Assembly (NCBI GenBank): GCA_016937015.1
Contig: JAFGWT010000327.1
Location: forward strand, 4,911-68,910
Direction: 5' to 3'
Length of the DNA: 64,000 nucleotides
Origin: Deltaproteobacteria bacterium
GTDB taxonomy: Bacteria > Myxococcota_A > Polyangia > JAAYKL01
Part shown: positions 1 to 64,000 of the stretch, piece by piece
Numbering within the stretch: the stretch's first letter is position 1
Layout of the letters: each line of letters begins with the position of its first letter
Notes under the pieces: generated by a model
What the model saw: only the letters and a program-made list of their open reading frames with translations
The model's database searches: none
What the model was told of the DNA's origin: nothing
Program-made: the position numbers and the translations under genes

Positions 1-1
1 C

Positions 2-1345
2 TGCAGTTGGGCAGACTCAGCCGGATGCACTGTCGATAAAGACCGGGCCGGCAACCTGCGGATTAAAATTCCCGCCACTGAAGGACACGAAAAAGCGCCA
101 TCAGTCGCTATTCAGGCTCACCTCGATATGGTGTGTGAAAAAAACACGGACACTCAGTTCAATTTTGATACCGACCCTTTGCAACTGCGCATTGTCGATG
201 GCTGGGTGATGGCCACAGATACCACACTGGGTGCCGACAATGGCATAGGTCTGGCCATGGGACTGGCGCTGATGGAAGACCCATCCTGCATCCATGGTCC
301 GCTGGAGGTGCTATGCACGCTGGACGAGGAGACCGGTTTGAACGGTGCACTCAATCTGGCGCCCAGTTGGCTTGAAAGTAACATCATGATCAACACCGAC
401 ACAGAGGACGAAGGCCTGTTTATTATCGGCTGTGCGGGCGGCGCGGACACCGATATTTATCTTCCGATTGAACGGGAAGCATATGATGGAAATGTGTTCA
501 GGCTAACTGTAAAAGGTCTCAAGGGCGGCCATTCCGGCATGGAAATCAACCAGAACCTGGGAAATGCCATCCACCATCTCTGCAACGCCATCGAAAACCT
601 ACAGCTCGAAGCGGAGATACGTCTCATCGACATACGCGGTGGCGACAAACACAATGCCATTCCCCGCGAAGCCGAAGCTGTTTTTGCATCAGACGGCTCA
701 CTGCCTGCGCTGGCGCTTTCAGTAAAGGGTCTGGAGATTATCATGTGCAAATGTCTGACAGCGAAAGAGCAGGATGCCTCACTTGTGATTTCGGCAGCGT
801 CGGCGGAAGCAACGCCAATGACTGCAGATTCGACGACGAAGGTGGTTCGCATGCTAAAAGCCATTCCTCACGGCGTGGTGACCATGAGTATCGATATTCC
901 CTTGCTGGTCGAAACGTCGACCAATCTTGCCAACGTGCGTACCAAAGAAAATGAGGTCATCGTACTGACCAGTTCCCGTTCTTCGAATCCCGAACTGCTT
1001 AACAACATCCTCGGTCAGATCAGTGCAGTGGGCAAACTCGCCGGCGCCAGGGTCAACACGCATACCGGTTACCCCCCATGGGAGCCGGATTTCGACTCCG
1101 CGCTAATCGCACCGGCCAAACAGCTGTATTCAGAAATGTTTAATAAATCGCCAGAGTTCAATGTGATTCACGCAGGACTGGAAGGTGGCATTATCAAGTC
1201 CAGATATCCGTCGCTTGACGTCATATCCTTTGGACCCAATATTGAAAGTCCCCACTCCCCAAGCGAACGCACTGAGATTCAGTCCGTGGAAAACATCTAT
1301 CGATTCCTCTGCGCGTTTCTGACCCGGATTCAAATCAACTCCTGA
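2..1345 (+). CDS. pepD: Aminoacyl-histidine dipeptidase (M20C), 5' end outside window
   Basis: Frame is open from position 2 (DKDRAGNLRIKIPATEGHEKAPSVAIQAHLDMVCEK). Motifs TTLGADNGIG, DEETGL, GGHSG, IHAGLE and SPHSPSE. Confidence 0.93.
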   Translation, partial: CSWADSAGCTVDKDRAGNLRIKIPATEGHEKAPSVAIQAHLDMVCEKNTDTQFNFDTDPLQLRIVDGWVMATDTTLGADNGIGLAMGLALMEDPSCIHGPLEVLCTLDEETGLNGALNLAPSWLESNIMINTDTEDEGLFIIGCAGGADTDIYLPIEREAYDGNVFRLTVKGLKGGHSGMEINQNLGNAIHHLCNAIENLQLEAEIRLIDIRGGDKHNAIPREAEAVFASDGSLPALALSVKGLEIIMCKCLTAKEQDASLVISAASAEATPMTADSTTKVVRMLKAIPHGVVTMSIDIPLLVETSTNLANVRTKENEVIVLTSSRSSNPELLNNILGQISAVGKLAGARVNTHTGYPPWEPDFDSALIAPAKQLYSEMFNKSPEFNVIHAGLEGGIIKSRYPSLDVISFGPNIESPHSPSERTEIQSVENIYRFLCAFLTRIQINS

Positions 1346-1403
1346 TACATATCCGCGACCTATGAAGAAATCATTGCCATATCCGTTCCTCCATCGACGG
1401 TAA

Positions 1404-1673
1404 AAAAATACGGACAATAAAAAGCTCATCAGTGCATACGCCCGGTTTGTCCCCCACGGATTGCTGGAACTGTTGGGAAAAAAGGACATCACCGAACTGC
1501 AACTGGGTCTCCAGGTTGAAAAAAAGCTCACGGTTCTGTTTGCGGATATTCGCAGGTTCACGGCGTTTTCGGAAAGCCTGACACCGCAGGAAAACTTCAA
1601 TTTTATTAACTCATTTTTAAGTCAAAATGAAAGATTATCCGTGACCGGTGCCAACAGGTTTCACACTCCTTAA
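1404..1673 (+). pseudogene. Fragment of a class III adenylate/guanylate cyclase
   Basis: AYARFVPHGLLELLGKKDITELQLGLQVEKKLTVLFADIRRFTAFSESLTPQENFNFINSFL matches the start of the cyclase domain. Preceded by TAA at 1401; similarity is lost near 1630, before the GD motif. Confidence 0.8.
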
Positions 1674-1678
1674 AGCCC

Positions 1679-3198
1679 CTAAAACAATAATCGGAGCACA
1701 CCGGCAGTTCCACCAGCATCGACAGCAGCACACCCACATCCATCCTGCGCACTGCTGTTTGCACCCGTAATCTCTGCATCCACTGCCAGGTCCGTATCCT
1801 GCTCCGGTTCCACCGCAGCCTCGTGCCATTCGTATGCCCCCACATCAACGCCACTGCCCTGCGGTCTCAAAATGCGATCCAAATCCAGTTCCGGCGCGTA
1901 TTCACTCAGACCGGCATCAACGGCTGCACTTTGTGGCAGTATATGAAAATCGAATCCGGACATATCCACAAACAGCGCAGATGGGTCATCTATAATTATG
2001 TTTCCCAAATTTTCGAGCGTATCCACGCCACTTATGGAAGTGGCAAGGTTGTTGGCAACGACGCAATTTTCTGGCGGTGTGCCGTCCTTGTGGTCGGCAA
2101 TCATAATCCACGGTGGCCCAGGTTCTTCAGCATTGGGATCAAGTACCGTATTATTCACGATGCGGCAATTTCGAGCACCGTAGAGGGAGATGCCATGCCA
2201 GTGGTCGGTATAAATCACATTGTTCTCCACCACCCAGTCTTCGAACATACCGTCAAAACAGCCAATCCCCTGAAGCGTCCCCCGAAAAGGCTGATTGGGA
2301 TCCTCGTAATTAATAATGGTATTGCCCCTTAACACGATTCCGCGCACCGTTCCGGTTCCAACGCCGTCATCCCCCACAGACCAGGACTGAAATCCGTCAT
2401 CATGGTTCTCATTTACGTCATAACAGTTTTTAACCGTGTTATACGCAAACAGGGTGTAATCCCCAAGGCCCCGCATCCCGTCTCCGGCAAAATTTTCGAC
2501 TGTATTGCCAACCACCGTTGAATGCGTCGCCCCAACACTGATTCCAAAATTAACGTTTCTCAGATAATTGCCAATTATGGTGATTCGAGTGCCATCCGCA
2601 TTGATGCCATTGGCAGGCAGGGTGTTCCAGTCATCAAGCGTCCAGCTGGACGCGTCATCAACGGACTGCAACCTGCAGCTTTCAATCACGATGTCATGCA
2701 CTGGTCCCTGCCAGTCGTGAGAATCAATATCAACCATGGTCGTCGGATCATACGATTCACCAAATGCTGACTGATATTGAGACCGCGAATGGTCCAGTTG
2801 GCTGAAGCGCGAACAAGTACACTGGTGAAGCGCGCATCCGCACCGGCAACGGCCTGAATCGTGACCATCTCATGGTTATAGTAGCCGGTTAGATTCACTG
2901 CACCGTAGTCACCGGTCTGTAACCACAGGGTATCTCCCGCCTTAACAGGGGCGCCGCTGTTTTTAGAAATGAGCATGGCATCATCACCAGGTGGCAAAGC
3001 ATCCCACCCCTGCGACTCAATCAGGTTATCGTCAAGCACCTGTTGCAAAGACAACCACGGATTTGAAGCACTGCCATCTCCAGCTGCACTGCCGTTCACC
3101 GGATCCACATAAAAATCTGATGCCCATACCCTGCACGGCAGTATCAGAAAAAACGCTAAACACGTCGTCACAGGCCATTTCACTTGATATGATGTCAT
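1679..3198 (-). pseudogene. Secreted right-handed parallel beta-helix (pectin-lyase-like) protein split by a 1-nt frameshift near 2769 (ORFs 2686..3198 and 1679..2737)
   Basis: Signal peptide followed by FYVDPVNGSAAGDGSASNPW; beta-helix repeats; NHDDGFQ; C-terminal DFHILPQSAAVDAG...DVGAYE and GCGC. Adding one C at 2769 gives the continuous reading ISPAFGESYDPTTMVDID. Confidence 0.8.
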
Positions 3199-3347
3199 CT
3201 ACATCTCCTTAAAAATGAAGCATAATAAACACAGGCTTTATTCTAAAAGATTGCCGGGCAACATACAAACAGTCCTATTCGGAAACGGACAATCATCCCA
3301 ATGGCTGGTCATGGCAATGCTTTGGGCAGGCAGATTCGCAACGTAAC

Positions 3348-3960
3348 CTACTTTTTGTCGGGCACGGGTAATCCGTAATCTGTCTGATAGTTTTCGGTCT
3401 CGAACTCCGGTACGCCGTAGTCGGGTAACATCACATCGGTGGCGGTATCTGTGTCGGGCATGCCATAGGCAGGGACGTCTGTTTCTTCTTCAATTGGCAT
3501 ACCGTAATCCGCATCCGCATCGGTGTCGCTGTCAGAATAGCCCGTATCGACCGGCATGCCATATTCAATCGCGTATTCGGTATCAACTGGCATACCGTAA
3601 TCCGCATCGGTAACGCTGTCTGTATCACTGTCCGAATCCGAATCCGAATCAGAATCGGAATCGGTATCTGTGTCCGAATCTGAGTCCGTATCTGAGTCAG
3701 ATGCGCCAGTGTCGAAAGGCATTGCGTATTCGGGTGAAATCACGTCGGTGTCGGGCATACCGTAGGCAGGGGTATCCGTTTCTTCGATTGGCATCCCGTA
3801 ATCCGTATCCACTGGCATGCCGTAGTCCGCGTCAGAATCAGTGTCGCTATCGGTATCACTGTCAGCGTCACTATCCGCATCACTGTCCGAATCGGAATCA
3901 CTATCGGTATCCGCATCTGAGTACCCTGCACTATCCGTATCTGTTTCAGTGTCCCTGGGT
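3348..3960 (-). repeat. Coding repeat region: (D-S/T/A)n tracts interspersed with [DAE]YG[MVL]P motifs
   Basis: Translation shows DYGMP x4, AYGMP x2, EYGMP, DYGVP, DYGLP plus EYAMP and EYAI. GGCATACCGTA/GGCATGCCGTA-like units recur on the + strand. Confidence 0.95.
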
Positions 3961-5123
3961 GACGGCTCATCCACATCGTCACAGGCGCTCACGCCCGCGC
4001 CCAGCAACATGGCCAGAGTGACTGCGGCCGCCTGTTTCGAAAGATACTGCCCGGTTTCCTTTTGTTCATGCAGCGTGCGATAAACACACATGGGGTTCTC
4101 TACGCCATCCCCGGACGCCACCTTCTTCGCTGTACAGCCCCCTTTGCAGATTTCCGCCTTATCGCAGGTTCTGCAGAATCCACCCAATTCGTCGATAGTC
4201 CAGTTCCGGGTGTACGCAAACGCGCCATCCCGATGCCAGATCTCAGCCAGTGGCGTCTCCCGAATGTTTCCCTCCACAAACTCCTGACCACGGTCGTTGT
4301 AGCCGGCCATAATCGACAGACATCCCTTGATGTTGCCGTTCGACTCTATTCCGATAACGCTCTTTCCCGCGCCGCAACCCGTAAAATGTTTCCCGTGATT
4401 CGCTTTGCGCAACAGCTTTTCGTTCGGTCCAAAATACCCAACAGAATCAGACGGGTGAACGCGAATCGGGCTTTTGCGAATGAGTTTTCCCAGCGTCTTT
4501 TCAACGCCAATCAACTGACCCGGCGACAGCAGCATATCCCTGTGATCACTCATGTTCCCCATGTCTGTCCCCAGCTGCACCTGCCACGCATACGCGCCCT
4601 TGTCGACAATCAACTGATGAAGCGATTCCAACTCGCGCAGGTTTCTGGTGTTCAGATGTGTCAGCACAGCAAAAGGCATCCGCTCTTCCCGACACGTGTC
4701 CATGGCGGTCATCAATTGCCGAAAATGTCCAATTCTGCCGCGAATAAAATCATGGGTTTGGGCTTCGCCGCCGTCGAGACTCAACCCAATTCCAGATAAC
4801 TGCATCTTTTTTGCCAGTCGAATCGCGTCGCGGTCAAGAGAGACAGCATTGGTAATCATTCCGGCGCGAATTCCCACAGAAGTCGCCGCGTGAATAATAT
4901 CCGGCCAGTCTTCCCGGCACATGGGCTCTCCCCCCGAAATCGAAATCCACTCCATTCCCAGTTTTTTTAAGTCCGAAAACATCGTGCGGATTTCATCGAT
5001 ACCTAACTCATCCGCCCGTGCTTTTCCCGCCCGTGAACCGCAGTGCCTGCAACGGAGATTGCATTTTAACGTTGCCTCAAACACGCCCCGTCGGGGTATG
5101 AATTCAGATCTCTGCATCGCCAT
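3348..5123 (-). CDS. Radical SAM/SPASM peptide maturase (splicease-like) fused to a lipobox and an acidic YGxP-repeat tail
   Basis: FEATLKCNLRCRHCGSRAG (CxxxCxxC), SGGEP, SPASM CGAGKSVIGIESNGNIKGCLS...CRTCDKAEICKGGC...NPMC. Then AAAVTLAMLLGAGVSAC and about 210 aa of D/S/T-rich sequence with nine YGxP motifs. AAAGGA RBS upstream. Confidence 0.9.
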   Translation of the reverse strand: MAMQRSEFIPRRGVFEATLKCNLRCRHCGSRAGKARADELGIDEIRTMFSDLKKLGMEWISISGGEPMCREDWPDIIHAATSVGIRAGMITNAVSLDRDAIRLAKKMQLSGIGLSLDGGEAQTHDFIRGRIGHFRQLMTAMDTCREERMPFAVLTHLNTRNLRELESLHQLIVDKGAYAWQVQLGTDMGNMSDHRDMLLSPGQLIGVEKTLGKLIRKSPIRVHPSDSVGYFGPNEKLLRKANHGKHFTGCGAGKSVIGIESNGNIKGCLSIMAGYNDRGQEFVEGNIRETPLAEIWHRDGAFAYTRNWTIDELGGFCRTCDKAEICKGGCTAKKVASGDGVENPMCVYRTLHEQKETGQYLSKQAAAVTLAMLLGAGVSACDDVDEPSPRDTETDTDSAGYSDADTDSDSDSDSDADSDADSDTDSDTDSDADYGMPVDTDYGMPIEETDTPAYGMPDTDVISPEYAMPFDTGASDSDTDSDSDTDTDSDSDSDSDSDSDTDSVTDADYGMPVDTEYAIEYGMPVDTGYSDSDTDADADYGMPIEEETDVPAYGMPDTDTATDVMLPDYGVPEFETENYQTDYGLPVPDKK

Positions 5124-5201
5124 GGCTCATCCTTTCGTTTAATTGAATAAATTAATGAATGTCCAATTTATAACACATACCAATAAAAAAATGGGAACTT
5201 T

Positions 5202-7145
5202 TCAGTTTTCGTTTTGCATATCCACATCGCCAAGGGTAGCAATCAAATTTCTTAGGCGACTTTTGCCAAATGGCTTGTGCCAGATACTCATAAGGTCAGC
5301 AGCGGCTGCGCTGTTTTCAGCCTCCCGGTCTCCGTGATTGGTCAAAAGAACAACACGGGAAGGTGCGGATACCAGACAGGCATCTTTCAAAAAATTAACA
5401 CCATTCGTACCCGGCAACCGATAATCGGCAATTACCAAATCAAACGGAATCACCTCAGCAGTGAGCGCCTCCAACGCATGGGAAGGATCGAGCTGAATAC
5501 TCACGTCAAAACCCAATTCCCGAAGCATTCTCGACATCATTGTCCCCGAACTGATATCGCCAGCCACCAGAAGGATTCGTTGAATCGGCCGACCATGCCC
5601 TTCAGCCGGCTTCCACGGCGGAATTGTGTTTTCATCTGGAACCGGAAACAACGCAGTAATGCATGTCCCTTTGCCCGGTTCACTGTCCACGAGCAGATTG
5701 CCCCCATGCTCCTTCATAATACCAAAAACGACCGACAATCCCATACCGCTTCCTTTTCCCACTTCCCGGGTGGTAAAAAACGGATCGAACATTTGCTGTA
5801 TTATTCTCGCGTCCATCCCACATCCTTCATCCTCAATCGTGATCGCAACATATTTTCCCGGGGTGACGGCACCAAGACGGCCAGAGATCCCATCTCCCAA
5901 CTGCTGGGCCTCACAAAAGACCCGAAGCGTGCCTCTTTCATCCATGGCATGCACGCCGTTGGTGCAGAGGTTCATCATCAATTCGTGAATCTGAATAGGA
6001 TCAGCAACAATCGATGGTACATCTCGGCCGATTCGCGTTTCAATCGCAATCGTTGATGGAAATGCCGCGCGAAGCAACACGACTACCTCTCGTACTATCA
6101 GTTGAGGTGCAATTTCGGTAAGTGCCTGCTTCTGCTGGCGGGTGAAGGACAGTATCTGATTAATCAGCTGCTTTGCCCGCTCAGTGGATACCAGTATCTG
6201 TTGAATATATTGCCCGCTCAACGATTCGGGCGCCCATTCGTCGGCAAGCAAATCGGCATATCCCATAATCGCACCAAGAATATTGTTGAAATCATGGGCG
6301 ATACCGCCGGATAAATATCCGAGTGCTTCCATTTTCTCAGCCTGATGCAGCTGCTTTTCCTTGAGTATATCCTCGGTGATATCCTTTTTAACTGCGACAT
6401 AATTCACGATTGTCCCGTCAGTCCCCATCACCGGAGAAATCACTGCCCGTTCCGTGTATCGAGCACCATTTTTTCGCTGGTTTTCAAAAACGCCGCGCCA
6501 TGTCCGCCCGGAAGATATTGTTTCCCACATCTCTTTGTAAAATGATTCATCGTGAACGCCACTTTGCAGGACCCGCGGATTCTCCCCCATCACATCTTCC
6601 CGGCGATATCCGGTTACGTTTTCGAATGCGGGATTGACATAGACAATTTTGGCGTGCACATCGGTGATAACAACAACCTCCGCCGCCTGTTCCATGGCCA
6701 TTGACAACCGCACAAGGGCCTGTTCCGATTGCTTGCGTTCTGTAACATCTTCAAAAATTGTGGCGAACAGGCCGGGCGCTGGCTGATAGGCGGTAACCTC
6801 AAAGTATTTGCCCAACTCCTTTGAATAATTGGTAATGGTCGTTGATTCGCCAGTCAAAGCGACTTTGCCATAGGTTTCGATCCAGTACGGTTCTGTATCC
6901 GGCAGCACATCAAGCACTCTTTTGCCAACAATACTTCGATTCAAACCAGTCAGGCGCTCAAATGAAGGACTTATATCAAGAAAGCGATAATCGATCGGTG
7001 CACCGGTTCCATCGCAGATGATTTCATGAATGGCAAAGCCGTTGCGCATGGTTTCAAACAGTCGGTAATATACACCATCCAGTTTTTGCTGAACCGTCAC
7101 ATCGGAAGGTAAGTTTGATGGCTGCGGAGTTTTCATGATGCGCAA
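5202..7145 (-). CDS. PAS-PAS hybrid sensor histidine kinase with C-terminal receiver
   Basis: Two PAS domains, H-box GGIAHDFNNIL, N-box NLCTNG, FDPFFTT..GKGSGMGL, receiver DLVIADYRLPG...KPF. Confidence 0.93.
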   Translation of the reverse strand: MRIMKTPQPSNLPSDVTVQQKLDGVYYRLFETMRNGFAIHEIICDGTGAPIDYRFLDISPSFERLTGLNRSIVGKRVLDVLPDTEPYWIETYGKVALTGESTTITNYSKELGKYFEVTAYQPAPGLFATIFEDVTERKQSEQALVRLSMAMEQAAEVVVITDVHAKIVYVNPAFENVTGYRREDVMGENPRVLQSGVHDESFYKEMWETISSGRTWRGVFENQRKNGARYTERAVISPVMGTDGTIVNYVAVKKDITEDILKEKQLHQAEKMEALGYLSGGIAHDFNNILGAIMGYADLLADEWAPESLSGQYIQQILVSTERAKQLINQILSFTRQQKQALTEIAPQLIVREVVVLLRAAFPSTIAIETRIGRDVPSIVADPIQIHELMMNLCTNGVHAMDERGTLRVFCEAQQLGDGISGRLGAVTPGKYVAITIEDEGCGMDARIIQQMFDPFFTTREVGKGSGMGLSVVFGIMKEHGGNLLVDSEPGKGTCITALFPVPDENTIPPWKPAEGHGRPIQRILLVAGDISSGTMMSRMLRELGFDVSIQLDPSHALEALTAEVIPFDLVIADYRLPGTNGVNFLKDACLVSAPSRVVLLTNHGDREAENSAAAADLMSIWHKPFGKSRLRNLIATLGDVDMQNEN

Positions 7146-7296
7146 CTTTCTGAAATGATACGTAAAAATCAGTAAAGCACGAATTGTTGGGCGGTCAAAT
7201 CAAGGTTTGGCAATCCGACGCATTCCAGGTGGAATGGAAAGCATCCATGGACGCGTGGATTGAAAAAGGCGCTAACTGAAGAGCACCCCTCTCGGC

Positions 7297-9975
7297 TCAA
7301 TCTGATGCGCCGATATTGCCGTATACAAGCCCCCTGCCGGCAGTGCTCATGTACACCCGGCCGAACACATTCGTATCCCCCTGCACAAACTTCCCGTTGC
7401 CTGGGCCACCGTATTGATGCGCGTCGTCATTCATGCGCGCCCAGGATTCACCTTTGTCGATGGAATAATATACGCCAAGCGGATTGTCAGTCGCACCGGC
7501 CACGCCCCAGATGAAGAGCGTTTCGTAATCGGCGCCATCAGCCGCTTTGCCAATGCCCACCGCATGCGCGGAGTACACCGACGCAAAGCGCACCCATGTC
7601 TCGCCGCCATCATCTGAAAATGCCAGTCCGTTTGTACTGAAACGGCCATTCTCCGCCCAGCTTTGCGCCTGATCCAAAGGCGCCCAAATATGCCCTTCCC
7701 TGCCTGGTACGGTTCGAATCAGACCGTTACTGGATTGCCACAATCCCTCGGCATCGTTTTGCACAGCCCCAACCGTCTCAAACGAAACCCCTTTGTCCGA
7801 CGATTTTTTTAAATTTCCCTGCTGGTCCAGCAGATAAAACACATCCGCATTCACCGGGTCACAGACAATTCGCGCATATTGAGACTGCCCATCCATCCCG
7901 GTTACGGTTGTCCAGTTAGCTCCCATATCATCGGAGCGATATACCACGTTGGCATTTTCGGGGCGATGCAGCAATACCTCACCGTCCGCTGACAGCACCA
8001 CCAACCCATGAGTGCCCATGGGTTCCGGCAGCGCCGTCCAGGAGGCGGCGTTGTCATCAGAAAAATACATCACATCACTCTCAATTCCTGTGCCAGTGGA
8101 GTAATCAGTTACATGACCGGTACGTAAAAATGCGCCCGTGAGCGGCGCGTATCCCAGCGAATGGGTGGTGCCGATTTCCGGGATGTGGACCGGGGCCGAT
8201 TCGCCGATATTGGTATATACCGCGCCATCATAGTCGCCAATCGCAGTGACCAGAGGGCCACCGGGGATGCTGACGATATCAAGTGGCACCGTTTCTTCAA
8301 TTCCTCTGGATTCAAACCGCCACACCGGCAGCGCGTCTTCGAGGTTGTCAGTATGAAAAACCCCATTTCCGGAAACCACCCATGCCTCGTTGGTATCAAA
8401 CGGATTAAATGCGACATCACCTGCCCAATGAATGGCGTGACCGCTTATCCATGCATTTCCATTGGGATCCGCATTGGCATTGTCCGGATCATCAGGCTCC
8501 ATATATGAAAATCCGGTGGTCCAGGTTTCTCCTCCGTCCGCAGTTACATAAATACGATCGCCCCACCCTTCTGCGCCATCCGCATAACGCGTCTGACCAC
8601 CATAATAATTGAGTGTGGTAACCACGATATGGTTTGTGTCTTTGGGATCCACACTGACACCGCCGAATCCATGAGATGTTCCCTGACCGCCGTTGCCCAT
8701 TAACTCAGACCCGTCATCAGACATGGGTGTTAGATTCGTCCATGAATCGGACGCAATATCATAACGGTAAAACGAACCGGTGTTGATACCATGGGGACCA
8801 GGGGCATTATTGTATGTAATATAGAGGCTGCCTTCAGCCAAAACCGCGCGGTTTGGCATCTGACCGGTTGGGCCCCCGTTGATGGTATCGAACGACGCAC
8901 CGCCATCTGTACTGACATACAGATTATCACCAATCTGAGATACGCCCATATACAGCGTATCGGTGCCTCCATCAGCAGTCAGACCGCCACTTTCGTCGAA
9001 AAACACAAAACTGATGCCATTGGTATTGACTAAATCGGCGCCGGAACTGGCACCAATGTCACTGACTTTTCGCCACGATTTTCCGGCGTCTTCGCTTTTA
9101 AACAGCCCCGCTGAGCGACTCCCGCAAAACACGATATCGGAATTATTGGGGTCCACTGCCAGCTTCTCTCCGGTCTGGCGCCCCATTCCATTGCCATGAG
9201 CCCCCCACAGTTCAGTAACGTCCGTCACATCAAACGTTTCACCGTAATCGTCGGACCGGAGAATGGCTGTTTTTCCGTCACTGAAATACGACGTGCCGGC
9301 GAGTATATACAGGCGTCCAGGATTGGACGGATCGAGCGCGAAACTCTCAGTGCCATACAGCCCCACATCATCCTGTGAAATCCAGTCCATGAGAGGTATC
9401 CAAACCCCATGTGTATCATTCCATCGATAAACGCCCCCCACGTCTGTGCGGGCATACACGAGTCCTTCCACATCTTTCGACGGCAGCAACCCCGCCACAA
9501 AACCGCCCCCATCAAAGCGAACATTTCCCCAGCCATCGGTATCCCCGGGCTCAATATCCACCGGCCCTGTATCGGTATCCGAGTCCGTATCGCTATCCGC
9601 ATCCGAATCACTGTCTGTATCCGTATCACTATCCGAATCAGAGTCAGAATCGCCATCTGTGTCACTGTCTGTATCTGTATCGGAATCACTGTCTGAGTCG
9701 CTGTCGGTGTCCGAATCACTGTCACTATCCGCGTCAGAATCGGCATCCGAATCCGAATCCCCATCGCCATCTCCATGCGAAGTCCCATCACTGTCCGAAT
9801 CGGAATCCGAGTCCGAGTCCGAATCAGAATCAGAATCAGAATCGGCATCGCCACCAATATCCCCATCAGTTGTGTCTTTGGCTTTAGATTCATCTGATGA
9901 GCAGCCGTTCAGCACGCTTAACGCCGGTATGAAACAAAGTACCCCAATCAGTATTTTCCAGTTTTTTGCAGTCAT
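7297..9975 (-). CDS. GH74 xyloglucanase-like double beta-propeller lipoprotein with N-terminal Asp-Ser linker
   Basis: Lipobox LNGC; [66 protein letters not shown]; several SxDxGxTW Asp-boxes. Confidence 0.9.
9569..9850. repeat. Hexanucleotide coding repeat encoding (D-S/T/A/G)n
   Basis: Runs such as GAATCAGAATCAGAATCA and TCCGAGTCCGAG; translates on the minus strand as DSDSDSDTD... Confidence 0.95.
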
Positions 9976-10144
9976 AATCTCTCCGCTTGATATTCAATGG
10001 ACAATGAAATCGCAATTTATGGCCTATGCGCTCCCCGTCAGTACCCGTGACAACCGGATTCGTGTCATTTCAACCAGAGAAAATTTATAATTTAAATATC
10101 ACTGAAATTAACGTACAGCTGGCTCGCAGCGCATATTTTGTGTT

Positions 10145-11116
10145 ATGAACACTTATAGAATGAGACGCCCACATACCAGTGAGATGCCACCCAGCTTTAA
10201 AGACACCTTCGTAGAACTGCTCAGGCGCGCTTCGACACAATTGCCCCAGGATGTTACAACGGCACTTCGCGAGGGACATGCGGCTGAAATTCAGGGGTCC
10301 CCCGCGTCAAATGCACTGGAAACAATCCTGGAAAACATTAGTCTTTCGCGACGAAACAGCACTCCGCTTTGTCAGGACACCGGCACGAACATCTGGCATG
10401 TGTATCACCCTCGTACAATATGTAAAACTGCAATCGAAGAGATTATCCGCGAGGCCACAGCCGAAGCGTGTCAACGTTCATATCTTCGAGCCAATGCGGT
10501 GGACCCGATAACAAATCTGAACACCGGTAACAACCTGGGACAGCGGTTTCCTGTCATCTCATTTTACGAATGGCGGTCCAGTGCCATTCGCGCCGCTGTA
10601 ATGCTCAAAGGCGGCGGCTGCGAAAACGTGTCATGCCAGTATGCGCTGCCATACGAACCAATTCATGCCGGTAGGGACCTGGAAGGCGTTCGCCGCGTTG
10701 TGCTCGATGGGGTTTTCAACGCTCAGGGACGCGGTTGCGCTCCCGGTATTATTGGTGTGGGTGTCGGTGGTGATCGCATTACAGGGATGATTGAAGCCAA
10801 GCACCAGCTGTGGCGCGAACTGGGAGACGAAAACGAAAATCCGCTCCTCAGCAAACTCGAGAAGCGACTATATTCCGAGTGCAATCAATTGGGTATCGGC
10901 CCCATGGGCTACGGCGGAAAAACCACAGTGCTGGGCGTAAAAGTTGGGGCTATTCACCGAGTGCCGGCATCTTATTTTGTGTCCATATCATATATGTGCT
11001 GGGCATCCCGCCGTGCCTGTGTGACGATTGCGCCGTCCGGTAAATTAACCTATCACAAACGGGTGCCCCGCTACTTTGGCTGCAACACACCCAACTGCAA
11101 AGGCCCATCCCATTGA
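10145..11116 (+). CDS. Class I Fe-S fumarate hydratase/tartrate dehydratase, alpha (N-terminal) subunit
   Basis: PLCQDTG, LKGGGCEN, GCAPGIIGVGVGG, LGIGPMGYGGKTT, CWASRR. Confidence 0.92.
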   Translation: MNTYRMRRPHTSEMPPSFKDTFVELLRRASTQLPQDVTTALREGHAAEIQGSPASNALETILENISLSRRNSTPLCQDTGTNIWHVYHPRTICKTAIEEIIREATAEACQRSYLRANAVDPITNLNTGNNLGQRFPVISFYEWRSSAIRAAVMLKGGGCENVSCQYALPYEPIHAGRDLEGVRRVVLDGVFNAQGRGCAPGIIGVGVGGDRITGMIEAKHQLWRELGDENENPLLSKLEKRLYSECNQLGIGPMGYGGKTTVLGVKVGAIHRVPASYFVSISYMCWASRRACVTIAPSGKLTYHKRVPRYFGCNTPNCKGPSH

Positions 11117-11694
11117 AAACAATCCAGCTGCCAATCAACGGCAACGATATTCAAAAGTTACGCGTCGGCGATGAAGTCCAAATATCCGGACACATGGTAA
11201 CCGCGCGGGATATGGCGCACCGTTATATGACGGACCAGTGGCCAGACTGGCTCGTCCCACTGCTGCGGGACGGCGCAATTTATCATTGTGGCCCGGTAGT
11301 AAGTCAAAACAACGGCGTATACGCCGCCCTCTCCGCGGGGCCGACCACATCCATCCGGGAAGAACCCTACGCGCACCGGGTGATTGCGCGCTACGGTCCT
11401 CGTCTGTTAATCGGTAAGGGCGGAATGGGAGATAAAACGCTTGAAGCCATGCGGCAACACGGCGCTGTGTACATTCATGCCACAGGCGGTGCGGCCAGTG
11501 TTATCGCCAAATCCATTGTGCATATTCACGCCGTTCACATGCTGGCAGAGTTTGGTGCACCAGAAGCATTCTGGGAGTTGGAGGTAGAGAATTTTACTGG
11601 CGTTGTCACCATGGACGCCCATGGCGGCAGTTTGCATCGGACGGTCCGCGAGGCGTCTCAAAAACAGCTATTCGCCCTGCTGGGCGACACTTAA
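11113..11694 (+). CDS. Class I fumarate hydratase/tartrate dehydratase, beta (C-terminal) subunit
   Basis: LRVGDEVQISG, TARDMAH, IYHCGPV, AGPTTSIRE, IGKGGM; 4-nt overlap with the alpha gene. Confidence 0.92.
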   Translation: MKTIQLPINGNDIQKLRVGDEVQISGHMVTARDMAHRYMTDQWPDWLVPLLRDGAIYHCGPVVSQNNGVYAALSAGPTTSIREEPYAHRVIARYGPRLLIGKGGMGDKTLEAMRQHGAVYIHATGGAASVIAKSIVHIHAVHMLAEFGAPEAFWELEVENFTGVVTMDAHGGSLHRTVREASQKQLFALLGDT

Positions 11695-11711
11695 ACACAG
11701 GACAAACCGCC

Positions 11712-12038
11712 ATGACCACAGATACCAAAACCAAACCAGAGGCGAACACGCACATAACTTCACGTGATTTGAACTGCAACGAATCCGCCACCTGCCAGGT
11801 GCTCACCTACGATGGTCATCGCGCCGCGCAGCGTCCGCGTGTCGTGATATTTGACGATATTGAGTATCAGGTGAGAGAATGCGAATCCCTGTTTATCTCC
11901 ACAGGAGAGGCTGCATCGGCGCCCGTCAGGCGTGGTTTTGTTGTGCGCTGTGAAGGCGGACGACAGTTCAGACTTACTCTGACGGAAGGCGTGGGATGGC
12001 TAATCGAATCCCAACCAGGACTGTTTGTAACGCCGTGA
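11712..12038 (+). CDS. Small hypothetical cytoplasmic protein
   Basis: Follows the fumarase genes with an AGGA RBS; beta-strand-rich pattern YDGHRAAQRP...FVVRCEGGRQFRL...W. Confidence 0.6.
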   Translation: MTTDTKTKPEANTHITSRDLNCNESATCQVLTYDGHRAAQRPRVVIFDDIEYQVRECESLFISTGEAASAPVRRGFVVRCEGGRQFRLTLTEGVGWLIESQPGLFVTP

Positions 12039-12054
12039 TCCGTGTAAAAACGGA

Positions 12055-12459
12055 TTAATTTTCGAGGGACTCAAATATGCCTTCCAACGACACTGGTTTG
12101 ATATGGTAGTGCTGAATGAGGCCGGATTGAATATGTGCTGTGAAAAGTGCCGGATCGCTTGCTGAAATCATCACTCGATTCATCATTGGATAATTGATAG
12201 CCACCTGCCCCAGTAACCAGATGCCGTTGTAAACAGGCATATCGAAGTCCGTAATAATGGCCTCGAAATCGCCAGTTGCCAGCCGAACCGCAGCATCCTC
12301 AGCATCAATGGCGGTTTCGACAACATAGTGTTTGGTCAGTTGCCGTCTGAGTGCCCGCAGCAGCGTTCCGTCGTCGTCAACAACCAGCACTCGCTTCCTG
12401 GCGCTTCGGCGGGAAACGCCAGTTTCGATCATTCCGGAATGCAAAACCTGAATTGCCAT
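12055..12459 (-). CDS. Single-domain response regulator (receiver)
   Basis: VLVVDDD, IITDFDMP, ISAS, IKP; start placed at ATG 12459 after a GGGGGGA RBS. Confidence 0.88.
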   Translation of the reverse strand: MAIQVLHSGMIETGVSRRSARKRVLVVDDDGTLLRALRRQLTKHYVVETAIDAEDAAVRLATGDFEAIITDFDMPVYNGIWLLGQVAINYPMMNRVMISASDPALFTAHIQSGLIQHYHIKPVSLEGIFESLEN

Positions 12460-12613
12460 GATTCCCCCCAAAAAGTAAAATTTGGACAAATGATACTGCA
12501 CCCATGTATAGCATGAACCAGTGTCCAGTCAAAAAAAATTTCAATCCGTAATTATCAGGCGGCGAAACAACAGGCATGACACCCCGTATCTTCATGAAGG
12601 GATGAAAGAAAAG

Positions 12614-13051
12614 CTATCTCATCATTAGGCCAATCAGCATGGTTCGAAGAGATTCGTTCACCAGCGGTTTATGCAGAAAAACATGAATAAGGCCCGCTTT
12701 TATGTGAGGTGCAAAGCGCTCATGCAACCCAGCGCTGGCCAGTACTCGAATGGTCTGGGGAGAAACATTTTTTATTTGTTCCAGCAGCCATAGTCCGTTG
12801 TGCCCGGGCATATCACAGTCTGTAATGATCACGGAGTACGTACGCTGGTTCACCAGCTGAAGTGCTTCATCAGAATCGGTGGCAATATCGACATCCCAGT
12901 TCTGTCTCAACACGCGTACCATTCCACGCAGGGATACCCGGGAATCATCCACGAGCAAAATTGAAAACCGCTCACTGATATCAACCGCATCTGCGGTCTC
13001 AACTGCTGCAGCCGGACTGGATTCGCCAAGTGATGATTGCTGTCTGCCCAT
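12614..13051 (-). CDS. Single-domain response regulator (receiver)
   Basis: ILLVDDS, IITDCDMPG, LASA, HKP; GAGAGG RBS. Confidence 0.88.
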   Translation of the reverse strand: MGRQQSSLGESSPAAAVETADAVDISERFSILLVDDSRVSLRGMVRVLRQNWDVDIATDSDEALQLVNQRTYSVIITDCDMPGHNGLWLLEQIKNVSPQTIRVLASAGLHERFAPHIKAGLIHVFLHKPLVNESLRTMLIGLMMR

Positions 13052-13136
13052 GATTACCTCTCGTTATATATAATTAAATCCGATTTTTCACACGTAAGTC
13101 AAAAAAAATACCATATTTTCCATGTTTAATTTTGAC

Positions 13137-13163
13137 TCAAGAAATGCCGCCGTTTGCCGACAA
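13137..13163 (+). promoter_or_regulatory. Putative sigma-28 (FliA-type) promoter
   Basis: TCAA(13137)-N15-GCCGACAA(13156) versus consensus TAAA-N15-GCCGATAA, about 100 nt upstream of the YjfB-like gene. Confidence 0.55.
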
Positions 13164-13262
13164 ACAGTATGAAGGTGCGTGGTCATGCCAGCATCGGCTT
13201 GAGACTGCGCATGTTTGAAACTGCGCATGAATGACGCGAAACGAATTTAAGGGAGAATTGCC

Positions 13263-13451
13263 GTGGATCGCATCAGTCCAGAACTAACAGGCGCCGCAAT
13301 GGATGTGGCTGTAATGAAAAAACAAAAAGAAATGATAGAACAGCAGGGACAGGCTGCCCTTGAACTGATTCAGTCGGCAGAAGCGCCGCAACAGGCGGCA
13401 CGGGTCGCATCTCCCCCCGGTTTGGGTAGCCTGATTGACGTCTATATTTGA
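13263..13451 (+). CDS. YjfB-family small (putative motility) protein
   Basis: MDVAVMKKQKEMIEQQGQAALELIQSA...GLGSLIDVYI fits the YjfB pattern; GGGAG RBS. Confidence 0.8.
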   Translation: MDRISPELTGAAMDVAVMKKQKEMIEQQGQAALELIQSAEAPQQAARVASPPGLGSLIDVYI

Positions 13452-13663
13452 TCGCTAAAATAAACCAACCGAAAACCCCTTTGCAAAAAAACGTATTGCG
13501 TCCAATACTGTTAAACGATTTTCAAACGAGTTCTCTAAAAGCAGAGGTGGGCCAGTTGACCAGAATGACGCACCATTTTCCAGTTCCCAATCTTGCCCAC
13601 AGCGGAACCAGATGTATTTGCCGGCAGCTTCTTGAGAAGCTACTTTTTTAACAGGCGGGTCAG

Positions 13664-14758
13664 ATGTATAAAAAAATATTCTCGAGCAGCATTCACAGCG
13701 CAGCCGACAGTATCCATCGATTTAAAAAAAAGCTGGGGACAGCGCCGGGCACCGTCGAATACACTGGCAAACAGCCTCATGTCGCAACGCGCATTCATAT
13801 CGCAGACTATGACGAATCCGGTGTTGTTCAATGGTCCGGTGGACCTGGCGAACCTCTGCCAACCCAGACTCATCAGAAGCGATGGATACAAATCAGCGGT
13901 CTCAGTGATACCGCATTTATCAATCGCATTGGTGACGAATACAAAATTCCGTCAATGGTGCTTGAAGACATCGTAAATCCGGCCCAGGGAGCAAAAATTG
14001 AAAACTGCGACGGTTTTGTATTCGTGGTCCTCAAAGCCCCGTTGATTTGCGAACGCACACAGGAGCTGCATTTTGAGCATCTCAGCATTCTGCTGTTTGA
14101 TAACCGCGTCATTTCATTTCAGGAATCGGATACATTCCACTTTGAAAAGCTTTATGACCGCCTCCATAATCCATCCGCTCGTATGCGCAGGCATGGCAGT
14201 GACTATTTCGTTTACGCCATGATTGATTTAGTCGTTGACACGTATACGTTCCTTCACGACCTGTTTAACGAAAAGATGGATACTTTGGAAGACGCTGTGA
14301 TGGAATCCACAAACCGGAACCATGTAAACGAAATACATGCGCTGAAGCGTTATATTGCGGCCACCCGAAAAGCAATCAGACCTTTGCGGGCAATCGGTGA
14401 AATGCTGGCGTCAGGAGATCTGCCACATGTTTCCGAGGACATCGAAATCTACATCAGAGACCTTCGGGACCATATCAATGGGTTACTCGAGGCTGTGGAA
14501 AGCAATCGGGAAGCTGCGACCATGTTGATGGAAAGTTATCTCTCCCTAATGAGTCACCGAATGAATGAAGTGATGAAGGTGCTTACAATGATGAGTGCCA
14601 TCTTCATCCCCCTTGGATTTATCGCGGGGCTGTACGGAATGAACTTTGACCATATGCCGGAACTGCATTTTAAATATGGATATTACATGGTGCTCACCGG
14701 AATGCTGACTCTGGTTTCCGCTATGCTGATTTTCTTTAAATTTAAGAAATGGATTTAG
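13664..14758 (+). CDS. corA: Magnesium/cobalt transporter CorA
   Basis: KKLGTAPGT N-terminus, MNEVMKVLT, GLYGMNF..MPEL, two C-terminal TM helices, FKFKKWI. Confidence 0.95.
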   Translation: MYKKIFSSSIHSAADSIHRFKKKLGTAPGTVEYTGKQPHVATRIHIADYDESGVVQWSGGPGEPLPTQTHQKRWIQISGLSDTAFINRIGDEYKIPSMVLEDIVNPAQGAKIENCDGFVFVVLKAPLICERTQELHFEHLSILLFDNRVISFQESDTFHFEKLYDRLHNPSARMRRHGSDYFVYAMIDLVVDTYTFLHDLFNEKMDTLEDAVMESTNRNHVNEIHALKRYIAATRKAIRPLRAIGEMLASGDLPHVSEDIEIYIRDLRDHINGLLEAVESNREAATMLMESYLSLMSHRMNEVMKVLTMMSAIFIPLGFIAGLYGMNFDHMPELHFKYGYYMVLTGMLTLVSAMLIFFKFKKWI

Positions 14759-14781
14759 AGGGAATAAGATGGAATGCGTTT

Positions 14782-17700
14782 CTACTCGCGTTCCCGGTCT
14801 CGCAAACGACGAGGAATAACGACTGGTCGCTTCTCTCTGTTAGGCAGCACGAAACGACGATAAATCCCGATGGATGAACTGTTTTTACCAACCGCGGTGC
14901 CCACGCTGGTTTTGTCAGTCAAATCAATCTCTACCTGAAGTTCAAGGTCATTTTCGTTTTTGGCTGGATTGGCATTCACAACAGTATACACGGTCGACCT
15001 GTCGGTGACCCGTTTTCCGGCTTTCAACGCGGTGCTCCCCTGCTCTGTGGTTTCCACCCGCAACTGACTTATGCCGAAGCGATTGTAGAGCAGATTATGA
15101 ATACCTGGATACTGCACGGCCAGCAGGTTGGTAATCGCGCCGGTTGATGTTTCAGCATCTTCCTCTGTGCTGCCGGATACGAGTAATGTCAGAATCTGTT
15201 CCTCTGTGAGGGCTGGTGAAGAAGAGAGTGTCAATCTGGGATGAAGCAGATTGCCAGAGACATTCAGGTATACGGTATACGACGAAATGTTGCTGGAGGA
15301 CTCAAGCTGCAGGAATGCGCCGTTTCCAGGGGCATCTGCAATTGTCAACTCACCGCGTTCAATGGCAAACGAATTCTGAAACAGATTAAACGTGCCGCCG
15401 GCAGCATCGATACTTCCCTCAACCTGACTCACGCCGTCGTTTCGGGCCAGTATAAGATTAGCCTTCCAGGCAGTATTCAAATCACGCCCCTTAACAAGAA
15501 TCGGCGATTCGCTTTTCAAGTGAATTCGATAATTGCTCAGGTCTTCAACCGTCTCATTTTCGTCGAAACTGTTTCTTACTGTCACATTTGAATTAGTGGG
15601 CACAAACCGAGCAGCATTGCGTTCTTCTGCAGGTTTGGTTAACAAGGTATTTTTCATCGTTACATCCAAATCAAATCGATCACGATCTAACCGGAATGTC
15701 GCATCACTTTTCAAGTCAACTATAAAACGGGGCAAACCGGCAAGCGAAACAGGAAACCTGGACATTTTCAGTCGCCCACGCCCTTCCAACCCCTGTGAAT
15801 TGAATTGCGCATTCCCAACCAAACTGCCGCTTCCTCTGGCACTGCGAAATTTAAACCAGGGAATAGCGATTTTTTTTCCTTTTAAACGAAATTCGCCATT
15901 CACACCATGAATCCGATTAGCCAGACCGGTAATTGAAAATTGACCGTCCTGCAATTTTAAACGTCCGACCATAATTGGCGCACCAAGCGTGCCCGTCACA
16001 TCAACCTTTGCAACGGCTTTTCCGCCAAATCGCGACATTGCTGGGATGGACAGTAATTCCAGAAGCTGCAGTTCGATGGCATTGATCTGCAGACGCGCCG
16101 AGACCGGGATGTTTGACCAAACTTGTCTACCTGTCATCAGATTCGATGGAGAGGCTACGGTCTCCATAAAAAAAGCAGATTGTTCCTGACCGCGCTGGAC
16201 AACCGATAATTTCAGCTCTTGTGTATGATGATTGGCAACCAATTGTCCATCAAGAAACACTGGCATCATTCCGGCGGCACCAATGCTTCCTCCAATTTTT
16301 GATGTCACCTTGAATTTTTCCGCGTTGCCGGAAATACGCCCGTCTGTTCCCAGCGTGATATCAAAAATATCCGAAATACCTAAAAGATGCCGGAACGGAT
16401 AAAAATTCACAGGTGGAATTTTCCAGTAAAGAAAGTGTTCCCGGTTGGATTGCCAGACAATGTCACGGGTCTTCACATCAATACGCAATGGAATTTTTGC
16501 ATTCAGATGAAAATCCTTGCCATATGGATGTTCCCCTGACAAATCCATCTTAAGAGTTTCATTTCCGTACTGACCAGTCAGTCGAAGGTGACGCATTGTC
16601 CAGTCGCCAATCACTGCATCAGTGGCAGTTATTTCAGTTGTTCCAGAAAACACACCGTTACTCAGTACCAATCCACCTCTCGCAGAAAGCACGCCATCAA
16701 GGCCTTCAAGCATGACCATGGGTCTAAGTAAAACCGGCGAAAAGTTGCGAATCTGATACTTGACCTTTATGTTTTGCATGTCAGTAACGAATGCCGTTAC
16801 GCTGGTGGCAGCGTCCCCCCAATTCAGTAATGCCTGCCATTGATGCGGTTCGAATTTCGTTTTGGAAATCGTGCCAATATTCAATGTGCCGGACAATTCC
16901 AATTTAGCCGGTACACCGTTGGGCATTAGCCATTCCGCATTAAGCGCCTGCGATTTTTGCCGGACATCAAAATTCAAATGGGCCGGGAAACGAATAAGCG
17001 CGCCATCCCCAAGCCATCCGCCCAATTGCCCCGAACCAGATATTTCATGTCCGTCACATAAGAGCGCCGCGGTTAAAGAGGCATCAAACCTCAGCAGACC
17101 CAAGTCAATATGCCAGTGCGGAAACTGATCAGGTGACAAGTGTTCCACAACCAGATCAAGGTGCCATCCTGAGTCACTAACGGGATGAATATTCTGTGTT
17201 AAGGGGTCATAACTAAACTTAATATCTCCATCAATGTGTCCATCCAAATTCTCCATATTCAAATACGCACCAATAGTGGCCAGAGAGAAACGATGCGCCG
17301 TTGCATGCATGTGAATAATCGAATCGTCCAGTTTCGCCTGCAAACCCAATTTTGAATCACCGATGGAAGCTGTCACATCAACTCCGCCGCCTGCATATTT
17401 ACTGTTGAGTATACCATCCATATTCAGCGTGGACGCCACATCAATCGCAACAGGATTACCCTGTCGATCAACAGTCTCGATATGCAGTGTCTGTGAGTCT
17501 GATCGAATTTCGTGGGCAAGCTGTATTTCCATGTCGCCAATGGAAGAATGAGATATGTTCCCCTTCAATTCACCCAGCATTTCCAATTGGGATCCGGAAA
17601 CGTTCAATTCGCCGCTACCATCGAGAAAAATTTTCAGTCCATGGGGTAACTGGCCAAATTTTTCCACCCAAACATGGTCGAGGCGAGAGAACGTCCATTT

Positions 17701-19680
17701 CGCGCTGGCGGGGCGATTCCTTAAAATTCGATAATCTCCATTTTTTAAATTAAGACGAATCGGAATTGTACCTGTCACGCTAATTGCACGTGCGCCTTTT
17801 CCAGCGCCATCCACATTGAGTAACAGATGTTTGTTTTTCAACTCCCCCTGAACTGACAATGTCGAAAATGAAATATCGCGAAAAATAAGATCCGTTGCGT
17901 TTAATGTTAATTGGATGGATGGATTTTGCAAAGTCCCCGATACGGTCATGGATCCTTCCAGCGTCCCCGTTATCGGTTCAGAAAAATACGGATTAAACTG
18001 TTTCATCTCAACGTTGCTGATTGCCACTTTTCCATTTAACAGGTCTTGTTTCCGTTCAAACTGTTCAATCAAAACGCCGGCACCGTTAATCTGAAGGTCG
18101 ATTGGTGACATGGAACGAACAGCATTACTGGTGACCAGCAGCCGAAATGGTGCCATGGTTTTAAGTTGCAAATCGGACAGGGAGCTGTTGATATGATCGA
18201 TATTAACGGTGATGTCCTCCCCTATGGAAACCCGAACATCAGCGGAGGCGGCGCCAACTTTTCCCTGTAACACTCGAAACGAGAGTTGCGCTTCTGTCCC
18301 ATCATACGTTCCCCCCGCTCTTACCTGCCGAAATGATTTGTTGCCCGCCCGAAAATCATCCAGCGTTACTGTTCCATCCAATGCGGTAATGTTTTTCCCA
18401 AATGCTGCGTTCAGTTCAGCCTCGGCAGCTAGTGCAGACAATTTATCGTATGCCCCATCTCGCAATTTTAGTGACGCATTGCACGTTGACTCAATATCCA
18501 AATAACATTCCCCATTTGCCGAAAGCGTTTCCACATGCCCCGTTATTCCAAAGTGGCCTGCGACATTGGGAGAAATTTTTCCGTTTGCTGCATACCGCAC
18601 TTTGCCATGCCCATGCAGATCACCGTTGTATGATCCGGACAAAAGCATATCGTCCTGTTCCAGATAAACATTGGCATTAATGACGTTGCTTTTCAGTTTT
18701 GCATCGAACTTAAAACCCGTTTTACCAAATGGTTGCATCTCACAATCCTGGCAGCTGAACTCAGACAAAATCACTGGTTGACCAGCACTGTCGAATTCCA
18801 CCGATAAAGCCCCGCCGCCCTTGATTCGTCCATCCAGTATGACTGGCCAGTGGGACTTGCCCAGCATTTTTTTAAGTGACGGCACCACCACTTCGTACCG
18901 AATTCCGGATTTCATTCCTTTGCTAAGAGCGGCAGTCAGAATCAGTCGAATTTTGCCCCAGTCAGCCCTGACCTCAAGTGCGGTATTTAACTGATCGTTC
19001 TCCAACTCAATGCGATGTGCATCATCAATATGAAAATAAAAATTCTGTTGTCGCCAAATACCGCGACCTTTTAATCGCTGAACATTAATTGTGAGTTTTC
19101 GGTGCCATTCGATAGCGCAGGAGAGAGTATCCAAACCAATCTTCGCTGGTGCCCCATTGGTTAAAACCAAACTGAGATTCATGTTTTCAAGCTGAATATT
19201 GGGAGCGTCTAATATAACAGGCAATGCAGGAATCAACAGGTTCGTCTCTGTTCGGGAAGTACGCTCCCGGGCGATGAGCAAATCAGCCAAAGCAAACGGC
19301 TGCTCACGAGATGACGCGGACACGTCAACGTGACTGATTCTGAATGTTTCTATAGTGATTTTCTTTTGGAACAGGTGGAGTGGCAAAATCCTGAGATGCA
19401 GTTCTCCAATTCGCAACACTTCTTCATCCGTTGATGTTCTGCCCGTGATGTGTTTGAGTGTCAGCCCATCGGCGAATGTGCCATTGAGTTCACCTATCGA
19501 AATTTCGCCTGAAATTCGGGAATTGTACCATTCCGTAAAACGACCAGCCACCAACTTTGCCCCTGTGGCACTGTAAAAAGCAAACAACCACAGACTTACT
19601 GCAGCCAATAACAAAACGACTAATGACCCGCCCAGCCATATATGGCGGGACAGAATGCCTTTTTTTGCAGACAATCGCAC
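14782..19680 (-). CDS. tamB: Translocation/assembly module TamB-like protein
   Basis: 1632 aa, N-terminal TM anchor, beta-taco repeats (VTGTLGAP), C-terminal LTLSSSPALTEEQILTLLVSG; adjacent to an Omp85 gene. Confidence 0.85.
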   Translation of the reverse strand: MRLSAKKGILSRHIWLGGSLVVLLLAAVSLWLFAFYSATGAKLVAGRFTEWYNSRISGEISIGELNGTFADGLTLKHITGRTSTDEEVLRIGELHLRILPLHLFQKKITIETFRISHVDVSASSREQPFALADLLIARERTSRTETNLLIPALPVILDAPNIQLENMNLSLVLTNGAPAKIGLDTLSCAIEWHRKLTINVQRLKGRGIWRQQNFYFHIDDAHRIELENDQLNTALEVRADWGKIRLILTAALSKGMKSGIRYEVVVPSLKKMLGKSHWPVILDGRIKGGGALSVEFDSAGQPVILSEFSCQDCEMQPFGKTGFKFDAKLKSNVINANVYLEQDDMLLSGSYNGDLHGHGKVRYAANGKISPNVAGHFGITGHVETLSANGECYLDIESTCNASLKLRDGAYDKLSALAAEAELNAAFGKNITALDGTVTLDDFRAGNKSFRQVRAGGTYDGTEAQLSFRVLQGKVGAASADVRVSIGEDITVNIDHINSSLSDLQLKTMAPFRLLVTSNAVRSMSPIDLQINGAGVLIEQFERKQDLLNGKVAISNVEMKQFNPYFSEPITGTLEGSMTVSGTLQNPSIQLTLNATDLIFRDISFSTLSVQGELKNKHLLLNVDGAGKGARAISVTGTIPIRLNLKNGDYRILRNRPASAKWTFSRLDHVWVEKFGQLPHGLKIFLDGSGELNVSGSQLEMLGELKGNISHSSIGDMEIQLAHEIRSDSQTLHIETVDRQGNPVAIDVASTLNMDGILNSKYAGGGVDVTASIGDSKLGLQAKLDDSIIHMHATAHRFSLATIGAYLNMENLDGHIDGDIKFSYDPLTQNIHPVSDSGWHLDLVVEHLSPDQFPHWHIDLGLLRFDASLTAALLCDGHEISGSGQLGGWLGDGALIRFPAHLNFDVRQKSQALNAEWLMPNGVPAKLELSGTLNIGTISKTKFEPHQWQALLNWGDAATSVTAFVTDMQNIKVKYQIRNFSPVLLRPMVMLEGLDGVLSARGGLVLSNGVFSGTTEITATDAVIGDWTMRHLRLTGQYGNETLKMDLSGEHPYGKDFHLNAKIPLRIDVKTRDIVWQSNREHFLYWKIPPVNFYPFRHLLGISDIFDITLGTDGRISGNAEKFKVTSKIGGSIGAAGMMPVFLDGQLVANHHTQELKLSVVQRGQEQSAFFMETVASPSNLMTGRQVWSNIPVSARLQINAIELQLLELLSIPAMSRFGGKAVAKVDVTGTLGAPIMVGRLKLQDGQFSITGLANRIHGVNGEFRLKGKKIAIPWFKFRSARGSGSLVGNAQFNSQGLEGRGRLKMSRFPVSLAGLPRFIVDLKSDATFRLDRDRFDLDVTMKNTLLTKPAEERNAARFVPTNSNVTVRNSFDENETVEDLSNYRIHLKSESPILVKGRDLNTAWKANLILARNDGVSQVEGSIDAAGGTFNLFQNSFAIERGELTIADAPGNGAFLQLESSSNISSYTVYLNVSGNLLHPRLTLSSSPALTEEQILTLLVSGSTEEDAETSTGAITNLLAVQYPGIHNLLYNRFGISQLRVETTEQGSTALKAGKRVTDRSTVYTVVNANPAKNENDLELQVEIDLTDKTSVGTAVGKNSSSIGIYRRFVLPNREKRPVVIPRRLRDRERE

Positions 19681-21608
19681 TAAAACGCCTCTCCCAGGCC
19701 AAGGTGCACGCCAAAAGCGGGTTCATCCCTATACTCACGCGAATTGTTCAGTCTCAGTCTGTAGCCAACATCAAACCGAATTTTTCCAACGGGTGTATGA
19801 ATACGTATTCCGGAACCTACTGAATAATTCCAGAGGCTTGCTTTGATTGCGTTAACTTCATACTGGACGTCTCCCATGTCCAGAAAAGTAATCACACTAA
19901 ATGCTTTGCTCACTCTAAAACGAAACTCTGCGTTCCCCTGAACCATTGTCTTGCCGCCAATCCATATCTTTTCACAAACCTGTCTGGGCGGGGAATCAGG
20001 GCTTTCCTCTGTGGGTTCAAGGCAGATGTCTACACTGGGAGCGAGCCGCTTGCCCCCCCATCCGCGCACCGTATTGTGTCCGCCTAAAAAGAAGTTGGCA
20101 CGAATTCCGGAATAATCCTTACTCCCAATGGGGTAGATAAATCCCACCTCCCCGTGCAGTGCTATCTGAAAAAATGAGAATGGTCGCCAATAGGCTGAAA
20201 TGGTCGGTCGAACCTTGTGGTATGCCACCTCACTGGCAAGATATGGCCCCGAGTGCCAGAAATCAAATTGAAGCACAACGCCATTGTTTGGATTGTCCCT
20301 GCTATCGGTCAACCAAAGCAATGTGTTTACATTCACATCAGCGAGGCGGATGGGACTTCGCATATCCTCATAATCCGCCTGCAGTCGCCTCATTATTTCA
20401 TCATTCAGACCATAGAGCACGATGTATTCAAAGTTATACGACAGTCGGATATTTAACCTCTTAAGGAAAGGTCTTGATACGGATAGCCGTCCGGAAGGAC
20501 TGAACAGCTTATAGTTTTCTTCCACATCTGTCTGGAATCCCAACGCCATATTCCATACGAGTCGCTTTTCGAGAAATCCTTTTCTGGTGACACTTGGCTC
20601 TATAAGAGTGACAGGCCCCTTGTCCTCTACATCCCAGAAACTGGGCACCAGCGCCCAGCCCAGTTTGGCGCGAAGCTGAAACTGATTCAGTCGACGCATG
20701 AAATTATTGTGCTGATATACAGCCGATGTCCAGCCCAGAAATTTGTTCGTTTCAAACTGTCCACCGACGCCTATCTTGAGATTCTGAAAATTGGCTTCAA
20801 CCAGCGACACATCGACATCGATAACTCCGGGATTGTCCGGTCTCTCTACGGGACTTACTGTAATGAGACGAAAAGCATTCAATTCAGATAGGTTGGATTC
20901 AATCTCATCTTCAACCTTTGGCGTGTACACCAGTCCTTCAAATTCCTCCAATTCCCTGTACACCAGATCATATGGTGCGTGCTCAAGTCCGTGCAGATAA
21001 AACCGTTCAATGGTACACACCGCTTTTGCATCAACATCGAGAATCACGTCAGCGGCATATTCGTCCCGTGTGACAATCATCGACTCTCGTACAGTAGCCA
21101 GGGCATAGCCATCATTTGCAAGCCGGGACTTAACCTGTTTAACTGCCTCGTTCAGTTTTTCCACACTCGCCACATCCCCTTTTTGAAGTGCCAATCCGTC
21201 AATGTATTTTTGTGCATCCGTAACCGGGGACTGCCATTTAATTGCGAACAAACGCACCAGTGAGGGCTGTCCCTCCAGAAGATGAACTCTCAGATGAACC
21301 CACCCTCGAGGCGTCGAACGGACATCCACTCTTATGATTTTGGTGTCATGATATCCTTTGGCTGCATACAGCTGCAAAAGAATATCAAACACCGCCGTTT
21401 CACTCTCTTCCAGATAGGTATCTCTTCTCTGAATTGGCAGATATTTTCTTAACTCGTCGTCAGTCAGCGCCCTGTTCCCGCTGAAAGTAATGGAAGCCAC
21501 ACGTCGTCCTTCCCGAAACTGGGTACCCGGATCTGTCCTATGTCGACATCCATAATTCGCCCATCCTATAATTATTAAAATCAGGAGTCCCAGACTGTAT
21601 CGTTTCAT
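19680..21608 (-). CDS. tamA: Omp85-family TamA/BamA-like outer membrane protein with POTRA domains
   Basis: POTRA ITFSGNRALTDDELR, FFLGGHNTVRGW, TPVGKIRFDVGY, C-terminal LGLGEAF. Confidence 0.88.
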   Translation of the reverse strand: MKRYSLGLLILIIIGWANYGCRHRTDPGTQFREGRRVASITFSGNRALTDDELRKYLPIQRRDTYLEESETAVFDILLQLYAAKGYHDTKIIRVDVRSTPRGWVHLRVHLLEGQPSLVRLFAIKWQSPVTDAQKYIDGLALQKGDVASVEKLNEAVKQVKSRLANDGYALATVRESMIVTRDEYAADVILDVDAKAVCTIERFYLHGLEHAPYDLVYRELEEFEGLVYTPKVEDEIESNLSELNAFRLITVSPVERPDNPGVIDVDVSLVEANFQNLKIGVGGQFETNKFLGWTSAVYQHNNFMRRLNQFQLRAKLGWALVPSFWDVEDKGPVTLIEPSVTRKGFLEKRLVWNMALGFQTDVEENYKLFSPSGRLSVSRPFLKRLNIRLSYNFEYIVLYGLNDEIMRRLQADYEDMRSPIRLADVNVNTLLWLTDSRDNPNNGVVLQFDFWHSGPYLASEVAYHKVRPTISAYWRPFSFFQIALHGEVGFIYPIGSKDYSGIRANFFLGGHNTVRGWGGKRLAPSVDICLEPTEESPDSPPRQVCEKIWIGGKTMVQGNAEFRFRVSKAFSVITFLDMGDVQYEVNAIKASLWNYSVGSGIRIHTPVGKIRFDVGYRLRLNNSREYRDEPAFGVHLGLGEAF

Positions 21609-21713
21609 AGTTTCTGCTTATCGTATCGGAGTCAAAGTCGGCCCCGGCAACTGCATAGATGTATCGCATCATTGATGATTGAGTGCCAGTACAAAGCATG
21701 CTACAAAAAAAAA

Positions 21714-22358
21714 ATGACAAAGCAATTTTATTTATCAGCGTCGGCAGCATGCCGCTTTCATTATTGGTCATTGTTTTTTTTACTTACTGTTTTCACCTTT
21801 ATCTCAGGCGGATGCGACAATGATGAATGCGAAACCACCAAAGACTGCAACGATGACATGATGTGCGTTCAAGGCAAATGCATCGCCCCATCCGATCATA
21901 TTCAGACCGGGGATAGTCCCCAAACGGGCAGCACCATTTCAGGGACTGTACAACAGGACTCCGCGGACGACACAGATGATTCTGATACAGCTTCAGTGCC
22001 GTTGCAGAAGGATACCTCATCTTCAGAAAACCCGATTCCCGATACGGCCTACGGCTCCCTGTTTGACCCCAGTGACCGCGATATCAACTCCCAGCAGCCA
22101 CCTGGATGCGTGATATATCACGATGGTTACTATTCGTGCGCACTGACAGGCTACGTGACCGTCGGAATGTGCGATCTGGTCAACTGGGAAGGCTGCAGCA
22201 GCGCCCTTTTCCCGGAATCATGCAAACTACTTGTTGTCGATGACGTCAGTATTACACTGAAAACCATCTGCTACTCACCGCTCAGCGGGAATGTAGCGGA
22301 TCCTCCCGAATATGCCTGCGCTGATGCTGGAGGCGAATGGCTACCCTGTCCCTACTAA
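21714..22358 (+). CDS. Cys-rich hypothetical lipoprotein
   Basis: Hydrophobic stretch plus lipobox ISGGC; ECETTKDCNDDMMCVQGKC module; D/S/T linker; Cys-rich C-terminal domain. Start codon uncertain. Confidence 0.7.
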   Translation: MTKQFYLSASAACRFHYWSLFFLLTVFTFISGGCDNDECETTKDCNDDMMCVQGKCIAPSDHIQTGDSPQTGSTISGTVQQDSADDTDDSDTASVPLQKDTSSSENPIPDTAYGSLFDPSDRDINSQQPPGCVIYHDGYYSCALTGYVTVGMCDLVNWEGCSSALFPESCKLLVVDDVSITLKTICYSPLSGNVADPPEYACADAGGEWLPCPY

Positions 22359-22389
22359 TGGGTTCAGCAGACTCCAGCCTAAAACAAAC

Positions 22390-22405
22390 TGGCACGCACT
22401 CTGCC
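22390..22405 (+). promoter_or_regulatory. Putative sigma-54 -24/-12 promoter for the GH3-PKS operon
   Basis: TGGCACGCACTCTGCC: GG(22391)-N10-GC(22403), one mismatch to TGGCACG-N4-TTGC, followed by an AT-rich leader. Confidence 0.55.
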
Positions 22406-22543
22406 GTTGATAGACATGCAAGTTAAAACTATTCAAAATAAAGAAATGAACAAATAATGAATAATTTACTTGTTTACATTGCGTGTTTGAAAAGATGTGA
22501 TTAATAAATTGAACAGATTTTACTTGATTCGGAGAGACAATTT

Positions 22544-24259
22544 ATGATTAAGGGAAGACGTATTGCGTCTGGAATAATGGCATTTGGCATTCGCAGAAAA
22601 GGTTTACCGATGCTGAAGCAATTAGATGTCGCATCGGCTAACGTGAAACAGGCACAGCAAAACACCCTGCGAGGAATTATAGAGTACGCGACGAATACAG
22701 CATATGGAAAATCTCATGGATTTGGTTCCATTAAATCGACCAGGGATTTCACGTCTGCAGTGCCCGTCAATGACTGGGAAGCCCACAGGCCATGGGTGGA
22801 ACGCCACGAAAAAGGTGAACCCAACGTGCTGTTTCCGGGAAAACCAATGTTTTATGCGACCACCAGTGGAACCACATCAGCACCTAAGCGGATACCCATT
22901 TCCAGAAAATACCACGATGAATGTTACAATGGGCTCTCAAATATCTGGCTGCACAGCATGTTTCAGCAATCGCCAGGCTTCATGGACGGCTACGACATCA
23001 GTATGGTTGGCAAGGCAATTGAAGGATATACCGATGATGGCACCTCATTTGGCTCGTTTTCAGGGCATATGAATGCATACATGCCTGATTTTATAAAGCG
23101 ATTTCGGGTAATCCCCTTTGAAATACACGATATAGACGATTATCCATCAAAATATTACGCGTTGCTGCGTGTTGCCCTGGCCCATCCTATTCGATGGATA
23201 GTGGCCGCGAACCCCAGCACGCTACTGGAATTGCACCGTTCGGCAATGACCAGCATAGAAGAAATTGTACGGGACATCCATGACGGCACTCTGAAGTCCA
23301 GCCTCCTGATTTCACCGCAAATCCGCCAGAGAATTGAAATACGACTGAAACCGTCACCAAAACGGGCGCGGCAGTTGGAAGCGCTGCTTGCAATGCATGG
23401 AGACAATCTGCGTCCAAAGCACTACTGGCCCACACTTCAAATGATCAACACCTGGAAAAGCGGGAACGCAGCGCTTTATCTGGCGCAGACAAAGAATTTC
23501 TACCCCCCTCATACTGTTATTCGAGAATTCGGTTATCTTGCTACGGAGGCCAGAGCCGGCATAGTCCTTGATAACAATCAGGAAACCAGTATCCTCGCTG
23601 CTCACCTGCTTTATTTCGAGTTCATCGAACGTAGCGATTTATATAACTCGCAACCAACTGTGCTGGGTGCACATGAGCTCGAAAAAGGCGGTGAATACGC
23701 GATTTTAATTACGACACCAAGCGGGCTATATCGATACAACATCAATGATATTCTCAGGGTCGAAGATTTTTACGGCACATTTCCCATGGTCCGTTTTGTT
23801 CAGAAAGGAAGTGGTGTTACGAGTCTGACAGGCGAAAAACTGTATGAGTCTCAGTATCTGGATGCATTTGCGGAAGCGGCGGCGTCACTCAGGCTTCAGA
23901 CAGTATTTCATGCGGCATTTGCGGATCTTGAGGAATCGATGTATCACTGCTTTGTGGAACTCGCAGCTGCTGAAAATATCAACGCAGTGCCAACCGACGA
24001 ACTCGCCAGTCGACTGGACAAGACACTGCAGACAAAGAATCCGGAATATGCGGCAAAACGAAAATCCAATCGCCTGCGTCCACTGAAAATACATTTGCTG
24101 CGGACAAATGCGTTTACTGAATACAAACTTCACCAACTGTCACAGGGCCAGCGTGAAGGCCAATTCAAACTGACCCATCTTCAACAAAACAATGACCAGC
24201 TAAAACTGTTCCAATCTTTAAGTATTGACCATTTTTATTCCAGTGGAGGCGCATTATGA
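22544..24259 (+). CDS. GH3-family (acyl acid-amido synthetase-like) adenylate-forming enzyme
   Basis: ATTSGTTSAPKRIP (P-loop), GYLATE, GLYRYNINDIL, TGEKLYE, NPEYAAKR, GQFKLTHL; GGAG RBS. Confidence 0.9.
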   Translation: MIKGRRIASGIMAFGIRRKGLPMLKQLDVASANVKQAQQNTLRGIIEYATNTAYGKSHGFGSIKSTRDFTSAVPVNDWEAHRPWVERHEKGEPNVLFPGKPMFYATTSGTTSAPKRIPISRKYHDECYNGLSNIWLHSMFQQSPGFMDGYDISMVGKAIEGYTDDGTSFGSFSGHMNAYMPDFIKRFRVIPFEIHDIDDYPSKYYALLRVALAHPIRWIVAANPSTLLELHRSAMTSIEEIVRDIHDGTLKSSLLISPQIRQRIEIRLKPSPKRARQLEALLAMHGDNLRPKHYWPTLQMINTWKSGNAALYLAQTKNFYPPHTVIREFGYLATEARAGIVLDNNQETSILAAHLLYFEFIERSDLYNSQPTVLGAHELEKGGEYAILITTPSGLYRYNINDILRVEDFYGTFPMVRFVQKGSGVTSLTGEKLYESQYLDAFAEAAASLRLQTVFHAAFADLEESMYHCFVELAAAENINAVPTDELASRLDKTLQTKNPEYAAKRKSNRLRPLKIHLLRTNAFTEYKLHQLSQGQREGQFKLTHLQQNNDQLKLFQSLSIDHFYSSGGAL

Positions 24260-27200
24260 AAACGTTAAAGGGCGAGAAAAGAACGCCCATCGCAATTTGC
24301 GGCATAGGTTGCCATTTTCCCGGCGAAGCAGATACACCTGAACGGTTCTGGAATATGCTCAAGGATGGCACCGATGCCATAGGACCCGTTCCCCGAGACA
24401 GATGGAATTCAGATCTCCTCTACGATCCCAATCACAAAACGCGAGGAAAAATCCACATTAAGGAAGGCGGATTCATCAGCAGAGTAGATGAATTCGACGC
24501 TTCTTTTTTTGGCATTTCGCCCCACGAGGCGCACAGCATGGATCCATCGCATCGACTTCTTTTGGAGCACACATTTATGGCATTCGAGGATGCCGGCGAA
24601 CCACTCAATCGTATCGAAGGCGAGCGAGTCGGCGTATTTGTGGGGACCTCCTCATCCGAGTATGGCGGCATCATGCAAAACTTCACCGAGCGGGCCAGTA
24701 TCAATTCACATACAAACGCCGGCAGTTCTCCAGCAATCACAGCCAATCGAATATCGTACGTGTTTGATTTTCACGGCCCAAGCTTCGCGGTGGACACCGC
24801 CTGCTCTGCCAGCCTTTTGGCCGCGCACCTCGCATGTCGCAGCATCTGGAATGGCGAGTCGAGCGCCGCTGTAGTGGCAGGCGTCAACCTGATGCTGAAA
24901 CCGGAACTCCACATTGGTTTCAGCACGGCAGGATTTCTTTCTCCCGATGCCCGTTCAAAGTCATTCGATGCCAGCGCCAACGGTTATGTACGCAGTGAAG
25001 GGGTTGGTGTCCTATACCTCAAGCCCCTCGACCAGGCCATTGCAGACGGCAATAGAATTTACGCAACGATCATTGGAAGTGCCACCAACGAGGATGGACG
25101 CACCAACGGTATCGCCTTGCCTAATCCGGATGCACAGATTGATGTCATCACCATGGCATATGCCGATGCAGGCATTAAACCGGAAATGGTGACATTAGTG
25201 GAGGCCCACGGCACCGGCACCGCGGCGGGTGATCCAATTGAGTGCAACAGCATTGGTGCTGTTATCGGAAAAGACCGAAATGACACCTGCTTAATCGGAT
25301 CAGTGAAAAGCAATATCGGACATACAGAATTGGCATCCGGGAGTGCCGGACTTATTAAACTTGCACTGTCGTTGTATCATCGGGAAGCCCCCCCGGTTGT
25401 TCACTTCAAGACACCCAATCCCAAAGTTGACTTCAACAGGCTGAAGATTCAGGTGGTAGATCGCCACATGCCGATTCCTTCGAGAAATGGTATCATATAC
25501 GCGGGTATCAACTCTTTTGGTTTTGGTGGAGCGAATGTGCATTTGGTAATGCAAAGCTATTCCACTCCACATACCGGTACAACTGTCACCCATGAATCGT
25601 TTCCTCTTCCTCTCCTGCTGTCGGCAAGAAACGACAGTGCACTGCAGCAATTGGCGGGGGCATACAAACGCATCCTGGAAGCGGACAATGTTTCCCTGCC
25701 TGAATTGTCAAAACAAGCCGCAACCCGGCGTTCTCAACTGGAGATTCGTGCAGCGGTTGCCGCCACAGACAGGAGTGACGCCATTGCCAAACTGTCGGAT
25801 ATGGAGAAGGGTATTTCACACCCTCATGTAATAAAAGAGCGACCCACATTACGACAGGCTGATAAAATAGCTTTCGTTTTTTCCGGTCAGGGCCCCCAGT
25901 GGTATGCCATGGGAAGGGAACTGCTGAAAACGGATGAAACGTTCCGCGACACTATAGAGGAAGTCAACGGCCACCTCAAATCGCTCGGATGGCTTGAACG
26001 CGACAATAGCTCCCTTCTTGAGGAGTTGCAACTGGACGAAGCCGAAAGTCGAATAGATAAGACTGAAATTGTACAACCCGCGATCTTCGCACTTCAGGTT
26101 GGTCTCGCCCGTATCTGGAAACGGCTGGGCGTGGAACCCGCCATGGTAACAGGGCATTCCATTGGCGAAGTTGCAGCTGCTTATGTCAGCGGCGCCATCT
26201 CAATGGCAGACGCGGTAAAGGTCGTATTCTGGCGAAGTCGATGTCAGGCAAACGCAGCAGGCCGCGGCCGCATGATGGCCGCCGGTCTTACTGTGAATGA
26301 TGCCCAACCATACCTGTCCAGATTTGATGGAAAAATAGATATAGCTGCGGTTAATGGTGCGGCAATGCTGACACTTGCGGGAGAAAGTGAGGCACTTGAG
26401 GTACTCTCTCAAATGCTCAAAGACGACAAAATATTCTGTCGCTTTTTAGTAGTGGATGTACCCTTTCACAGCTATCTGCTCGATGATGTGGCGGAACAAT
26501 TTAAATCCCGTGCACCGCAATTTAAAGGAGCGGACACGCAAATCCCATACTATTCCACCGTTTTTGGTTGCGCAACAGCGGGCGCCAAAATTAATCGTGA
26601 GTATTGGGCCAGAAATATCAGGGACACTGTCCAGTTTTATCCCACGATTGAAAAGATGATCGACGATGGCGCAACGGTTTTCGTGGAAATCGGCCCGCAC
26701 CCCATCTTATCCCATGGCATTCGTGAAGCGCTTGATGCAAAGCGTGTGAGCGGTGTTATCGTGCCCTCCCTTCGACGGAAAGACTCAGAAAAACTGACGA
26801 TGACACGATCGCTTGCTGCACTGCATGTCAATGGGGTGTCATTGGACTGGAAATATATTTTCAGCCGTGTGGCAGACAAAAATATTCAATTGCCTTTGTA
26901 CCCCTGGCAAAGGGAGAAATTCTGGATCGAATCAAATGTAGCCAGAGAGGCACGCCTTTCCAATCACATACATCATCATCTTCGCCGAAAAACAGTGGCC
27001 GCCGACAATACCACGGATATTATATGGGAAGTGGAACTGGATGCCCGGACCGCACCCTATATTCTGGACCATCGGGTTCAGGGCCCAGTGGTCTACCCCG
27101 GTGCGGGTCATGTTGATCTTGCTGTTGCAGCAGGCATGGCTTCGTTTAATGACGCATTTGGCTTCATTGAAGATATGGAGTTTATGTCTCCGCTTTTCCT

Positions 27201-30200
27201 GAAAGAAGACGGCGCGCCCAATGAAGTTCAGATTCACATTGATACCGATGATGGGCAATTCACCATCGCGTCGAGAGATTCCCAAAATCACAGCAGCGAA
27301 TGGACCTTGCATTCGAAAGGCAAACTTAATTATATAGGCGACAGGTTTGACAGCACACCAGTAACGCTGGCTGTGTTGAAATCCCGAATAGAAGAGCCCG
27401 TCGAACTGGCGCCTCTCTTTGAGACACTGAGCAACGGCGGACTTGACCTTGGCGATACGTTTAGAGGAATTGAAGCATTGAAACGTCGCGACAACGAGGC
27501 GCTTGGCAAAATTCGAATACATCCGTCCATAAAGCCGTTCATGAATCAATTCAAATTGCACCCGGCACTGCTTGATGCGTCATTCCAATCCGCATTTGGC
27601 ATTATCGAGGACCATCACAATATGGGTGTGTACATTCCAAAAAAAATTGGCAGAATAAAATTTTATACCCAACCGGACGGAGATTTTATCTATTCCTATG
27701 CCAGTGCGAAAAAGCATGAAGCGGAATTTATACTTGTCGACATATGGGTGTTCAGTGAAAACGGAACACTAGTAGCCGAAATTCAAAATTTCATGGGGCA
27801 ATATTTGAAGGGCTCCAGAGGTGAAGTGGACGGAGAAATAGACAATCTGTTCTTCAGCCCCCATCTTCGACGTTCATTCAGACCGTCTCAACTATTGAAC
27901 CGCCATTCGGAAAAAACGTTGACGCCTCTCACTGATGTAAGACAGGCTGCACTGGCTGAAATCGCACGGGTCCAGTCGGACGCGGTATTCAGTCCTTTCT
28001 TTGACGAGTTGGGGCCCGCAATGGATGACCTGGCGATTGGATATATCGTTCGCGCATTTGAGAAAATGGGCGCTCCCATTGTCCCTGGTCGCAGATACGA
28101 TATAGAGGGATTGCCCACCAAACTGAAAATTGCACAAAGGCATATACGACTCTTCAAATATATCCTTCAGCAGCTCGAAGAACGAAAAATTTTTATAGCG
28201 GATGGCACCACATATACTGTTGCATCAAAAATCACACTGCCGCAACCCGAGGCCATTTTGCGCCGGGCAACAGCTGACCTTAAGCCGTTCTCATCCGAAT
28301 TGAATTTCTTCAAGCCAGTTGGAGAATCAATAGCAGAGGTGCTGACAGGGTCGCTGGATCCCACTGAGGTGCTTTTTGCCGAATCCAAATGGAACGACAC
28401 AATTGAATATTATTCGTCCGCATATTCCATGAACAAGTATAACCGCATTGCCGCGGCCGCAATTGAATCCCTTGTTCGTGACGCTGGAAACAGATCCATT
28501 CGAATTATTGAAATTGGAGGCGGCACCGGCGGTGTTACACAGGCTATTTTACCGCTGCTATCCCAGAAAAACGCATCATATGTTTTCACCGATATTTCTC
28601 CGGCATTTATGGAACAGGCTCAGAAACGGTTCGCCGATTTTGATTTTATTTCCTACAAAACCTTGAACATCGAAGACCCAGTTGAGGCACAGGGGCAAAG
28701 CGAGCACAGCTACGATTTGGTGATTGCAGCGAACGCTCTTCATGCAACCAAAAATATTCAGGACACACTTAAAAACGTACACGGCTTACTCGCCAACAAT
28801 GGCGTATTGTGCTTACTCGAGGCAACCACAGTGCCGTTTTATGTAAACATAGCATTCGGCATGACTGAAGGGTGGTGGAGATATAATGATGATGTCAGAA
28901 TGTCCCACTGCACCATGAAGCGCAACGACTGGATAAACGTTCTTGAACAAACCGGTTTTGCAGACGCAGTCGCTATGACAGATGTGGAGGATGGTGACTT
29001 TCCGCAGCAGAGTGTGGTCATTGCCAGAGCGGCTGTTCAGCGTCCTAAAATCGAGCCATCCCCAATGCCAGCCAAGTGGATTATTTTTGGCGATAGCAAG
29101 GGAACAGCGACTCAACTCATTTCGCGAATTAAGAATCGCGGTGATGAGTGGACGCTGGTGACATCGGGAAGCATCGCTAAAAGCGACGCCAAACGAGAGC
29201 TGTTCCACCTTCCCGGTGATTTGTCATCGATTAGGCATCTGTTCGACGGTATCAAAGAGACTCGTGTCGAAATTGTATTTGCCAGGCCAATCGATATTGG
29301 TGACATTGAAGATACCGAGCATTTCTTAACAATACGCAATGAAGTTCTGGTTGAGATGACCGCACTCTCCCGCATTCTAATTGAAAAAGGTCTAAGAAAT
29401 GTCACCTTATCCATTATTACGGAGGGCGTTCACAATGCCATGCCGAACATAACGCAATCGGCGATATGGGGAATTGGTCGCGTTATGTTTAACGAGCTTT
29501 CAGACAATCGCATCCGTTTGATAGATATTGCAACTACAGACCTTCAACACATTGAACAGCTATGGGATGAACTGGAGAATGGAGACAGCATTGACGAAGA
29601 AGTAATACTTGGCAGTGGTCAGCGTTTCTCGATTCGATTGGAGCCCCTCTCTCCACAAAAACGCCGAAGCAACTCATTGAAACGAGAAAATATCACTGGA
29701 CTTGGAATTAGACTTAACCCCAACGAAAACGGGATTATTCAACAGGTATATTTTGCTCCATATGATGGCGCGCCCCTTTCTCGGGACGAAGTAATCATTG
29801 AAGTCCATCACGCAGGGCTGAATTTCAGAGATGTTATGGTCGCTGGCGGTGCATTGCCCAAAGACGCCATTGATGGTGGCATTTTTGGCAACGGTCTGGG
29901 ACTGGAATGCGCCGGTATAGTACTCGATACGGGAAGTCATGTTTCCCATGTTAAAGCAGGTGATCGTGTAATGGCCATCTCCGCCAACGCCATTTCCGGC
30001 CGAGCAGTCGCAAAATCGTCTTTTGTACGGCGGATACCACAAAATGTTACAATGGAAATGGCTGCGTCGATTCCGATGGCGGCATTGACGGCGTACACAG
30101 CTCTGGTGCATCTGGGAAACATCCAGCCAGGCAGCAGGGTACTAATCCACGCAGGTGCAGGTGGGGTAGGAATGTATGCGATTCATTTTGCCCTATCCGC

Positions 30201-32619
30201 CGGTGCCACGGTTTTCGCAACTGCATCCCCCGAGAAACACGGACTTCTAAGGGAAATCGGAGTGCATTATATATACAACTCTCGTTCGACCGCCTACTAC
30301 AGCGAAATTATGGCCGACACAAAAGGTGCGGGTATCAATGTGGTACTGAACTCCCTTTCCGGCAGTCATATTACCCAGAGTCTCAAGCTGCTTTCACCAA
30401 TGGGCAGATTTATCGAAATTGGTAAAAAAGATCTATACGCCGACAAACGAATTGGCATGCGTCTGCTCGCTGATAATATATCTTATCACGCACTTGATAT
30501 TGACCGACTTTTGTCTCAGGCGCCGCAGTTGATTTCAACGTTATTTAGTGACGCAGTTGATTTTCTCGAAAAAAACGGATGGCCAAACATCCCGGTTGTT
30601 CATATGCCATTTGAAAACGTTGCGAACGCCTTAACTCAAATGGCTGCCGGAAATCACGTGGGCAAAATCATTTTGGACAGTGGAATTGTTTCGGTACATC
30701 CCAAAGATAGCCTGATACTCAGAGATGATGCAACATATCTTATCGCAGGCGGAACCAGAGGACTCGGTCTTGCAACAGCAGAATTTTTAACGCAAAAAGG
30801 AGCACGCCATATTGCCCTGTTTTCTCGAAGCGGCCTCCACGGCCAGGAAGAAATTGACCGAGTGAAAGCGATGCAGGCGAATGGTATACAGGTAGAGACG
30901 TTCGCGGTTGATATTTGTGATCAGGATGCTGTGAACGACCTTGTGCATAAAGTTCATAATATCGGCAGACCGTTGGCGGGAATTGTCCAATCCACGCTGG
31001 TACTGGAAGATGCATTGCTGCATCAGATGACACCGGATCAAATGGTGGCCCCCTTGCGTCCAAAAATTGAAGGCACATGGAATCTGCATCGCGCCACCCA
31101 AAATATTTCGTTGGATTTCTTCATTTCATTTTCCTCTGTGTCTTCGCTGTATGGATTGCCCGGTCAGGGTAATTATGCTGCTGCCAACCGGTTTCTGGAT
31201 GACTTCTGCAGATACCGACGCGCATTGGGACTGACGGCATCGACGATAAATCTGGGGCCATTGGGGGAAACCGGGTTTGTTTCGAGAGAGGAAAAAATTC
31301 ACGATTACCTTGACCAAAGTGGCTGGCTGCCGCTCTCAAACAGCGAGGTGTTTCGAGCGCTCGAACGCGTCATACTGGAAGGCCATACCCAGACAGGTGT
31401 ATTTCGACTGGACTGGGCCAAATTGAACAACGCATTTCCGGCCCTCGCTGCGTCTCCAAGGTACCAAGCTGTTCGCAAACAGCTTGCAATTCAAGCTGAT
31501 AAAGGAGATGCGAGTAACATTAAACAGCAACTGACGTCAGCATCTGAAAAGGAAAGGCGCACACTTATTCATCAGATTCTCAAAGAAGCAATGGAAAAAA
31601 TACTTGGCATCGACAGGAACAAACTCGATTTTAAAACGCCAATAAACCGAATGGGAATGGATTCACTGATGTCCAATCAACTTCGCAGTGTTTTGACGCA
31701 GCAAACAGGCGTCGAGTTTTCACTGATGCAAATCATGCAGGGCCCAACACTAACGGACCTGGCCACCGAAATAGAGCATGGACTCAAACCGGTCACCACA
31801 GATAAAAATACTAAAAAGACGCCCAAAACCGTATGGTCCAGACCCATCATCCGGCGTCGCAAGGCATCCGTTCGCCTGTTTACCTTGCCGTATCTTGGGG
31901 CGGGCGCGTCGATATTTTCTGACTGGCGTTTATCGCCCGAAATAGAAGTATGCCCCATTCAGCTGCCAGGCCGTGAAGAACGCAGCAACGAGCCCCCAAT
32001 AAGCGTCGGCGAGAATCTGATAAGCGAAATGGCTGCCGGGATTGCACCACTGCTTGACAAACCTTTTGCCCTGTATGGCCACAGCTATGGCGGAAATCTG
32101 GCGATGAGCCTGGCATCATATCTGGATGGCAACCTCGGCAAACGGGCGGAGCATGTGTTCATTGGTGCGGCAATTCCCCCTGGTGTGGAGAATCCGCTTG
32201 AAAATGAGTTCAGGTTAACGGATACCGAAGACGCGCTGAAGCTTTCTGAAAACAGAATGAGGGCACTGCTTGAAAGAATTGGAACACCGCGAGAGCTGCT
32301 GGAAGATGCCCCCAGATTTGCAACCATGCTTCCAGCGTTGCGCGCTGATTTGGGCATTACCAGACAACGGCTGTTTACCAAAGACCATGTGCTGAAATCG
32401 CCAATTACTGCAATTGCAGGAACATCAGACCACCTTTATTCAGAGGAACTTATCGCTCACTGGCAGACTTTCACCACGCAGTTTGCTCTTCATACCGTTG
32501 AGGGGGGACATCTGTTTTTACATGAGCCAGTTGCCAAATCCCAGGTGTTGCAGCACATAAATGAAACGCTTGCTCCCTCATTCGCCGCAAATAGCGGATT
32601 GCCCAGGAAAACCGCATAA
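24256..32619 (+). CDS. Single-module type I PKS: KS-AT-DH-cMT-ER-KR-ACP-TE
   Basis: KS DTACSAS/HGTGT/KSNIGH; AT GHSIG, VPFHS; DH HRVQGPVVYP and LDASFQ; MT IEIGGGTGG, LHAT; ER LIHAGAGGVG; KR GGTRGLG, LED, YAAAN; ACP GMDSL; TE GHSYG and GGH. ATGA overlap with the GH3 gene. Confidence 0.96.
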   Translation: MKTLKGEKRTPIAICGIGCHFPGEADTPERFWNMLKDGTDAIGPVPRDRWNSDLLYDPNHKTRGKIHIKEGGFISRVDEFDASFFGISPHEAHSMDPSHRLLLEHTFMAFEDAGEPLNRIEGERVGVFVGTSSSEYGGIMQNFTERASINSHTNAGSSPAITANRISYVFDFHGPSFAVDTACSASLLAAHLACRSIWNGESSAAVVAGVNLMLKPELHIGFSTAGFLSPDARSKSFDASANGYVRSEGVGVLYLKPLDQAIADGNRIYATIIGSATNEDGRTNGIALPNPDAQIDVITMAYADAGIKPEMVTLVEAHGTGTAAGDPIECNSIGAVIGKDRNDTCLIGSVKSNIGHTELASGSAGLIKLALSLYHREAPPVVHFKTPNPKVDFNRLKIQVVDRHMPIPSRNGIIYAGINSFGFGGANVHLVMQSYSTPHTGTTVTHESFPLPLLLSARNDSALQQLAGAYKRILEADNVSLPELSKQAATRRSQLEIRAAVAATDRSDAIAKLSDMEKGISHPHVIKERPTLRQADKIAFVFSGQGPQWYAMGRELLKTDETFRDTIEEVNGHLKSLGWLERDNSSLLEELQLDEAESRIDKTEIVQPAIFALQVGLARIWKRLGVEPAMVTGHSIGEVAAAYVSGAISMADAVKVVFWRSRCQANAAGRGRMMAAGLTVNDAQPYLSRFDGKIDIAAVNGAAMLTLAGESEALEVLSQMLKDDKIFCRFLVVDVPFHSYLLDDVAEQFKSRAPQFKGADTQIPYYSTVFGCATAGAKINREYWARNIRDTVQFYPTIEKMIDDGATVFVEIGPHPILSHGIREALDAKRVSGVIVPSLRRKDSEKLTMTRSLAALHVNGVSLDWKYIFSRVADKNIQLPLYPWQREKFWIESNVAREARLSNHIHHHLRRKTVAADNTTDIIWEVELDARTAPYILDHRVQGPVVYPGAGHVDLAVAAGMASFNDAFGFIEDMEFMSPLFLKEDGAPNEVQIHIDTDDGQFTIASRDSQNHSSEWTLHSKGKLNYIGDRFDSTPVTLAVLKSRIEEPVELAPLFETLSNGGLDLGDTFRGIEALKRRDNEALGKIRIHPSIKPFMNQFKLHPALLDASFQSAFGIIEDHHNMGVYIPKKIGRIKFYTQPDGDFIYSYASAKKHEAEFILVDIWVFSENGTLVAEIQNFMGQYLKGSRGEVDGEIDNLFFSPHLRRSFRPSQLLNRHSEKTLTPLTDVRQAALAEIARVQSDAVFSPFFDELGPAMDDLAIGYIVRAFEKMGAPIVPGRRYDIEGLPTKLKIAQRHIRLFKYILQQLEERKIFIADGTTYTVASKITLPQPEAILRRATADLKPFSSELNFFKPVGESIAEVLTGSLDPTEVLFAESKWNDTIEYYSSAYSMNKYNRIAAAAIESLVRDAGNRSIRIIEIGGGTGGVTQAILPLLSQKNASYVFTDISPAFMEQAQKRFADFDFISYKTLNIEDPVEAQGQSEHSYDLVIAANALHATKNIQDTLKNVHGLLANNGVLCLLEATTVPFYVNIAFGMTEGWWRYNDDVRMSHCTMKRNDWINVLEQTGFADAVAMTDVEDGDFPQQSVVIARAAVQRPKIEPSPMPAKWIIFGDSKGTATQLISRIKNRGDEWTLVTSGSIAKSDAKRELFHLPGDLSSIRHLFDGIKETRVEIVFARPIDIGDIEDTEHFLTIRNEVLVEMTALSRILIEKGLRNVTLSIITEGVHNAMPNITQSAIWGIGRVMFNELSDNRIRLIDIATTDLQHIEQLWDELENGDSIDEEVILGSGQRFSIRLEPLSPQKRRSNSLKRENITGLGIRLNPNENGIIQQVYFAPYDGAPLSRDEVIIEVHHAGLNFRDVMVAGGALPKDAIDGGIFGNGLGLECAGIVLDTGSHVSHVKAGDRVMAISANAISGRAVAKSSFVRRIPQNVTMEMAASIPMAALTAYTALVHLGNIQPGSRVLIHAGAGGVGMYAIHFALSAGATVFATASPEKHGLLREIGVHYIYNSRSTAYYSEIMADTKGAGINVVLNSLSGSHITQSLKLLSPMGRFIEIGKKDLYADKRIGMRLLADNISYHALDIDRLLSQAPQLISTLFSDAVDFLEKNGWPNIPVVHMPFENVANALTQMAAGNHVGKIILDSGIVSVHPKDSLILRDDATYLIAGGTRGLGLATAEFLTQKGARHIALFSRSGLHGQEEIDRVKAMQANGIQVETFAVDICDQDAVNDLVHKVHNIGRPLAGIVQSTLVLEDALLHQMTPDQMVAPLRPKIEGTWNLHRATQNISLDFFISFSSVSSLYGLPGQGNYAAANRFLDDFCRYRRALGLTASTINLGPLGETGFVSREEKIHDYLDQSGWLPLSNSEVFRALERVILEGHTQTGVFRLDWAKLNNAFPALAASPRYQAVRKQLAIQADKGDASNIKQQLTSASEKERRTLIHQILKEAMEKILGIDRNKLDFKTPINRMGMDSLMSNQLRSVLTQQTGVEFSLMQIMQGPTLTDLATEIEHGLKPVTTDKNTKKTPKTVWSRPIIRRRKASVRLFTLPYLGAGASIFSDWRLSPEIEVCPIQLPGREERSNEPPISVGENLISEMAAGIAPLLDKPFALYGHSYGGNLAMSLASYLDGNLGKRAEHVFIGAAIPPGVENPLENEFRLTDTEDALKLSENRMRALLERIGTPRELLEDAPRFATMLPALRADLGITRQRLFTKDHVLKSPITAIAGTSDHLYSEELIAHWQTFTTQFALHTVEGGHLFLHEPVAKSQVLQHINETLAPSFAANSGLPRKTA

Positions 32620-32682
32620 ATTTTTCGCTGCGCCACATGCATCAAATTTGTGTTTTGTCCAGGATATGGGCGAAAATGACAA

Positions 32683-33381
32683 CTACAGTTCGAGTTTGTA
32701 ACCCAGTTGGCGAACCGTTTTTATGTGCGTTGGTTTGGAGGGATCCTTTTCAATTTTTTGCCGAAGCGACATGATAAAATTGTCAACCGTTCGCGTGGTA
32801 CCATCAAAATTCCAGCCCCAGACGCTACTGAGAATGGATTCGCGACTGAACGGCCGCCCAGGTGCTTTGGCGAGCAACAGCAGCAAATCGAATTCCTTTA
32901 AAGACAGGTCTATCGGATTACCACCAAGGGTTACCGACCGGTTCAACGGATCGATTCGCACTTCACCAAACGCAATGGCCGCATCGCTGCGGGCGAATCC
33001 CCGATGTCTTCGCAGCAGTGCCTCAATTCGCGCGAGCAGTTCCGGTAATTCAAAAGGTTTGGTCACGTAATCATCAGCGCCCAGTTCAAGACCCTCTATT
33101 TTGTTTTCCATCCTGTCGCGCGCTGACAGCAACAGCACCGGTGTATCGCGTGACTGTTCACGCAGCTCTGCCAAAATATCAAGGCCACTCCATCCAGGCA
33201 ACATGATGTCCAGCACAATGAGATCAGGTTTGCTATCGAATGCCATCTCCATGCCCTCGTCTCCATCGCACGCTGACAGTACTTTGTATCCCTGCAACTG
33301 CAGATTCATCACCAGACCTTCACGAACTGCGTTATCGTCTTCGATTACCAAAATCGTTTCATCTCTCATCGTCTTGTGCAC
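32683..33381 (-). CDS. OmpR/PhoB-family response regulator
   Basis: LVIEDD, LDIMLPG, GADDYVTKPF, winged helix RTVDNFIMSLRQKIE, TVRQLGYKL. Confidence 0.95.
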   Translation of the reverse strand: MHKTMRDETILVIEDDNAVREGLVMNLQLQGYKVLSACDGDEGMEMAFDSKPDLIVLDIMLPGWSGLDILAELREQSRDTPVLLLSARDRMENKIEGLELGADDYVTKPFELPELLARIEALLRRHRGFARSDAAIAFGEVRIDPLNRSVTLGGNPIDLSLKEFDLLLLLAKAPGRPFSRESILSSVWGWNFDGTTRTVDNFIMSLRQKIEKDPSKPTHIKTVRQLGYKLEL

Positions 33382-34333
33382 GGGATATTCCTTTCGAAGA
33401 TTTACTCACAGGCAGTTGAACAATAAATGTCGTGCCCTTCTGTGGCTCGCTGCGAACCAGAATACTTCCTTTGTGCAGCAAAACCTGATGTTTTACAATG
33501 GCAAGTCCCAATCCCGCACCTGAAGATTTTCCGCTCAATCTGGAGTCCACCCGATAAAACGGCTCGAAAATACGCTTTTCCTCGGTCTGGGGAAACCCAA
33601 TGCCATTATCTTCAACTTCGAGAATCACTTTGTCGTCACTGTCAAACAGACGAAGCTCAATTTTTTTTAGCCGACCTGTGTACTTATATGCATTGACCAG
33701 CAAATTAAGCACAATGGAATGTATCGACTGTTCATCATGGGTCACGAGCGATCTCGATCCTAGCCGAATGCTAAATTTCAGATCAGTTCCAGAGGTCATT
33801 CTTAAAAAGCGATCCACCGCAGCCTGAACTGTGACATCGATACGGTCGGTTTTCAGGTTGGGTGCAATTCTGTCCCGTGAGGCGGCGCGCCATGTAAGCA
33901 CCCGGTCGATCATCGCCTCCAGCCATTCGGTTTCCCTTAAAATTGTCTGAACGCTTTTTTGCACCAACTCGGGTTCATTCTCAAGCGCGCCCATCTCAAT
34001 GGTCTGGGCGTACATGCGAATCGAAGTCAGCGGGGTACGCAGCTCATGAGTCATATTGGCAACAAAATCTGCCTGCAGCCGCGCAATCCGATGCTTGCGA
34101 ATCAGCAGCACCGTCACCACCACACCTCCACCAATTGCCGCAGCAGCGAAACTTATTACCAATACCCCAAATAAAATCCACCATGAGCCCTTGCCGATGG
34201 AGATGGCAACAATACCTACGGACGTTGAAAGAATCACCGGCAAAAGCACGCCTACCGCTGTCGCCACAATCGCGCCTGTCAGACTCATGCTGTGACGGAT
34301 GCGCTTCTTTCGGGAGTAAGCGGTTTCGGGCAT
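33359..34333 (-). CDS. Membrane sensor histidine kinase with a minimal extracytoplasmic loop
   Basis: Two closely spaced TM helices, THELRTPL, NLLVNAYKY, DNGIG, GAGLGL. Confidence 0.93.
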   Translation of the reverse strand: MPETAYSRKKRIRHSMSLTGAIVATAVGVLLPVILSTSVGIVAISIGKGSWWILFGVLVISFAAAAIGGGVVVTVLLIRKHRIARLQADFVANMTHELRTPLTSIRMYAQTIEMGALENEPELVQKSVQTILRETEWLEAMIDRVLTWRAASRDRIAPNLKTDRIDVTVQAAVDRFLRMTSGTDLKFSIRLGSRSLVTHDEQSIHSIVLNLLVNAYKYTGRLKKIELRLFDSDDKVILEVEDNGIGFPQTEEKRIFEPFYRVDSRLSGKSSGAGLGLAIVKHQVLLHKGSILVRSEPQKGTTFIVQLPVSKSSKGISRAQDDER

Positions 34334-34339
34334 GGGAAA

Positions 34340-36178
34340 CTACAGCCGGATAAGCCGTCTTAGCAAAAACGCCAATGCAACCATTAGCGCCAATAATAAC
34401 CCGCTCCACGCCCCCGCGCCAGGATGCCCCACCACTTCACAGCCGCAATCGTCGGCAATATAGTCATCGGAACCGGACACATTCACCGTAACCGAAACCT
34501 CATCGCTGTTTAACTCACCACTCTTTGGCATACCGTTGGCGTCCAGGGCGACAACTTTCAGCCTTAAAACATATGAACCTTCCAGATGGGTTTCGTACGT
34601 GGCAGCCATGTCCACTATTTCGTCTTCATCCACTTGAGTATCGTCAGTTCCGGAAATGGCGCCACTTTTGGCATAGGTCCGATAATGATATTCATAGCCT
34701 GACGAACAGCTGACTTCGCCCGTGGCGTTGTGCAAATCGATCCCATCCGGATCGCCTTCTTCAAGCCGCCAATTGTACCGCAGTCGCTCGTTTTCTCTAT
34801 TGGCAAAAATACGCAACCGAACAGGGTCATCATCGGTCTTTGATGCAATCACCCTGGGTGAATACACCTTCAGGGCGGGATTCCCGATTTCAAGACAATT
34901 GGCCTCGTCATCGTTTACAACGAAACAATTGCCAAATGGATAACCGACTTTGCAGAAATCCCTGTCACAGGAATCACCCAGCCTGTCGCGATCAAGATCT
35001 TCCTGTGCCGTATTCTGCAGAAATCCAAGCAGATCCGCGTTTGACATGGTGGCTAGGAGCATCGTCGCTTTTTCCTGCGCACTCAAACTCTCAATGTCCA
35101 AATCGCTGATATTTCCAGCCTCGATGGCGCACGTTTCGGTGGTATTTGGGTTGGACGCCTTTAGCAAATGTAAGTTCTCAATATCTGCAACTATATCATT
35201 GAAAAACGCGCTGTATGTACAGTTGTCCTTGCTGTCGACAACATTGTCTCCATCCACGTCGCTGTCGCAGTCATCCCCCACCCCATCACCGTCCAGGTCG
35301 GTCTGAGACGGGTTAGCCACATACTGACAGTTATCCAGAGGCAGCAGCTCACCATTGACTACCTGAAAATTCAAAACGCTATCCTCATCGGAGTCACCCA
35401 AACATTGTAGCGACGTATGTACCGCATCACTCACGTATGCTGACACTGCGCTGTCAAAGGGGCAAAAATCCAATTCATTGACAACCCCATCGCCATCCAC
35501 ATCCGGATCACACGCATCGCCTTCGCCGTCTCCGTCCTGATCTTCCTGCCTGGGATTATAGGTTTTCGGGCAATTGTCCAGCACCTGCAGTACGGCGAAA
35601 TCCGTCTGGGTATCATCGGTTCCGGTATTGGCGACAGTATCAGCCTCCGTCGCTGTCCCGGTTTCCGATTCTGTCGACACGATCATCCCATCAGTCACTG
35701 TCTCTGTATCAGAAACGGTATCGACAACGCCTGCGCTTGTGTCTGACGTAGTGCCGCTATCCGATATATCGAAAACGACGACGGAATCGGTTGCTGTATC
35801 CAGAGCGTCACCGGCAACCAGGCCGCGGGGATTGAGGATCATATCGCCATCAATGTCGTCGTCACAGGCATCGCCGATCCCATCTCGATCCAAATCAGTC
35901 TGCGCCTGATTGCGGACCAGCGGGCAACTGTCGCACACATCACCCACACCGTCATCATCGTAGTCATCCATGTCGGGATTAAAAGATTGCGGGCAGTTGT
36001 CAACTGCGTCAAGCGCACCATCGTCATCCCAGTCATCCGCTACGGAATAGCCTGCTTCGTATCGATAGCACACAAACCCGGATGCAACGGCTGGCATAAA
36101 TGCAACCGAACTCACCAAAAAAGAAAACAATATAATATTATTGGAAACAATTGCACGAATCTTCATTATTACTCTCAC
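34340..36178 (-). CDS. Secreted thrombospondin type-3 repeat protein with MYXO-CTERM-like anchor
   Basis: Signal peptide; repeated DNCPxxxNPxQxDxDxDGxGDACD; C-terminal CGCEVVG...LLLALMVALAFLLRRLIRL. Confidence 0.9.
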   Translation of the reverse strand: MRVIMKIRAIVSNNIILFSFLVSSVAFMPAVASGFVCYRYEAGYSVADDWDDDGALDAVDNCPQSFNPDMDDYDDDGVGDVCDSCPLVRNQAQTDLDRDGIGDACDDDIDGDMILNPRGLVAGDALDTATDSVVVFDISDSGTTSDTSAGVVDTVSDTETVTDGMIVSTESETGTATEADTVANTGTDDTQTDFAVLQVLDNCPKTYNPRQEDQDGDGEGDACDPDVDGDGVVNELDFCPFDSAVSAYVSDAVHTSLQCLGDSDEDSVLNFQVVNGELLPLDNCQYVANPSQTDLDGDGVGDDCDSDVDGDNVVDSKDNCTYSAFFNDIVADIENLHLLKASNPNTTETCAIEAGNISDLDIESLSAQEKATMLLATMSNADLLGFLQNTAQEDLDRDRLGDSCDRDFCKVGYPFGNCFVVNDDEANCLEIGNPALKVYSPRVIASKTDDDPVRLRIFANRENERLRYNWRLEEGDPDGIDLHNATGEVSCSSGYEYHYRTYAKSGAISGTDDTQVDEDEIVDMAATYETHLEGSYVLRLKVVALDANGMPKSGELNSDEVSVTVNVSGSDDYIADDCGCEVVGHPGAGAWSGLLLALMVALAFLLRRLIRL

Positions 36179-36413
36179 TCCTCGGATTTTCCGCCGCCAT
36201 ACTAGAAGAAAAGGCGATTTAGGAAAAGAGATTAATGAGATAGTTGCAGTTCAGCGTTTTGCAGGGGAATGAAGCGCCCCAATTTACATCTGGGGATGAC
36301 TTGACAAATGCCATAAATTGGCCGTAATCATCAGTTGAATACACAGGCTCAACTAAACTGATGTGAACGGTAATAATCCCCGGACAACCATAAATTTGTA
36401 TTAAGGGAAAAAT

Positions 36414-37091
36414 ATGCATCTAAATGTGGATAAGGCAGTCGCTGTTTGTGTGCAATACTTTCTGAGGACCTTGATGAAACTTGAGCGGGAGCGGTATGGC
36501 TGGTCAACTAAAGAGGCTGCGTCCAAAGCAAAATGGTCCACGGATATTTGGAAGCAGCTGGAACTGCACGAGATGCCTATTGAACCTCATCACTGGATTA
36601 ATATCTGTGCGGTATTTGAACTCAATGACGAGCGATTGGCCCGGCGGATGGATGCATTCGTTCGCAAAAACCCGGTGATGCTTGTTGGAATGAGCGAGGA
36701 TGAAACCCTCGACATCTTCGAAAAGAAACTGACGTCGCCCAGGTTGCTTCAAAGTAAACGGGTTTTCACGTTGAGTCTGTCTCCGGTCCGCGAAGAGCTG
36801 TTTAACATACTGAGTCTGTATGTGGCCGATGCTGAATCGTTGATTGATATGGCCCAAAAAAAAGGATTTTATCTCAACACGCCTGAACCGCCTTTAAAAC
36901 CCAGCTTCCGTCTAAAAAATACTGATGAAAAACGGGAGGATCGACGAATTCGGCTGGCGAGATTCATCACCGAAAAAATTGACGACGGCAAACTGGAAGC
37001 AGTCGAAACAGCTCTAAAACTCATCGCAGGAGGCGAACAAGAGGAAATTTACCGGGCAGTGCAGGTGATTGCGCTGATGCTTAAATCTTAA
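36414..37091 (+). CDS. Hypothetical protein with N-terminal XRE-like HTH
   Basis: LMKLERERYGWSTKEAASKAKWSTDIWKQLE...ICAVFEL resembles Cro/C1 HTH spacing; 1-nt overlap with the next gene. Confidence 0.6.
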   Translation: MHLNVDKAVAVCVQYFLRTLMKLERERYGWSTKEAASKAKWSTDIWKQLELHEMPIEPHHWINICAVFELNDERLARRMDAFVRKNPVMLVGMSEDETLDIFEKKLTSPRLLQSKRVFTLSLSPVREELFNILSLYVADAESLIDMAQKKGFYLNTPEPPLKPSFRLKNTDEKREDRRIRLARFITEKIDDGKLEAVETALKLIAGGEQEEIYRAVQVIALMLKS

Positions 37092-39439
37092 TGAGATATA
37101 TCGCAGCGTCGCTATCTGTTCCCCTGTTTTGGGTGTGGCTTACCCTGACCGCAATTGCGTCCGTTTTCCTTTGCACCCTCCCAATGACCCAGGTCCTGGG
37201 ATTTGAATTTGCATTTATCATCGGTATTCCCATTTCGCTTGGCGCAGGTCATCTCGCGGCGGCATTGCCCTTTCGATGGCGTAAATCACTTCTCATCAAA
37301 GGGGAATCGTTCGCTGAAACCGCTCCCGTATCATTTAGTGGCCTTCTTGCCGGCGCTCTCCTCCCCCCCGTTGCAATGCTCCTGCTCTCGCTGCTGATTG
37401 TCATCACCAATCGAATTTTCATTCCGCCCTGCAACGATGCGCAGGGAATTCTTTTCTATTTGATGCTCCCAACTGTCTCCAGCCTTGCAGCCGCCATCAC
37501 CGGACTATTCATTGGCACACTGATTCCCCAAAAAAAAATTGGCATTATTGGCATTGCAGTTTGGTATATGCTCTGGACATTCTCCATTTTTCTCTCTGTA
37601 ATTGAATTATGGCGCACGCCAGCGGTTTTCAGTTTTGGGCCATTCATCGGTTACTGGCCTGGAGTCTGGTACGACAAATATATTTCTGTTACTCCGGCCT
37701 TTCTGTCATATCGTCTCTATAATGCCGTTGTGGCAGGGTGGCTGGTGATGGTGATGCGTTGTTTTTTTTACAGCAAAGAGATTCGACTACGGTTTCGTGT
37801 CCCGTCTCTTAAGGCTGCAGGCTGGCTTACGGGAGGGCTTTGCGTCATCGGAGTGTTTCTGCTTTCAAGTGACCAATTGGGTCATCGCACCAGCGCAAAT
37901 CGACTGAAAGCGGCTTTGGTACATCATATCCACAGTGACAATCTGGATATTTACTTTGACGCACGAATTCCGGACATGAAGCGACGGGAGCTGGCCACCG
38001 ACGCACAGTTCAGTCTGGCCATGATTAAACGTTTTTTTCAAATCAAATCTCACCCTTCACTTACCGTATACGTATTTTGGGATGCGGCACAGAAACACGC
38101 ATACATGGGGGCCCGTCATACTTCCGTTGCCAAACCATGGCTAAACGAAACCTACATTGTGCAGGAAAGTGCTCCACACTGGACGCTCCGCCACGAACTG
38201 GCACATCTGGTCGCCGCGGGTTTCGGCAGGGGGCCATTTCAAATTGCAACGGACCATACGGGACTCGTACCGATTCCAGCTCTGGTGGAAGGAATTGCCG
38301 TTGCAGCCACACCGGTTCAGGGGCCGCTGTCATTGCATCAAAGCGCCAAAGCTATGCGCGAACTGAATATTCTGCCGGATATCCCGCAGTTGATGGGCAT
38401 CGGATTTCTCAGTATGTATTCGCGCAGCGCATACACCACTGCCGGTTCCTTTTGTCTATACATTCACGATACCTTCGGCGCAACGGCGCTTAGACAGCTC
38501 TATGCAGGCGCCACCGCGAAAAGCGCAACCGGTCACAGCATGGCAACCATCGAGTTTAAATGGCATCAATTCCTGGACACTGTCACGGTTTCACAGGAAG
38601 ATCTTCAAATGGTCCGATATCAATTCGATCGCCCGTCGATTGTCCAGAGCCGATGTGCACGCGAAGTCGCACGTCTGCAAAAGAACGCCGCGGCGCAACA
38701 GGAAGCGTCTCAATGGCAAAAGGCTGCTGATTCTCTGTTGGATGCCCATCGGGTATCCGGCTATGCCACAGATACCGCGCTGGATCTGTTTTTTACCCGA
38801 ACAGTTTGCGATCCCAAAGCCGCGCGTGACCAAAGCCGGCAATTACTTAGGCAGAAACCGGGTATCCAACGTGAACTTCAAATTAACGAAGCATTAATCG
38901 ATATGCAGATTGGCACTGTGCCACTTGCCGAACTGGCAGTAAAATATCAGGCGATTCTAAATCAAACCAGCAATGTAGACGACAAACGTCGTATTTACGC
39001 CAAGTTCTTTTTCGCCCGGATGGCAACCCAAAATGCCGAGACGGCAGTGCGGTATTTGAACACGGTAACAAGTTCACGAAGACCAACTTCCACCCAAACC
39101 ATTTATGCATTAAATAATATCCGACGCTCTCTTCCTTACGAACCGCTGCCCGCATACCTTAGTGCACGAATCCTCTTTAGCGAAAGCGCCCATTTTGACG
39201 CGGCAGTGGAAATGAAACGCGCACTCAGTCAAAATATTGCACAAATCGCACCCATGTTTTATGCACAGGCAAGATTCACTCTTGGCCGTTCATACCTGCA
39301 TCTGGGGCAGAACAATCGCGCTGCACAACAGTTTGGTCTTATAAAAATAGAGCACTTCAATGAAGCGGGCTATGTGGCCCTGGCTGAGGACTTTTACCAG
39401 CGCGCACTATGGCAAAACCGCCAAAATTCAACTCTCTGA
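37091..39439 (+). CDS. Polytopic membrane protein with gluzincin (peptidase MA-like) domain and TPR-like C-terminus
   Basis: About 7 TM segments, LRHELAH, downstream [19 protein letters not shown], helical TPR-like tail. Confidence 0.75.
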
Positions 39440-41905
39440 TGATGCATCAGGAGGGGGCGAGTCCAGCAAATCTGTTTGCCATCCGGCCCCATCTCTTGGC
39501 ATCAGGGAATCCCGATGCTGTTTTTTTTCAGACATCAACTGGCGCGTCACCACCCGCTGAAGCTTTTTAAGATCGACCGGCTTCGAAATATAATCGTCCA
39601 TTCCGGCATCCAGACATTTCTGGCGATCCCCCTTGAGCGCACTGGCAGTCATGGCAATAACCGGCACATCACTGCATAGAATTGTCGAATCTGTGCGAAT
39701 AATATGTGTCGCAGTGTAGCCATCCATAATCGGCATCTGCACATCCATTAACACCAAATCGTATTGCACCATCCTCAACTGTTCAATTGCTTCCTCGCCA
39801 TTGCCAACTGAATCCGCACGAAATCCCAACCGTTTCAACATTCCCATGGCCACCTTCTGGTTGGTGGCATTGTCCTCCACCACCAGTATCCGGAACTTGC
39901 TTCTCCGCTGCTCGTAAAGACTGTGACGGGTGATAAACTCAAGTTCACTGGTGTCCTGTTCAATCAACCGAACAAGGCAATCGTACAGGTCGGTGTATCG
40001 AACGGGCTTGGTGATATATGCGTCAAACCCCATCTCCCGCGCGCGTCTGGCGTCCCCGCGATTGCCCACCATGGTCATCAGCACCATTCGCGTATCCTGA
40101 AGCGTGACATCGGCACGTATTGTTTTGCCCAGTGTTTCGCCGCTCATCCCTGGCATCTTTGTGTCCACTATGACTATTTCAAACGGGTCGCCGTTTTGGG
40201 AGGCTTCATAGAGTCGTTGCAGCGCGGTACTCCCATCAGCAACGGCAACAGACTCAGTGTGCCAGGATTCCAGAAGCCTCATTGTGGCTTTTCTGCTGCT
40301 CGTGTTGTCATCAACCAGTAAAATACGCGCCCCCTGTATCTCACTGATTTTAAGCGATTCTGTATCCCTGGACGAATTTTCGAGCCCTACGGTAAACCAG
40401 AACTCCGCCCCTTTTCCCTTTTCGCTAAAGACTCCTATTTCACCATCCATCATTTCCACCAGCTTTTTTGCAATCGCAAGCCCAAGTCCTGTACCGCCAA
40501 ATCTTCGGGTGCTGGTGCCGTCCAACTGCGTGAAGCTGTCAAACAGATTACCCTGTAAATCCGGATCCAGCCCAATACCAGTATCTGCCACCGAAAACCG
40601 AAGCTCGGTCTGATTGCCGGAACGTTGACCTGGTTCAACATAGATGGACACCTCCCCCTGGGAAGTAAACTTGAATGCATTGTCCACCATATTGCTCAAC
40701 ACCTGCCGGATTCGGCCAGGATCTCCTCTGTAATAAACGTCGAGCCGAGGCTCCACGGCACAAACAAACTCAATATCCTTTTCTTCGGTGTAAACCGCGT
40801 ACGCCGCAGCAAAGTCATCCATCATGGCAAACAGGTTAAAATCGATGTTCTCGAGCTGTAAATCTTCGGCCTCAATTTTAGAGAAATCGAGAATGTCGTT
40901 AATCAGAGTCATCAAAGACGAACTGGATCGTTTTACAATTTCGGCATACTCTCGCTGTTCCCGAGAAAGTGGTGTATCGAGCAACAATCCGGTCATGCCA
41001 ATAATGCCGTTCATTGGCGTACGAATTTCATGGGACATATTGGCCATAAATTCGGATTTCGCCCGATTGGCGGATTCCGCTTTTTGCGCCAGCAGGTTCG
41101 CATTTCGCGCCTGAGTTTTCAATTCCCGGTTGAGTGACTCTGCAATCAGCTTCTTCTCAAATGCCATGACAGCAAGTTCATTCGCCCTGGCGGCTTCCCG
41201 CTCCATTTCTGCCCTCATATCTTCCAGGTCATTTTTCAAAAGCACAATCGACTCAAGAATTGGCATCAATGGATGATCGTCAGCAAACATCGGCGCGCGC
41301 TGTTCAACGCCATCCTGGGAGTGCCATGCATTGATAGCCAGATATTTGGACAGACTGAAAATATCCTTCTTACTTACCGGAACCTTCTCATCCGACTCGA
41401 AAGAAGAGCGCGGATTGGTATTGGATTCATCCTCGCGGATGCGTGCCTGTAAAAACTGCGCGGCCAGTTCCATGGCTTCGGCATAGCTCGAACAGACTGC
41501 CTGGGGAACGGCCCTTTCGTACATAATGTCTGCGGACTTTAGCGCCATATTGAGTTGAAATGGCGCATTCAGATAAATAAGACCCGCAATGCGTTCCTTG
41601 TTGCGTAAATAGTAGTCAACAAGTTTCAACCGGTACGCTCGGGACGGAATACCTTTTGTTTCGGAGAGATCCTTTATTTCCACAATCGGCCAGCTGGAAA
41701 ATTCCGCTAACACATAGGTTTCAATTGTGTCCAGATATTCAAGGGGCACTTCTTTGATACTCCCTTTTCCTTTGGTAAAAAATATGGAATCACCCAGACG
41801 ATAAAAGCTCGCGGAATATTGGTCTGTAACGCGCAGATCCGTCCATTCTGGCTTTGCGCAAATGGGAAACCCGGAAACGGGACAGATAGTGCCATCAAGA
41901 CTCAT
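39428..41905 (-). CDS. Hybrid histidine kinase (HisKA-HATPase-REC-REC) with uncharacterised N-terminal domain
   Basis: [36 protein letters not shown], two receiver domains. Confidence 0.95.
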
Positions 41906-44310
41906 TGATTCACTTCCTTTTGCATTATCGCTTTCAGTTGGTTGAATTCATGAGTAATAAGCGGCAGCAACTGCCCCACACGCTGCAAATCTCCTTTCCG
42001 CTCACCGGCTTCCTCAAGCTGAAACGCAACCTGGGCCAGCGCATCCCCCCCCACATTTGCCGAAGCCCCCTTAATACGATGTGCAATTTTTCCCGCTTCT
42101 ACCACATCCTGATCTGCGACCGCCTTACTCAATTCATTCAACTGGTTATCCATATCAACAAGATATTCAGCCACAATGGTCTGAAACAGGGTCTCATCAC
42201 CCATCAGGCGATCCATTAGGCCGTCCCGGTCAAACACGGAAAAAGCGGCCGCCGCCGGGACAACCGACGATGATCGAGGACTGGTGTCACAGGATTGGCC
42301 TTCGGCTGTTGCCGGCAACACGGCTGCGCCCCCAGTTGCGCCAGCAGTCGACTTCTTATGTAATGTCTTTGCACCGGTGGGTCTCCTGGTCACAAATGAC
42401 TGACTGCGATAGAGCCAACGCGTAACAACCTCTTCGAGTCTGGCCGGATCGATGGGCTTGGAAACATAATCATCCATTCCATGTTCGAGACATTTTTGTC
42501 GATCCCCTTCCATGGCATGGGCAGTCATCGCGACAATGGGTATATTGGGATCAAAAACGCTGGTTCGCGACGCGTCGCGAATTCGCCGCGTGGCGCCGTA
42601 ACCATCCAGACGTGGCATCTGCACATCCATCAGTACAAGATCGTAATACCTGGACTCCAATGCCTTAATCGCCTCTTCCCCGTCGGACACTGCATCTGCA
42701 CGATATCCAAGCTTCTTCAATAATCCCAGAGCCACTTTCTGGTTGGTCAAATTGTCTTCCGCCAGCAAAATTTTAAGTCTCGCTTTACGATCTTCGGCGA
42801 TGCTATGACGCGTAATCAGATCCCGTGCCGGTTTCACAACGACCTTTTCGTCTGCACCGCCGATCAGTTGCGCCAGGCATACATATAAATCCGACTGAAG
42901 GACGGGTTTCGTCAGGTAAGCGGAAAACCCTGCGGATTTGAATGTCCCCGCGTCGCCACGACGCCCCACGTCGGTCATTAGCACGAGTCGAGCCTCAGAG
43001 AGCCGGCTGTCTTCCTTGATTATTTTACCCAGCGTTTCCCCCGTCATATGCGGCATACGCATGTCAATAAGTACCAGGCGATAAGGCAACCCATTGTCAA
43101 CGGCATCATACATCGCCTGCAACGCTTCCGGGCCACTTTGAGTAATAGTGACAATCATTCCCCATGAATTCAGAAGAGACTCGGTTAAATCCAGATTCGA
43201 CTGATTATCATCCACAATCAGTGCACGCACACCGGCGATATTTCCCATTGCTCTGGGTTCAGGCAGCTTTTCAGAACGCTTCAGACGTGCCGTGAACCAA
43301 AAATCCGCCCCTTTCCCCTCCTCACTTTCAAATCCGATTTTGCCGCCCATCATCTCTGCCAGCTGCTTGGAAATGGACAGCCCCAAACCAGTGCCGCCAT
43401 ACAGTCGTGTCGTGGAACCGTCCGCCTGCGTGAAGCTTTCAAACAGCTTTTCCTGACTTTCTTTGGGAATACCAATACCGGAATCCTTTACGTGAAATTC
43501 AACGGTGACCGTTTCAACATCCTCATCAACAAGTCGACCACGAACCGACACCTCGCCTTTGCGTGTAAACTTAAAGGCGTTCCCGGCCAGATTGGTCAGT
43601 ATCTGACGCAGCCTTCCAGGATCGCCTTTTACGAACGCAGGCACATCCGGCGCCAGGCCGCAAATGAATTCCAACGCCCGATCATTGGCTCTAAAGGCCA
43701 ACGTTGACGCAAAGTCTTCGAGCATTGAGCGAATATCAAAATCGATTTCTTCGATTTTCATTTTTCGTGCTTCTATTTTCGAAAAATCAAGGATGTCATT
43801 AATGAGCGTCAGCAAAGATTCCGCGCTGTTTTTCGCTACACTGGCAAACGATTGCTGTTCGTTGTTAAGATGGGTATCCTCCAGAAGCGAAAGCATTCCA
43901 AGAACACCATTCATTGGCGTCCGGATTTCATGCGACATGTTGGCGAGGAATTCGGACTTCGCTTTGTTGGCGTTTTCAGCCTCCCGGGCCATGGAATTGG
44001 CAAATGCCGTTTGTTTGCGAAGCTGCGCATTGATGCGTTCGGATTCTTCCAACACACTGTGAATGTTGGCTTCCGCCTTGAACCGACGACTGCGCTCATG
44101 TTCGTAGGTCAATGTCAGCACTGCCATGGGAATAGCAACCAGCGCCAGTGAAATGGGCACTGCAATCGGAATCAGGTTCAACGTGACTGCAAATCCTGTT
44201 CCCGCGAGTACCAATATTAGCGCGCTCCAGAATCCAAACCATAGCCCGGATTTTGCTACATGAAACTGACTGTCAGATGTGGCTGGTCGCTGTGAAACCG
44301 AATTACGCAT
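41902..44310 (-). CDS. Membrane hybrid histidine kinase (TM-HisKA-HATPase-REC-REC-Hpt)
   Basis: Two TMs, [18 protein letters not shown], two receivers, Hpt [12 protein letters not shown]; ATGA overlap with the downstream kinase. Confidence 0.95.
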
Positions 44311-44483
44311 CGAAGCCCCTTCAGGTGCCTTTCAATACTATAACGACAATTGAACCGAATATTTAATAATTAACCCTTAAACATTACCAACTTACAGCGA
44401 AACAACTTTTTCCACAACGCCCGACATGGGCTGATGGCGGGATAATTGACCAGGGGAAAAGTAATATTTCGTATAACAATTAA

Positions 44484-46112
44484 TCAGAGGGACAATTGAG
44501 CACAGACTTCAACGGGAACAGACGGTGTAATTTCACCATGCCCGATAACTCGAATGTGCTTCACGGATTCTGGCAACAATTGTTGCAGCGGTCTGCGAAG
44601 GGACGCAGAAACAAGCAGAATCTGTGGGCCTTTGTCCTCCACGATCTGATTCAGGTTATCGACCAGATCTGCTTCCAGATCGGGCTGCAGTGTCATGCGC
44701 TTGCCGGCGGATGTACTTACAACGCTGGCCTGAAGCAGCTGCTCCGTTTCAACATCCACAGTTGTGATGCGCAACATGGAACCATCGCGCTTTTCTGCAG
44801 TATTTGCCGGTGCCGCAGAGGGTGCCGAAAACATATCATGCTGTAATGATTCGGTAATTAGATACGCCAGACGCCTTCTGATCCGAACCAGCATATCATC
44901 AAGATCTGCCACCACTTTTTCTCGCGCGATGGCTTCCAGTACATCCGGTAAATGCTGCTCCGAAATACCTTCCATTTTGAGTTCACCAATAATATCGGCC
45001 AACATGGCAAGTTCAATCCGTTCCCAAACCGCTTCCCTGACCAGAACGGGATGCCGGGCAGCCACTTCATCCAGCAGTTGCTGCATTCGATCCAGTGATA
45101 TAGCGGCTTCATTGCGACGGATATTCGGTGATGTAATGCGCGTTGCCACACCCTCGCTCAGCCTTTTTTGAACAGCGACGCTCACCGCCAGGACCGACGC
45201 CGCAATCAGAAAAGGCCATGCAGGAAGCCCGGGAATCAGTGCCAGCAACAACATCATGGCAGCAGCGGCAATAATTGCCGATGGTACAGAAAGCAACTCC
45301 ATCCCCATCGCGCCATCTCCGTCCCCCGAGGAATGCCCCTGTGCCAAACGAGTGACCAGCAATCCTGCTGCCGTTGAAATCAGCAGTGCCGGAATCATGG
45401 AAACCAGGCCATCCCCGACAGTAAGTCTCCCATAAAGATCTAACGCATCGGCAATGGACATATTTTTACGAAGCACGCCCACAAGCGTACCGCCTAAAAC
45501 ATTAATTACCGTTATGACCAGCGCCGCTACCGCATCGCCGCGAACAAACTTCATGGCGCCGTCCAGCGATCCATAATACATGCTGCGCTTTTCGAGTGCT
45601 TCCCGTCGCAGGGTCAACTCCCTTGGTGAAATGGTTTTACTGCGCAAATCCGCTTCAATCGCCATTTGCATGCCAGGCAGCGCATCCAGCGTAAATCGGG
45701 CAGCAACTTCGGCTACCCGTTCCGCGCCGCGGGTAATCACCAGAAAAAGCACCATCAGAATGACACCAAAAATGACAGCGCCCACAATAATATCGCCACC
45801 AACAATAAAACCGCCAAACCCACCAATAATCCGGCCGGGATTTCCACGTGTCAAAATTAAACGGGTTGACGAAATATTGAGTGCCAGTCGATACAGGGTG
45901 GCCATCAGCAGTACAGAGGGAAATCCACTGAAATGCAGCGGGTTCTTCTGAAAAACAGCCATCGCAAAAATGAGCATGGAGATGCCCAGATTAAACGAAA
46001 TGAGCAGATCCATCATCCATGGCGACAGCGGTATGATCATCATCGCCACAATTGCCAAAATGACAACTGCCAGAAACAATTCCCTTAAATTGCTTTGTAC
46101 GAGAGGTTTCAT
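44484..46112 (-). CDS. FlhA/SctV (FHIPEP-family) type III export gate protein with shortened cytoplasmic domain
   Basis: FPSVLLMATLYRLALNISSTRLIL, RVAEVAARFTLDALPGMQMAIEADL, YGSLDGAMKFVRGDA, LTVGDGLVS; only 542 aa. Confidence 0.9.
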   Translation of the reverse strand: MKPLVQSNLRELFLAVVILAIVAMMIIPLSPWMMDLLISFNLGISMLIFAMAVFQKNPLHFSGFPSVLLMATLYRLALNISSTRLILTRGNPGRIIGGFGGFIVGGDIIVGAVIFGVILMVLFLVITRGAERVAEVAARFTLDALPGMQMAIEADLRSKTISPRELTLRREALEKRSMYYGSLDGAMKFVRGDAVAALVITVINVLGGTLVGVLRKNMSIADALDLYGRLTVGDGLVSMIPALLISTAAGLLVTRLAQGHSSGDGDGAMGMELLSVPSAIIAAAAMMLLLALIPGLPAWPFLIAASVLAVSVAVQKRLSEGVATRITSPNIRRNEAAISLDRMQQLLDEVAARHPVLVREAVWERIELAMLADIIGELKMEGISEQHLPDVLEAIAREKVVADLDDMLVRIRRRLAYLITESLQHDMFSAPSAAPANTAEKRDGSMLRITTVDVETEQLLQASVVSTSAGKRMTLQPDLEADLVDNLNQIVEDKGPQILLVSASLRRPLQQLLPESVKHIRVIGHGEITPSVPVEVCAQLSL

Positions 46113-46323
46113 GATAGAATTTCGAATTAAAATAAAGCGAAGGATTCATCAACTGAAAAATGGAATTTCGCCGGGCAAATGCAACATCGTTCGAAGTGGC
46201 AGAAATCTCAAATAGAGAAGAACGTATCTCCGGACAATCCTGGCGGCTGCCCTGATAAATCGGCAGCGTCAGAGTTTTTATTACCCGCCTGCCAGAGATC
46301 GTGCTGTGGTGTGTATTCAGAGA

Positions 46324-47556
46324 TTACTGAAGCAATGTGCAGGCGGAAAGCTGTTGCGTGAAATCCCCCGATGTCCACATCAGGGACATTTCGTTCCAGT
46401 TATTGGGGCAAACCACATCCGCACCGGAATCGAAGAATTCTGGATTGTATTTCTTCCCATTTACCAGATTGTCGTACACCATTTGAATAACGTCGTACCC
46501 CCACCCCCAATACTTCTGGCCAACCATCGCGTTTAACAGCCCACTTTGAGCCATGTCTATCTGAAACTTGAGCGTGTCATAGGTGACTGTTTTAAGGGAA
46601 CCGTCTATCATTCTGGCGGTCCAATCGGGGAGTCCGTTGAGTGTGGGGTCGGCGCTGTAGGCGAACAGCGGCCACAGTCCAATAAGAATGGCAGCATCCA
46701 AATCAGGAGAACCATCACCGTCTCTGTCCCTGGAAACCATCTCATCCAATTGAACGCCACAGGCCTCTGTCTCATATTCCGCATACACAGTTGCGCAGGA
46801 ATCGGGATCATACACGTTTTGACATTTTTCAGGTTCATCACGATACACGTGATACGTGGCTGTTTCAGGTGCAGCGGCCAACGTTGCGGGCCAGCATTTG
46901 ACCAGTTGTGGATTTGTAGTGCCCTCGTAAATGCAGGCGCCCTGCTCCTTCAGCGCATCCCAAACGCCGGCAACCCGTTCCTGAAGATTCGTCGCAACGG
47001 GAACACCACTGAAAATGCCAACGCGCCATGGCTTCTGTACCGCCGTATCTGCTGCCAGTACAGCGCCAGTCAGCTTCGCGACGGTCTGTCCTGTCGAGCG
47101 ACAGTCAATTCCGTAGTAGGTCATTCGCCCACTCGGATCGCCGTTGGGATAACGACAATCTGAATCCCATGCCATTACCGGTATTCCCGCAGCAATCGCC
47201 TCATCCACTTTCGATGCAACATCAGGGCTTGAGCACGAAATGGCGATGGCATCAACCTGGGCGTCAATGGCTTCCTGAATGGATGCCTTCTGCCCTTCTA
47301 TATCAGCGGCGCTCTGAGGGGCAACGTAGAGAATATCAACCTGCTTTCCGGTGGTTTGCGTCAGATCCAGAGCCTTCAGTTTTGCACCATCCAAACCAAT
47401 CTGAAATACCTCGTTTCCTTTTTCCTTTGGAATCCATGCAATAGTCAGTTTGCCGTCATCCTTGCTGTCCCCTTCATCATCCGAGTTACAGGATATCAAA
47501 GGCAGTAACAGCAGAAAGCATAACAACAGAGTTATTCCTCGTAGAGACATTGTCAT
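46324..47556 (-). CDS. Sugar-type (RbsB-like) periplasmic binding lipoprotein
   Basis: Lipobox LISC; IAWIPK..NEVF, VDAIAIS, AGIPVMAWDSD, NLQERVAG, VGQKYWGWGY; start at ATG 47556 after GGGGA. Confidence 0.85.
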   Translation of the reverse strand: MTMSLRGITLLLCFLLLLPLISCNSDDEGDSKDDGKLTIAWIPKEKGNEVFQIGLDGAKLKALDLTQTTGKQVDILYVAPQSAADIEGQKASIQEAIDAQVDAIAISCSSPDVASKVDEAIAAGIPVMAWDSDCRYPNGDPSGRMTYYGIDCRSTGQTVAKLTGAVLAADTAVQKPWRVGIFSGVPVATNLQERVAGVWDALKEQGACIYEGTTNPQLVKCWPATLAAAPETATYHVYRDEPEKCQNVYDPDSCATVYAEYETEACGVQLDEMVSRDRDGDGSPDLDAAILIGLWPLFAYSADPTLNGLPDWTARMIDGSLKTVTYDTLKFQIDMAQSGLLNAMVGQKYWGWGYDVIQMVYDNLVNGKKYNPEFFDSGADVVCPNNWNEMSLMWTSGDFTQQLSACTLLQ

Positions 47557-47585
47557 TCGTATTCCCCTTTCAATCGCGCAAACGC

Positions 47586-48911
47586 TCATTCTTCCACTTG
47601 GTTGGATGCCGGCAACGCCAGCATATTTTCGCCTTTTACGATTTTTCCATGCTGCACCGTCCACAGCTTGGCCAGCCCCGAATATATCTCTCCGTGCTCA
47701 TCCAGCTCGACAAATCCGGAAGCGCCCCGATAGTTTATTCCAGCGTAGGCTGCCACGTTTTTATATCTTAGCAGATTTAACCCATCCGCCAATTCATACC
47801 AGGCCACTTTCTTTCCGGTTGATATGGATGAAACTGTTAAAATGTGTTTTGAAATCTCGCTCGCACTGGGGATTTCGTCTTTTCCGGATTCCACATATGC
47901 CTCTTCAATAGCAAGCGCGAGTATCGCCAGGGCGTCATAATTGTAGTATGCGGAAAGCAGTGGATAGTCCCCTGGCCAACGTTTGGCAAACTCCCCGGCA
48001 AAAACGCTGGCATCGATCGCATCGGCATTCACCACGCCAACCATCCCATCTATGGTTCCAGGTGGAACATTCTGGACAAACACATCATTGGTCAGTGAAT
48101 TTGAGAAGTATAAAAGCTGATTTCCCCCCATGGCGCTCCAATCAGCGATAATCGTGGCCCCGGTCTTGGGATAGGCCACCAGCACAATTGCATCCGGATC
48201 GTGATCAAACGCCAATCCAAGAACAGTTCGATAAGACTGCAACCCCGGTTTAAAAGCCAGTTGGATTGGTGTTTCGCCAAGTCTGACAGCCAGTTCCTGA
48301 CTCAACATCTTGCTGAAATTGGATCCGTATTCGTCGTTGACGTGAAGAATTAGTGGATTGGACACACCATCGTCCACCATTTTTTTGGCCAGCACACTCC
48401 CCAGGGTTAACGAAGACGGACAGGTTCGAAACCACAGATTTTTCTCATCCAGGTCCGTAAATGCAGTCGATGAAACACCGCCCGAAACCTGCACGATATT
48501 CCGAGAAGAAATAAGCGGCATCATTTCAAGCGCAAGGTCTGCGTGCTCGGGGCCAATAATTGCGATAACGCCCTCGTTTTCAATCAGCTCCCTGGCTGCA
48601 TTCATCCCCTGGTCCACATCCGAATTGGTATCCCTTGTAATCAATTCAACATGACGCCCGGCAAGCCCGCCGTTGGCGTTAATCTGCTCCGTTACCCATA
48701 TCAATGCCCGTTCAATGTTTGCCCCCGAGGCCGCCAAATCCCCGGTAAAAGGCAACAGTGCACCTATTTTCACCGAATCAGTATGCTGCTTTTCCTCCGG
48801 CAATTCCATGCATGCAGTTGCAAAGGCACCAAGGATGAGAACACACACCAACGCAAACAACACACACACGTTTTTCAAAATATCCACGATTCTTCTATTT
48901 CCAACCATCAT
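47586..48911 (-). CDS. LivJ/branched-chain amino acid-type periplasmic binding lipoprotein
   Basis: Lipobox ATAC; VKIGALLPFTGDLA, INANGGLAGR, WFRTCPS, YRGASGFVELDEHGE. Confidence 0.88.
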   Translation of the reverse strand: MMVGNRRIVDILKNVCVLFALVCVLILGAFATACMELPEEKQHTDSVKIGALLPFTGDLAASGANIERALIWVTEQINANGGLAGRHVELITRDTNSDVDQGMNAARELIENEGVIAIIGPEHADLALEMMPLISSRNIVQVSGGVSSTAFTDLDEKNLWFRTCPSSLTLGSVLAKKMVDDGVSNPLILHVNDEYGSNFSKMLSQELAVRLGETPIQLAFKPGLQSYRTVLGLAFDHDPDAIVLVAYPKTGATIIADWSAMGGNQLLYFSNSLTNDVFVQNVPPGTIDGMVGVVNADAIDASVFAGEFAKRWPGDYPLLSAYYNYDALAILALAIEEAYVESGKDEIPSASEISKHILTVSSISTGKKVAWYELADGLNLLRYKNVAAYAGINYRGASGFVELDEHGEIYSGLAKLWTVQHGKIVKGENMLALPASNQVEE

Positions 48912-48913
48912 GA

Positions 48914-51190
48914 CTAGAGCTCCTGCTTTACGTTTAATAAGAACGTTCTTCCTGCAAGTGGATAATCAATGCCTGTAAATCCAGGATCGGGCCCGATTGC
49001 GTTGGTCAGATTTTTACAGCTTAAGTTAAAACTGGTATTCCGCCCATCCAGCAATTCAACCTCCCTGACTGCAACAGATGCATTCAAATGAATGTATGGC
49101 TCAAGTGTGTAGGCGGAAAAATTCTCGAGACTGTTCATATCGCTTGAGCGCCGTGGACCAACATACATACCATCGATGATCGCATGAAGCGGCATCCCGG
49201 GAATTTTTCCAATAAGACCTCCCCGGAAAATATACGGCGGATAAATAACATTTTCGGTGCCATACAACTCGGCCTGATATCCGTCCATGCCCATATTGCG
49301 ACGTGTCAGCTGCACTTCTGACGACAGATACCCCTTTATCCATTCGCTGTATCCGGCGCGAATCTCTGATTCCCACGAAAGACTCTCTGTTTCAGAAAGA
49401 TTCGTTGCAATGCGATTAACGCCCTGCTGCACAAATTCGGCTTTGTCCGTGAGCAGATTATACGCAAGCCCCGTCGAAATCGAAAAGTGCTCCCATTTCA
49501 GTGAAACATTTCCCTCGACGGAATGTACAAATTGAGGCTTCAAGGAATCATTGCCAACCACATCCCCAACCTCGTAGGGCGTGGCATGCAGCAACAAAGG
49601 AGACGGCGCTTTATATGCACTGCCGTACAACACTTTGATATAGAGTGGAGATACCGGGTTGGTCACAGCAGCAAATCTGCTGCTCAATTTGCTGCCGTAA
49701 ACATTATGACGATCATATCTGGCACCGGCGATCAGATTCAAATAACGCCCCAATGGTTTGAATATGGCCTGCGTGAATGCTGCGAAGTTAATAAAATCAG
49801 CAGTTCCCTGCCGATACGAACTTTCCGTCAGTACATCCCCTGTATCCATGTCGCCGCTGGCCGACTTTAAAACGTGCAGTGTGGACGGCAGACTCTCACG
49901 ATCAAACAGCATTTCCGTGCCGACAACCAGCGTGACCTTTTCGCCATAGGACCACCGCCCTTCAATCGAGCCATCCACACCGTCAAACCCAAATTTACGT
50001 CTGATGAAATACGTTGAGCTGCCAACCTCAATTCGATCTTTATCCCGCGGCCCTCCGGTAAAGTAGTTCACTTTAGCATCCAGCTGAAATTTTTTACTGA
50101 ATCGGGCCGAATATGCTGCCGCCAATATGCTGTTATAAAGAGCAACTGTGCTGTAATTAAACTGCCCGGTGTCGCTATACCCATAAGACAACGGCGCCCA
50201 TGCGTTAAATTCCGCGCCACGCTCAATTACTGACAGATACCCCGTCAGGGTGAGATTATGCTTTTCGTTAAAATCGTATCCTATTTTCAACAACGCGACT
50301 TTCGAATCGAGAATCAGTGATTCAGACTCAATCTCGCCAGTATTATACGAGGGAATCGATGGTGCCGGCGAACTGTCCGGCAGCCTGAGGCCAGACCGAT
50401 CCTCCCGGTCAAACCGTGCAGATACAAGGACATTTGTGTTGCCCTTTTTAACGCTTATGGCGGTATCAAACCCGCCACCCAGATTTTGCGCGCTGGCCAT
50501 GGTGGCATATACATTTGCCTCGCCGTTATCGCTCCTATGGCTGCCCTCTGCCGAGGCATTGGCAGCGCTTCTCGTCACTACATTGATAATTGCTAAAAAC
50601 GCATCCGCACCATATAGCGAGGAAACCGGCCCCCGGATAATTTCAATGCGTTCAACGGCGGTGAGCGGTATCAGCTCAGGGCCGGTCCAGTTTCCGGATG
50701 TGGCGCGAAACGCGACCGAACGCCCGTCAATCATCAGTTTCACAGTGCCGCTTTCGCCCAGCAAACCACCCGCAACACCGCGCACGCCGACATTGGGTAA
50801 GATATGATCGTCAACAACATAAAACCCCACCACGTGCTTCAATGCATCGGCAAGAGAACGATATGACCACATCTCAATATCCTGGTGAGAGATCACGGTA
50901 ATAACGGAGGGCGCTTCGTCAGTGGTGGATTTGGTTCGGGTCGCAGACCAGACTTCAACAGGCGTATTGAGAAGATCTTCAAGACCAAGCGCCAGCATCT
51001 CACTCGGATTCTCAATAAGAGACACAGAGGAATCATCATCCGCGTGCGACATCCCAGAGTAGCAGAGGCAATAAATACCGATAACCATTGAAAAAACAGG
51101 TCTTATAACTTTCAAACCAATAACCTCTTTTTTTTTCTGCCAGTCCAGGAAGACAAACCCAAGTGCCCCGAGACCTGGAACCGCTTTCAC
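48914..51190 (-). CDS. TonB-dependent receptor
   Basis: LGLEDLLNTPVEVWSATR..EAPSVITVI plug; IEIIRGPVSSLYGADAF; C-terminal GRTFLLNVKQEL. True start is probably somewhat downstream of the GTG at 51190. Confidence 0.93.
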   Translation of the reverse strand: MKAVPGLGALGFVFLDWQKKKEVIGLKVIRPVFSMVIGIYCLCYSGMSHADDDSSVSLIENPSEMLALGLEDLLNTPVEVWSATRTKSTTDEAPSVITVISHQDIEMWSYRSLADALKHVVGFYVVDDHILPNVGVRGVAGGLLGESGTVKLMIDGRSVAFRATSGNWTGPELIPLTAVERIEIIRGPVSSLYGADAFLAIINVVTRSAANASAEGSHRSDNGEANVYATMASAQNLGGGFDTAISVKKGNTNVLVSARFDREDRSGLRLPDSSPAPSIPSYNTGEIESESLILDSKVALLKIGYDFNEKHNLTLTGYLSVIERGAEFNAWAPLSYGYSDTGQFNYSTVALYNSILAAAYSARFSKKFQLDAKVNYFTGGPRDKDRIEVGSSTYFIRRKFGFDGVDGSIEGRWSYGEKVTLVVGTEMLFDRESLPSTLHVLKSASGDMDTGDVLTESSYRQGTADFINFAAFTQAIFKPLGRYLNLIAGARYDRHNVYGSKLSSRFAAVTNPVSPLYIKVLYGSAYKAPSPLLLHATPYEVGDVVGNDSLKPQFVHSVEGNVSLKWEHFSISTGLAYNLLTDKAEFVQQGVNRIATNLSETESLSWESEIRAGYSEWIKGYLSSEVQLTRRNMGMDGYQAELYGTENVIYPPYIFRGGLIGKIPGMPLHAIIDGMYVGPRRSSDMNSLENFSAYTLEPYIHLNASVAVREVELLDGRNTSFNLSCKNLTNAIGPDPGFTGIDYPLAGRTFLLNVKQEL

Positions 51191-51653
51191 GTGAGTATAA
51201 AAATAACATATAAATTAAATACGTCCGCTTTGTCCCGGTCAAAAAAAAAAATATATTCAAGCGGTACTCGTAGGTGGGTTATTTCAGTATTTGAATCGCA
51301 AATTTGTTTTATGTCAGTTGTTACAATCCCGCCCAAATCTGTTCGCTTACAGATGCGATCCGATATGCGAAGCGGTGTAGCAACAGTTAACGAATCGGTC
51401 GTTCCTGACAGGGATTTGGACTGTACCCGGCCACTATTGCAACAAGCGGTTTCGAAGCTTCTGCTATCTGAATGTCATCAAGTTGATCCGGCGTGGATTG
51501 TTTTCGTTCCTCCCTCATTCGGCACAGGCAGACAGGATTAACTGCGACAATAGATGCAACACTGCGACAAATGTATTTTTCGTCGGAGACCCCGTTTAAA
51601 AGTCTTGGATGTCAATATAGGCGGATGCGTGGCAGACCTATCATGTGGTCCAA

Positions 51654-52097
51654 TTACTGAATTGTTAGTACAACCCTGGCGGACAGCGGATTAAAATCTC
51701 GTCTAAAACAATAACTGACACTGTCCTTTTTCGAAAATACCGCGCGAATGGTATTGGACAGTTCAAAGGGTTTACGCAAACCGATTTTAATTTTTTGCGC
51801 CTCCCAGTAGGCGTTTTCATCCTTTACTGTGCGATCAAACACTTTCTGGACAAATTTTGCTCTAAGCTGAGACGATTCCGGTGCATTAATCACAACTACA
51901 GAAACGCCTTTTACTGAACTCTTCTGTTTTAAAAACAGTCTGCGAACATCAGTGATATCAATTGAAGTAATCGCTGAGGATTTGTTCACAATCACAAGAA
52001 TGTCATCGGGCTGCCCACTCGTATTTCCCGAAGATACAGTGCTGATGATCAGCATAACCGCGACAACAAAGGCTGTGGGAAAAGCGCCGCTTTTCAT
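51654..52097 (-). CDS. Small secreted PstS-like (single PBP-domain) protein
   Basis: Signal peptide; ILVIVNKSSAITSIDITDVRRLFLKQK...LRAKFVQKV...YW...P; GGAG RBS before ATG 52097. Confidence 0.75.
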   Translation of the reverse strand: MKSGAFPTAFVVAVMLIISTVSSGNTSGQPDDILVIVNKSSAITSIDITDVRRLFLKQKSSVKGVSVVVINAPESSQLRAKFVQKVFDRTVKDENAYWEAQKIKIGLRKPFELSNTIRAVFSKKDSVSYCFRRDFNPLSARVVLTIQ

Positions 52098-52447
52098 TTG
52101 TCGTACTCCCTGGCATCGCCTTGCAAATTGTAATATGTAAGGGACATGAACCCGCCCGCGGGCAGACGTACTGGACGCTGATTGGTCCAATACCAGTGTC
52201 CCCCGAAAATAACGCACTCTCGTTTCACCTTCCACGATTGGCCAGTAATCGTCAATTCTCCGAAAATCACTTTCAAATTACTGGGGAACAATACTTCTGC
52301 ATATTTATCGTTAAAAATATTATCCCAATCCCATAGGTGTTTTTTGTTCAAGCGTCGCGCACCGGAGTGCGGGTCGAAATATGGTAGATATGCATCCATA
52401 AAATCGGTGTATTTGCCCCTGCAAAAATTTGCGTCAAGGGAAACCAT
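52094..52447 (-). CDS. Hypothetical ORF, possibly a remnant of an outer-membrane receptor C-terminus
   Basis: ATGA overlap with the PstS-like gene; aromatic-rich, contains DNIFNDKY. Confidence 0.35.
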   Translation of the reverse strand: MVSLDANFCRGKYTDFMDAYLPYFDPHSGARRLNKKHLWDWDNIFNDKYAEVLFPSNLKVIFGELTITGQSWKVKRECVIFGGHWYWTNQRPVRLPAGGFMSLTYYNLQGDAREYDK

Positions 52448-52729
52448 TGTATTTGGACGCCCGAAAATTAATTTTAATCGCGCTCAAATGGCTTAAATGT
52501 TCTCCGACCATAAATTTAGCCGAATGGTCACTGCCTTTTGTCGAATTGATAGACGATAAAAACATGGATTCTGGCCGGAATGACGCACCCTAAAACCAAC
52601 GTGCAATGCTCGACTGCAATGCTCTGTTTCAGTTAAAAGATCTTCAGGCTGCAGCACTTACGCGAAGACGAAAAAGCAGCTGTTCAAGCAACATTCGGGC
52701 TACCGAAATGATTCAAAAGAAGGGGCGAA

Positions 52730-53116
52730 TCAATTCCCGCCGCACATGGAATCGCAGGCGTCGGGATAGGATGTCCCCTCCGTTCCACCAGACATTGCGG
52801 CGACGGATTCATTGAACTGATCGCACGAAAGCGCTTCAATGCCTGCCGCGCATTCCCCGCCAAGTGCAGTGTCGAACGTTGCAGCTGGACACGTATCATC
52901 TGACATAACTGATGCGATCAAAGACTGCACGCACTGACTGTCCCCACCCAACTGCTCGTACATGGGGGCATTACAGGCTGACAGCTGGCTGCACATGACC
53001 TGAACCACCTGATTCTTCGTTTTTTCCGGCGGGGCATCGTCATCGCTGTCGGAACAGGATGAAATCGTCATCAATGAGAAGAGACAAATAATCAAAATCA
53101 GTCCACACTTTTTCAT
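52730..53116 (-). CDS. Small Cys-rich lipoprotein
   Basis: MKK plus hydrophobic stretch and ISSC lipobox; 8 further Cys; AAAGGA RBS. Confidence 0.8.
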   Translation of the reverse strand: MKKCGLILIICLFSLMTISSCSDSDDDAPPEKTKNQVVQVMCSQLSACNAPMYEQLGGDSQCVQSLIASVMSDDTCPAATFDTALGGECAAGIEALSCDQFNESVAAMSGGTEGTSYPDACDSMCGGN

Positions 53117-53223
53117 TTGTAGTCCTTTGGTAAAAAGACGCGCAATTGGGCGCCGTTCAGTATTCAATTGTCTAAGTGTGTCACGAGAATGTCTGACAGC
53201 AATGTCAACATGGTCGATATTTA

Positions 53224-53239
53224 TGCCGGCTTTGTGCCA
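53224..53239 (-). promoter_or_regulatory. Possible sigma-54 promoter
   Basis: Minus strand TGGCACAAAGCCGGCA = GG-N10-GC, about 110 nt upstream of the lipoprotein start; weak -12 match. Confidence 0.35.
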
Positions 53240-53258
53240 CAAAGGGCAACGGTAGGAT

Positions 53259-54701
53259 TCAACGACTGAAATAATCGATTTTGGAGCGGTCACTACTGGC
53301 CATCCGGGCACGTTTCCGGGCCCACTCTCTCATTTTTTTGATTTCAGGCTCAAATGTTTCGTACAGAGTCACATTATTATTCAGTGCGCGCCGAAAATCC
53401 GCGTCCGAAACACGCTCGTCTCGCTCGAATGCCAGATACATGGCACTGATAATCAACTGCTCCAACTCACTGCCAGTGAACTTTTCCGTTTTGGCAACCA
53501 GTGCAGTCACATCATAATCCGTTGGATTCAGCTGACGCTTCTTCATATGCAGCGTCAGGATATCCAGGCGCTCGTTTGAATCTGGTAAATCCACAAAGAA
53601 AATCTCATCAAATCGCCCCTTACGCGGCAACTCTGGCGGCAACGCATCCACTTTGTTGGCAGTGGCAACCACAAACACTTCCTTTTTCTTTTCCTGCAGC
53701 CAAGTGATTAGTCCGCCAAGAAGCCTTGCCTCCGTCCCCTTGTACTGGTTGTCAAAGCCCTTCTCTATCTCATCTATCCACAACACCATTGGCGCCATTG
53801 CCTCGGCGATCTTCAAGGATGAGCGAAGCGATTCCTCTGGAAATCGCTGTCCAAATACTGCGGCGATATCCATCCGCACCAGCGGCAATTGCCAGAATCC
53901 AGCAACGGATTTCGCTGCCAGCGATTTGCCGCATCCCTGAATTCCCATTAAAAGCAACCCCTTGGGAACAGGTAATCCGTATGACTGCGCCTTGGATGAA
54001 AACGCCTTTTCTCTGGAGCGAAGCCACCCTTTCAGCATATTCATTCCCCCTACCTGGGTGAAATCGGAATCCACTTCCACATGTTCAAGCACATTGCTTC
54101 GCAGCAGGGCTTTTCGCTTTTCCTTTTCCAGGGAAGCCTGGGCTGCCGCAATCTCTTCGGGCCATCCCAAAAGAGCTTTTCGAAAACCGCGCCTCGCCTC
54201 CCCTTCAGTTAATCCCTGGGACACGCGCACCATCGTTTCAGCGTCCACATCCACCAGTAGCACACCCGTTTCAACGCATACTGCGTCAAGGATCTCTTTT
54301 AACCGGCGCACATCCGGCAGCGGATATTCCATAATTGAACTCAATCGCTCAATTTCAGGCGGAATCGAAATCCACGAAAGAATCATAACCACCGATCCCC
54401 CATCGGAAAGATCGAGATCCGATAACAATCTAACGACCGACGGATTCTCCAACTGCCTTGCCGCTTCGGCCAACACCAGCACTTTTCCCTTTGACAGCTG
54501 AGTCATCTGCGACTCAATCTCCACCAGAGTCCCTGGTTTTCGGGGGATGATGCAATCCAGATTCGCCAGCTCGCAAGCTTTATGAATCTCTGGAATGACA
54601 CTCTGCTCTTCGAATGCCGAAATAAATACAATTGGAAACTCAGACCTTAAGTTCAATGCCAGCTCTTCTGCAAAATTCATTTTTTCCTCTGCCTTCTTCA
54701 A
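53259..54701 (-). CDS. Ycf46-family AAA+ ATPase
   Basis: VGGMNMLKGWL, GIQGCGKS, LWIDEIEKG, RKGRFDEIFFVDLP, REWARKRARMAS. Confidence 0.92.
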   Translation of the reverse strand: MKKAEEKMNFAEELALNLRSEFPIVFISAFEEQSVIPEIHKACELANLDCIIPRKPGTLVEIESQMTQLSKGKVLVLAEAARQLENPSVVRLLSDLDLSDGGSVVMILSWISIPPEIERLSSIMEYPLPDVRRLKEILDAVCVETGVLLVDVDAETMVRVSQGLTEGEARRGFRKALLGWPEEIAAAQASLEKEKRKALLRSNVLEHVEVDSDFTQVGGMNMLKGWLRSREKAFSSKAQSYGLPVPKGLLLMGIQGCGKSLAAKSVAGFWQLPLVRMDIAAVFGQRFPEESLRSSLKIAEAMAPMVLWIDEIEKGFDNQYKGTEARLLGGLITWLQEKKKEVFVVATANKVDALPPELPRKGRFDEIFFVDLPDSNERLDILTLHMKKRQLNPTDYDVTALVAKTEKFTGSELEQLIISAMYLAFERDERVSDADFRRALNNNVTLYETFEPEIKKMREWARKRARMASSDRSKIDYFSR

Positions 54702-54759
54702 TCAATACTAGCAAAATAAAATGAAGATCGAAAAAAACGGCATGAAAATATGTGGTCTT

Positions 54760-56064
54760 TCAGTTGCCGCGCTCAGGGTGGAGCGGCAGGTTCACAACAA
54801 ATCGGCTGCCAACATTCACTTTGGATTCAACACGTATCCCGCCGCCGTAAGAATGCACGATGCCAAAACATGTTGCCAACCCCAGTCCGGTGCCTTCACC
54901 GACGTCTTTTGTAGTAAAGAAGGGATCAAATATTTTGGAAAGATTTTCCTCCGGAATTCCGCAGCCGGTATCGCGAATGGCCACCATCACCTGAGCGTCT
55001 TCAAGCCATGAACGAATACTGATTTCATTGGATTCGGATTGGGTATATTTCAGCGAATGAATCGCATTGGTCAGCAGATTCAGAAAAACCTGAAACAGTT
55101 TACTCTCATTAACTGAAATGGATGGCAGCTCCGCGTACTCTTCATGGAGCGTCGCAAAAATGCGAATATCGTGTCTCGCGAGGTTGACAACCTTGCGAAG
55201 TACATCGTTTATGGACACATGTCTGGTGTTCTCATTTCGGTCGGTGCGTGCAAACCGGGACAGGTCCTGTACAATTTTCGATATGCGATTTGCCCCGTCA
55301 ATGGCAATCTCCATCCCTTCGTGAATAGCCGTAATTTTTTTAATAATTTCAGCATATTGTTCATCATCTTTAAACGATTTTGTCAACTCAATAATCGACT
55401 GACTGCCCTTGGCGGCCCTGCGCAAATGTGACAACATAAATGAAAGCGGGTTGCGTATTTCGTGTGCCACTCCCCCCACCAGTTTACCAATGGCTTCCAG
55501 CTTTTGCTTTTGACGCAGTTGTTCATCCTTGGACCGGATTTCAGCCAGACTTTTTTCAAGCGCCAGACTCGTCCGTTCGAGTTCCTTGCGCTGCCTGAAC
55601 AAATCCACAAAGACACGGGTCTTGCTGATCAGAATTTTGGGCTCAATCGGCTTGAACAGATAGTCCACTGCACCGGAATCATATCCGCGAAAGAGGTGAT
55701 GTTCATCCTTATTGACGGCTGACACAAAAATAATCGGGATATGGTTTGTTTTACTATTGGACCTCATAAGTTCCGCTGTTTCATAACCATCCATCCCCGG
55801 CATCTGCACATCCATGATAACCAGCGCAAATTCCTTCAGCAGCAGCTGACGCAGGGCATCCTGCCCGGAATTCACCGATGTAATTGCCAGTGAATCGCTC
55901 CCGAGAAGATTTTCAAGCGCAAACAGATTTTCCCGCCGGTCGTCTACCAGCAGTATGTCCACCGCCATTTTGGCTGGCGCCGGAGCGATGGACACTCCCA
56001 TTGGCACTCGATTTCCATAGGGATTCTGCCCGTTGCTCATATATGTTTTATCGCTTTCAGACAC
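54760..56064 (-). CDS. Receiver-HisKA-HATPase hybrid kinase
   Basis: ILLVDDRRENL, MDVQMPGMDG, GAVDYLFKP, AHEIRNPL, GEGTGLGL. Confidence 0.94.
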   Translation of the reverse strand: MSESDKTYMSNGQNPYGNRVPMGVSIAPAPAKMAVDILLVDDRRENLFALENLLGSDSLAITSVNSGQDALRQLLLKEFALVIMDVQMPGMDGYETAELMRSNSKTNHIPIIFVSAVNKDEHHLFRGYDSGAVDYLFKPIEPKILISKTRVFVDLFRQRKELERTSLALEKSLAEIRSKDEQLRQKQKLEAIGKLVGGVAHEIRNPLSFMLSHLRRAAKGSQSIIELTKSFKDDEQYAEIIKKITAIHEGMEIAIDGANRISKIVQDLSRFARTDRNENTRHVSINDVLRKVVNLARHDIRIFATLHEEYAELPSISVNESKLFQVFLNLLTNAIHSLKYTQSESNEISIRSWLEDAQVMVAIRDTGCGIPEENLSKIFDPFFTTKDVGEGTGLGLATCFGIVHSYGGGIRVESKVNVGSRFVVNLPLHPERGN

Positions 56065-56288
56065 AATACACTTTTGTTTTAGCCCCAGTCCAGTTTGTGT
56101 ATCGGTCCGGCACCATGGAAATTAAGCTGAGTTATCTGGCTTTTGCGTCTTTCGTTTCTTACCTAACTAGTTAGCCAGGAAAGCGACTGTAAACAAGTGG
56201 CATCAAACAATCGAAAAAACATAATAATATAAAAAGCTTAAAACATATAAATTAATGTATTTTATTATTCAAATATCGAGACATCTTC

Positions 56289-56318
56289 TTGTCTTGGGCT
56301 GCCCAAATATGGTATAAG
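56289..56318 (+). promoter_or_regulatory. Putative sigma-70 promoter with a palindrome in the spacer
   Basis: TTGTCT(56289)-N18-TATAAG(56313), extended TG at 56310; TTGGGC-T-GCCCAA at 56294..56306. Confidence 0.45.
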
Positions 56319-56363
56319 CCGAAATCGAAGCATTTTTAATAAAACAGTAATAATAAAACATTA

Positions 56364-59318
56364 ATGAACACTAACTTCCCATCGCTCCGTCAATTGCAAG
56401 TCCTTTTTAGACAGCGTTGCGGTGCCCAAGTCTGGGCACAGGGCGAGCGTCTGGCCCAGATGGATGCGGTCGAAGGCTTATCTTCATCAACCGATGAAAT
56501 TGAATTTCGTGTGAATACACCGGCCGAGGTGACCGATCCAACGGTGATTTTGTATCCAGAAGACAATGAATGGGAATGTTCGTGCAAACTGAAAACAGAT
56601 TGCTGTGCTCATGTGGCGGCATGCATCATCGCTACCCTTTCAGCCAATCAGCGCGGCGCTCCTTTGCCTAAAAAGGAGAAACGCCCCACCCGCCTTGAAT
56701 ATCGCTTTTACAGACATGGGACCATGCTAACGCTGACCCGCAATTACATTGCCGCCACAGGGCAAAGGCAGACTTTGACCCGCCCTATTATGTCGCAGAT
56801 TGCCGCGCGTACCTTTCCTTTGGGCTATCGGCCCGCACAGCTTGATCTGAATGCGGATTTAATCATTGGACGAAACATTCACCCCCAGAAAAAACTCCCC
56901 GCCGACCTGCTTGCGGACCTCATAGCGGAACTGGGCGAAGTGGAATTGGTTTTTCTCGATGATCACCCTATCGCCGTTTCTCCGGAACCAGTACTGCCGC
57001 GGATAGAGGTGCTTGCCACCGGCGACGGCGGCGTGGAGCTGCGTTTGAACCCCAATCCCGATCTCGACGAGATTCTGGCTCCCGGGGCAGGCCTGTGTGG
57101 AAACACCATTCAGCCAATTGGTCAGCGTGGGATTTGCGGTGACGCCATGGAAAAGCTGCCCCGGCGAATCACTTACGGCCGCAAGGATCTGGCGGAGTTT
57201 GTCGCCGATGTCCTGCCACAACTGGAACGGGATAATTATGTGGACATCCGAACGGATATCCTGCCTCCGATCTCACGATTTGTAGAGCCGCGGCTCATTA
57301 TGAACATGCGCCAGGATGGCAGCACTGTGACGGTCCTTCCGGAAATTGTATATGGAAATCCGCCTCATGTAAAAATAAAGAACGGCCGGATGGAGTATAT
57401 TGATGGCAGCATTCCGGTGCGTGACATCAAGGCCGAAAAAGAGATGGAAGCCACCCTCAGGGACGATCTCAATCTGGTCCCGGGTAGAAAAGTCCTATAC
57501 AATCGCCGTGATGCATCGATTTTTGTTGAAAAAGCGCAGGAATGGAGCGAATCCACTCTGGATGCAACCCAGCATGCCATCCGAAACGCTGCGCCTCTCG
57601 TGCCCAGGGTTGAGGTGAACGACGACGCATTCGACATCTGGTTTACATTGGAAAACATGGAAGATCCGACATTTAACGGGCGTCAGGCCAACGCCCGAAA
57701 TGTGCTCGAAGCCTGGGGGGAAGGACTCAATCTGGCGCCACTGGAAGGCGGCGGTTTTGCTCCCATCCCGCAGAGCTGGCTGGATAAGCACGCGGCGCTG
57801 GTTCTGGACCTGCTCGATGCCAGACGGGATGAAGACAAAAAAGTTGCAACCGCTGCCGTTCCAATGCTCGCCAGGCTCTGCGATGACCTCGACATCGAGC
57901 ATCAACCGTGTTTTAGCCGGCTATCGCCGCTGATTGATAATTTTAATACGATTACAGAAGCCCCGCTTCCGGGTGATCTCACCGCCACGTTGCGGGGATA
58001 CCAGAAGCGCGGCGTCGACTGGCTGGTATTTCTGCGCAACGCCAGTCTTGGGGGGGTGCTCGCCGATGATATGGGTCTGGGAAAAACCATTCAGGCGCTA
58101 TGCGCCATGACTGGCAAGACCCTCGTGATCTGTCCCACCAGCGTGATTCACAACTGGGCGTCTGAAGCGGCGACCTTCCGTCCTGGACTCAAAGTTTGCG
58201 TATTCCACGGACAGAACCGCACCCTGGACATGTCTGCGGATCTGATTATCACCAACTATTCTCTGCTTCGAATTGAACGGGCAGCACTCACCAGCCACGA
58301 GTGGGACTGTGTAGTCCTTGACGAATCTCAGAATATCAAGAATCCCGGCAGTCAGGCTGCCAAAGCCGCATTTCGACTCAAGGCGTCGTTCCGTCTCGCC
58401 ATGAGCGGCACCCCGGTAGAGAACCGTCTCGAAGAACTGTGGAGCGTCTTCAATTTTACCAACCCCGGCCTGCTGGGCAATTACCGCAAATTCCAAAAGC
58501 GGTTTTCCATTCCGATTGGACTGGGTGATCAGATTGCCACCGCCAGTCTGCGTCAGAAAATCAAACCATTCGTTTTGCGTCGCCGCAAAGACGAAGTGGA
58601 GCTGGAGCTGCCCAGCCGAACCAATCTATTGCTGTACTGCGAGCTCAATGAATCCGAGCGGAACATCTACGATGCGGTTCGTGCGGCAACCAGCAGTTCC
58701 ATTGTTAAATCCCTGGAGGCCGGCGGGAGTATTATGGCAGCACTCGAGCAACTGCTTCGCCTTCGCCAGGCGGCCTGTCACCCATCTCTTGTACCCGGCC
58801 ATGAGGCAGCCACATCATCCAAAATTGACCTGCTGATGCAGGAAATCACCGCCACCATCGCCAACGGTCACAAGGCACTGATTTTTTCCCAATGGACCGG
58901 TTTTCTGGATTTGGTGGAGCCCCACCTCAGGCAGTCGAACATTACTTTTGTGCGACTGGACGGGAGCACCAGGGATCGCGCCGGTGTAGTTGAAACCTTT
59001 CAGGGGGATGATGGACCGCCGGTGATGCTCATCTCGCTGAAAGCCGGAGGCACCGGGCTCAACCTCACGGCGGCCGATCATGTCTTTTTGCTGGATCCAT
59101 GGTGGAATCCGGCGGCAGAAGACCAGGCTGCTGACCGAACACACCGCATCGGACAGGACAAACCCGTGTTTGTTTACCGCATCGTGGCCTCGGGCACAGT
59201 GGAAGAGAAAATCCTTGGGCTCCAGGAGAAAAAACGCAAACTCGCCGAAGCCGCCATCGGCGACGCCGGTCAGGCTCTTTCAATCACTCGCGAAGATCTC
59301 ATTAACCTGCTGCGGTAA
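56364..59318 (+). CDS. SWIM zinc finger SNF2-family helicase
   Basis: WECSC...CCAHVAA; [54 protein letters not shown]. Confidence 0.95.
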
Positions 59319-59450
59319 TCCGCAGCGTATTACGACCTGCTGCGGTAATCCGCAGCGTATTACGACCTGCTGCGGTAATCCGCAGTGTATTACGACCTGC
59401 TGCGGTAATCCGCAGCGTATTACGACCTGCTGCGGTAATCCGCAGCGTAT
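59305..59450. repeat. 30-bp tandem repeat, about 4.9 copies, each with a 7-bp hairpin
   Basis: Unit ACCTGCTGCGGTAATCCGCAGCGTATTACG at 59305, 59335, 59365 (C>T at 59386), 59395 and 59425 (partial). Confidence 0.97.
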
Positions 59451-59651
59451 CAGTTCCAGCGAATCACACCAAAATCCTACCACCGAAACCATTAAATATT
59501 TTTCAGGTCCCATTGCGTGTGTTCCGACAAGGCGTTTCGCCCCTTTACACGCGTTACAAAGGGAATATCTGCGCTATAATTCACTGGATAGGAGCTGAGG
59601 GATTTTGTTGCATATTGCAGTTGGTCCGGATTTTTCTTTAAAATGGTTTAT

Positions 59652-60086
59652 TCAGCAACTGACGAAAGGTCTGGATGCGTTGTACTCACTGACGATATCC
59701 GCTATGAAATATTCGTCGACGTTCAGCCACTGGGCAGCGCCCTGTAGATCTCGAAAGAGTCTGGTAACCCACGGGCGCCTGAAAATTTTGTTTTCCGCGG
59801 CTTTATAGATTCGCCCCAGTCCGTAAAGGCTGTCCCGCCCGAGCAATACAGCGGTTCGGGATCCTGGAGGGCGAAGGGTTGTGGATCGTGCAACTATTGG
59901 AATCAGCTTTTTAGTCAGCGACGGGGTGATCAGCCGTGCATCCGAATCAAAATAGAACAACTCATCACGGGTTGGCCCTGCCTCCAGATATTTTTCGAGA
60001 ATCTTTAAAATATTCCGGTACGAATCATTTTTATTAAAATAAAATAACGTAAAATCCCGTTCGGGTACTGTATGAATAAACATCAC
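59652..60086 (-). CDS. Hypothetical protein, STAS/SpoIIAA-like
   Basis: SRTAVLL..DSLYGLGRIY...RLFRDLQGAAQWL pattern; GGAAGG RBS. Confidence 0.65.
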   Translation of the reverse strand: MMFIHTVPERDFTLFYFNKNDSYRNILKILEKYLEAGPTRDELFYFDSDARLITPSLTKKLIPIVARSTTLRPPGSRTAVLLGRDSLYGLGRIYKAAENKIFRRPWVTRLFRDLQGAAQWLNVDEYFIADIVSEYNASRPFVSC

Positions 60087-60315
60087 AGACCTTCCATTTC
60101 AGTGGAACAAAATGTTTGTTTCGGACTTATATACAGTATTCCGGAATTAGTTCAATCAGTAATCGAATAAAAATGTAACGGGGATCTATCAGCAGGACGC
60201 AGCTGTCTCAGTTCATCAATAAATCAAATTTATGAATTTTGAAGCGCTTTAAATCATGTTACAAATCCCATCTTTTAAAAAGTCATTAGACAAATTGGTA
60301 ACGAGAGGAAATAAC

Positions 60316-61548
60316 ATGAGCACAGATGCCAAAAAGAAAGTGGTTCTCGCCTACAGCGGCGGTCTGGATACATCCATCATATTAAAATGGTTGCTCGAAC
60401 GGGATTTCGAAGTAATCGCCTACATCGCCGACGTGGGTCAAAATGATGACTTTGAGGCGGCACGGGTAAAGGCGCTCAAAATTGGCGCGAGCAAGGTATA
60501 CGTTGAAGATCTCCGCGAGGAATTCGTAACGGACTATATTTTCCAGATGTTCAAAGCCAATACAGTTTACGAAGGACGGTATCTGCTGGGCACCAGTATC
60601 GCCCGGCCCATTATCGCCAAGCGCCATATTGAAATCGCCGAAAAAGAGAATGCGGAGTACGTATCCCACGGTGCGACTGGCAAAGGCAATGACCAGGTGC
60701 GATTTGAATTGGGATTCTACGCCCTCAAACCCGACGTGAAAGTGATTGCCCCATGGAAAATGCAGGAATTCCTCGATGAATTCAAAGGGCGCACCGATTT
60801 GCTGAACTACGCTGAGAAACACGGCATCCAAACAACAGTGACCCACAAAAAACCGTACAGTGAAGACGACAATCTGCTGCACATCAGCCACGAAGCCGGG
60901 GTTCTCGAAGATCCATTCTTCCGTCCGCCCAAAGAGGTATTCAGCAAAACCGTTGATCCCGAAGACGCCCCTGATAAACCCACCAATATCAACGTGACGT
61001 TTGCCAAAGGGGTTCCCGTCAAAGTTGAGAACGAAGAAGATGGCACCGTGGTCGAAAAACCATTGGAGCTGTTCCTGTACCTCAACCAGCTGGGTCACGA
61101 CAACGGCATCGGCCGCGTGGACATCGTTGAAAACCGCTATGTGGGACTAAAATCACGCGGTGTGTATGAGACCCCCGGAGGCACCATATTGCTGGAAGCT
61201 CACAGAGACATCGAAGGAATAACGATGGACCGCGAAGTCATGCGCATCCGCGATATGATCGTGCAAAAGTACGCCGACGCCATATACAACGGCTACTGGT
61301 TCAGCCCTGAGATGGACTTTTTGAACACCATCATCGACAAAAGTCAGGAAGACGTGGACGGCGTAGTATCCCTCAAACTCTACAAAGGTGGCGTATACGT
61401 CACCGGCCGAAAGAGCCCCAAGTCCCTCTACAACGAAGACATGTCCAGCATGGATATCGAAGGCGGCTACGACCAAAAAGACGCCGCGGGCTTTATCCGC
61501 ATCAATGCGGTCCGCCTCAAAGCCGGCGCCAGCCGCATCAAACGCTAA
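60316..61548 (+). CDS. argG: Argininosuccinate synthase
   Basis: [50 protein letters not shown]; start ATG 60316 after GAGG. Confidence 0.98.
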
Positions 61549-61676
61549 CCATCTCCCTGTTGTTCTCACACGAACGCCAGTTATGACAAGGGGTTCGGAC
61601 AATCATGACTGCTCCGGGCGCCATGTTGCCAAGGGTAAATGGCCAATTAACAGTCCCAACCCCAGTCTTCACACCT

Positions 61677-61730
61677 CCGTCAACCCAATTTAACAGCCCC
61701 GTCAACCCAATTTAACAGCCCCGTCAACCC
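61677..61730. repeat. 22-bp tandem repeat, about 2.5 copies
   Basis: CCGTCAACCCAATTTAACAGCC at 61677 and 61699, partial copy at 61721. Confidence 0.9.
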
Positions 61731-61844
61731 TGTTTGTGCAGGATTTCGCACAGATTTCCAGACCTCCGTTCCCAATTTCCCAATCAGCTCCCCCTCCCCC
61801 ACGGCACTCGCCCCTCCGAAACAGCAATAAAAAAGAACCGCCAG

Positions 61845-61916
61845 CGTCATTCATTTCCTCGAAGGAGGAAATCCGATGAGCGCTATCAAGATCCCCGAAC
61901 GGAGTCGGGGATGACG
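61845..61916. repeat. REP-like double palindrome between convergent genes
   Basis: CGTCAT...ATTTCCTC-GAAG-GAGGAAAT...ATCCCCGA-ACGGAG-TCGGGGAT-GACG: two perfect 8-bp stems with complementary outer ends. Confidence 0.65.
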
Positions 61917-62042
61917 ATGCTGTTCGGAGAGCTTGTTGGCGCTGTCAGTATCCCCGACCGGCGTGGGAAACGAGATGTTGAAACGGCGTTGGGCATTGCG
62001 TTCATCCGGAACAATGAAGCCATATCCGCCAACCGACTTTTA

Positions 62043-62843
62043 TTATCGATTGTCAGCTTCCGTAGTGAAAGAAGCGGCTGGCAGTCCTTCCTCATTATAA
62101 AGGCTGAATATCGGGTTATCTCCCCATGCGTATCGGACCTTCGTCGGATTCGGTACGTTGGCATCTGATACCACAACCATGTCACCGCGTATCTCTGCGC
62201 GGCCCCATTTCCATACACCGGAAGCATCAGCAATCGCGAAACCGGAGAGGGTCTGGCCATCAAATGATTTCAGCCCGCCACCAACATGGTCAAAGTAAAG
62301 TGTTACTTCGTAGCCGTTGATGGAACTGCTTCGATACAGAGGACCGGAGTAAACAACATCTGACTCCCCATATAACAGCGCTCTCGCTGGCAAAGAAAGT
62401 CTTCTTCCAGCTTCAGGTTTGTTGGGAAAATGCCAGTCGTCGGCAATCCCGATATCCATGTTCACACTCATGGCTGTATTCGTTAACGCCAGCGCCTGCC
62501 GCTATCCTTCGCGCACCATCGCCACGTAACTAGTATTGTTTGGATCGGTCTGCAAATCATGGATATTGGAAAGCTGTCCAAAATAAAACGGAAACTCTCC
62601 CTGTCCCCAGATATTTCGCCAGCCATTGATAAGAAGGCCAAAGACATTTCCATACCCTGCCGCGTCGGTGGCATTGCAGTTGTTTTCCCCCTGTATCCAG
62701 ATCGTTCCGCGAATGCCATACCCCACAACAGGTGACACCCATTCATTCCACATGGTGCCAATGTCGTCAGTGGCAATCTGTCTGTTTAACAGCGTCAACC
62801 CGCCTCGAAAACCACGTTGAATGGGCGAAGTGGATGAATTCAT
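62043..62843 (-). pseudogene. Sialate O-acetylesterase-family (SGNH) fragment with in-frame TAG
   Basis: GIRGTIWIQGENN, WGQGEFPFYFGQL, VREG*RQALAL, WHFPNK, VRYAWGDNP..SLYNEEGLPAASF. TAG at 62502..62504; the N-terminal GQSN motif is absent. Confidence 0.85.
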
Positions 62844-62879
62844 CCGCCTCGGACTCCCCCTTTTATCAGATGACGGGCA

Positions 62880-63998
62880 TCACTTTGCAATGAGCAACGC
62901 ATTCGCGTGATATGTCACTTTTGAAGTGTTGGAATAGTTGACCAGAACGTGGGTATTTAACCTCACCTGAGCCGATAGCGTTCCAGCCGGTGGCACAATG
63001 TCGCTTAACTGGTGCATTATCCAGCTATCCGTTTCAAGGGATGTCGCTGTTTGATGCATACCGTCATCCAACGCTTCCTGGCAATCCCCATCTCCAAAAA
63101 ACTGAAGGCTGATGGACGCGCCGACATCTTCGGTTGCGTCAATAATATAAGCTTGAGAGTATAAGGAATACATCTCATCTTCAGAGGCCGGGACACATTG
63201 TGTGACACCGGAAAACTCAATTTCCGACTCAAAAAACCGATAGTATGTCACCTGCAGGGAATGCCTGTCGCCCACGTCATCGTGCGCCCATGCAGACGCT
63301 TGAGGGTCGGGTTGCCATGGGAACGCAAACCATTTGAATTGTCCGTTGGTCAATAAATTTTGTTGGCAGTCCGCGATTGAATCCTCGTTGATGTCGATTC
63401 CAGCGTCCTCACCAGGACAGGGTTCCCCGTCCTCAATCAACAATACGTTGTCATACTGAACAACGCCTGGCGAAAAACTGTCGTGTTCCACATTCGACAG
63501 AAAAAGCAGGAGGGACGCTGCGCCAGGTGGGTCCATTCGATTTTGCAGGCTGAATGTTTCCCAACTGCCCTCTATTACATCGGAGATGTTATACACAATG
63601 GATGCCTGATCAAAACCAATGCCCTCGGTACAGTCCGGGTCGGTATAGTATGTCAGCCTTATCCCCGGAAACTGATCCCCTTCCTGATTTGGCGGAATAT
63701 AGTATTGAACCCAAAAGCTGTGAGACGAGTCGTTGATGGGCACACATTGCATCGTGTAGTTGACGAGGCTGCCGTTCGATCTGGCATTAAGCGAGGTAAG
63801 CAACGATCCGCTTTGGGTATTCTCATTTGCATCGTCAGAACTATACTCAATAACTAATTCAGAGGTGGGTTCCCACCCATCAATATTCGACGAAAACTGA
63901 CCGTTGACCACCAGTGTTTCTTTGCAATCAGCAATACCGTTGCCGTTGAGGTCGACCGTTTGGTCGCAGTATTCATCCGTTGCCGCCTTTTCTGTCCC
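62880..63998 (-). CDS. Extracellular protein with tandem Cys-containing beta-sandwich (CBM-like) modules, 5' end outside window
   Basis: Frame is open to the window edge; two modules beginning DLNGNGIADCKETLVVNGQF and DINEDSIADCQQNLLTNGQF, each containing QCVP and D.DC. Confidence 0.75.
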   Translation of the reverse strand, partial: GTEKAATDEYCDQTVDLNGNGIADCKETLVVNGQFSSNIDGWEPTSELVIEYSSDDANENTQSGSLLTSLNARSNGSLVNYTMQCVPINDSSHSFWVQYYIPPNQEGDQFPGIRLTYYTDPDCTEGIGFDQASIVYNISDVIEGSWETFSLQNRMDPPGAASLLLFLSNVEHDSFSPGVVQYDNVLLIEDGEPCPGEDAGIDINEDSIADCQQNLLTNGQFKWFAFPWQPDPQASAWAHDDVGDRHSLQVTYYRFFESEIEFSGVTQCVPASEDEMYSLYSQAYIIDATEDVGASISLQFFGDGDCQEALDDGMHQTATSLETDSWIMHQLSDIVPPAGTLSAQVRLNTHVLVNYSNTSKVTYHANALLIAK

Positions 63999-64000
63999 CG

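What the first reader, a model, noticed from the sequence alone, without database searches (positions are those of the whole stretch)
3348..5123. Splicease-like radical SAM enzyme fused to its own multivalent YG substrate: candidate one-gene self-modifying system
Seen: residues 1 to about 350 are a complete rSAM/SPASM domain (EATLKCNLRCRHCGSRAG; CGAG..IGIESNGNIKGC; CxxC-x5-CxGGC; NPMC). The same frame continues without a stop into an acidic tail with nine X-Y-G-x-P motifs. No separate precursor, RRE partner or transporter gene is adjacent. Known: PlpX-type spliceases have very similar motifs and excise tyramine from X-Y-G sites of separately encoded precursors, giving alpha-keto-beta-amino amides; Bacteroidetes have related rSAM/lipoprotein gene pairs (TIGR04133/TIGR04134). 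Inference: enzyme and substrate are fused, so one polypeptide could install up to nine ketoamide groups in its own tail. I know of no characterised fusion of this kind, but novelty is unverified.
Basis: partly seen in the sequence, partly recalled or inferred. Interest (0 to 1): 0.93.

Follow-up and report, generated by a model that had tools for sequence, protein, structure and literature searches.

The report
Radical SAM enzyme fused to substrate
One gene joins a peptide-modifying iron-sulfur enzyme to a tail carrying nine copies of its likely target motif, and the tail is built like an exported lipoprotein, so a single protein may modify, export and release its own product.

Summary
Window 3348-5123 (-) is one 591-aa frame. 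Residues 1-350 are a complete radical SAM/SPASM domain, and the acidic tail holds nine Y-G-x-P sites (0 of 100,000 shuffles reach nine).

This is a lipoprotein-type signal placed inside the protein. It is followed by the same Asp-Ser/Thr linker that about 127 ordinary lipoproteins of this genome carry.

The domain scores best against the splicease families TIGR04103 (244 bits) and TIGR03913 (239 bits), against 145 bits for heme synthase. It is far below both families' cut-offs, so it is a relative and not a member.

The fusion is not an artefact:
- 71 of 71 long-tailed homologues keep the hydrophobic segment and Cys.
- 62% of their tail tyrosines are followed by Gly.
- The same genome holds a 56%-identical paralogue.
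- Contigs from two studies cross the junction without indels.
- 29 of 60 unfused relatives have a separate YG-repeat precursor gene next door, and those I read also have a hydrophobic-plus-Cys segment.

Best reading: a natural enzyme-substrate fusion, modified in the cytoplasm and then exported. The chemistry, cis action and cleavage are all inferred. I rate it a new variant of a known kind; the key 2022 survey paper could not be read.

The parts
3348..5123 (-). Whole ORF, 591 aa plus TAG stop: radical SAM/SPASM enzyme, internal signal/lipobox-like segment and acidic YG-repeat tail in one frame.
   Evidence: Contigs of three runs from two studies cross the junction without indels.
4074..5123 (-). 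Radical SAM/SPASM catalytic domain, aa 1-350. The CxxxCxxC motif starts at residue 21, which leaves no room for an N-terminal RRE domain.
   Evidence: Pfam Radical_SAM aa 18-171 and SPASM aa 250-321. NCBIfam TIGR04103 aa 12-356 at 244 bits and TIGR03913 at 239 bits. AlphaFold2 pLDDT is above 90 over about aa 10-360. The nearest solved folds are SkfB, SuiB, PqqE and anSME.
5040..5063 (-). C21-x3-C25-x2-C28, ligands of the SAM-binding 4Fe-4S cluster.
   Evidence: Cysteine positions. These columns are invariant in alignments A1 and A2.
4086..4376 (-). SPASM region, aa 250-346, with seven cysteines (C250, C268, C317, C320, C326, C330, C346) arranged C-x12-G-x4-C ... C-x2-C-x5-C-x3-C ... C.
   Evidence: All seven are invariant in A2.
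4032..4085 (-). Linker helix, aa 347-364, ending in K363. It is the predicted cytoplasmic side of the membrane segment.
   Evidence: AlphaFold2 predicts helices 347-357 and 359-376. Basic residues precede the hydrophobic segment in the homologues (list, read by eye).
3981..4031 (-). Hydrophobic segment A365-A380 followed by C381 (V-S-A-C). This is an internal signal-peptide/lipobox-like element.
   Evidence: 71 of 71 fused homologues have a hydrophobic segment followed by Cys. An N-terminal lipoprotein-like frame of the same genome (contig C483) has the same G-V-S-A-C ending.
3351..3980 (-). Acidic tail, aa 382-591: Asp-Ser/Thr linker runs plus two clusters of Y-G-x-P sites. It is predicted to be disordered.
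   Evidence: Composition. pLDDT is below 50 except for residues 454-465. The only NCBIfam hits are to Ser-Asp repeat regions, with no TIGR04134 hit at E <= 0.1.
3717..3827 (-). First site cluster, aa 433-469: D-Y434-G, D-Y442-G and A-Y454-G, plus E-Y466-A.
   Evidence: The only tail stretch with raised AlphaFold2 confidence starts at Y454. Residues 428-472 were the partner chain in the complex prediction.
3366..3602 (-). Second site cluster, aa 508-586: Y509, Y521, Y540, Y553, Y569 and Y583 as Y-G-x-P, plus Y517-A. The last site lies 8 residues from the C-terminus.
   Evidence: 47 of 71 homologues have Y-x(2-3)-P within their last 16 residues, 28 of them as YG.

Best explanation
This is a natural fusion of a splicease-family radical SAM/SPASM enzyme with its own substrate.

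Proposed mechanism: the N-terminal 350 residues are the cytoplasmic enzyme. The C-terminal 210 residues are an intrinsically disordered, acidic substrate region with nine [D/A/E]-Y-G-[M/V/L]-P sites. Between them sits a signal-peptide/lipobox-like segment (K363, A365-A380, C381).

Proposed order of events:
1. The enzyme modifies the Tyr-Gly sites of the tail in the cytoplasm, in cis or between neighbouring molecules. The most likely reaction is the splicease reaction, that is excision of a tyramine equivalent to give an alpha-keto-beta-amino amide.
2. The internal signal inserts with the N-terminus inside and the C-terminus outside, and the tail is exported by Sec.
3. The tail is lipidated at C381 and cut off by signal peptidase II.

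In this scheme the enzyme takes the place of a RiPP leader, and the cell's ordinary lipoprotein machinery takes the place of a dedicated protease and transporter.

What is shown: the architecture, its conservation, its kinship to spliceases, the enrichment of the YG-x-P motif, and the linkage of the rSAM to YG-repeat proteins in relatives. What is inferred: the chemistry, cis action, export, lipidation and cleavage.
For: 1. Kinship. The best NCBIfam hits are TIGR04103 (244 bits) and TIGR03913 (239 bits), against 145 bits for heme b synthase and 124 bits for TIGR04133. Nine relatives give the same ranking. PlpX, the founding splicease, belongs to IPR026482 (PMC11002830, passages); that this InterPro entry equals TIGR04103 is my recollection.

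2. Motif. All nine tail YG are Y-G-x-P, and 0 of 100,000 shuffles reach nine. In 71 fused homologues, 210 of 336 tail tyrosines (62%) are followed by Gly, although Gly makes up 8.8% of the tails. Position +2 is M/I/V/F/L in 257 of 336 and position +3 is Pro in 195 of 336. The PlpA splice tags printed in PMC10533398 Table 1 also read X-Y-G-L-P.

3. Conserved fusion. Of 121 proteins (the query plus the 120 listed of 1,311 hits), 76 have 80 or more residues after the SPASM motif, and 5 of those are two-domain proteins. All of the other 71 have a hydrophobic segment plus Cys. Among the best 150 cluster representatives at 50% identity, 39 have this segment and 25 of those have two or more YG. A 551-aa paralogue, 56% identical and carrying Y-G-I-Q repeats, lies at C137:2001-3656 of the same genome.

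4. Islands of conservation. Orthologues that are 81-83% identical in the domain have tails of 131-162 residues with 3-8 YG. The Y-G-x-P sites stand out as the aligned blocks between variable linkers (alignments read by eye).

5. Rosetta-stone evidence. 20 of the 80 fetched loci are fused. Of the 60 unfused, 29 have a separate YG-bearing ORF next to the rSAM gene:
- 20 of one repeat type, whose L021 example matches NF033662 at 105 bits against a cut-off of 41;
- L040;
- 5 of a second type;
- 3 Methanosarcinales peptides of 44 aa.
All seven myxobacterial-type precursors that I read have an N-terminal extension followed by a hydrophobic segment ending in Cys. On a tree of 101 rows the fused state changes at least 3 times.

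6. Export. The genome holds 129 frames in which a hydrophobic-Cys segment is followed by an Asp/Ser/Thr-rich 40-mer. Only the two rSAM fusions have it clearly internal, at offsets 365 and 371 (offsets are counted from the previous stop, and I read the list by eye). In the other 127 it sits at a lipoprotein-like N-terminus. Two LspA genes are present.

7. Structure. In the full-length AlphaFold2 model the only tail stretch with pLDDT above 50 is 454-465, which starts at the Tyr of A-Y-G.

8. Complex prediction of aa 1-360 with tail 428-472 gave weak support. The score was 0.52 and the best of 3 controls 0.07. That mark was reached by 58 of 80 solved complexes and 2 of 110 mismatched pairs, but at 0.60 or under by only 7 of those 80 and by both mismatches that passed. 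The runs agree in at least 79% of contacts, and the partner's pLDDT is at least 38.

9. A precedent for cytoplasmic modification before Sec export exists in the bufferins (PMC11626156, passages).
Against: - The protein is not a member of any curated splicease family: 244 bits against a cut-off of 725, and 239 against 592. No characterised splicease sequence could be placed in my trees.
- Six of the nine sites are D-Y-G. RcsX left the D-Y-G site of RcsA unmodified (PMC11626197, passages).
- 22 of 71 fused homologues have no YG. They carry Y-D-[IV]-P, Y-S-x-P or Y-A-x-P instead, or no obvious site. Either the Gly is not required in this clade or the chemistry differs.
- 31 of 60 unfused relatives showed no YG neighbour by my criteria.
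- A signal anchor may be targeted co-translationally, which would take the tail out of the enzyme's reach.
- I know of no example (recalled) of signal peptidase II cutting behind a 365-residue N-terminal domain.
- The -3 position of the putative lipobox varies among homologues, so cleavage by signal peptidase I, or no cleavage, is possible.
- There are no RNA or protein data.
- The complex prediction is only 'weak support', and no contacts were given.
Confidence: 0.55

Rival explanations
1. The fusion and the enzyme-substrate relation are real, but the reaction at the Tyr sites is not tyramine excision. It could be another radical modification of Tyr or its neighbour, such as a cross-link, epimerisation or hydroxylation.
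For: Scores are far below the cut-offs of the splicease equivalogs. 22 of 71 homologues keep Y-x-[hydrophobic]-P but not the Gly. A D-Y-G site was not spliced by RcsX. SPASM enzymes with similar folds catalyse many different reactions (SkfB, SuiB, PqqE, anSME).
Against: The nearest curated families by about 100 bits are TIGR04103, the splicease family (equivalence to IPR026482 recalled), and TIGR03913. The Y-G-hydrophobic-P motif matches the PlpA splice tag. YG-rich neighbours are the very signature by which spliceases were mined (PMC10849128, passages).
Confidence: 0.2
2. The tail is not a substrate. The hydrophobic segment simply anchors the enzyme in the membrane, and the acidic tail is a periplasmic spacer or binding region, for example for cations. 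The enzyme then acts on another peptide or on a small molecule.
For: Asp-Ser/Thr linkers are a genome-wide habit (about 127 other frames). Some fused homologues have tails without any Tyr site. A tail that is exported co-translationally would never meet the active site.
Against: By my regex no other frame in the 92%-complete genome has three or more Y-G-x-P; the only other YG-repeat frame known is the fused paralogue. Y-G-x-P sites stand out as the aligned blocks in otherwise variable tails (by eye). Unfused relatives have YG-repeat genes next door. There is weak docking support.
Confidence: 0.12
3. One ORF gives two products. Translation also starts inside the gene, for example at M345, and yields a separate lipoprotein precursor that the full-length or soluble enzyme modifies in trans.
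For: M345 lies 36 residues before C381. Most of the fused-clade sequences read have Met at this position, where the unfused clade has Tyr (N-P-Y-C).
Against: Several fused homologues have L, F, V, Q or Y at this position, so it is not a conserved start. I saw no Shine-Dalgarno-like sequence before it, whereas AAGGA precedes the real start (by eye). There is no RNA or ribosome data.
Confidence: 0.08
4. The fusion is an artefact: a lost stop codon, a frameshift or a chimeric assembly has joined an rSAM gene to a downstream lipoprotein gene.
For: The genome is a MAG of 564 contigs with 4% estimated contamination. A neighbouring beta-helix gene is split in the window but whole in a relative.
Against: The same architecture occurs in 71 homologues from many independent assemblies, in a paralogue on another contig and in 39 of 150 distant cluster representatives. 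Contigs from two studies cross the junction with no indel.
Confidence: 0.02

Closest known systems
Spliceotide systems: PlpX/PlpY/PlpA, PcpXYA and RhaX/RhaA (tyramine spliceases)
   Same: A radical SAM/SPASM enzyme whose best family matches are TIGR04103 and TIGR03913. The substrate motif is X-Y-G followed by a hydrophobic residue and Pro, as in the PlpA splice tag. There are several sites per substrate. There is no N-terminal RRE domain on the enzyme.
   Different: In the known systems enzyme and precursor are separate genes (PMC11414181). Here they form one polypeptide. There is no Y protein and no Nif11/NHLP leader. PCAT transporters are reported for spliceotides (PMC10885120, passages), whereas here an internal lipoprotein-type signal is present. 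Scores are far below the family cut-offs. X is mostly Asp.
Engineered splicease-leader fusions (PlpXY fusion and RhaX-A-leader; Richter et al. 2024, PMC11414181)
   Same: Something that normally belongs to the substrate side is joined to the C-terminus of the splicease, making a one-component system.
   Different: Those fusions are man-made and join only the leader or the Y protein; the core stays on a separate protein. Here the fusion is natural and joins the core itself. The passages I read mention natural RRE-maturase fusions but no natural enzyme-core fusion.
Borosins (OphMA-type self-methylating precursors). Recalled; not taken from any call.
   Same: The enzyme domain and its own core peptide lie in one polypeptide, with the core at the C-terminus. 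This gives autocatalytic, stoichiometric modification followed by release of the core.
   Different: The enzyme is a SAM-dependent N-methyltransferase, not a radical SAM enzyme. There is no membrane segment or lipobox, and the chemistry is different.
Unfused myxobacterial rSAM genes with adjacent acidic double-disulfide repeat proteins (NCBIfam NF033662)
   Same: These rSAM domains are 41-47% identical to the one here. The partner has X-Y-G/A-[IV]-P sites and a hydrophobic segment ending in Cys behind an N-terminal extension. I take them to be the split form of the same kind of system.
   Different: They are two genes, usually divergent. The partner has Cys-rich D-N-D-G-D-G repeats between the sites and a 40-70 residue helical leader in place of the enzyme.
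Bufferins (MNIO-modified RiPPs with Sec signal peptides; PMC11626156)
   Same: The peptide is modified in the cytoplasm and then exported by the general Sec pathway with removal of a signal peptide. No dedicated transporter is needed.
   Different: The enzyme class is different (MNIO). The signal is N-terminal and of the signal peptidase I type. Enzyme and precursor are separate.
TIGR04133/TIGR04134 rSAM/lipoprotein pair of Bacteroidetes
   Same: A SPASM radical SAM enzyme paired with a putative lipoprotein (the family name rSAM_w_lipo appears; the pairing is recalled).
   Different: The enzyme here scores 124 bits against a cut-off of 425. The tail gives no TIGR04134 hit at E <= 0.1. That system is two genes.

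Membership tests
Radical SAM superfamily (PF04055) | A CxxxCxxC motif that binds the SAM-cleaving 4Fe-4S cluster, within a partial TIM-barrel fold. | tested here: met
   C21, C25 and C28 are present. PF04055 scores 74.2 bits against a cut-off of 29.5. The model is confident and matches SkfB, SuiB and PqqE.
SPASM domain (PF13186) | A seven-cysteine pattern for two auxiliary 4Fe-4S clusters. | tested here: met
   C250, C268, C317, C320, C326, C330 and C346 are present and invariant in alignment A2. PF13186 scores 33.7 bits against a cut-off of 21.5.
TIGR04103 (nif11-class peptide radical SAM maturase 3; PlpX type) | A whole-protein score at or above the curated cut-off of 725 bits. | tested here: not met
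   244 bits. This is the best of 71 families hit, but it is about a third of the cut-off.
TIGR03913 (GDL motif peptide-associated radical SAM/SPASM maturase) | A score at or above 591.75 bits. | tested here: not met
   238.9 bits.
TIGR04133 (rSAM of the rSAM/lipoprotein system) | A score at or above 425 bits, with a TIGR04134 lipoprotein as partner. | tested here: not met
   124.1 bits. The tail has no TIGR04134 hit at E <= 0.1.
Spliceotide system (functional class) | The substrate carries X-Y-G sites and is genetically linked to a splicease homologue. | tested here: met
   Nine X-Y-G sites lie in the same polypeptide. YG-bearing neighbours are found at 29 of 60 unfused relatives.
Spliceotide system (functional class) | Excision of a tyramine equivalent (-135.06 Da) that leaves an alpha-keto-beta-amino amide. 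| not testable with these tools
   This needs expression and LC-MS/MS. The mass shift is quoted from PMC11626197.
Spliceotide system (functional class) | An activating helix supplied by a Y protein or by the precursor leader. | tested here: inconclusive
   No Y-like gene lies next door. A confident helix (aa 347-376) follows the SPASM domain, but I could not inspect where it packs.
Bacterial lipoprotein precursor | A lipobox ([LVI][ASTVI][GAS]C; consensus recalled) at the end of a hydrophobic region preceded by a basic residue. | tested here: met
   K363, A365-A380 and V-S-A-C381 are present. The same ending occurs in an N-terminal lipoprotein-like frame of this genome, and the same acidic linker follows the Cys in about 127 such frames.
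Bacterial lipoprotein precursor | The signal peptide lies at the N-terminus of the protein. | tested here: not met
   The segment starts at residue 365 of 591.
Bacterial lipoprotein precursor | Diacylglyceryl transfer to the Cys and cleavage by signal peptidase II. | not testable with these tools
   Two LspA genes are in the genome. Processing itself needs experiments.

The most novel reading that the evidence does not exclude
This is a self-contained ribosomal natural-product system in a single polypeptide. The radical SAM enzyme serves as the leader of its own substrate. It installs up to nine alpha-ketoamide groups in the tail. The internal lipoprotein signal then sends the tail through Sec, and Lgt and LspA lipidate C381 and cut the product free. 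The result would be a cell-envelope lipoprotein studded with electrophilic, protease-trapping groups, made by an enzyme that is used once. The same logic, with a leader in place of the enzyme, would hold for the split systems of many Myxococcota. General lipoprotein processing would thereby become a leader-removal route for RiPPs.
Probability: 0.3. Interest if true: 0.9.

Novelty: new variant of a known kind. Interest (0 to 1): 0.78.

Why it matters
[quoted passage not shown] These residues are protease-inhibiting pharmacophores and handles for protein labelling. All characterised systems in those papers have separate enzyme and substrate, and engineers had to fuse parts by hand to obtain one-component tools.

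A natural enzyme-substrate fusion would give a ready-made single-gene test bed for cis versus trans recognition. It would show that the enzyme can replace a leader. It points to a large unexplored family, mainly in uncultured Myxococcota, that mining methods based on ORFs next to the enzyme would tend to miss.

The internal lipoprotein signal suggests something further. The final products of these systems may be lipid-anchored envelope proteins rather than secreted peptides, released by housekeeping machinery. RiPPs that use Sec signals were called rare as recently as 2024.

Tried and rejected
Artefact. I first kept 15% odds for an assembly or sequencing fusion. I rejected this.

Stand-alone tail genes. 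A search with aa 360-591 among proteins of 30-324 aa gave 58 weak hits (E from 2.7e-7 to 1e-3). Only 1 of the 58 had two or more YG followed by a hydrophobic residue, and it looks unrelated. The hits are acidic low-complexity linkers. The sensitivity of this search is low, so it does not show that no split form exists.

Curated families for the tail. There were only Ser-Asp repeat hits (the SdrC/D and ClfA/B repeat regions, through composition) and two Pfam hits below threshold.

Conserved neighbours. Synteny with the 82%-identical locus L002 covers fumarase, the beta-helix protein and the M20 peptidase. Nothing is shared with more distant fused loci.

Promoter and terminator scan of 3150-5350. 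Nothing was found on the gene's strand.

Solved structures. No splicease is in the PDB copy by sequence; the best hit is SkfB at E 1.3e-14.

RNA. No RNA holder is listed. Run X4, a metatranscriptome, laid only on the repetitive Asp-Ser coding stretches. This is no evidence either way. The short contig pieces and 'joints' at 3527-3917 lie in the Asp-Ser/Thr repeat DNA, have sides of 20-34 letters, and mostly come from other genes or organisms. I give them no weight.

Trees. The first tree (76 rows) left out L033, L059, L068, L074, L076 and L077, because my pattern for the domain borders failed on them. It suggested a single fused clade. The second tree (101 rows, with only L033 still left out) showed several fused groups and at least 3 changes of state, so I withdrew the 'single origin' reading. 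Both trees are 'quick' searches, unrooted, with many open forks. They contain no characterised splicease, because I had no tool-given sequence of one.

Literature. Searches were 'splicease' (18 papers), 'spliceotide' (27 papers) and five further term sets. I read part 1 of 4 of PMC11414181 plus passages from it. From PMC10533398, PMC11626197, PMC9811515, PMC11002830, PMC10849128, PMC12710340, PMC10885120 and PMC11626156 I read passages only. None mentions a natural splicease-substrate fusion or a lipoprotein-type precursor. The survey that defined the splicease types (Scott et al., Chem 2022) is not held, and its supplements are closed. It may list such fusions among its 939 predicted systems (that figure is), so 'not in print' is not established.


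Full report
WHAT IS THERE.

Window 3348-5123 on the minus strand is one open frame of 591 codons, with an ATG start and a TAG stop. An AAGGA lies a few bases before the start (by eye).

Residues 1-350 are a complete radical SAM/SPASM domain. They hold C21-x3-C25-x2-C28 and the seven SPASM cysteines C250, C268, C317, C320, C326, C330 and C346. Pfam Radical_SAM scores 74.2 bits and SPASM 33.7 bits, both above their cut-offs. AlphaFold2, run with a 108-row alignment, models residues 10-360 at pLDDT above 90. The nearest solved folds are the peptide-modifying enzymes SkfB, SuiB, PqqE and anSME. The cluster motif begins at residue 21, so there is no room for an N-terminal RRE domain.

After C381 there are 210 residues: D 58, S 25, T 25, P 17, Y 14, E 13, G 12, M 9. 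The tail holds nine Y-G, every one of the form Y-G-x-P, at Y434, 442, 454, 509, 521, 540, 553, 569 and 583. None of 100,000 shuffles of the tail reached nine; the maximum was six. The residue before Tyr is Asp at six sites, Ala at two and Glu at one.

Between domain and tail lies a helix (aa 347-376 in the model) containing K363, the Ala-rich hydrophobic stretch A365-A380 and then C381, which ends in V-S-A-C. This is the layout of a lipoprotein signal peptide, except that it sits 365 residues into the protein.

The genome (6.43 Mb, 564 contigs, 92% complete, 4% contamination) makes the reading concrete. A scan of all frames found 129 cases of a hydrophobic run ending in Cys followed by an Asp/Ser/Thr-rich 40-mer. 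Two of them are this protein and its paralogue, at offsets 365 and 371. The other 127 sit at lipoprotein-like N-termini: a Met and basic residues, then a hydrophobic run, then [G/A/S]-C, then S-D-S-D-T-D and similar. I read the list by eye. Offsets there are counted from the previous stop. One of those frames ends in the same G-V-S-A-C.

So the tail is built like this organism's mature lipoproteins. Two LspA genes are present.

IS THE FUSION REAL?

Yes, on four lines of evidence.

1. Contigs. Run X1, possibly the source sample, has a contig covering 3348-4804 with no difference. Run X2 has contigs covering 3939-4122 and 4125-4400 with no difference. Run X3, from a different study, has a contig covering 3973-4236 with one synonymous change (Ile325). 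No insertion or deletion is listed. The junction spans nt 3981-4088.

2. Close homologues. The search with aa 1-365 found 1,311 proteins at E <= 0.001, and the best 120 are listed. Of the 121 sequences including the query, 76 have 80 or more residues after the last SPASM motif. Five of those are two-domain proteins of 703-732 aa. All 71 others have a hydrophobic segment followed by Cys.

3. A paralogue. The same genome holds a 551-aa paralogue at C137:2001-3656. It is 56% identical, has the same layout and carries Y-G-I-Q-x-P-D repeats. Related MAGs hold orthologues of both (L001 and L005 in one genome; L002 and L016 in another).

4. Distant relatives. A search of 1.84 billion cluster representatives gave 31,365 hits at E <= 1e-3 and 384 at E <= 1e-30. 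Among the best 150, 140 have a complete domain and 76 of these have a tail of 60 or more residues. Of those 76, 39 have the hydrophobic-Cys element, 31 of the 39 have at least one YG and 25 have at least two. The other 37 have different tails, many of them TPR-like by eye.

WHAT KIND OF ENZYME?

NCBIfam ranks TIGR04103 first (nif11-class peptide radical SAM maturase 3, 244 bits) and TIGR03913 second (239 bits). Heme b synthase follows at 145 bits, NirJ2 at 138, mycofactocin maturase at 125 and TIGR04133 at 124. Nine relatives, fused and unfused, give the same order at 230-325 bits. PlpX, the first splicease, is assigned to IPR026482 (PMC11002830); that this InterPro entry is built on TIGR04103 is my recollection.

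All these scores are far below the curated cut-offs of 725 and 592 bits. The protein is therefore a relative of the splicease families and not a member of any curated one. No splicease structure is in the PDB copy.

IS THE TAIL THE SUBSTRATE?

Four lines say so.

(a) The motif is selected. In the 71 fused homologues, 210 of 336 tail tyrosines (62%) are followed by Gly, although Gly is 8.8% of the tails. Position +2 is M/I/V/F/L in 257 of 336 and position +3 is Pro in 195 of 336. 47 of 71 have a Y-x(2-3)-P site within the last 16 residues. Orthologues that are 81-83% identical in the domain have tails of 131-162 residues with 3-8 YG, and the Y-G-x-P sites stand out as the aligned blocks (by eye).

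(b) The motif matches a known splice site. The PlpA-derived splice tags printed in PMC10533398 read ...P-L-Y-G-L-P-I.

(c) Split relatives. Of the 80 loci fetched from species genomes, 20 are fused. These 80 are the best of 496 confirmed relatives, and their record titles are mostly Polyangia, Myxococcota or 'Deltaproteobacteria' MAGs. Of the 60 unfused, 29 have a YG-bearing ORF beside the rSAM gene:
- 20 have a Cys-rich acidic repeat protein; the L021 example matches NF033662 at 105 bits against a cut-off of 41.
- L040 has a 101-aa protein directly downstream.
- 5 have a protein of a second type.
- 3 Methanosarcinales loci have a 44-aa peptide with two L-Y-G-V.
The seven myxobacterial-type precursors that I read all have an N-terminal extension followed by a hydrophobic run ending in Cys and then the repeats. 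That is the same export element, with a leader where our protein has the enzyme.
On a tree of 101 domains the window's protein sits in well-supported sets made up only of fused rows. The fused state changes at least three times on the tree. The tree is a quick search, unrooted, and L033 is left out.

(d) Structure predictions.
- In the full-length model the tail is below pLDDT 50 everywhere except 454-465, which begins at the Tyr of A-Y454-G.
- A complex prediction of aa 1-360 (with SAM and three 4Fe-4S clusters riding along) against tail residues 428-472 gave 'weak support'. The score was 0.52 (runs 0.52, 0.43, 0.53) and the best of three controls 0.07.
- That mark was reached by 58 of 80 solved complexes and 2 of 110 mismatched pairs, but at 0.60 or under by only 7 of those 80 and by both mismatches that passed.
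- The runs agree in at least 79% of contacts, the partner's pLDDT is at least 38, and no contacts were given.

EVIDENCE AGAINST, AND GAPS.

- Six of the nine sites are D-Y-G. The Rheinheimera splicease RcsX spliced M-Y-G but left the D-Y-G of RcsA untouched (PMC11626197).
- 22 of 71 fused homologues have no YG. They show Y-D-[IV]-P-P-W, Y-S-x-P or Y-A-x-P instead, or no site at all. Five of the six no-YG rows in the first tree cluster together.
- 31 of 60 unfused loci showed no YG neighbour by my criteria.
- The order of events is a problem for any such system. Radical SAM chemistry needs the cytoplasm, so the tail must be modified before it is exported, and a strongly hydrophobic signal anchor would be exported co-translationally. 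The segment here is Ala-rich and only moderately hydrophobic (mean Kyte-Doolittle score 1.94 over 15 residues). This is compatible with post-translational export but does not prove it.
- Cleavage by signal peptidase II behind a large N-terminal domain has, to my knowledge, no described precedent.
- The -3 position of the putative lipobox varies among homologues.
- There are no expression data.

MOST LIKELY MECHANISM.

The protein is a natural enzyme-substrate fusion of the splicease kind. The cytoplasmic domain acts on the Tyr-Gly sites of its own or a neighbour's tail. The most likely reaction is excision of a tyramine equivalent to leave alpha-keto-beta-amino amides (the reaction is described in PMC11414181). 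The internal signal then directs the tail across the membrane. Lgt and LspA may lipidate C381 and release a roughly 210-residue acidic lipoprotein, leaving the enzyme behind. This would explain why no leader, Y protein, protease or transporter gene accompanies the gene.

My odds:
- The fusion is real: above 0.95.
- The tail is the substrate: about 0.75.
- The reaction is tyramine excision: about 0.5.
- The tail is exported: about 0.65.
- The tail is cleaved at C381: about 0.4.

COMPARISON WITH WHAT IS KNOWN.

- Characterised spliceotide systems have separate X and A proteins, with or without a Y protein, and use PCAT-type export.
- One-component spliceases exist only as engineered leader or Y fusions.
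- Enzyme-core fusions are known for borosins (recalled), with a different enzyme class.
- Sec-exported RiPP precursors were called rare, and bufferins the first shown in a native producer.

The present protein combines these three ideas in one natural gene. It belongs to a large family that public databases label only as 'radical SAM protein'.

I found no paper describing it. However, the 2022 survey that defined the splicease types is not held. A review says that survey scored YG frequency in ORFs next to rSAM-SPASM genes, a design that would tend to miss fused forms.

I therefore rate it a new variant of a known kind, with the reservation that prior description cannot be excluded.

Noticed in passing
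window 1679-2737 and 2686-3198 (minus strand): A right-handed beta-helix protein with a signal-peptide-like N-terminus is split into two overlapping frames in the window. The related locus L002 has one frame (7811-9376) matching both pieces at 70% and 56% identity. The window copy is likely frameshifted, or it carries an assembly error.
   Followed up: partly
own genome, about 127 frames (for example window 7297-9975, minus strand): This organism habitually places long (Asp-Ser/Thr)n runs directly after the lipobox Cys of its lipoproteins. The window's BNR/sortilin-type lipoprotein at 7297-9975 has more than 100 residues of it. This is a striking genome-wide trait of unknown purpose.
   Followed up: partly
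own genome C137:2001-3656: A second fused rSAM-tail gene is present (551 aa, 56% identical). Its sites read Y-G-I-Q-x-P-D rather than Y-G-M-P. Orthologues of both paralogues co-occur in related MAGs, so enzyme and site flavour seem to travel together.
   Followed up: partly
own genome C289:4152-5168: A third rSAM/SPASM gene is present (26% identical; 128 bits to TIGR04103). It also ends in a hydrophobic stretch but has no YG sites.
   Followed up: no
loci L068, L074, L076 and proteins P0133, P0141, P0152, P0165, P0199 and others: More distant fused forms carry [D/E]-Y-G-[V/I]-x-P repeats. Many of them end in a recurrent Cys-rich motif, C-C-x-C-[D/E]-Y-G-x-P-P-P-x-C-C. This suggests a conserved C-terminal site framed by disulfides or metal ligands.
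   Followed up: no
loci L062, L069, L072 (Methanosarcinales): Archaeal relatives of the enzyme (39% identical) lie 0.4-0.8 kb from a conserved 44-aa ORF with two L-Y-G-V sites. This looks like a minimal splicease-like pair in methanogens.
   Followed up: no
proteins P0146, P0161, P0168, P0182, P0189, P0238 and others: Another set of relatives has a TPR-like helical-repeat tail of about 180 residues in place of the membrane segment and YG tail.
   Followed up: no
proteins P0072, P0077, P0079, P0081, P0097: These proteins of 703-732 aa hold two rSAM/SPASM-like halves in tandem and are 31-34% identical to the query.
   Followed up: no
loci L021, L032, L037, L050 and 16 others: The separate precursors of the unfused myxobacterial clade match NCBIfam NF033662 (acidic double-disulfide repeat; tested on L021 only). 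Each repeat is followed by an X-Y-G/A-[IV]-P site. This would link that repeat family to a radical SAM partner.
   Followed up: partly

Follow-up and report, generated by a model that had tools for sequence, protein, structure and literature searches.

What does a GH3-family enzyme do in a bacterium when its gene overlaps that of a polyketide synthase (PKS)? Such a locus lies in a 64,000-nucleotide stretch of DNA from a Deltaproteobacteria bacterium, hereafter the window. The GH3 family is widespread, with more than 7500 BLAST hits counted in the report on OlsH, the lyso-ornithine lipid synthetase of Singulisphaera acidiphila (PMC12493201). An initial annotation of the window had called bacterial GH3 roles poorly defined. 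This no longer holds entirely since the function of OlsH was demonstrated in 2025, although OlsH is the only bacterial GH3 with a demonstrated function that we found in the literature (PMC12493201).

Structure of the two-gene locus

The ORF listing of the window places a GH3 gene (P0001; 22544..24259, plus strand, ATG start, 571 aa) directly before a PKS gene (P0002; 24256..32619, plus strand, ATG start, 2787 aa). A Shine-Dalgarno-like GGAGAG (22531..22536, plus strand) can be read 7 nt 5' of the GH3 start codon. At the junction between the two genes (24245..24259, plus strand; GGAGGCGCATTATGAAAACG), a GGAGG at 24245-24249 is followed by an ATGA at 24256-24259, in which the PKS ATG (24256-24258) overlaps the GH3 TGA (24257-24259). 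The ATGA overlap, together with the GGAGG at the junction, suggests that the two genes are translationally coupled. Downstream of the PKS, a response regulator gene (32683-33381) and a histidine kinase gene (33359-34333), both assigned by Pfam, are encoded convergently on the minus strand. Pfam searches of the window's other long ORFs identified no other biosynthetic, transporter or PPTase genes. The ATGA overlap, the convergent downstream genes and the lack of other tailoring genes had all been proposed in the initial annotation, and each was borne out by the sequence, the ORF coordinates or Pfam.

A scan of positions 21600-33400 returned 11 promoter-like and 11 terminator-like sites, no more than are obtained by shuffling (means of 15.2 and 12.8, respectively). 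Three short contigs from one metatranscriptome library of the same study are sequence-identical to the window (22216-22366, 23672-23862 and 23915-24119) and the PKS is not covered by contigs of that library. As DNA may be present in such libraries, these contigs hint at GH3 expression at most faintly. An upstream ORF (21672-22358; Cys-rich and signal-peptide-like) was considered as part of the unit and rejected, as it has a homolog only in genome G003. Upstream TamA and TamB genes are syntenic only in the same-genus genomes G001 and G003 and not in G002; a functional link to the pair was rejected and their proximity is read as a neighbourhood effect.

Pfam searches assigned P0002 the domain order KS-AT-DH-cMT-ER-KR-ACP-TE, that of a single-module, fully reducing type I PKS. 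The KS (24283..25407; residues 10-384; PF00109 and PF02801) carries DTACS at residue 180, EAHGTGT at 316 and SNIGHTE at 352, the AT (25873..26838; residues 540-861; PF00698) carries GHSIGE at 633 and VPFHS at 735, and the DH (26974..27795; residues 907-1180; PF21089 and PF14765) carries HxxxGxxxxP at 939 and DxxxQ at 1107. These are followed by the C-methyltransferase or cMT (28456..28962; residues 1401-1569; PF08242 and PF13489; EIGGGTGG at 1419, NALHAT at 1493 and LLEAT at 1520), the ER (29782..30675; residues 1843-2140; PF08240, PF00107 and PF13602; HAGAGGVG at 1965), the KR (30730..31266; residues 2159-2337; PF08659; GGTRGLG at 2165, an LDD-like LED at 2250 and YAAAN at 2307), the ACP (31576..31767; residues 2441-2504; PF00550; GMDSL at 2467) and a C-terminal thioesterase or TE (31873..32565; residues 2540-2770; PF00975; GHSYGG at 2608 and GGHLFL at 2750), all on the plus strand. 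As the KS begins at residue 10 with nothing ahead of it, P0002 has no loading module.

The catalytic motifs that were checked are all intact in P0002 and are kept in all eight full-length orthologs. The sole variation is in the TE nucleophile elbow, which reads AHSLGA in the Chitinispirillaceae ortholog (L086) versus GHSxGG in the other seven. Residues D50, S51 and L52 of the ACP are invariant in an alignment of the ACP domain, as is the AT motif VPFHS in 8/8 orthologs. An AT motif of the form xxFH is malonyl-type, and VPFHS differs from the methylmalonyl-type YASH. A related motif, IAFH, was read as malonyl-type in the description of the Sup/Swf synthases (PMC3908369).

The full module, its intact motifs and the missing loading module agree with the initial annotation, which had also likened the protein to fungal iterative highly reducing PKSs (HR-PKSs). 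The latter likeness stands in part: the core domain order is that of LovB, but among solved structures the closest is that of a bacterial enzyme, mycocerosic acid synthase (MAS or Mas; PDB 9d2z, E 5.5e-262), while LovB ranks seventh among the PDB relatives (E 2e-202). The best-matching structures are of enzymes that work iteratively (MAS, LovB and animal FAS) or of assembly-line modules.

P0001 matched the N, M and C domains of GH3 in Pfam (E-values of 4.3e-62, 6.5e-21 and 2.8e-17; 210.5, 74.7 and 63.9 bits), each above the cut-off of 23.6 bits. It aligned over its full length with the plant GH3-1 structure (chain 4b2g; E 2e-29) and its motifs TTSGTTSAPKRI, YLATEARAG and GLYRYNINDILRV, which we take to be the nucleotide-binding motifs of adenylating GH3 enzymes, line up with those of 4b2g. 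Residues S108, G109, K115, E335, R397, Y398 and D402 are invariant across 35 homologs. P0001 is thus predicted from sequence to be a GH3-family adenylate-forming acid-amine ligase. Against NF052613, the NCBIfam equivalog model for OlsH, it scored 100.2 bits (cut-off 620; E 1e-28) in two partial stretches. As this is below the equivalog cut-off, the acid and acceptor specificities of OlsH cannot be transferred to P0001. P0001 matched GH3 models only and not PF00501 (ANL/AMP-binding), the partner-ligase domain by which FAAL-primed PKSs are defined. The predicted complex of the GH3 with the PKS ACP domain scored 0.00, which speaks neither for nor against an interaction. Longer, fused forms of GH3 were looked for and not found, a result that carries little weight. 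In high-GC genomes of the phylum, GH3 matches lie within two long open frames that resemble ORFs extended by chance and were set aside.

Conservation and genomic context of the pair

The pair is present in 7 of 21 genomes of the host family (including the window's own), spanning four genera, and the two genes are always adjacent. The other 14 genomes have neither a GH3 nor a PKS ortholog. The GH3 orthologs of the six further genomes are 56-70% identical to P0001, and each adjoins, on the same strand, a full-length PKS ortholog with 47-63% identity to P0002. GH3 precedes the PKS in all seven. The genes flanking the pair vary among genera, so the conserved unit is GH3 plus PKS and not a chance neighbourhood.

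Outside the family, the pair was found in a Spirochaetales MAG (L014), again with GH3 first, and in the Chitinispirillaceae MAG, in which the PKS has the same eight domains and comes before the GH3. The initial annotation had hinged on the linkage recurring elsewhere, and it does so in the family and in two other phyla. In an IQ-TREE phylogeny of 39 GH3 proteins, the starred branches require at least two changes (gains or losses) of the PKS-linked label.

Two collection scans covered 160 GH3 loci (80 of 595 and 80 of 557 candidate loci). A PKS stands beside the GH3 gene in only two of these, which suggests that most GH3s of the wider family function without a PKS, and 157 of the 160 have neither a PKS nor an ACP neighbour. 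A HAD hydrolase is encoded directly downstream of GH3, in place of a PKS, at 100 of 166 loci analysed. The GH3 genes of Fibrobacterota are mostly neighboured by glycosyltransferase genes, and consistent lipid genes were not found beside them.

Several relatives place the same GH3 clade in an envelope-lipid context. An HpnN-like RND transporter, a LolA-like protein and a PPTase are encoded upstream of the pair in L014. Sister GH3 genes in L094 and L095 are followed by genes for a HAD hydrolase, a PlsC-type acyltransferase and an MMPL transporter, and a PPTase gene is also found downstream of GH3 in L094; a small ACP ORF was looked for near the L094 GH3 and none was found. In the family genome G014, a PPTase gene is located immediately 5' of the pair. 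Two PPTase matches of Sfp size lie elsewhere in the genome from which the window comes. The presence of the clade beside lipid exporters (HpnN/MMPL-type and LolA-like) suggests that an envelope lipid or surfactant is a likelier product than a cytoplasmic metabolite. An enolase-superfamily gene in L014 was considered as an N-acyl amino acid racemase and dropped, as its nearest NCBIfam model is galactonate dehydratase.

Possible roles of the GH3 enzyme

Given the demonstrated gene structure, intact motifs and conserved linkage, we put at about an even chance the reading that the two genes form an operon sufficient in itself for the synthesis of a methyl-branched acyl amide (a lipo-amino acid). 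Based on domain content, the PKS module would be primed by acetyl, malonyl or a short or fatty acyl thioester and would extend the chain with malonyl units, probably iteratively as in mycocerosic acid synthase. Each round might include C-methylation from SAM and full reduction of the beta-carbon by the KR, DH and ER, leaving a saturated chain with methyl branches on the ACP. The ACP would require an Sfp-type PPTase, for which the two matches elsewhere in the window's genome are candidates and which some relatives encode beside the operon. The fused TE would then hydrolyse the thioester to a free carboxylic acid. By the chemistry of its family, the GH3 enzyme could convert this acid with ATP and Mg to an acyl-adenylate and then couple the acyl moiety to the amino group of an acceptor, either an amino acid or another amine, giving an N-acyl amino acid.

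A PKS with its own TE would supply the kind of substrate that OlsH uses. OlsH is a bacterial GH3 that is described as forming N-acyl ornithine from a free fatty acid and ATP, without ACP or CoA, and as inactive in living E. coli, for which its authors suggest that scarce free fatty acid is responsible (PMC12493201). This chemistry, which the initial annotation did not cite, is a biochemical precedent for a GH3 that amidates a PKS-derived acid. P0001 is not an OlsH equivalog, however, and three further points argue against the amide. According to the legionellol report, lol1 of Legionella, the only tested GH3 within a PKS-type cluster, was inactivated without a change in legionellol (PMC5640695); a MAS-like PKS next to an adenylating enzyme, joined in relatives by an MMPL transporter, would fit the logic of mas-fadD28-mmpL7 equally well; and only 2 of 160 scanned loci carry a PKS, so most GH3s of the wider family act without one.

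In the principal alternative, which the initial annotation had also named and which we regard as unlikely, the GH3 enzyme is a loader: it would activate a carboxylic acid, fatty or otherwise, as the adenylate and then transfer the acyl group onto the ACP or KS of the PKS. The PKS would lengthen the chain by one C2 unit or a few, each methylated and fully reduced, and the acid freed by the TE would be the end product. The GH3 would then play the part that fatty acyl-AMP ligases have in mycobacteria, where they prime PKSs. In the mycobacterial mas-fadD28-mmpL7 arrangement, Mas works with a neighbouring ligase, FadD28, which loads the starter, and with MmpL7. The missing loading module, the closest solved relative of the PKS (mycocerosic acid synthase), the position of GH3 as first gene in the seven family genomes and L014, and the MMPL-type transporters and PPTases of relatives are all consistent with such a role. 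However, we know of no GH3 that acylates a thiol or carrier protein, and on this reading no downstream enzyme would be left to activate the acid that the TE frees. The PKS precedes GH3 in L086, no ACP ORF adjoins the sister GH3 in L094 and 157 of the 160 scanned GH3 loci offer neither a PKS nor an ACP as acyl acceptor. Characterised GH3s (those of plants and OlsH) transfer the acyl group to an amine, as described in the OlsH report (PMC12493201). The same report describes GH3 as structurally ANL-like, so a function analogous to that of FAAL ligases is possible despite the missing PF00501 match (PMC12493201).

A second alternative differs from the acyl amide pathway only in how the PKS acts and is a variant of it. 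Here, the PKS is not iterative and extends a fatty acyl-ACP or acyl-CoA from primary metabolism once, giving a 2-methyl fatty acid longer by two carbons, which is then conjugated by GH3. One module could mean one round, the KS is at the extreme N-terminus without a starter-selecting domain, and the mono-modular SwfA was given both readings, iterative or single elongation, by its authors (PMC3908369). The nearest solved relatives, being iterative enzymes or assembly-line modules, argue against a single extension, which we consider improbable.

The least probable reading, to which we give little credence, is that the genes are co-inherited while the substrate of the GH3 lies elsewhere (some other acid, for example, that it conjugates or inactivates) and the enzyme is dispensable for the PKS product, as could be argued from the unaltered legionellol after insertional inactivation of lol1 (PMC5640695) and from a second GH3 paralog of the window's genome in a housekeeping context (after gatA, gatB and aspS), but the perfect co-occurrence in the family (both genes or neither), the overlapping reading frames and the recurrence of the pairing in two other phyla, in one of them with the genes in reverse order, are hard to explain without a shared pathway.

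Returning to the acyl amide pathway, we propose, with somewhat less than even confidence, that the pair is a two-gene pathway, minimal and horizontally mobile, for a class of bacterial lipids new to science, namely N-acyl amino acids with a SAM-methylated polyketide chain. It may have arisen at least twice, each time by the joining of a GH3 ligase with an iterative PKS that carries a TE, and the fused TE would meet the ligase's need for a free fatty acid. If this is true, bacterial GH3s could be general "free-acid to amide" finishing enzymes of lipid and polyketide pathways.

Significance and comparison with known systems

We found no description of the GH3-PKS pair in the literature. The suggestion in the initial annotation of an undescribed cluster class holds in this sense only, and GH3 genes inside PKS clusters were in print in 2016 (PMC5640695). 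With its dedicated TE-releasing PKS, the operon is a concrete, testable case for the acid used by a bacterial GH3, and it is a compact two-gene target for heterologous expression. The probable product, an amino acid acylated with a methyl-branched fatty acid, is a compound not yet isolated; it could be a new methyl-branched lipo-amino acid of uncultured anaerobic sediment bacteria and a possible lipid biomarker or biosurfactant. P0002 has the KS, AT, DH, ER, KR and ACP domains with intact motifs that define a single-module type I HR-PKS. Among the few bacterial HR-PKSs that are candidates for iterative use, it is a further one, MAS-like and with both a cMT and a fused TE.

Mas, like P0002, is a single fully reducing module, and it makes multi-methyl-branched fatty acids. 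Its locus also encodes an adenylating enzyme alongside, and MMPL-type transporters are found in loci related to the pair. However, the methyl branches of Mas come from methylmalonyl-CoA, and it has neither a cMT nor a TE, as an acyltransferase takes its product. P0002 has a SAM methyltransferase domain, a fused TE and the invariant VPFHS in its AT, and so falls outside the definition of a Mas-like enzyme despite its sequence similarity being highest to Mas. The partner ligase also differs, being a GH3 here and the ANL/FAAL enzyme FadD28 for Mas. LovB shares the core order KS-AT-DH-cMT-ER-KR-ACP, is iterative and introduces SAM-derived methyl branches. Its C-terminal domain is a condensation domain and it depends on a trans-ER, whereas P0002 is bacterial and has an intact ER motif and a fused TE.

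Among the Sup/Swf mono-modular PKS/FAS systems of sponge symbionts, SupA carries an MT domain. As described by their authors, these systems resemble P0002 in being single-module, FAS-like and from uncultivated bacteria; iterative synthesis of lipid chains was proposed for them, and their compact operons have one or two tailoring genes (PMC3908369). SwfA (KS-AT-DH-ER-KR-ACP), which we compared by its description only, is partnered by SwfB (reductase and sulfotransferase domains) and the radical SAM protein SwfC and, unlike the pair, is described without a cMT, TE or GH3 (PMC3908369).

The legionellol cluster of Legionella pneumophila resembles the pair in that a GH3 gene (lol1) lies inside a polyketide-type lipid cluster, with discrete type II/III-style enzymes versus the megasynthase here (PMC5640695). 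The head group is ornithine-derived and the authors proposed the same amide-forming role for lol1, the knockout of which is reported to leave the product unchanged (PMC5640695). OlsH, which has the UniProt accession L0DAW6 (PMC12971839), is like P0001 a bacterial GH3-family enzyme. In a lipid pathway, it links a free fatty acid to an amino acid through an amide bond in an ATP/Mg-dependent manner (PMC12493201). Its partner is OlsI, an alpha/beta-hydrolase that acts as an O-acyltransferase and is encoded in the same operon, whereas that of P0001 is the PKS; Pfam identified no separate alpha/beta-hydrolase gene beside the GH3-PKS pair. Unlike in the OlsH pathway, the fully reduced PKS product would lack a 3-hydroxyl for a second acyl chain.

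The GH3 and PKS genes and their surroundings

The GH3 gene (22544-24259, forward strand, 571 aa) and the PKS gene (24256-32619, forward strand, 2787 aa) were both recovered in the ORF listing. Their junction reads GGAGGCGCATTATGA, a four-base overlap between the ATG of the PKS and the TGA of GH3, so that both coordinates and sequence bear out the two-gene cluster with ATGA overlap proposed in the initial annotation. GGAGG lies 6 nt 5' of the PKS ATG and GGAGAG lies ahead of the GH3 start. The GC content of the pair (0.47-0.51) is unremarkable, being inside the window range of 0.46-0.54.

Pfam identified the N, M and C domains of GH3 (E-values 4.3e-62, 6.5e-21 and 2.8e-17). Residues 21-561 align with plant GH3-1 (4b2g, E-value 2e-29), with further structure matches to JAR1, GH3.5, GH3.6, GH3.8, GH3.12 and GH3.15. 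The three nucleotide-binding motifs align with plant GH3-1, and the key residues of these motifs do not vary among 35 homologs. The protein scored 100.2 bits against the NCBI equivalog model for OlsH, the bacterial GH3-like lyso-ornithine lipid synthetase, versus a cut-off of 620, and is therefore a GH3 protein but not an OlsH ortholog.

The Pfam domain order of the PKS is KS, AT, DH, SAM methyltransferase (cMT), ER, KR, PP-binding (ACP) and thioesterase (TE). With the KS starting at residue 10, the protein has no loading module, in agreement with the initial annotation. The protein shows the expected catalytic signatures: the KS Cys and two His; AT GHSxG; DH HxxxGxxxxP and DxxxQ; cMT ExGxGxG, His and Glu; ER and KR nucleotide motifs and KR YxxxN; ACP DSL; and TE GxSxG and His. 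These are kept in all eight full-length orthologs, the sole variation being a TE elbow of AHSLGA in locus L086, and the earlier description of a complete module with intact motifs thus holds. The invariant AT motif VPFHS resembles the malonyl-type xAFH more than the methylmalonyl-type YASH. The related motif IAFH is taken as malonyl in PMC3908369.

The best solved relative of the PKS is mycocerosic acid synthase (Mas; 9d2z, E-value 5.5e-262), followed in order by a "putative polyketide synthase" (7zma), Dictyostelium Pks16, DEBS modules, LovB and animal FAS. Searching the database with residues 1200-1850 returned only six close clusters (36-45% identity within those residues, 2769-2805 aa), all with a TE, together with a handful of other TE-containing proteins of ~2820 aa and many bacterial KS-AT-DH-cMT-ER-KR-ACP proteins lacking a TE. 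At NCBI, three of the six close clusters are named after "Deltaproteobacteria bacterium" MAGs, as are three close GH3 homologs.

Downstream, the pair faces a convergent response regulator and histidine kinase (Pfam). Divergent genes for a TamB-like protein (1632 aa) and an Omp85/TamA-like protein (642 aa) lie upstream (14782-21608, reverse strand; Pfam). Pfam annotation of the other long ORFs in the 64-kb window revealed neither another biosynthetic gene nor a lipid transporter or PPTase, upholding the earlier view that the pair has no further tailoring genes and ends at convergent neighbours.

Three other groups of ORFs were observed in the window. A Cys-rich 228-aa ORF just 5' of GH3 (21672-22358, forward strand) combines a hydrophobic N-terminus with a GGC lipobox-like site; it matched no family, and a homolog (33% identity) was found at the equivalent position only in the related genome G003. 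A 225-aa ORF abuts a 782-aa one (36414-39439, forward strand), the first ending where the second starts at 37091; neither had a match in Pfam (E<=0.01) or NCBIfam (E<=0.001). A radical SAM/SPASM protein (591 aa) adjoins a right-handed beta-helix protein and a 170-aa ORF that matched no family (1679-5123, reverse strand), a group that may be a peptide-maturation cassette.

Conservation of the pair

GH3 and PKS form a genuine two-gene biosynthetic unit that is conserved and uncharacterised. We searched 41 genomes (the window's own and 40 relatives) and identified GH3 orthologs (56-70% identity) in six others: G001, G002, G003, G005, G009 and G014. We also found a full-length PKS (47-63% identity, approximately residues 3-2787) in these six genomes and in no other; in each case it directly adjoins the GH3 ortholog and shares its strand, the frames overlapping or nearly abutting. 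Both genes occur in seven of the 21 genomes of the GTDB family in the collection and neither ortholog was found in the other 14, absence meaning "not found" in genomes that are 71-96% complete. By genus, the pair is present in 4/4 genomes of the window's genus, 1/2 of a second, and the single genome of each of two more. GH3 and PKS identities to the window drop in roughly matching order across genomes, as expected if the pair was inherited as a unit.

The flanking genes are not conserved past the genus. The TamA/TamB arrangement recurs upstream in G001 and G003 only, G002 having chemotaxis and kinase genes there, and is probably genus-level synteny only. A Sfp-type PPTase lies directly upstream of the pair in G014, and the neighbours in G009 and G005 are unrelated.

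A distant GH3 paralog (37-42% identity) is common in the family and present in most of its genomes. The copy in the window's genome (G000:C107:11409-12980; L184:9926-11686, minus strand; 39% identity) has a housekeeping setting: it directly follows gatA, gatB, aspS and secA and shares their strand. Of 401 genomes sampled evenly across the phylum, 59 had some GH3 at E<=1e-30, and none above 38% identity was found outside the window's own genome.

Related GH3 loci beyond the family

Two collection scans with a 35-sequence GH3 alignment yielded 160 loci, the best 80 of 595 confirmed candidates (genome_contigs) and the best 80 of 557 (metagenome_contigs). A tblastn search of these loci detected the PKS in two, weak KS-like matches in L160 and no match in the other 157, an undercount since many contigs are short. 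Lack of this linkage elsewhere would have spoken against the initial annotation; the linkage is conserved in the six other family genomes and also in these two loci. L014 is from a Spirochaetales MAG, with a 49% identical GH3 and the PKS downstream, the contig ending inside the PKS. L086 is from a Chitinispirillaceae MAG, with a 2825-aa PKS of the same eight domains immediately upstream of a 39% identical GH3.

The seven family GH3s and L014 formed one group in both a FastTree phylogeny of 166 GH3s and an IQ-TREE "quick" tree of 39, which comprised a 31-row clade with all PKS-linked rows and eight random outgroup rows from the other 135. In the IQ-TREE analysis this group had an SH-aLRT of 82 and was sister to loci L094 and L095 (support 96 for all ten), while the L086 GH3 fell within a separate Fibrobacterota clade (support 100) in which none of the other 14 members shows a PKS in its flanks. 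On this tree, the starred branches require the "PKS-linked" label to have changed at least twice. This result and the opposite gene order of L086 point to an association of GH3 and PKS that was gained or lost repeatedly, which argues for a functional link and not inherited synteny.

The L014 cluster (L014:2399-14689) runs RND transporter (closest to HpnN/HAE3 lipid exporters), LolA-like protein, galactonate-dehydratase-like enolase (sugar-acid dehydratase-like), Sfp-type PPTase, CrtI-family flavoprotein, GH3 and PKS, making it an enlarged form of the cluster that includes export genes and a candidate desaturase. In L094 (4766-11501) and L095 (440-6294), the genes after GH3 encode a HAD hydrolase, a PlsC-type acyltransferase and an MMPL transporter, then in L094 a Sfp-type PPTase 39% identical to that of L014. 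The flanks of either GH3 contain no visible PKS or ACP ORF, and these loci look like a different GH3-based lipid cluster. All three settings point to envelope lipid synthesis and export. In the wider bacterial GH3 family, the next gene downstream in 100 of the 166 loci analysed is a same-strand HAD hydrolase, often with codons that overlap those of GH3 (Treponema, Bacteroidales and others; examples in loci L020-L173 include L100:2211-2987 and L094:6456-7121), and is absent from the PKS-linked GH3 clade.

Proposed pathway and comparison with known systems

Both genes very probably serve one pathway to a methyl-branched acyl product. The PKS would build a saturated chain whose methyl branches come from SAM, the fused TE would release this chain as a free acid, and GH3 would adenylate that acid and transfer it onto an amine. 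We put this sequence of steps at about an even chance; it is the most economical reading, with each part used for its family's known role. The fused TE matters because it would supply the free-acid substrate required by OlsH-type enzymes; OlsH itself needs neither ACP nor CoA and was inactive in living E. coli, perhaps from a shortage of free fatty acid (PMC12493201). The pair plus a PPTase would form a complete pathway from primary metabolites, which fits movement as a two-gene unit.

The main alternative, which we consider unlikely, is that GH3 activates a starter acid and loads it onto the PKS, as fatty acyl-AMP ligases do for Mas-type synthases. The missing loading module, the likeness to Mas and the MMPL transporters of related loci would suit such loading, but the characterised GH3 enzymes described in PMC12493201 use amine acceptors, and most relatives lack a carrier protein near GH3.

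The pair combines two known kinds of enzyme, and in the open-access literature (PMC, bioRxiv) we found no paper on a GH3 linked to a type I PKS of this sort. The authors of the OlsH work expect other amino acids as substrates of its homologs (PMC12493201), and a term search of that paper returned neither "polyketide" nor "PKS"; a 2026 review restates its findings and supplies the OlsH accession (PMC12971839). GH3 genes are described as occasional members of PKS clusters, with borrelidin and fostriecin cited (PMC5640695). In the legionellol cluster of Legionella, the authors proposed an amide-forming role for the GH3 gene, and its inactivation left the product unchanged (PMC5640695). Sponge symbionts have comparable orphan systems in their mono-modular PKS/FAS (Swf, Sup; PMC3908369).
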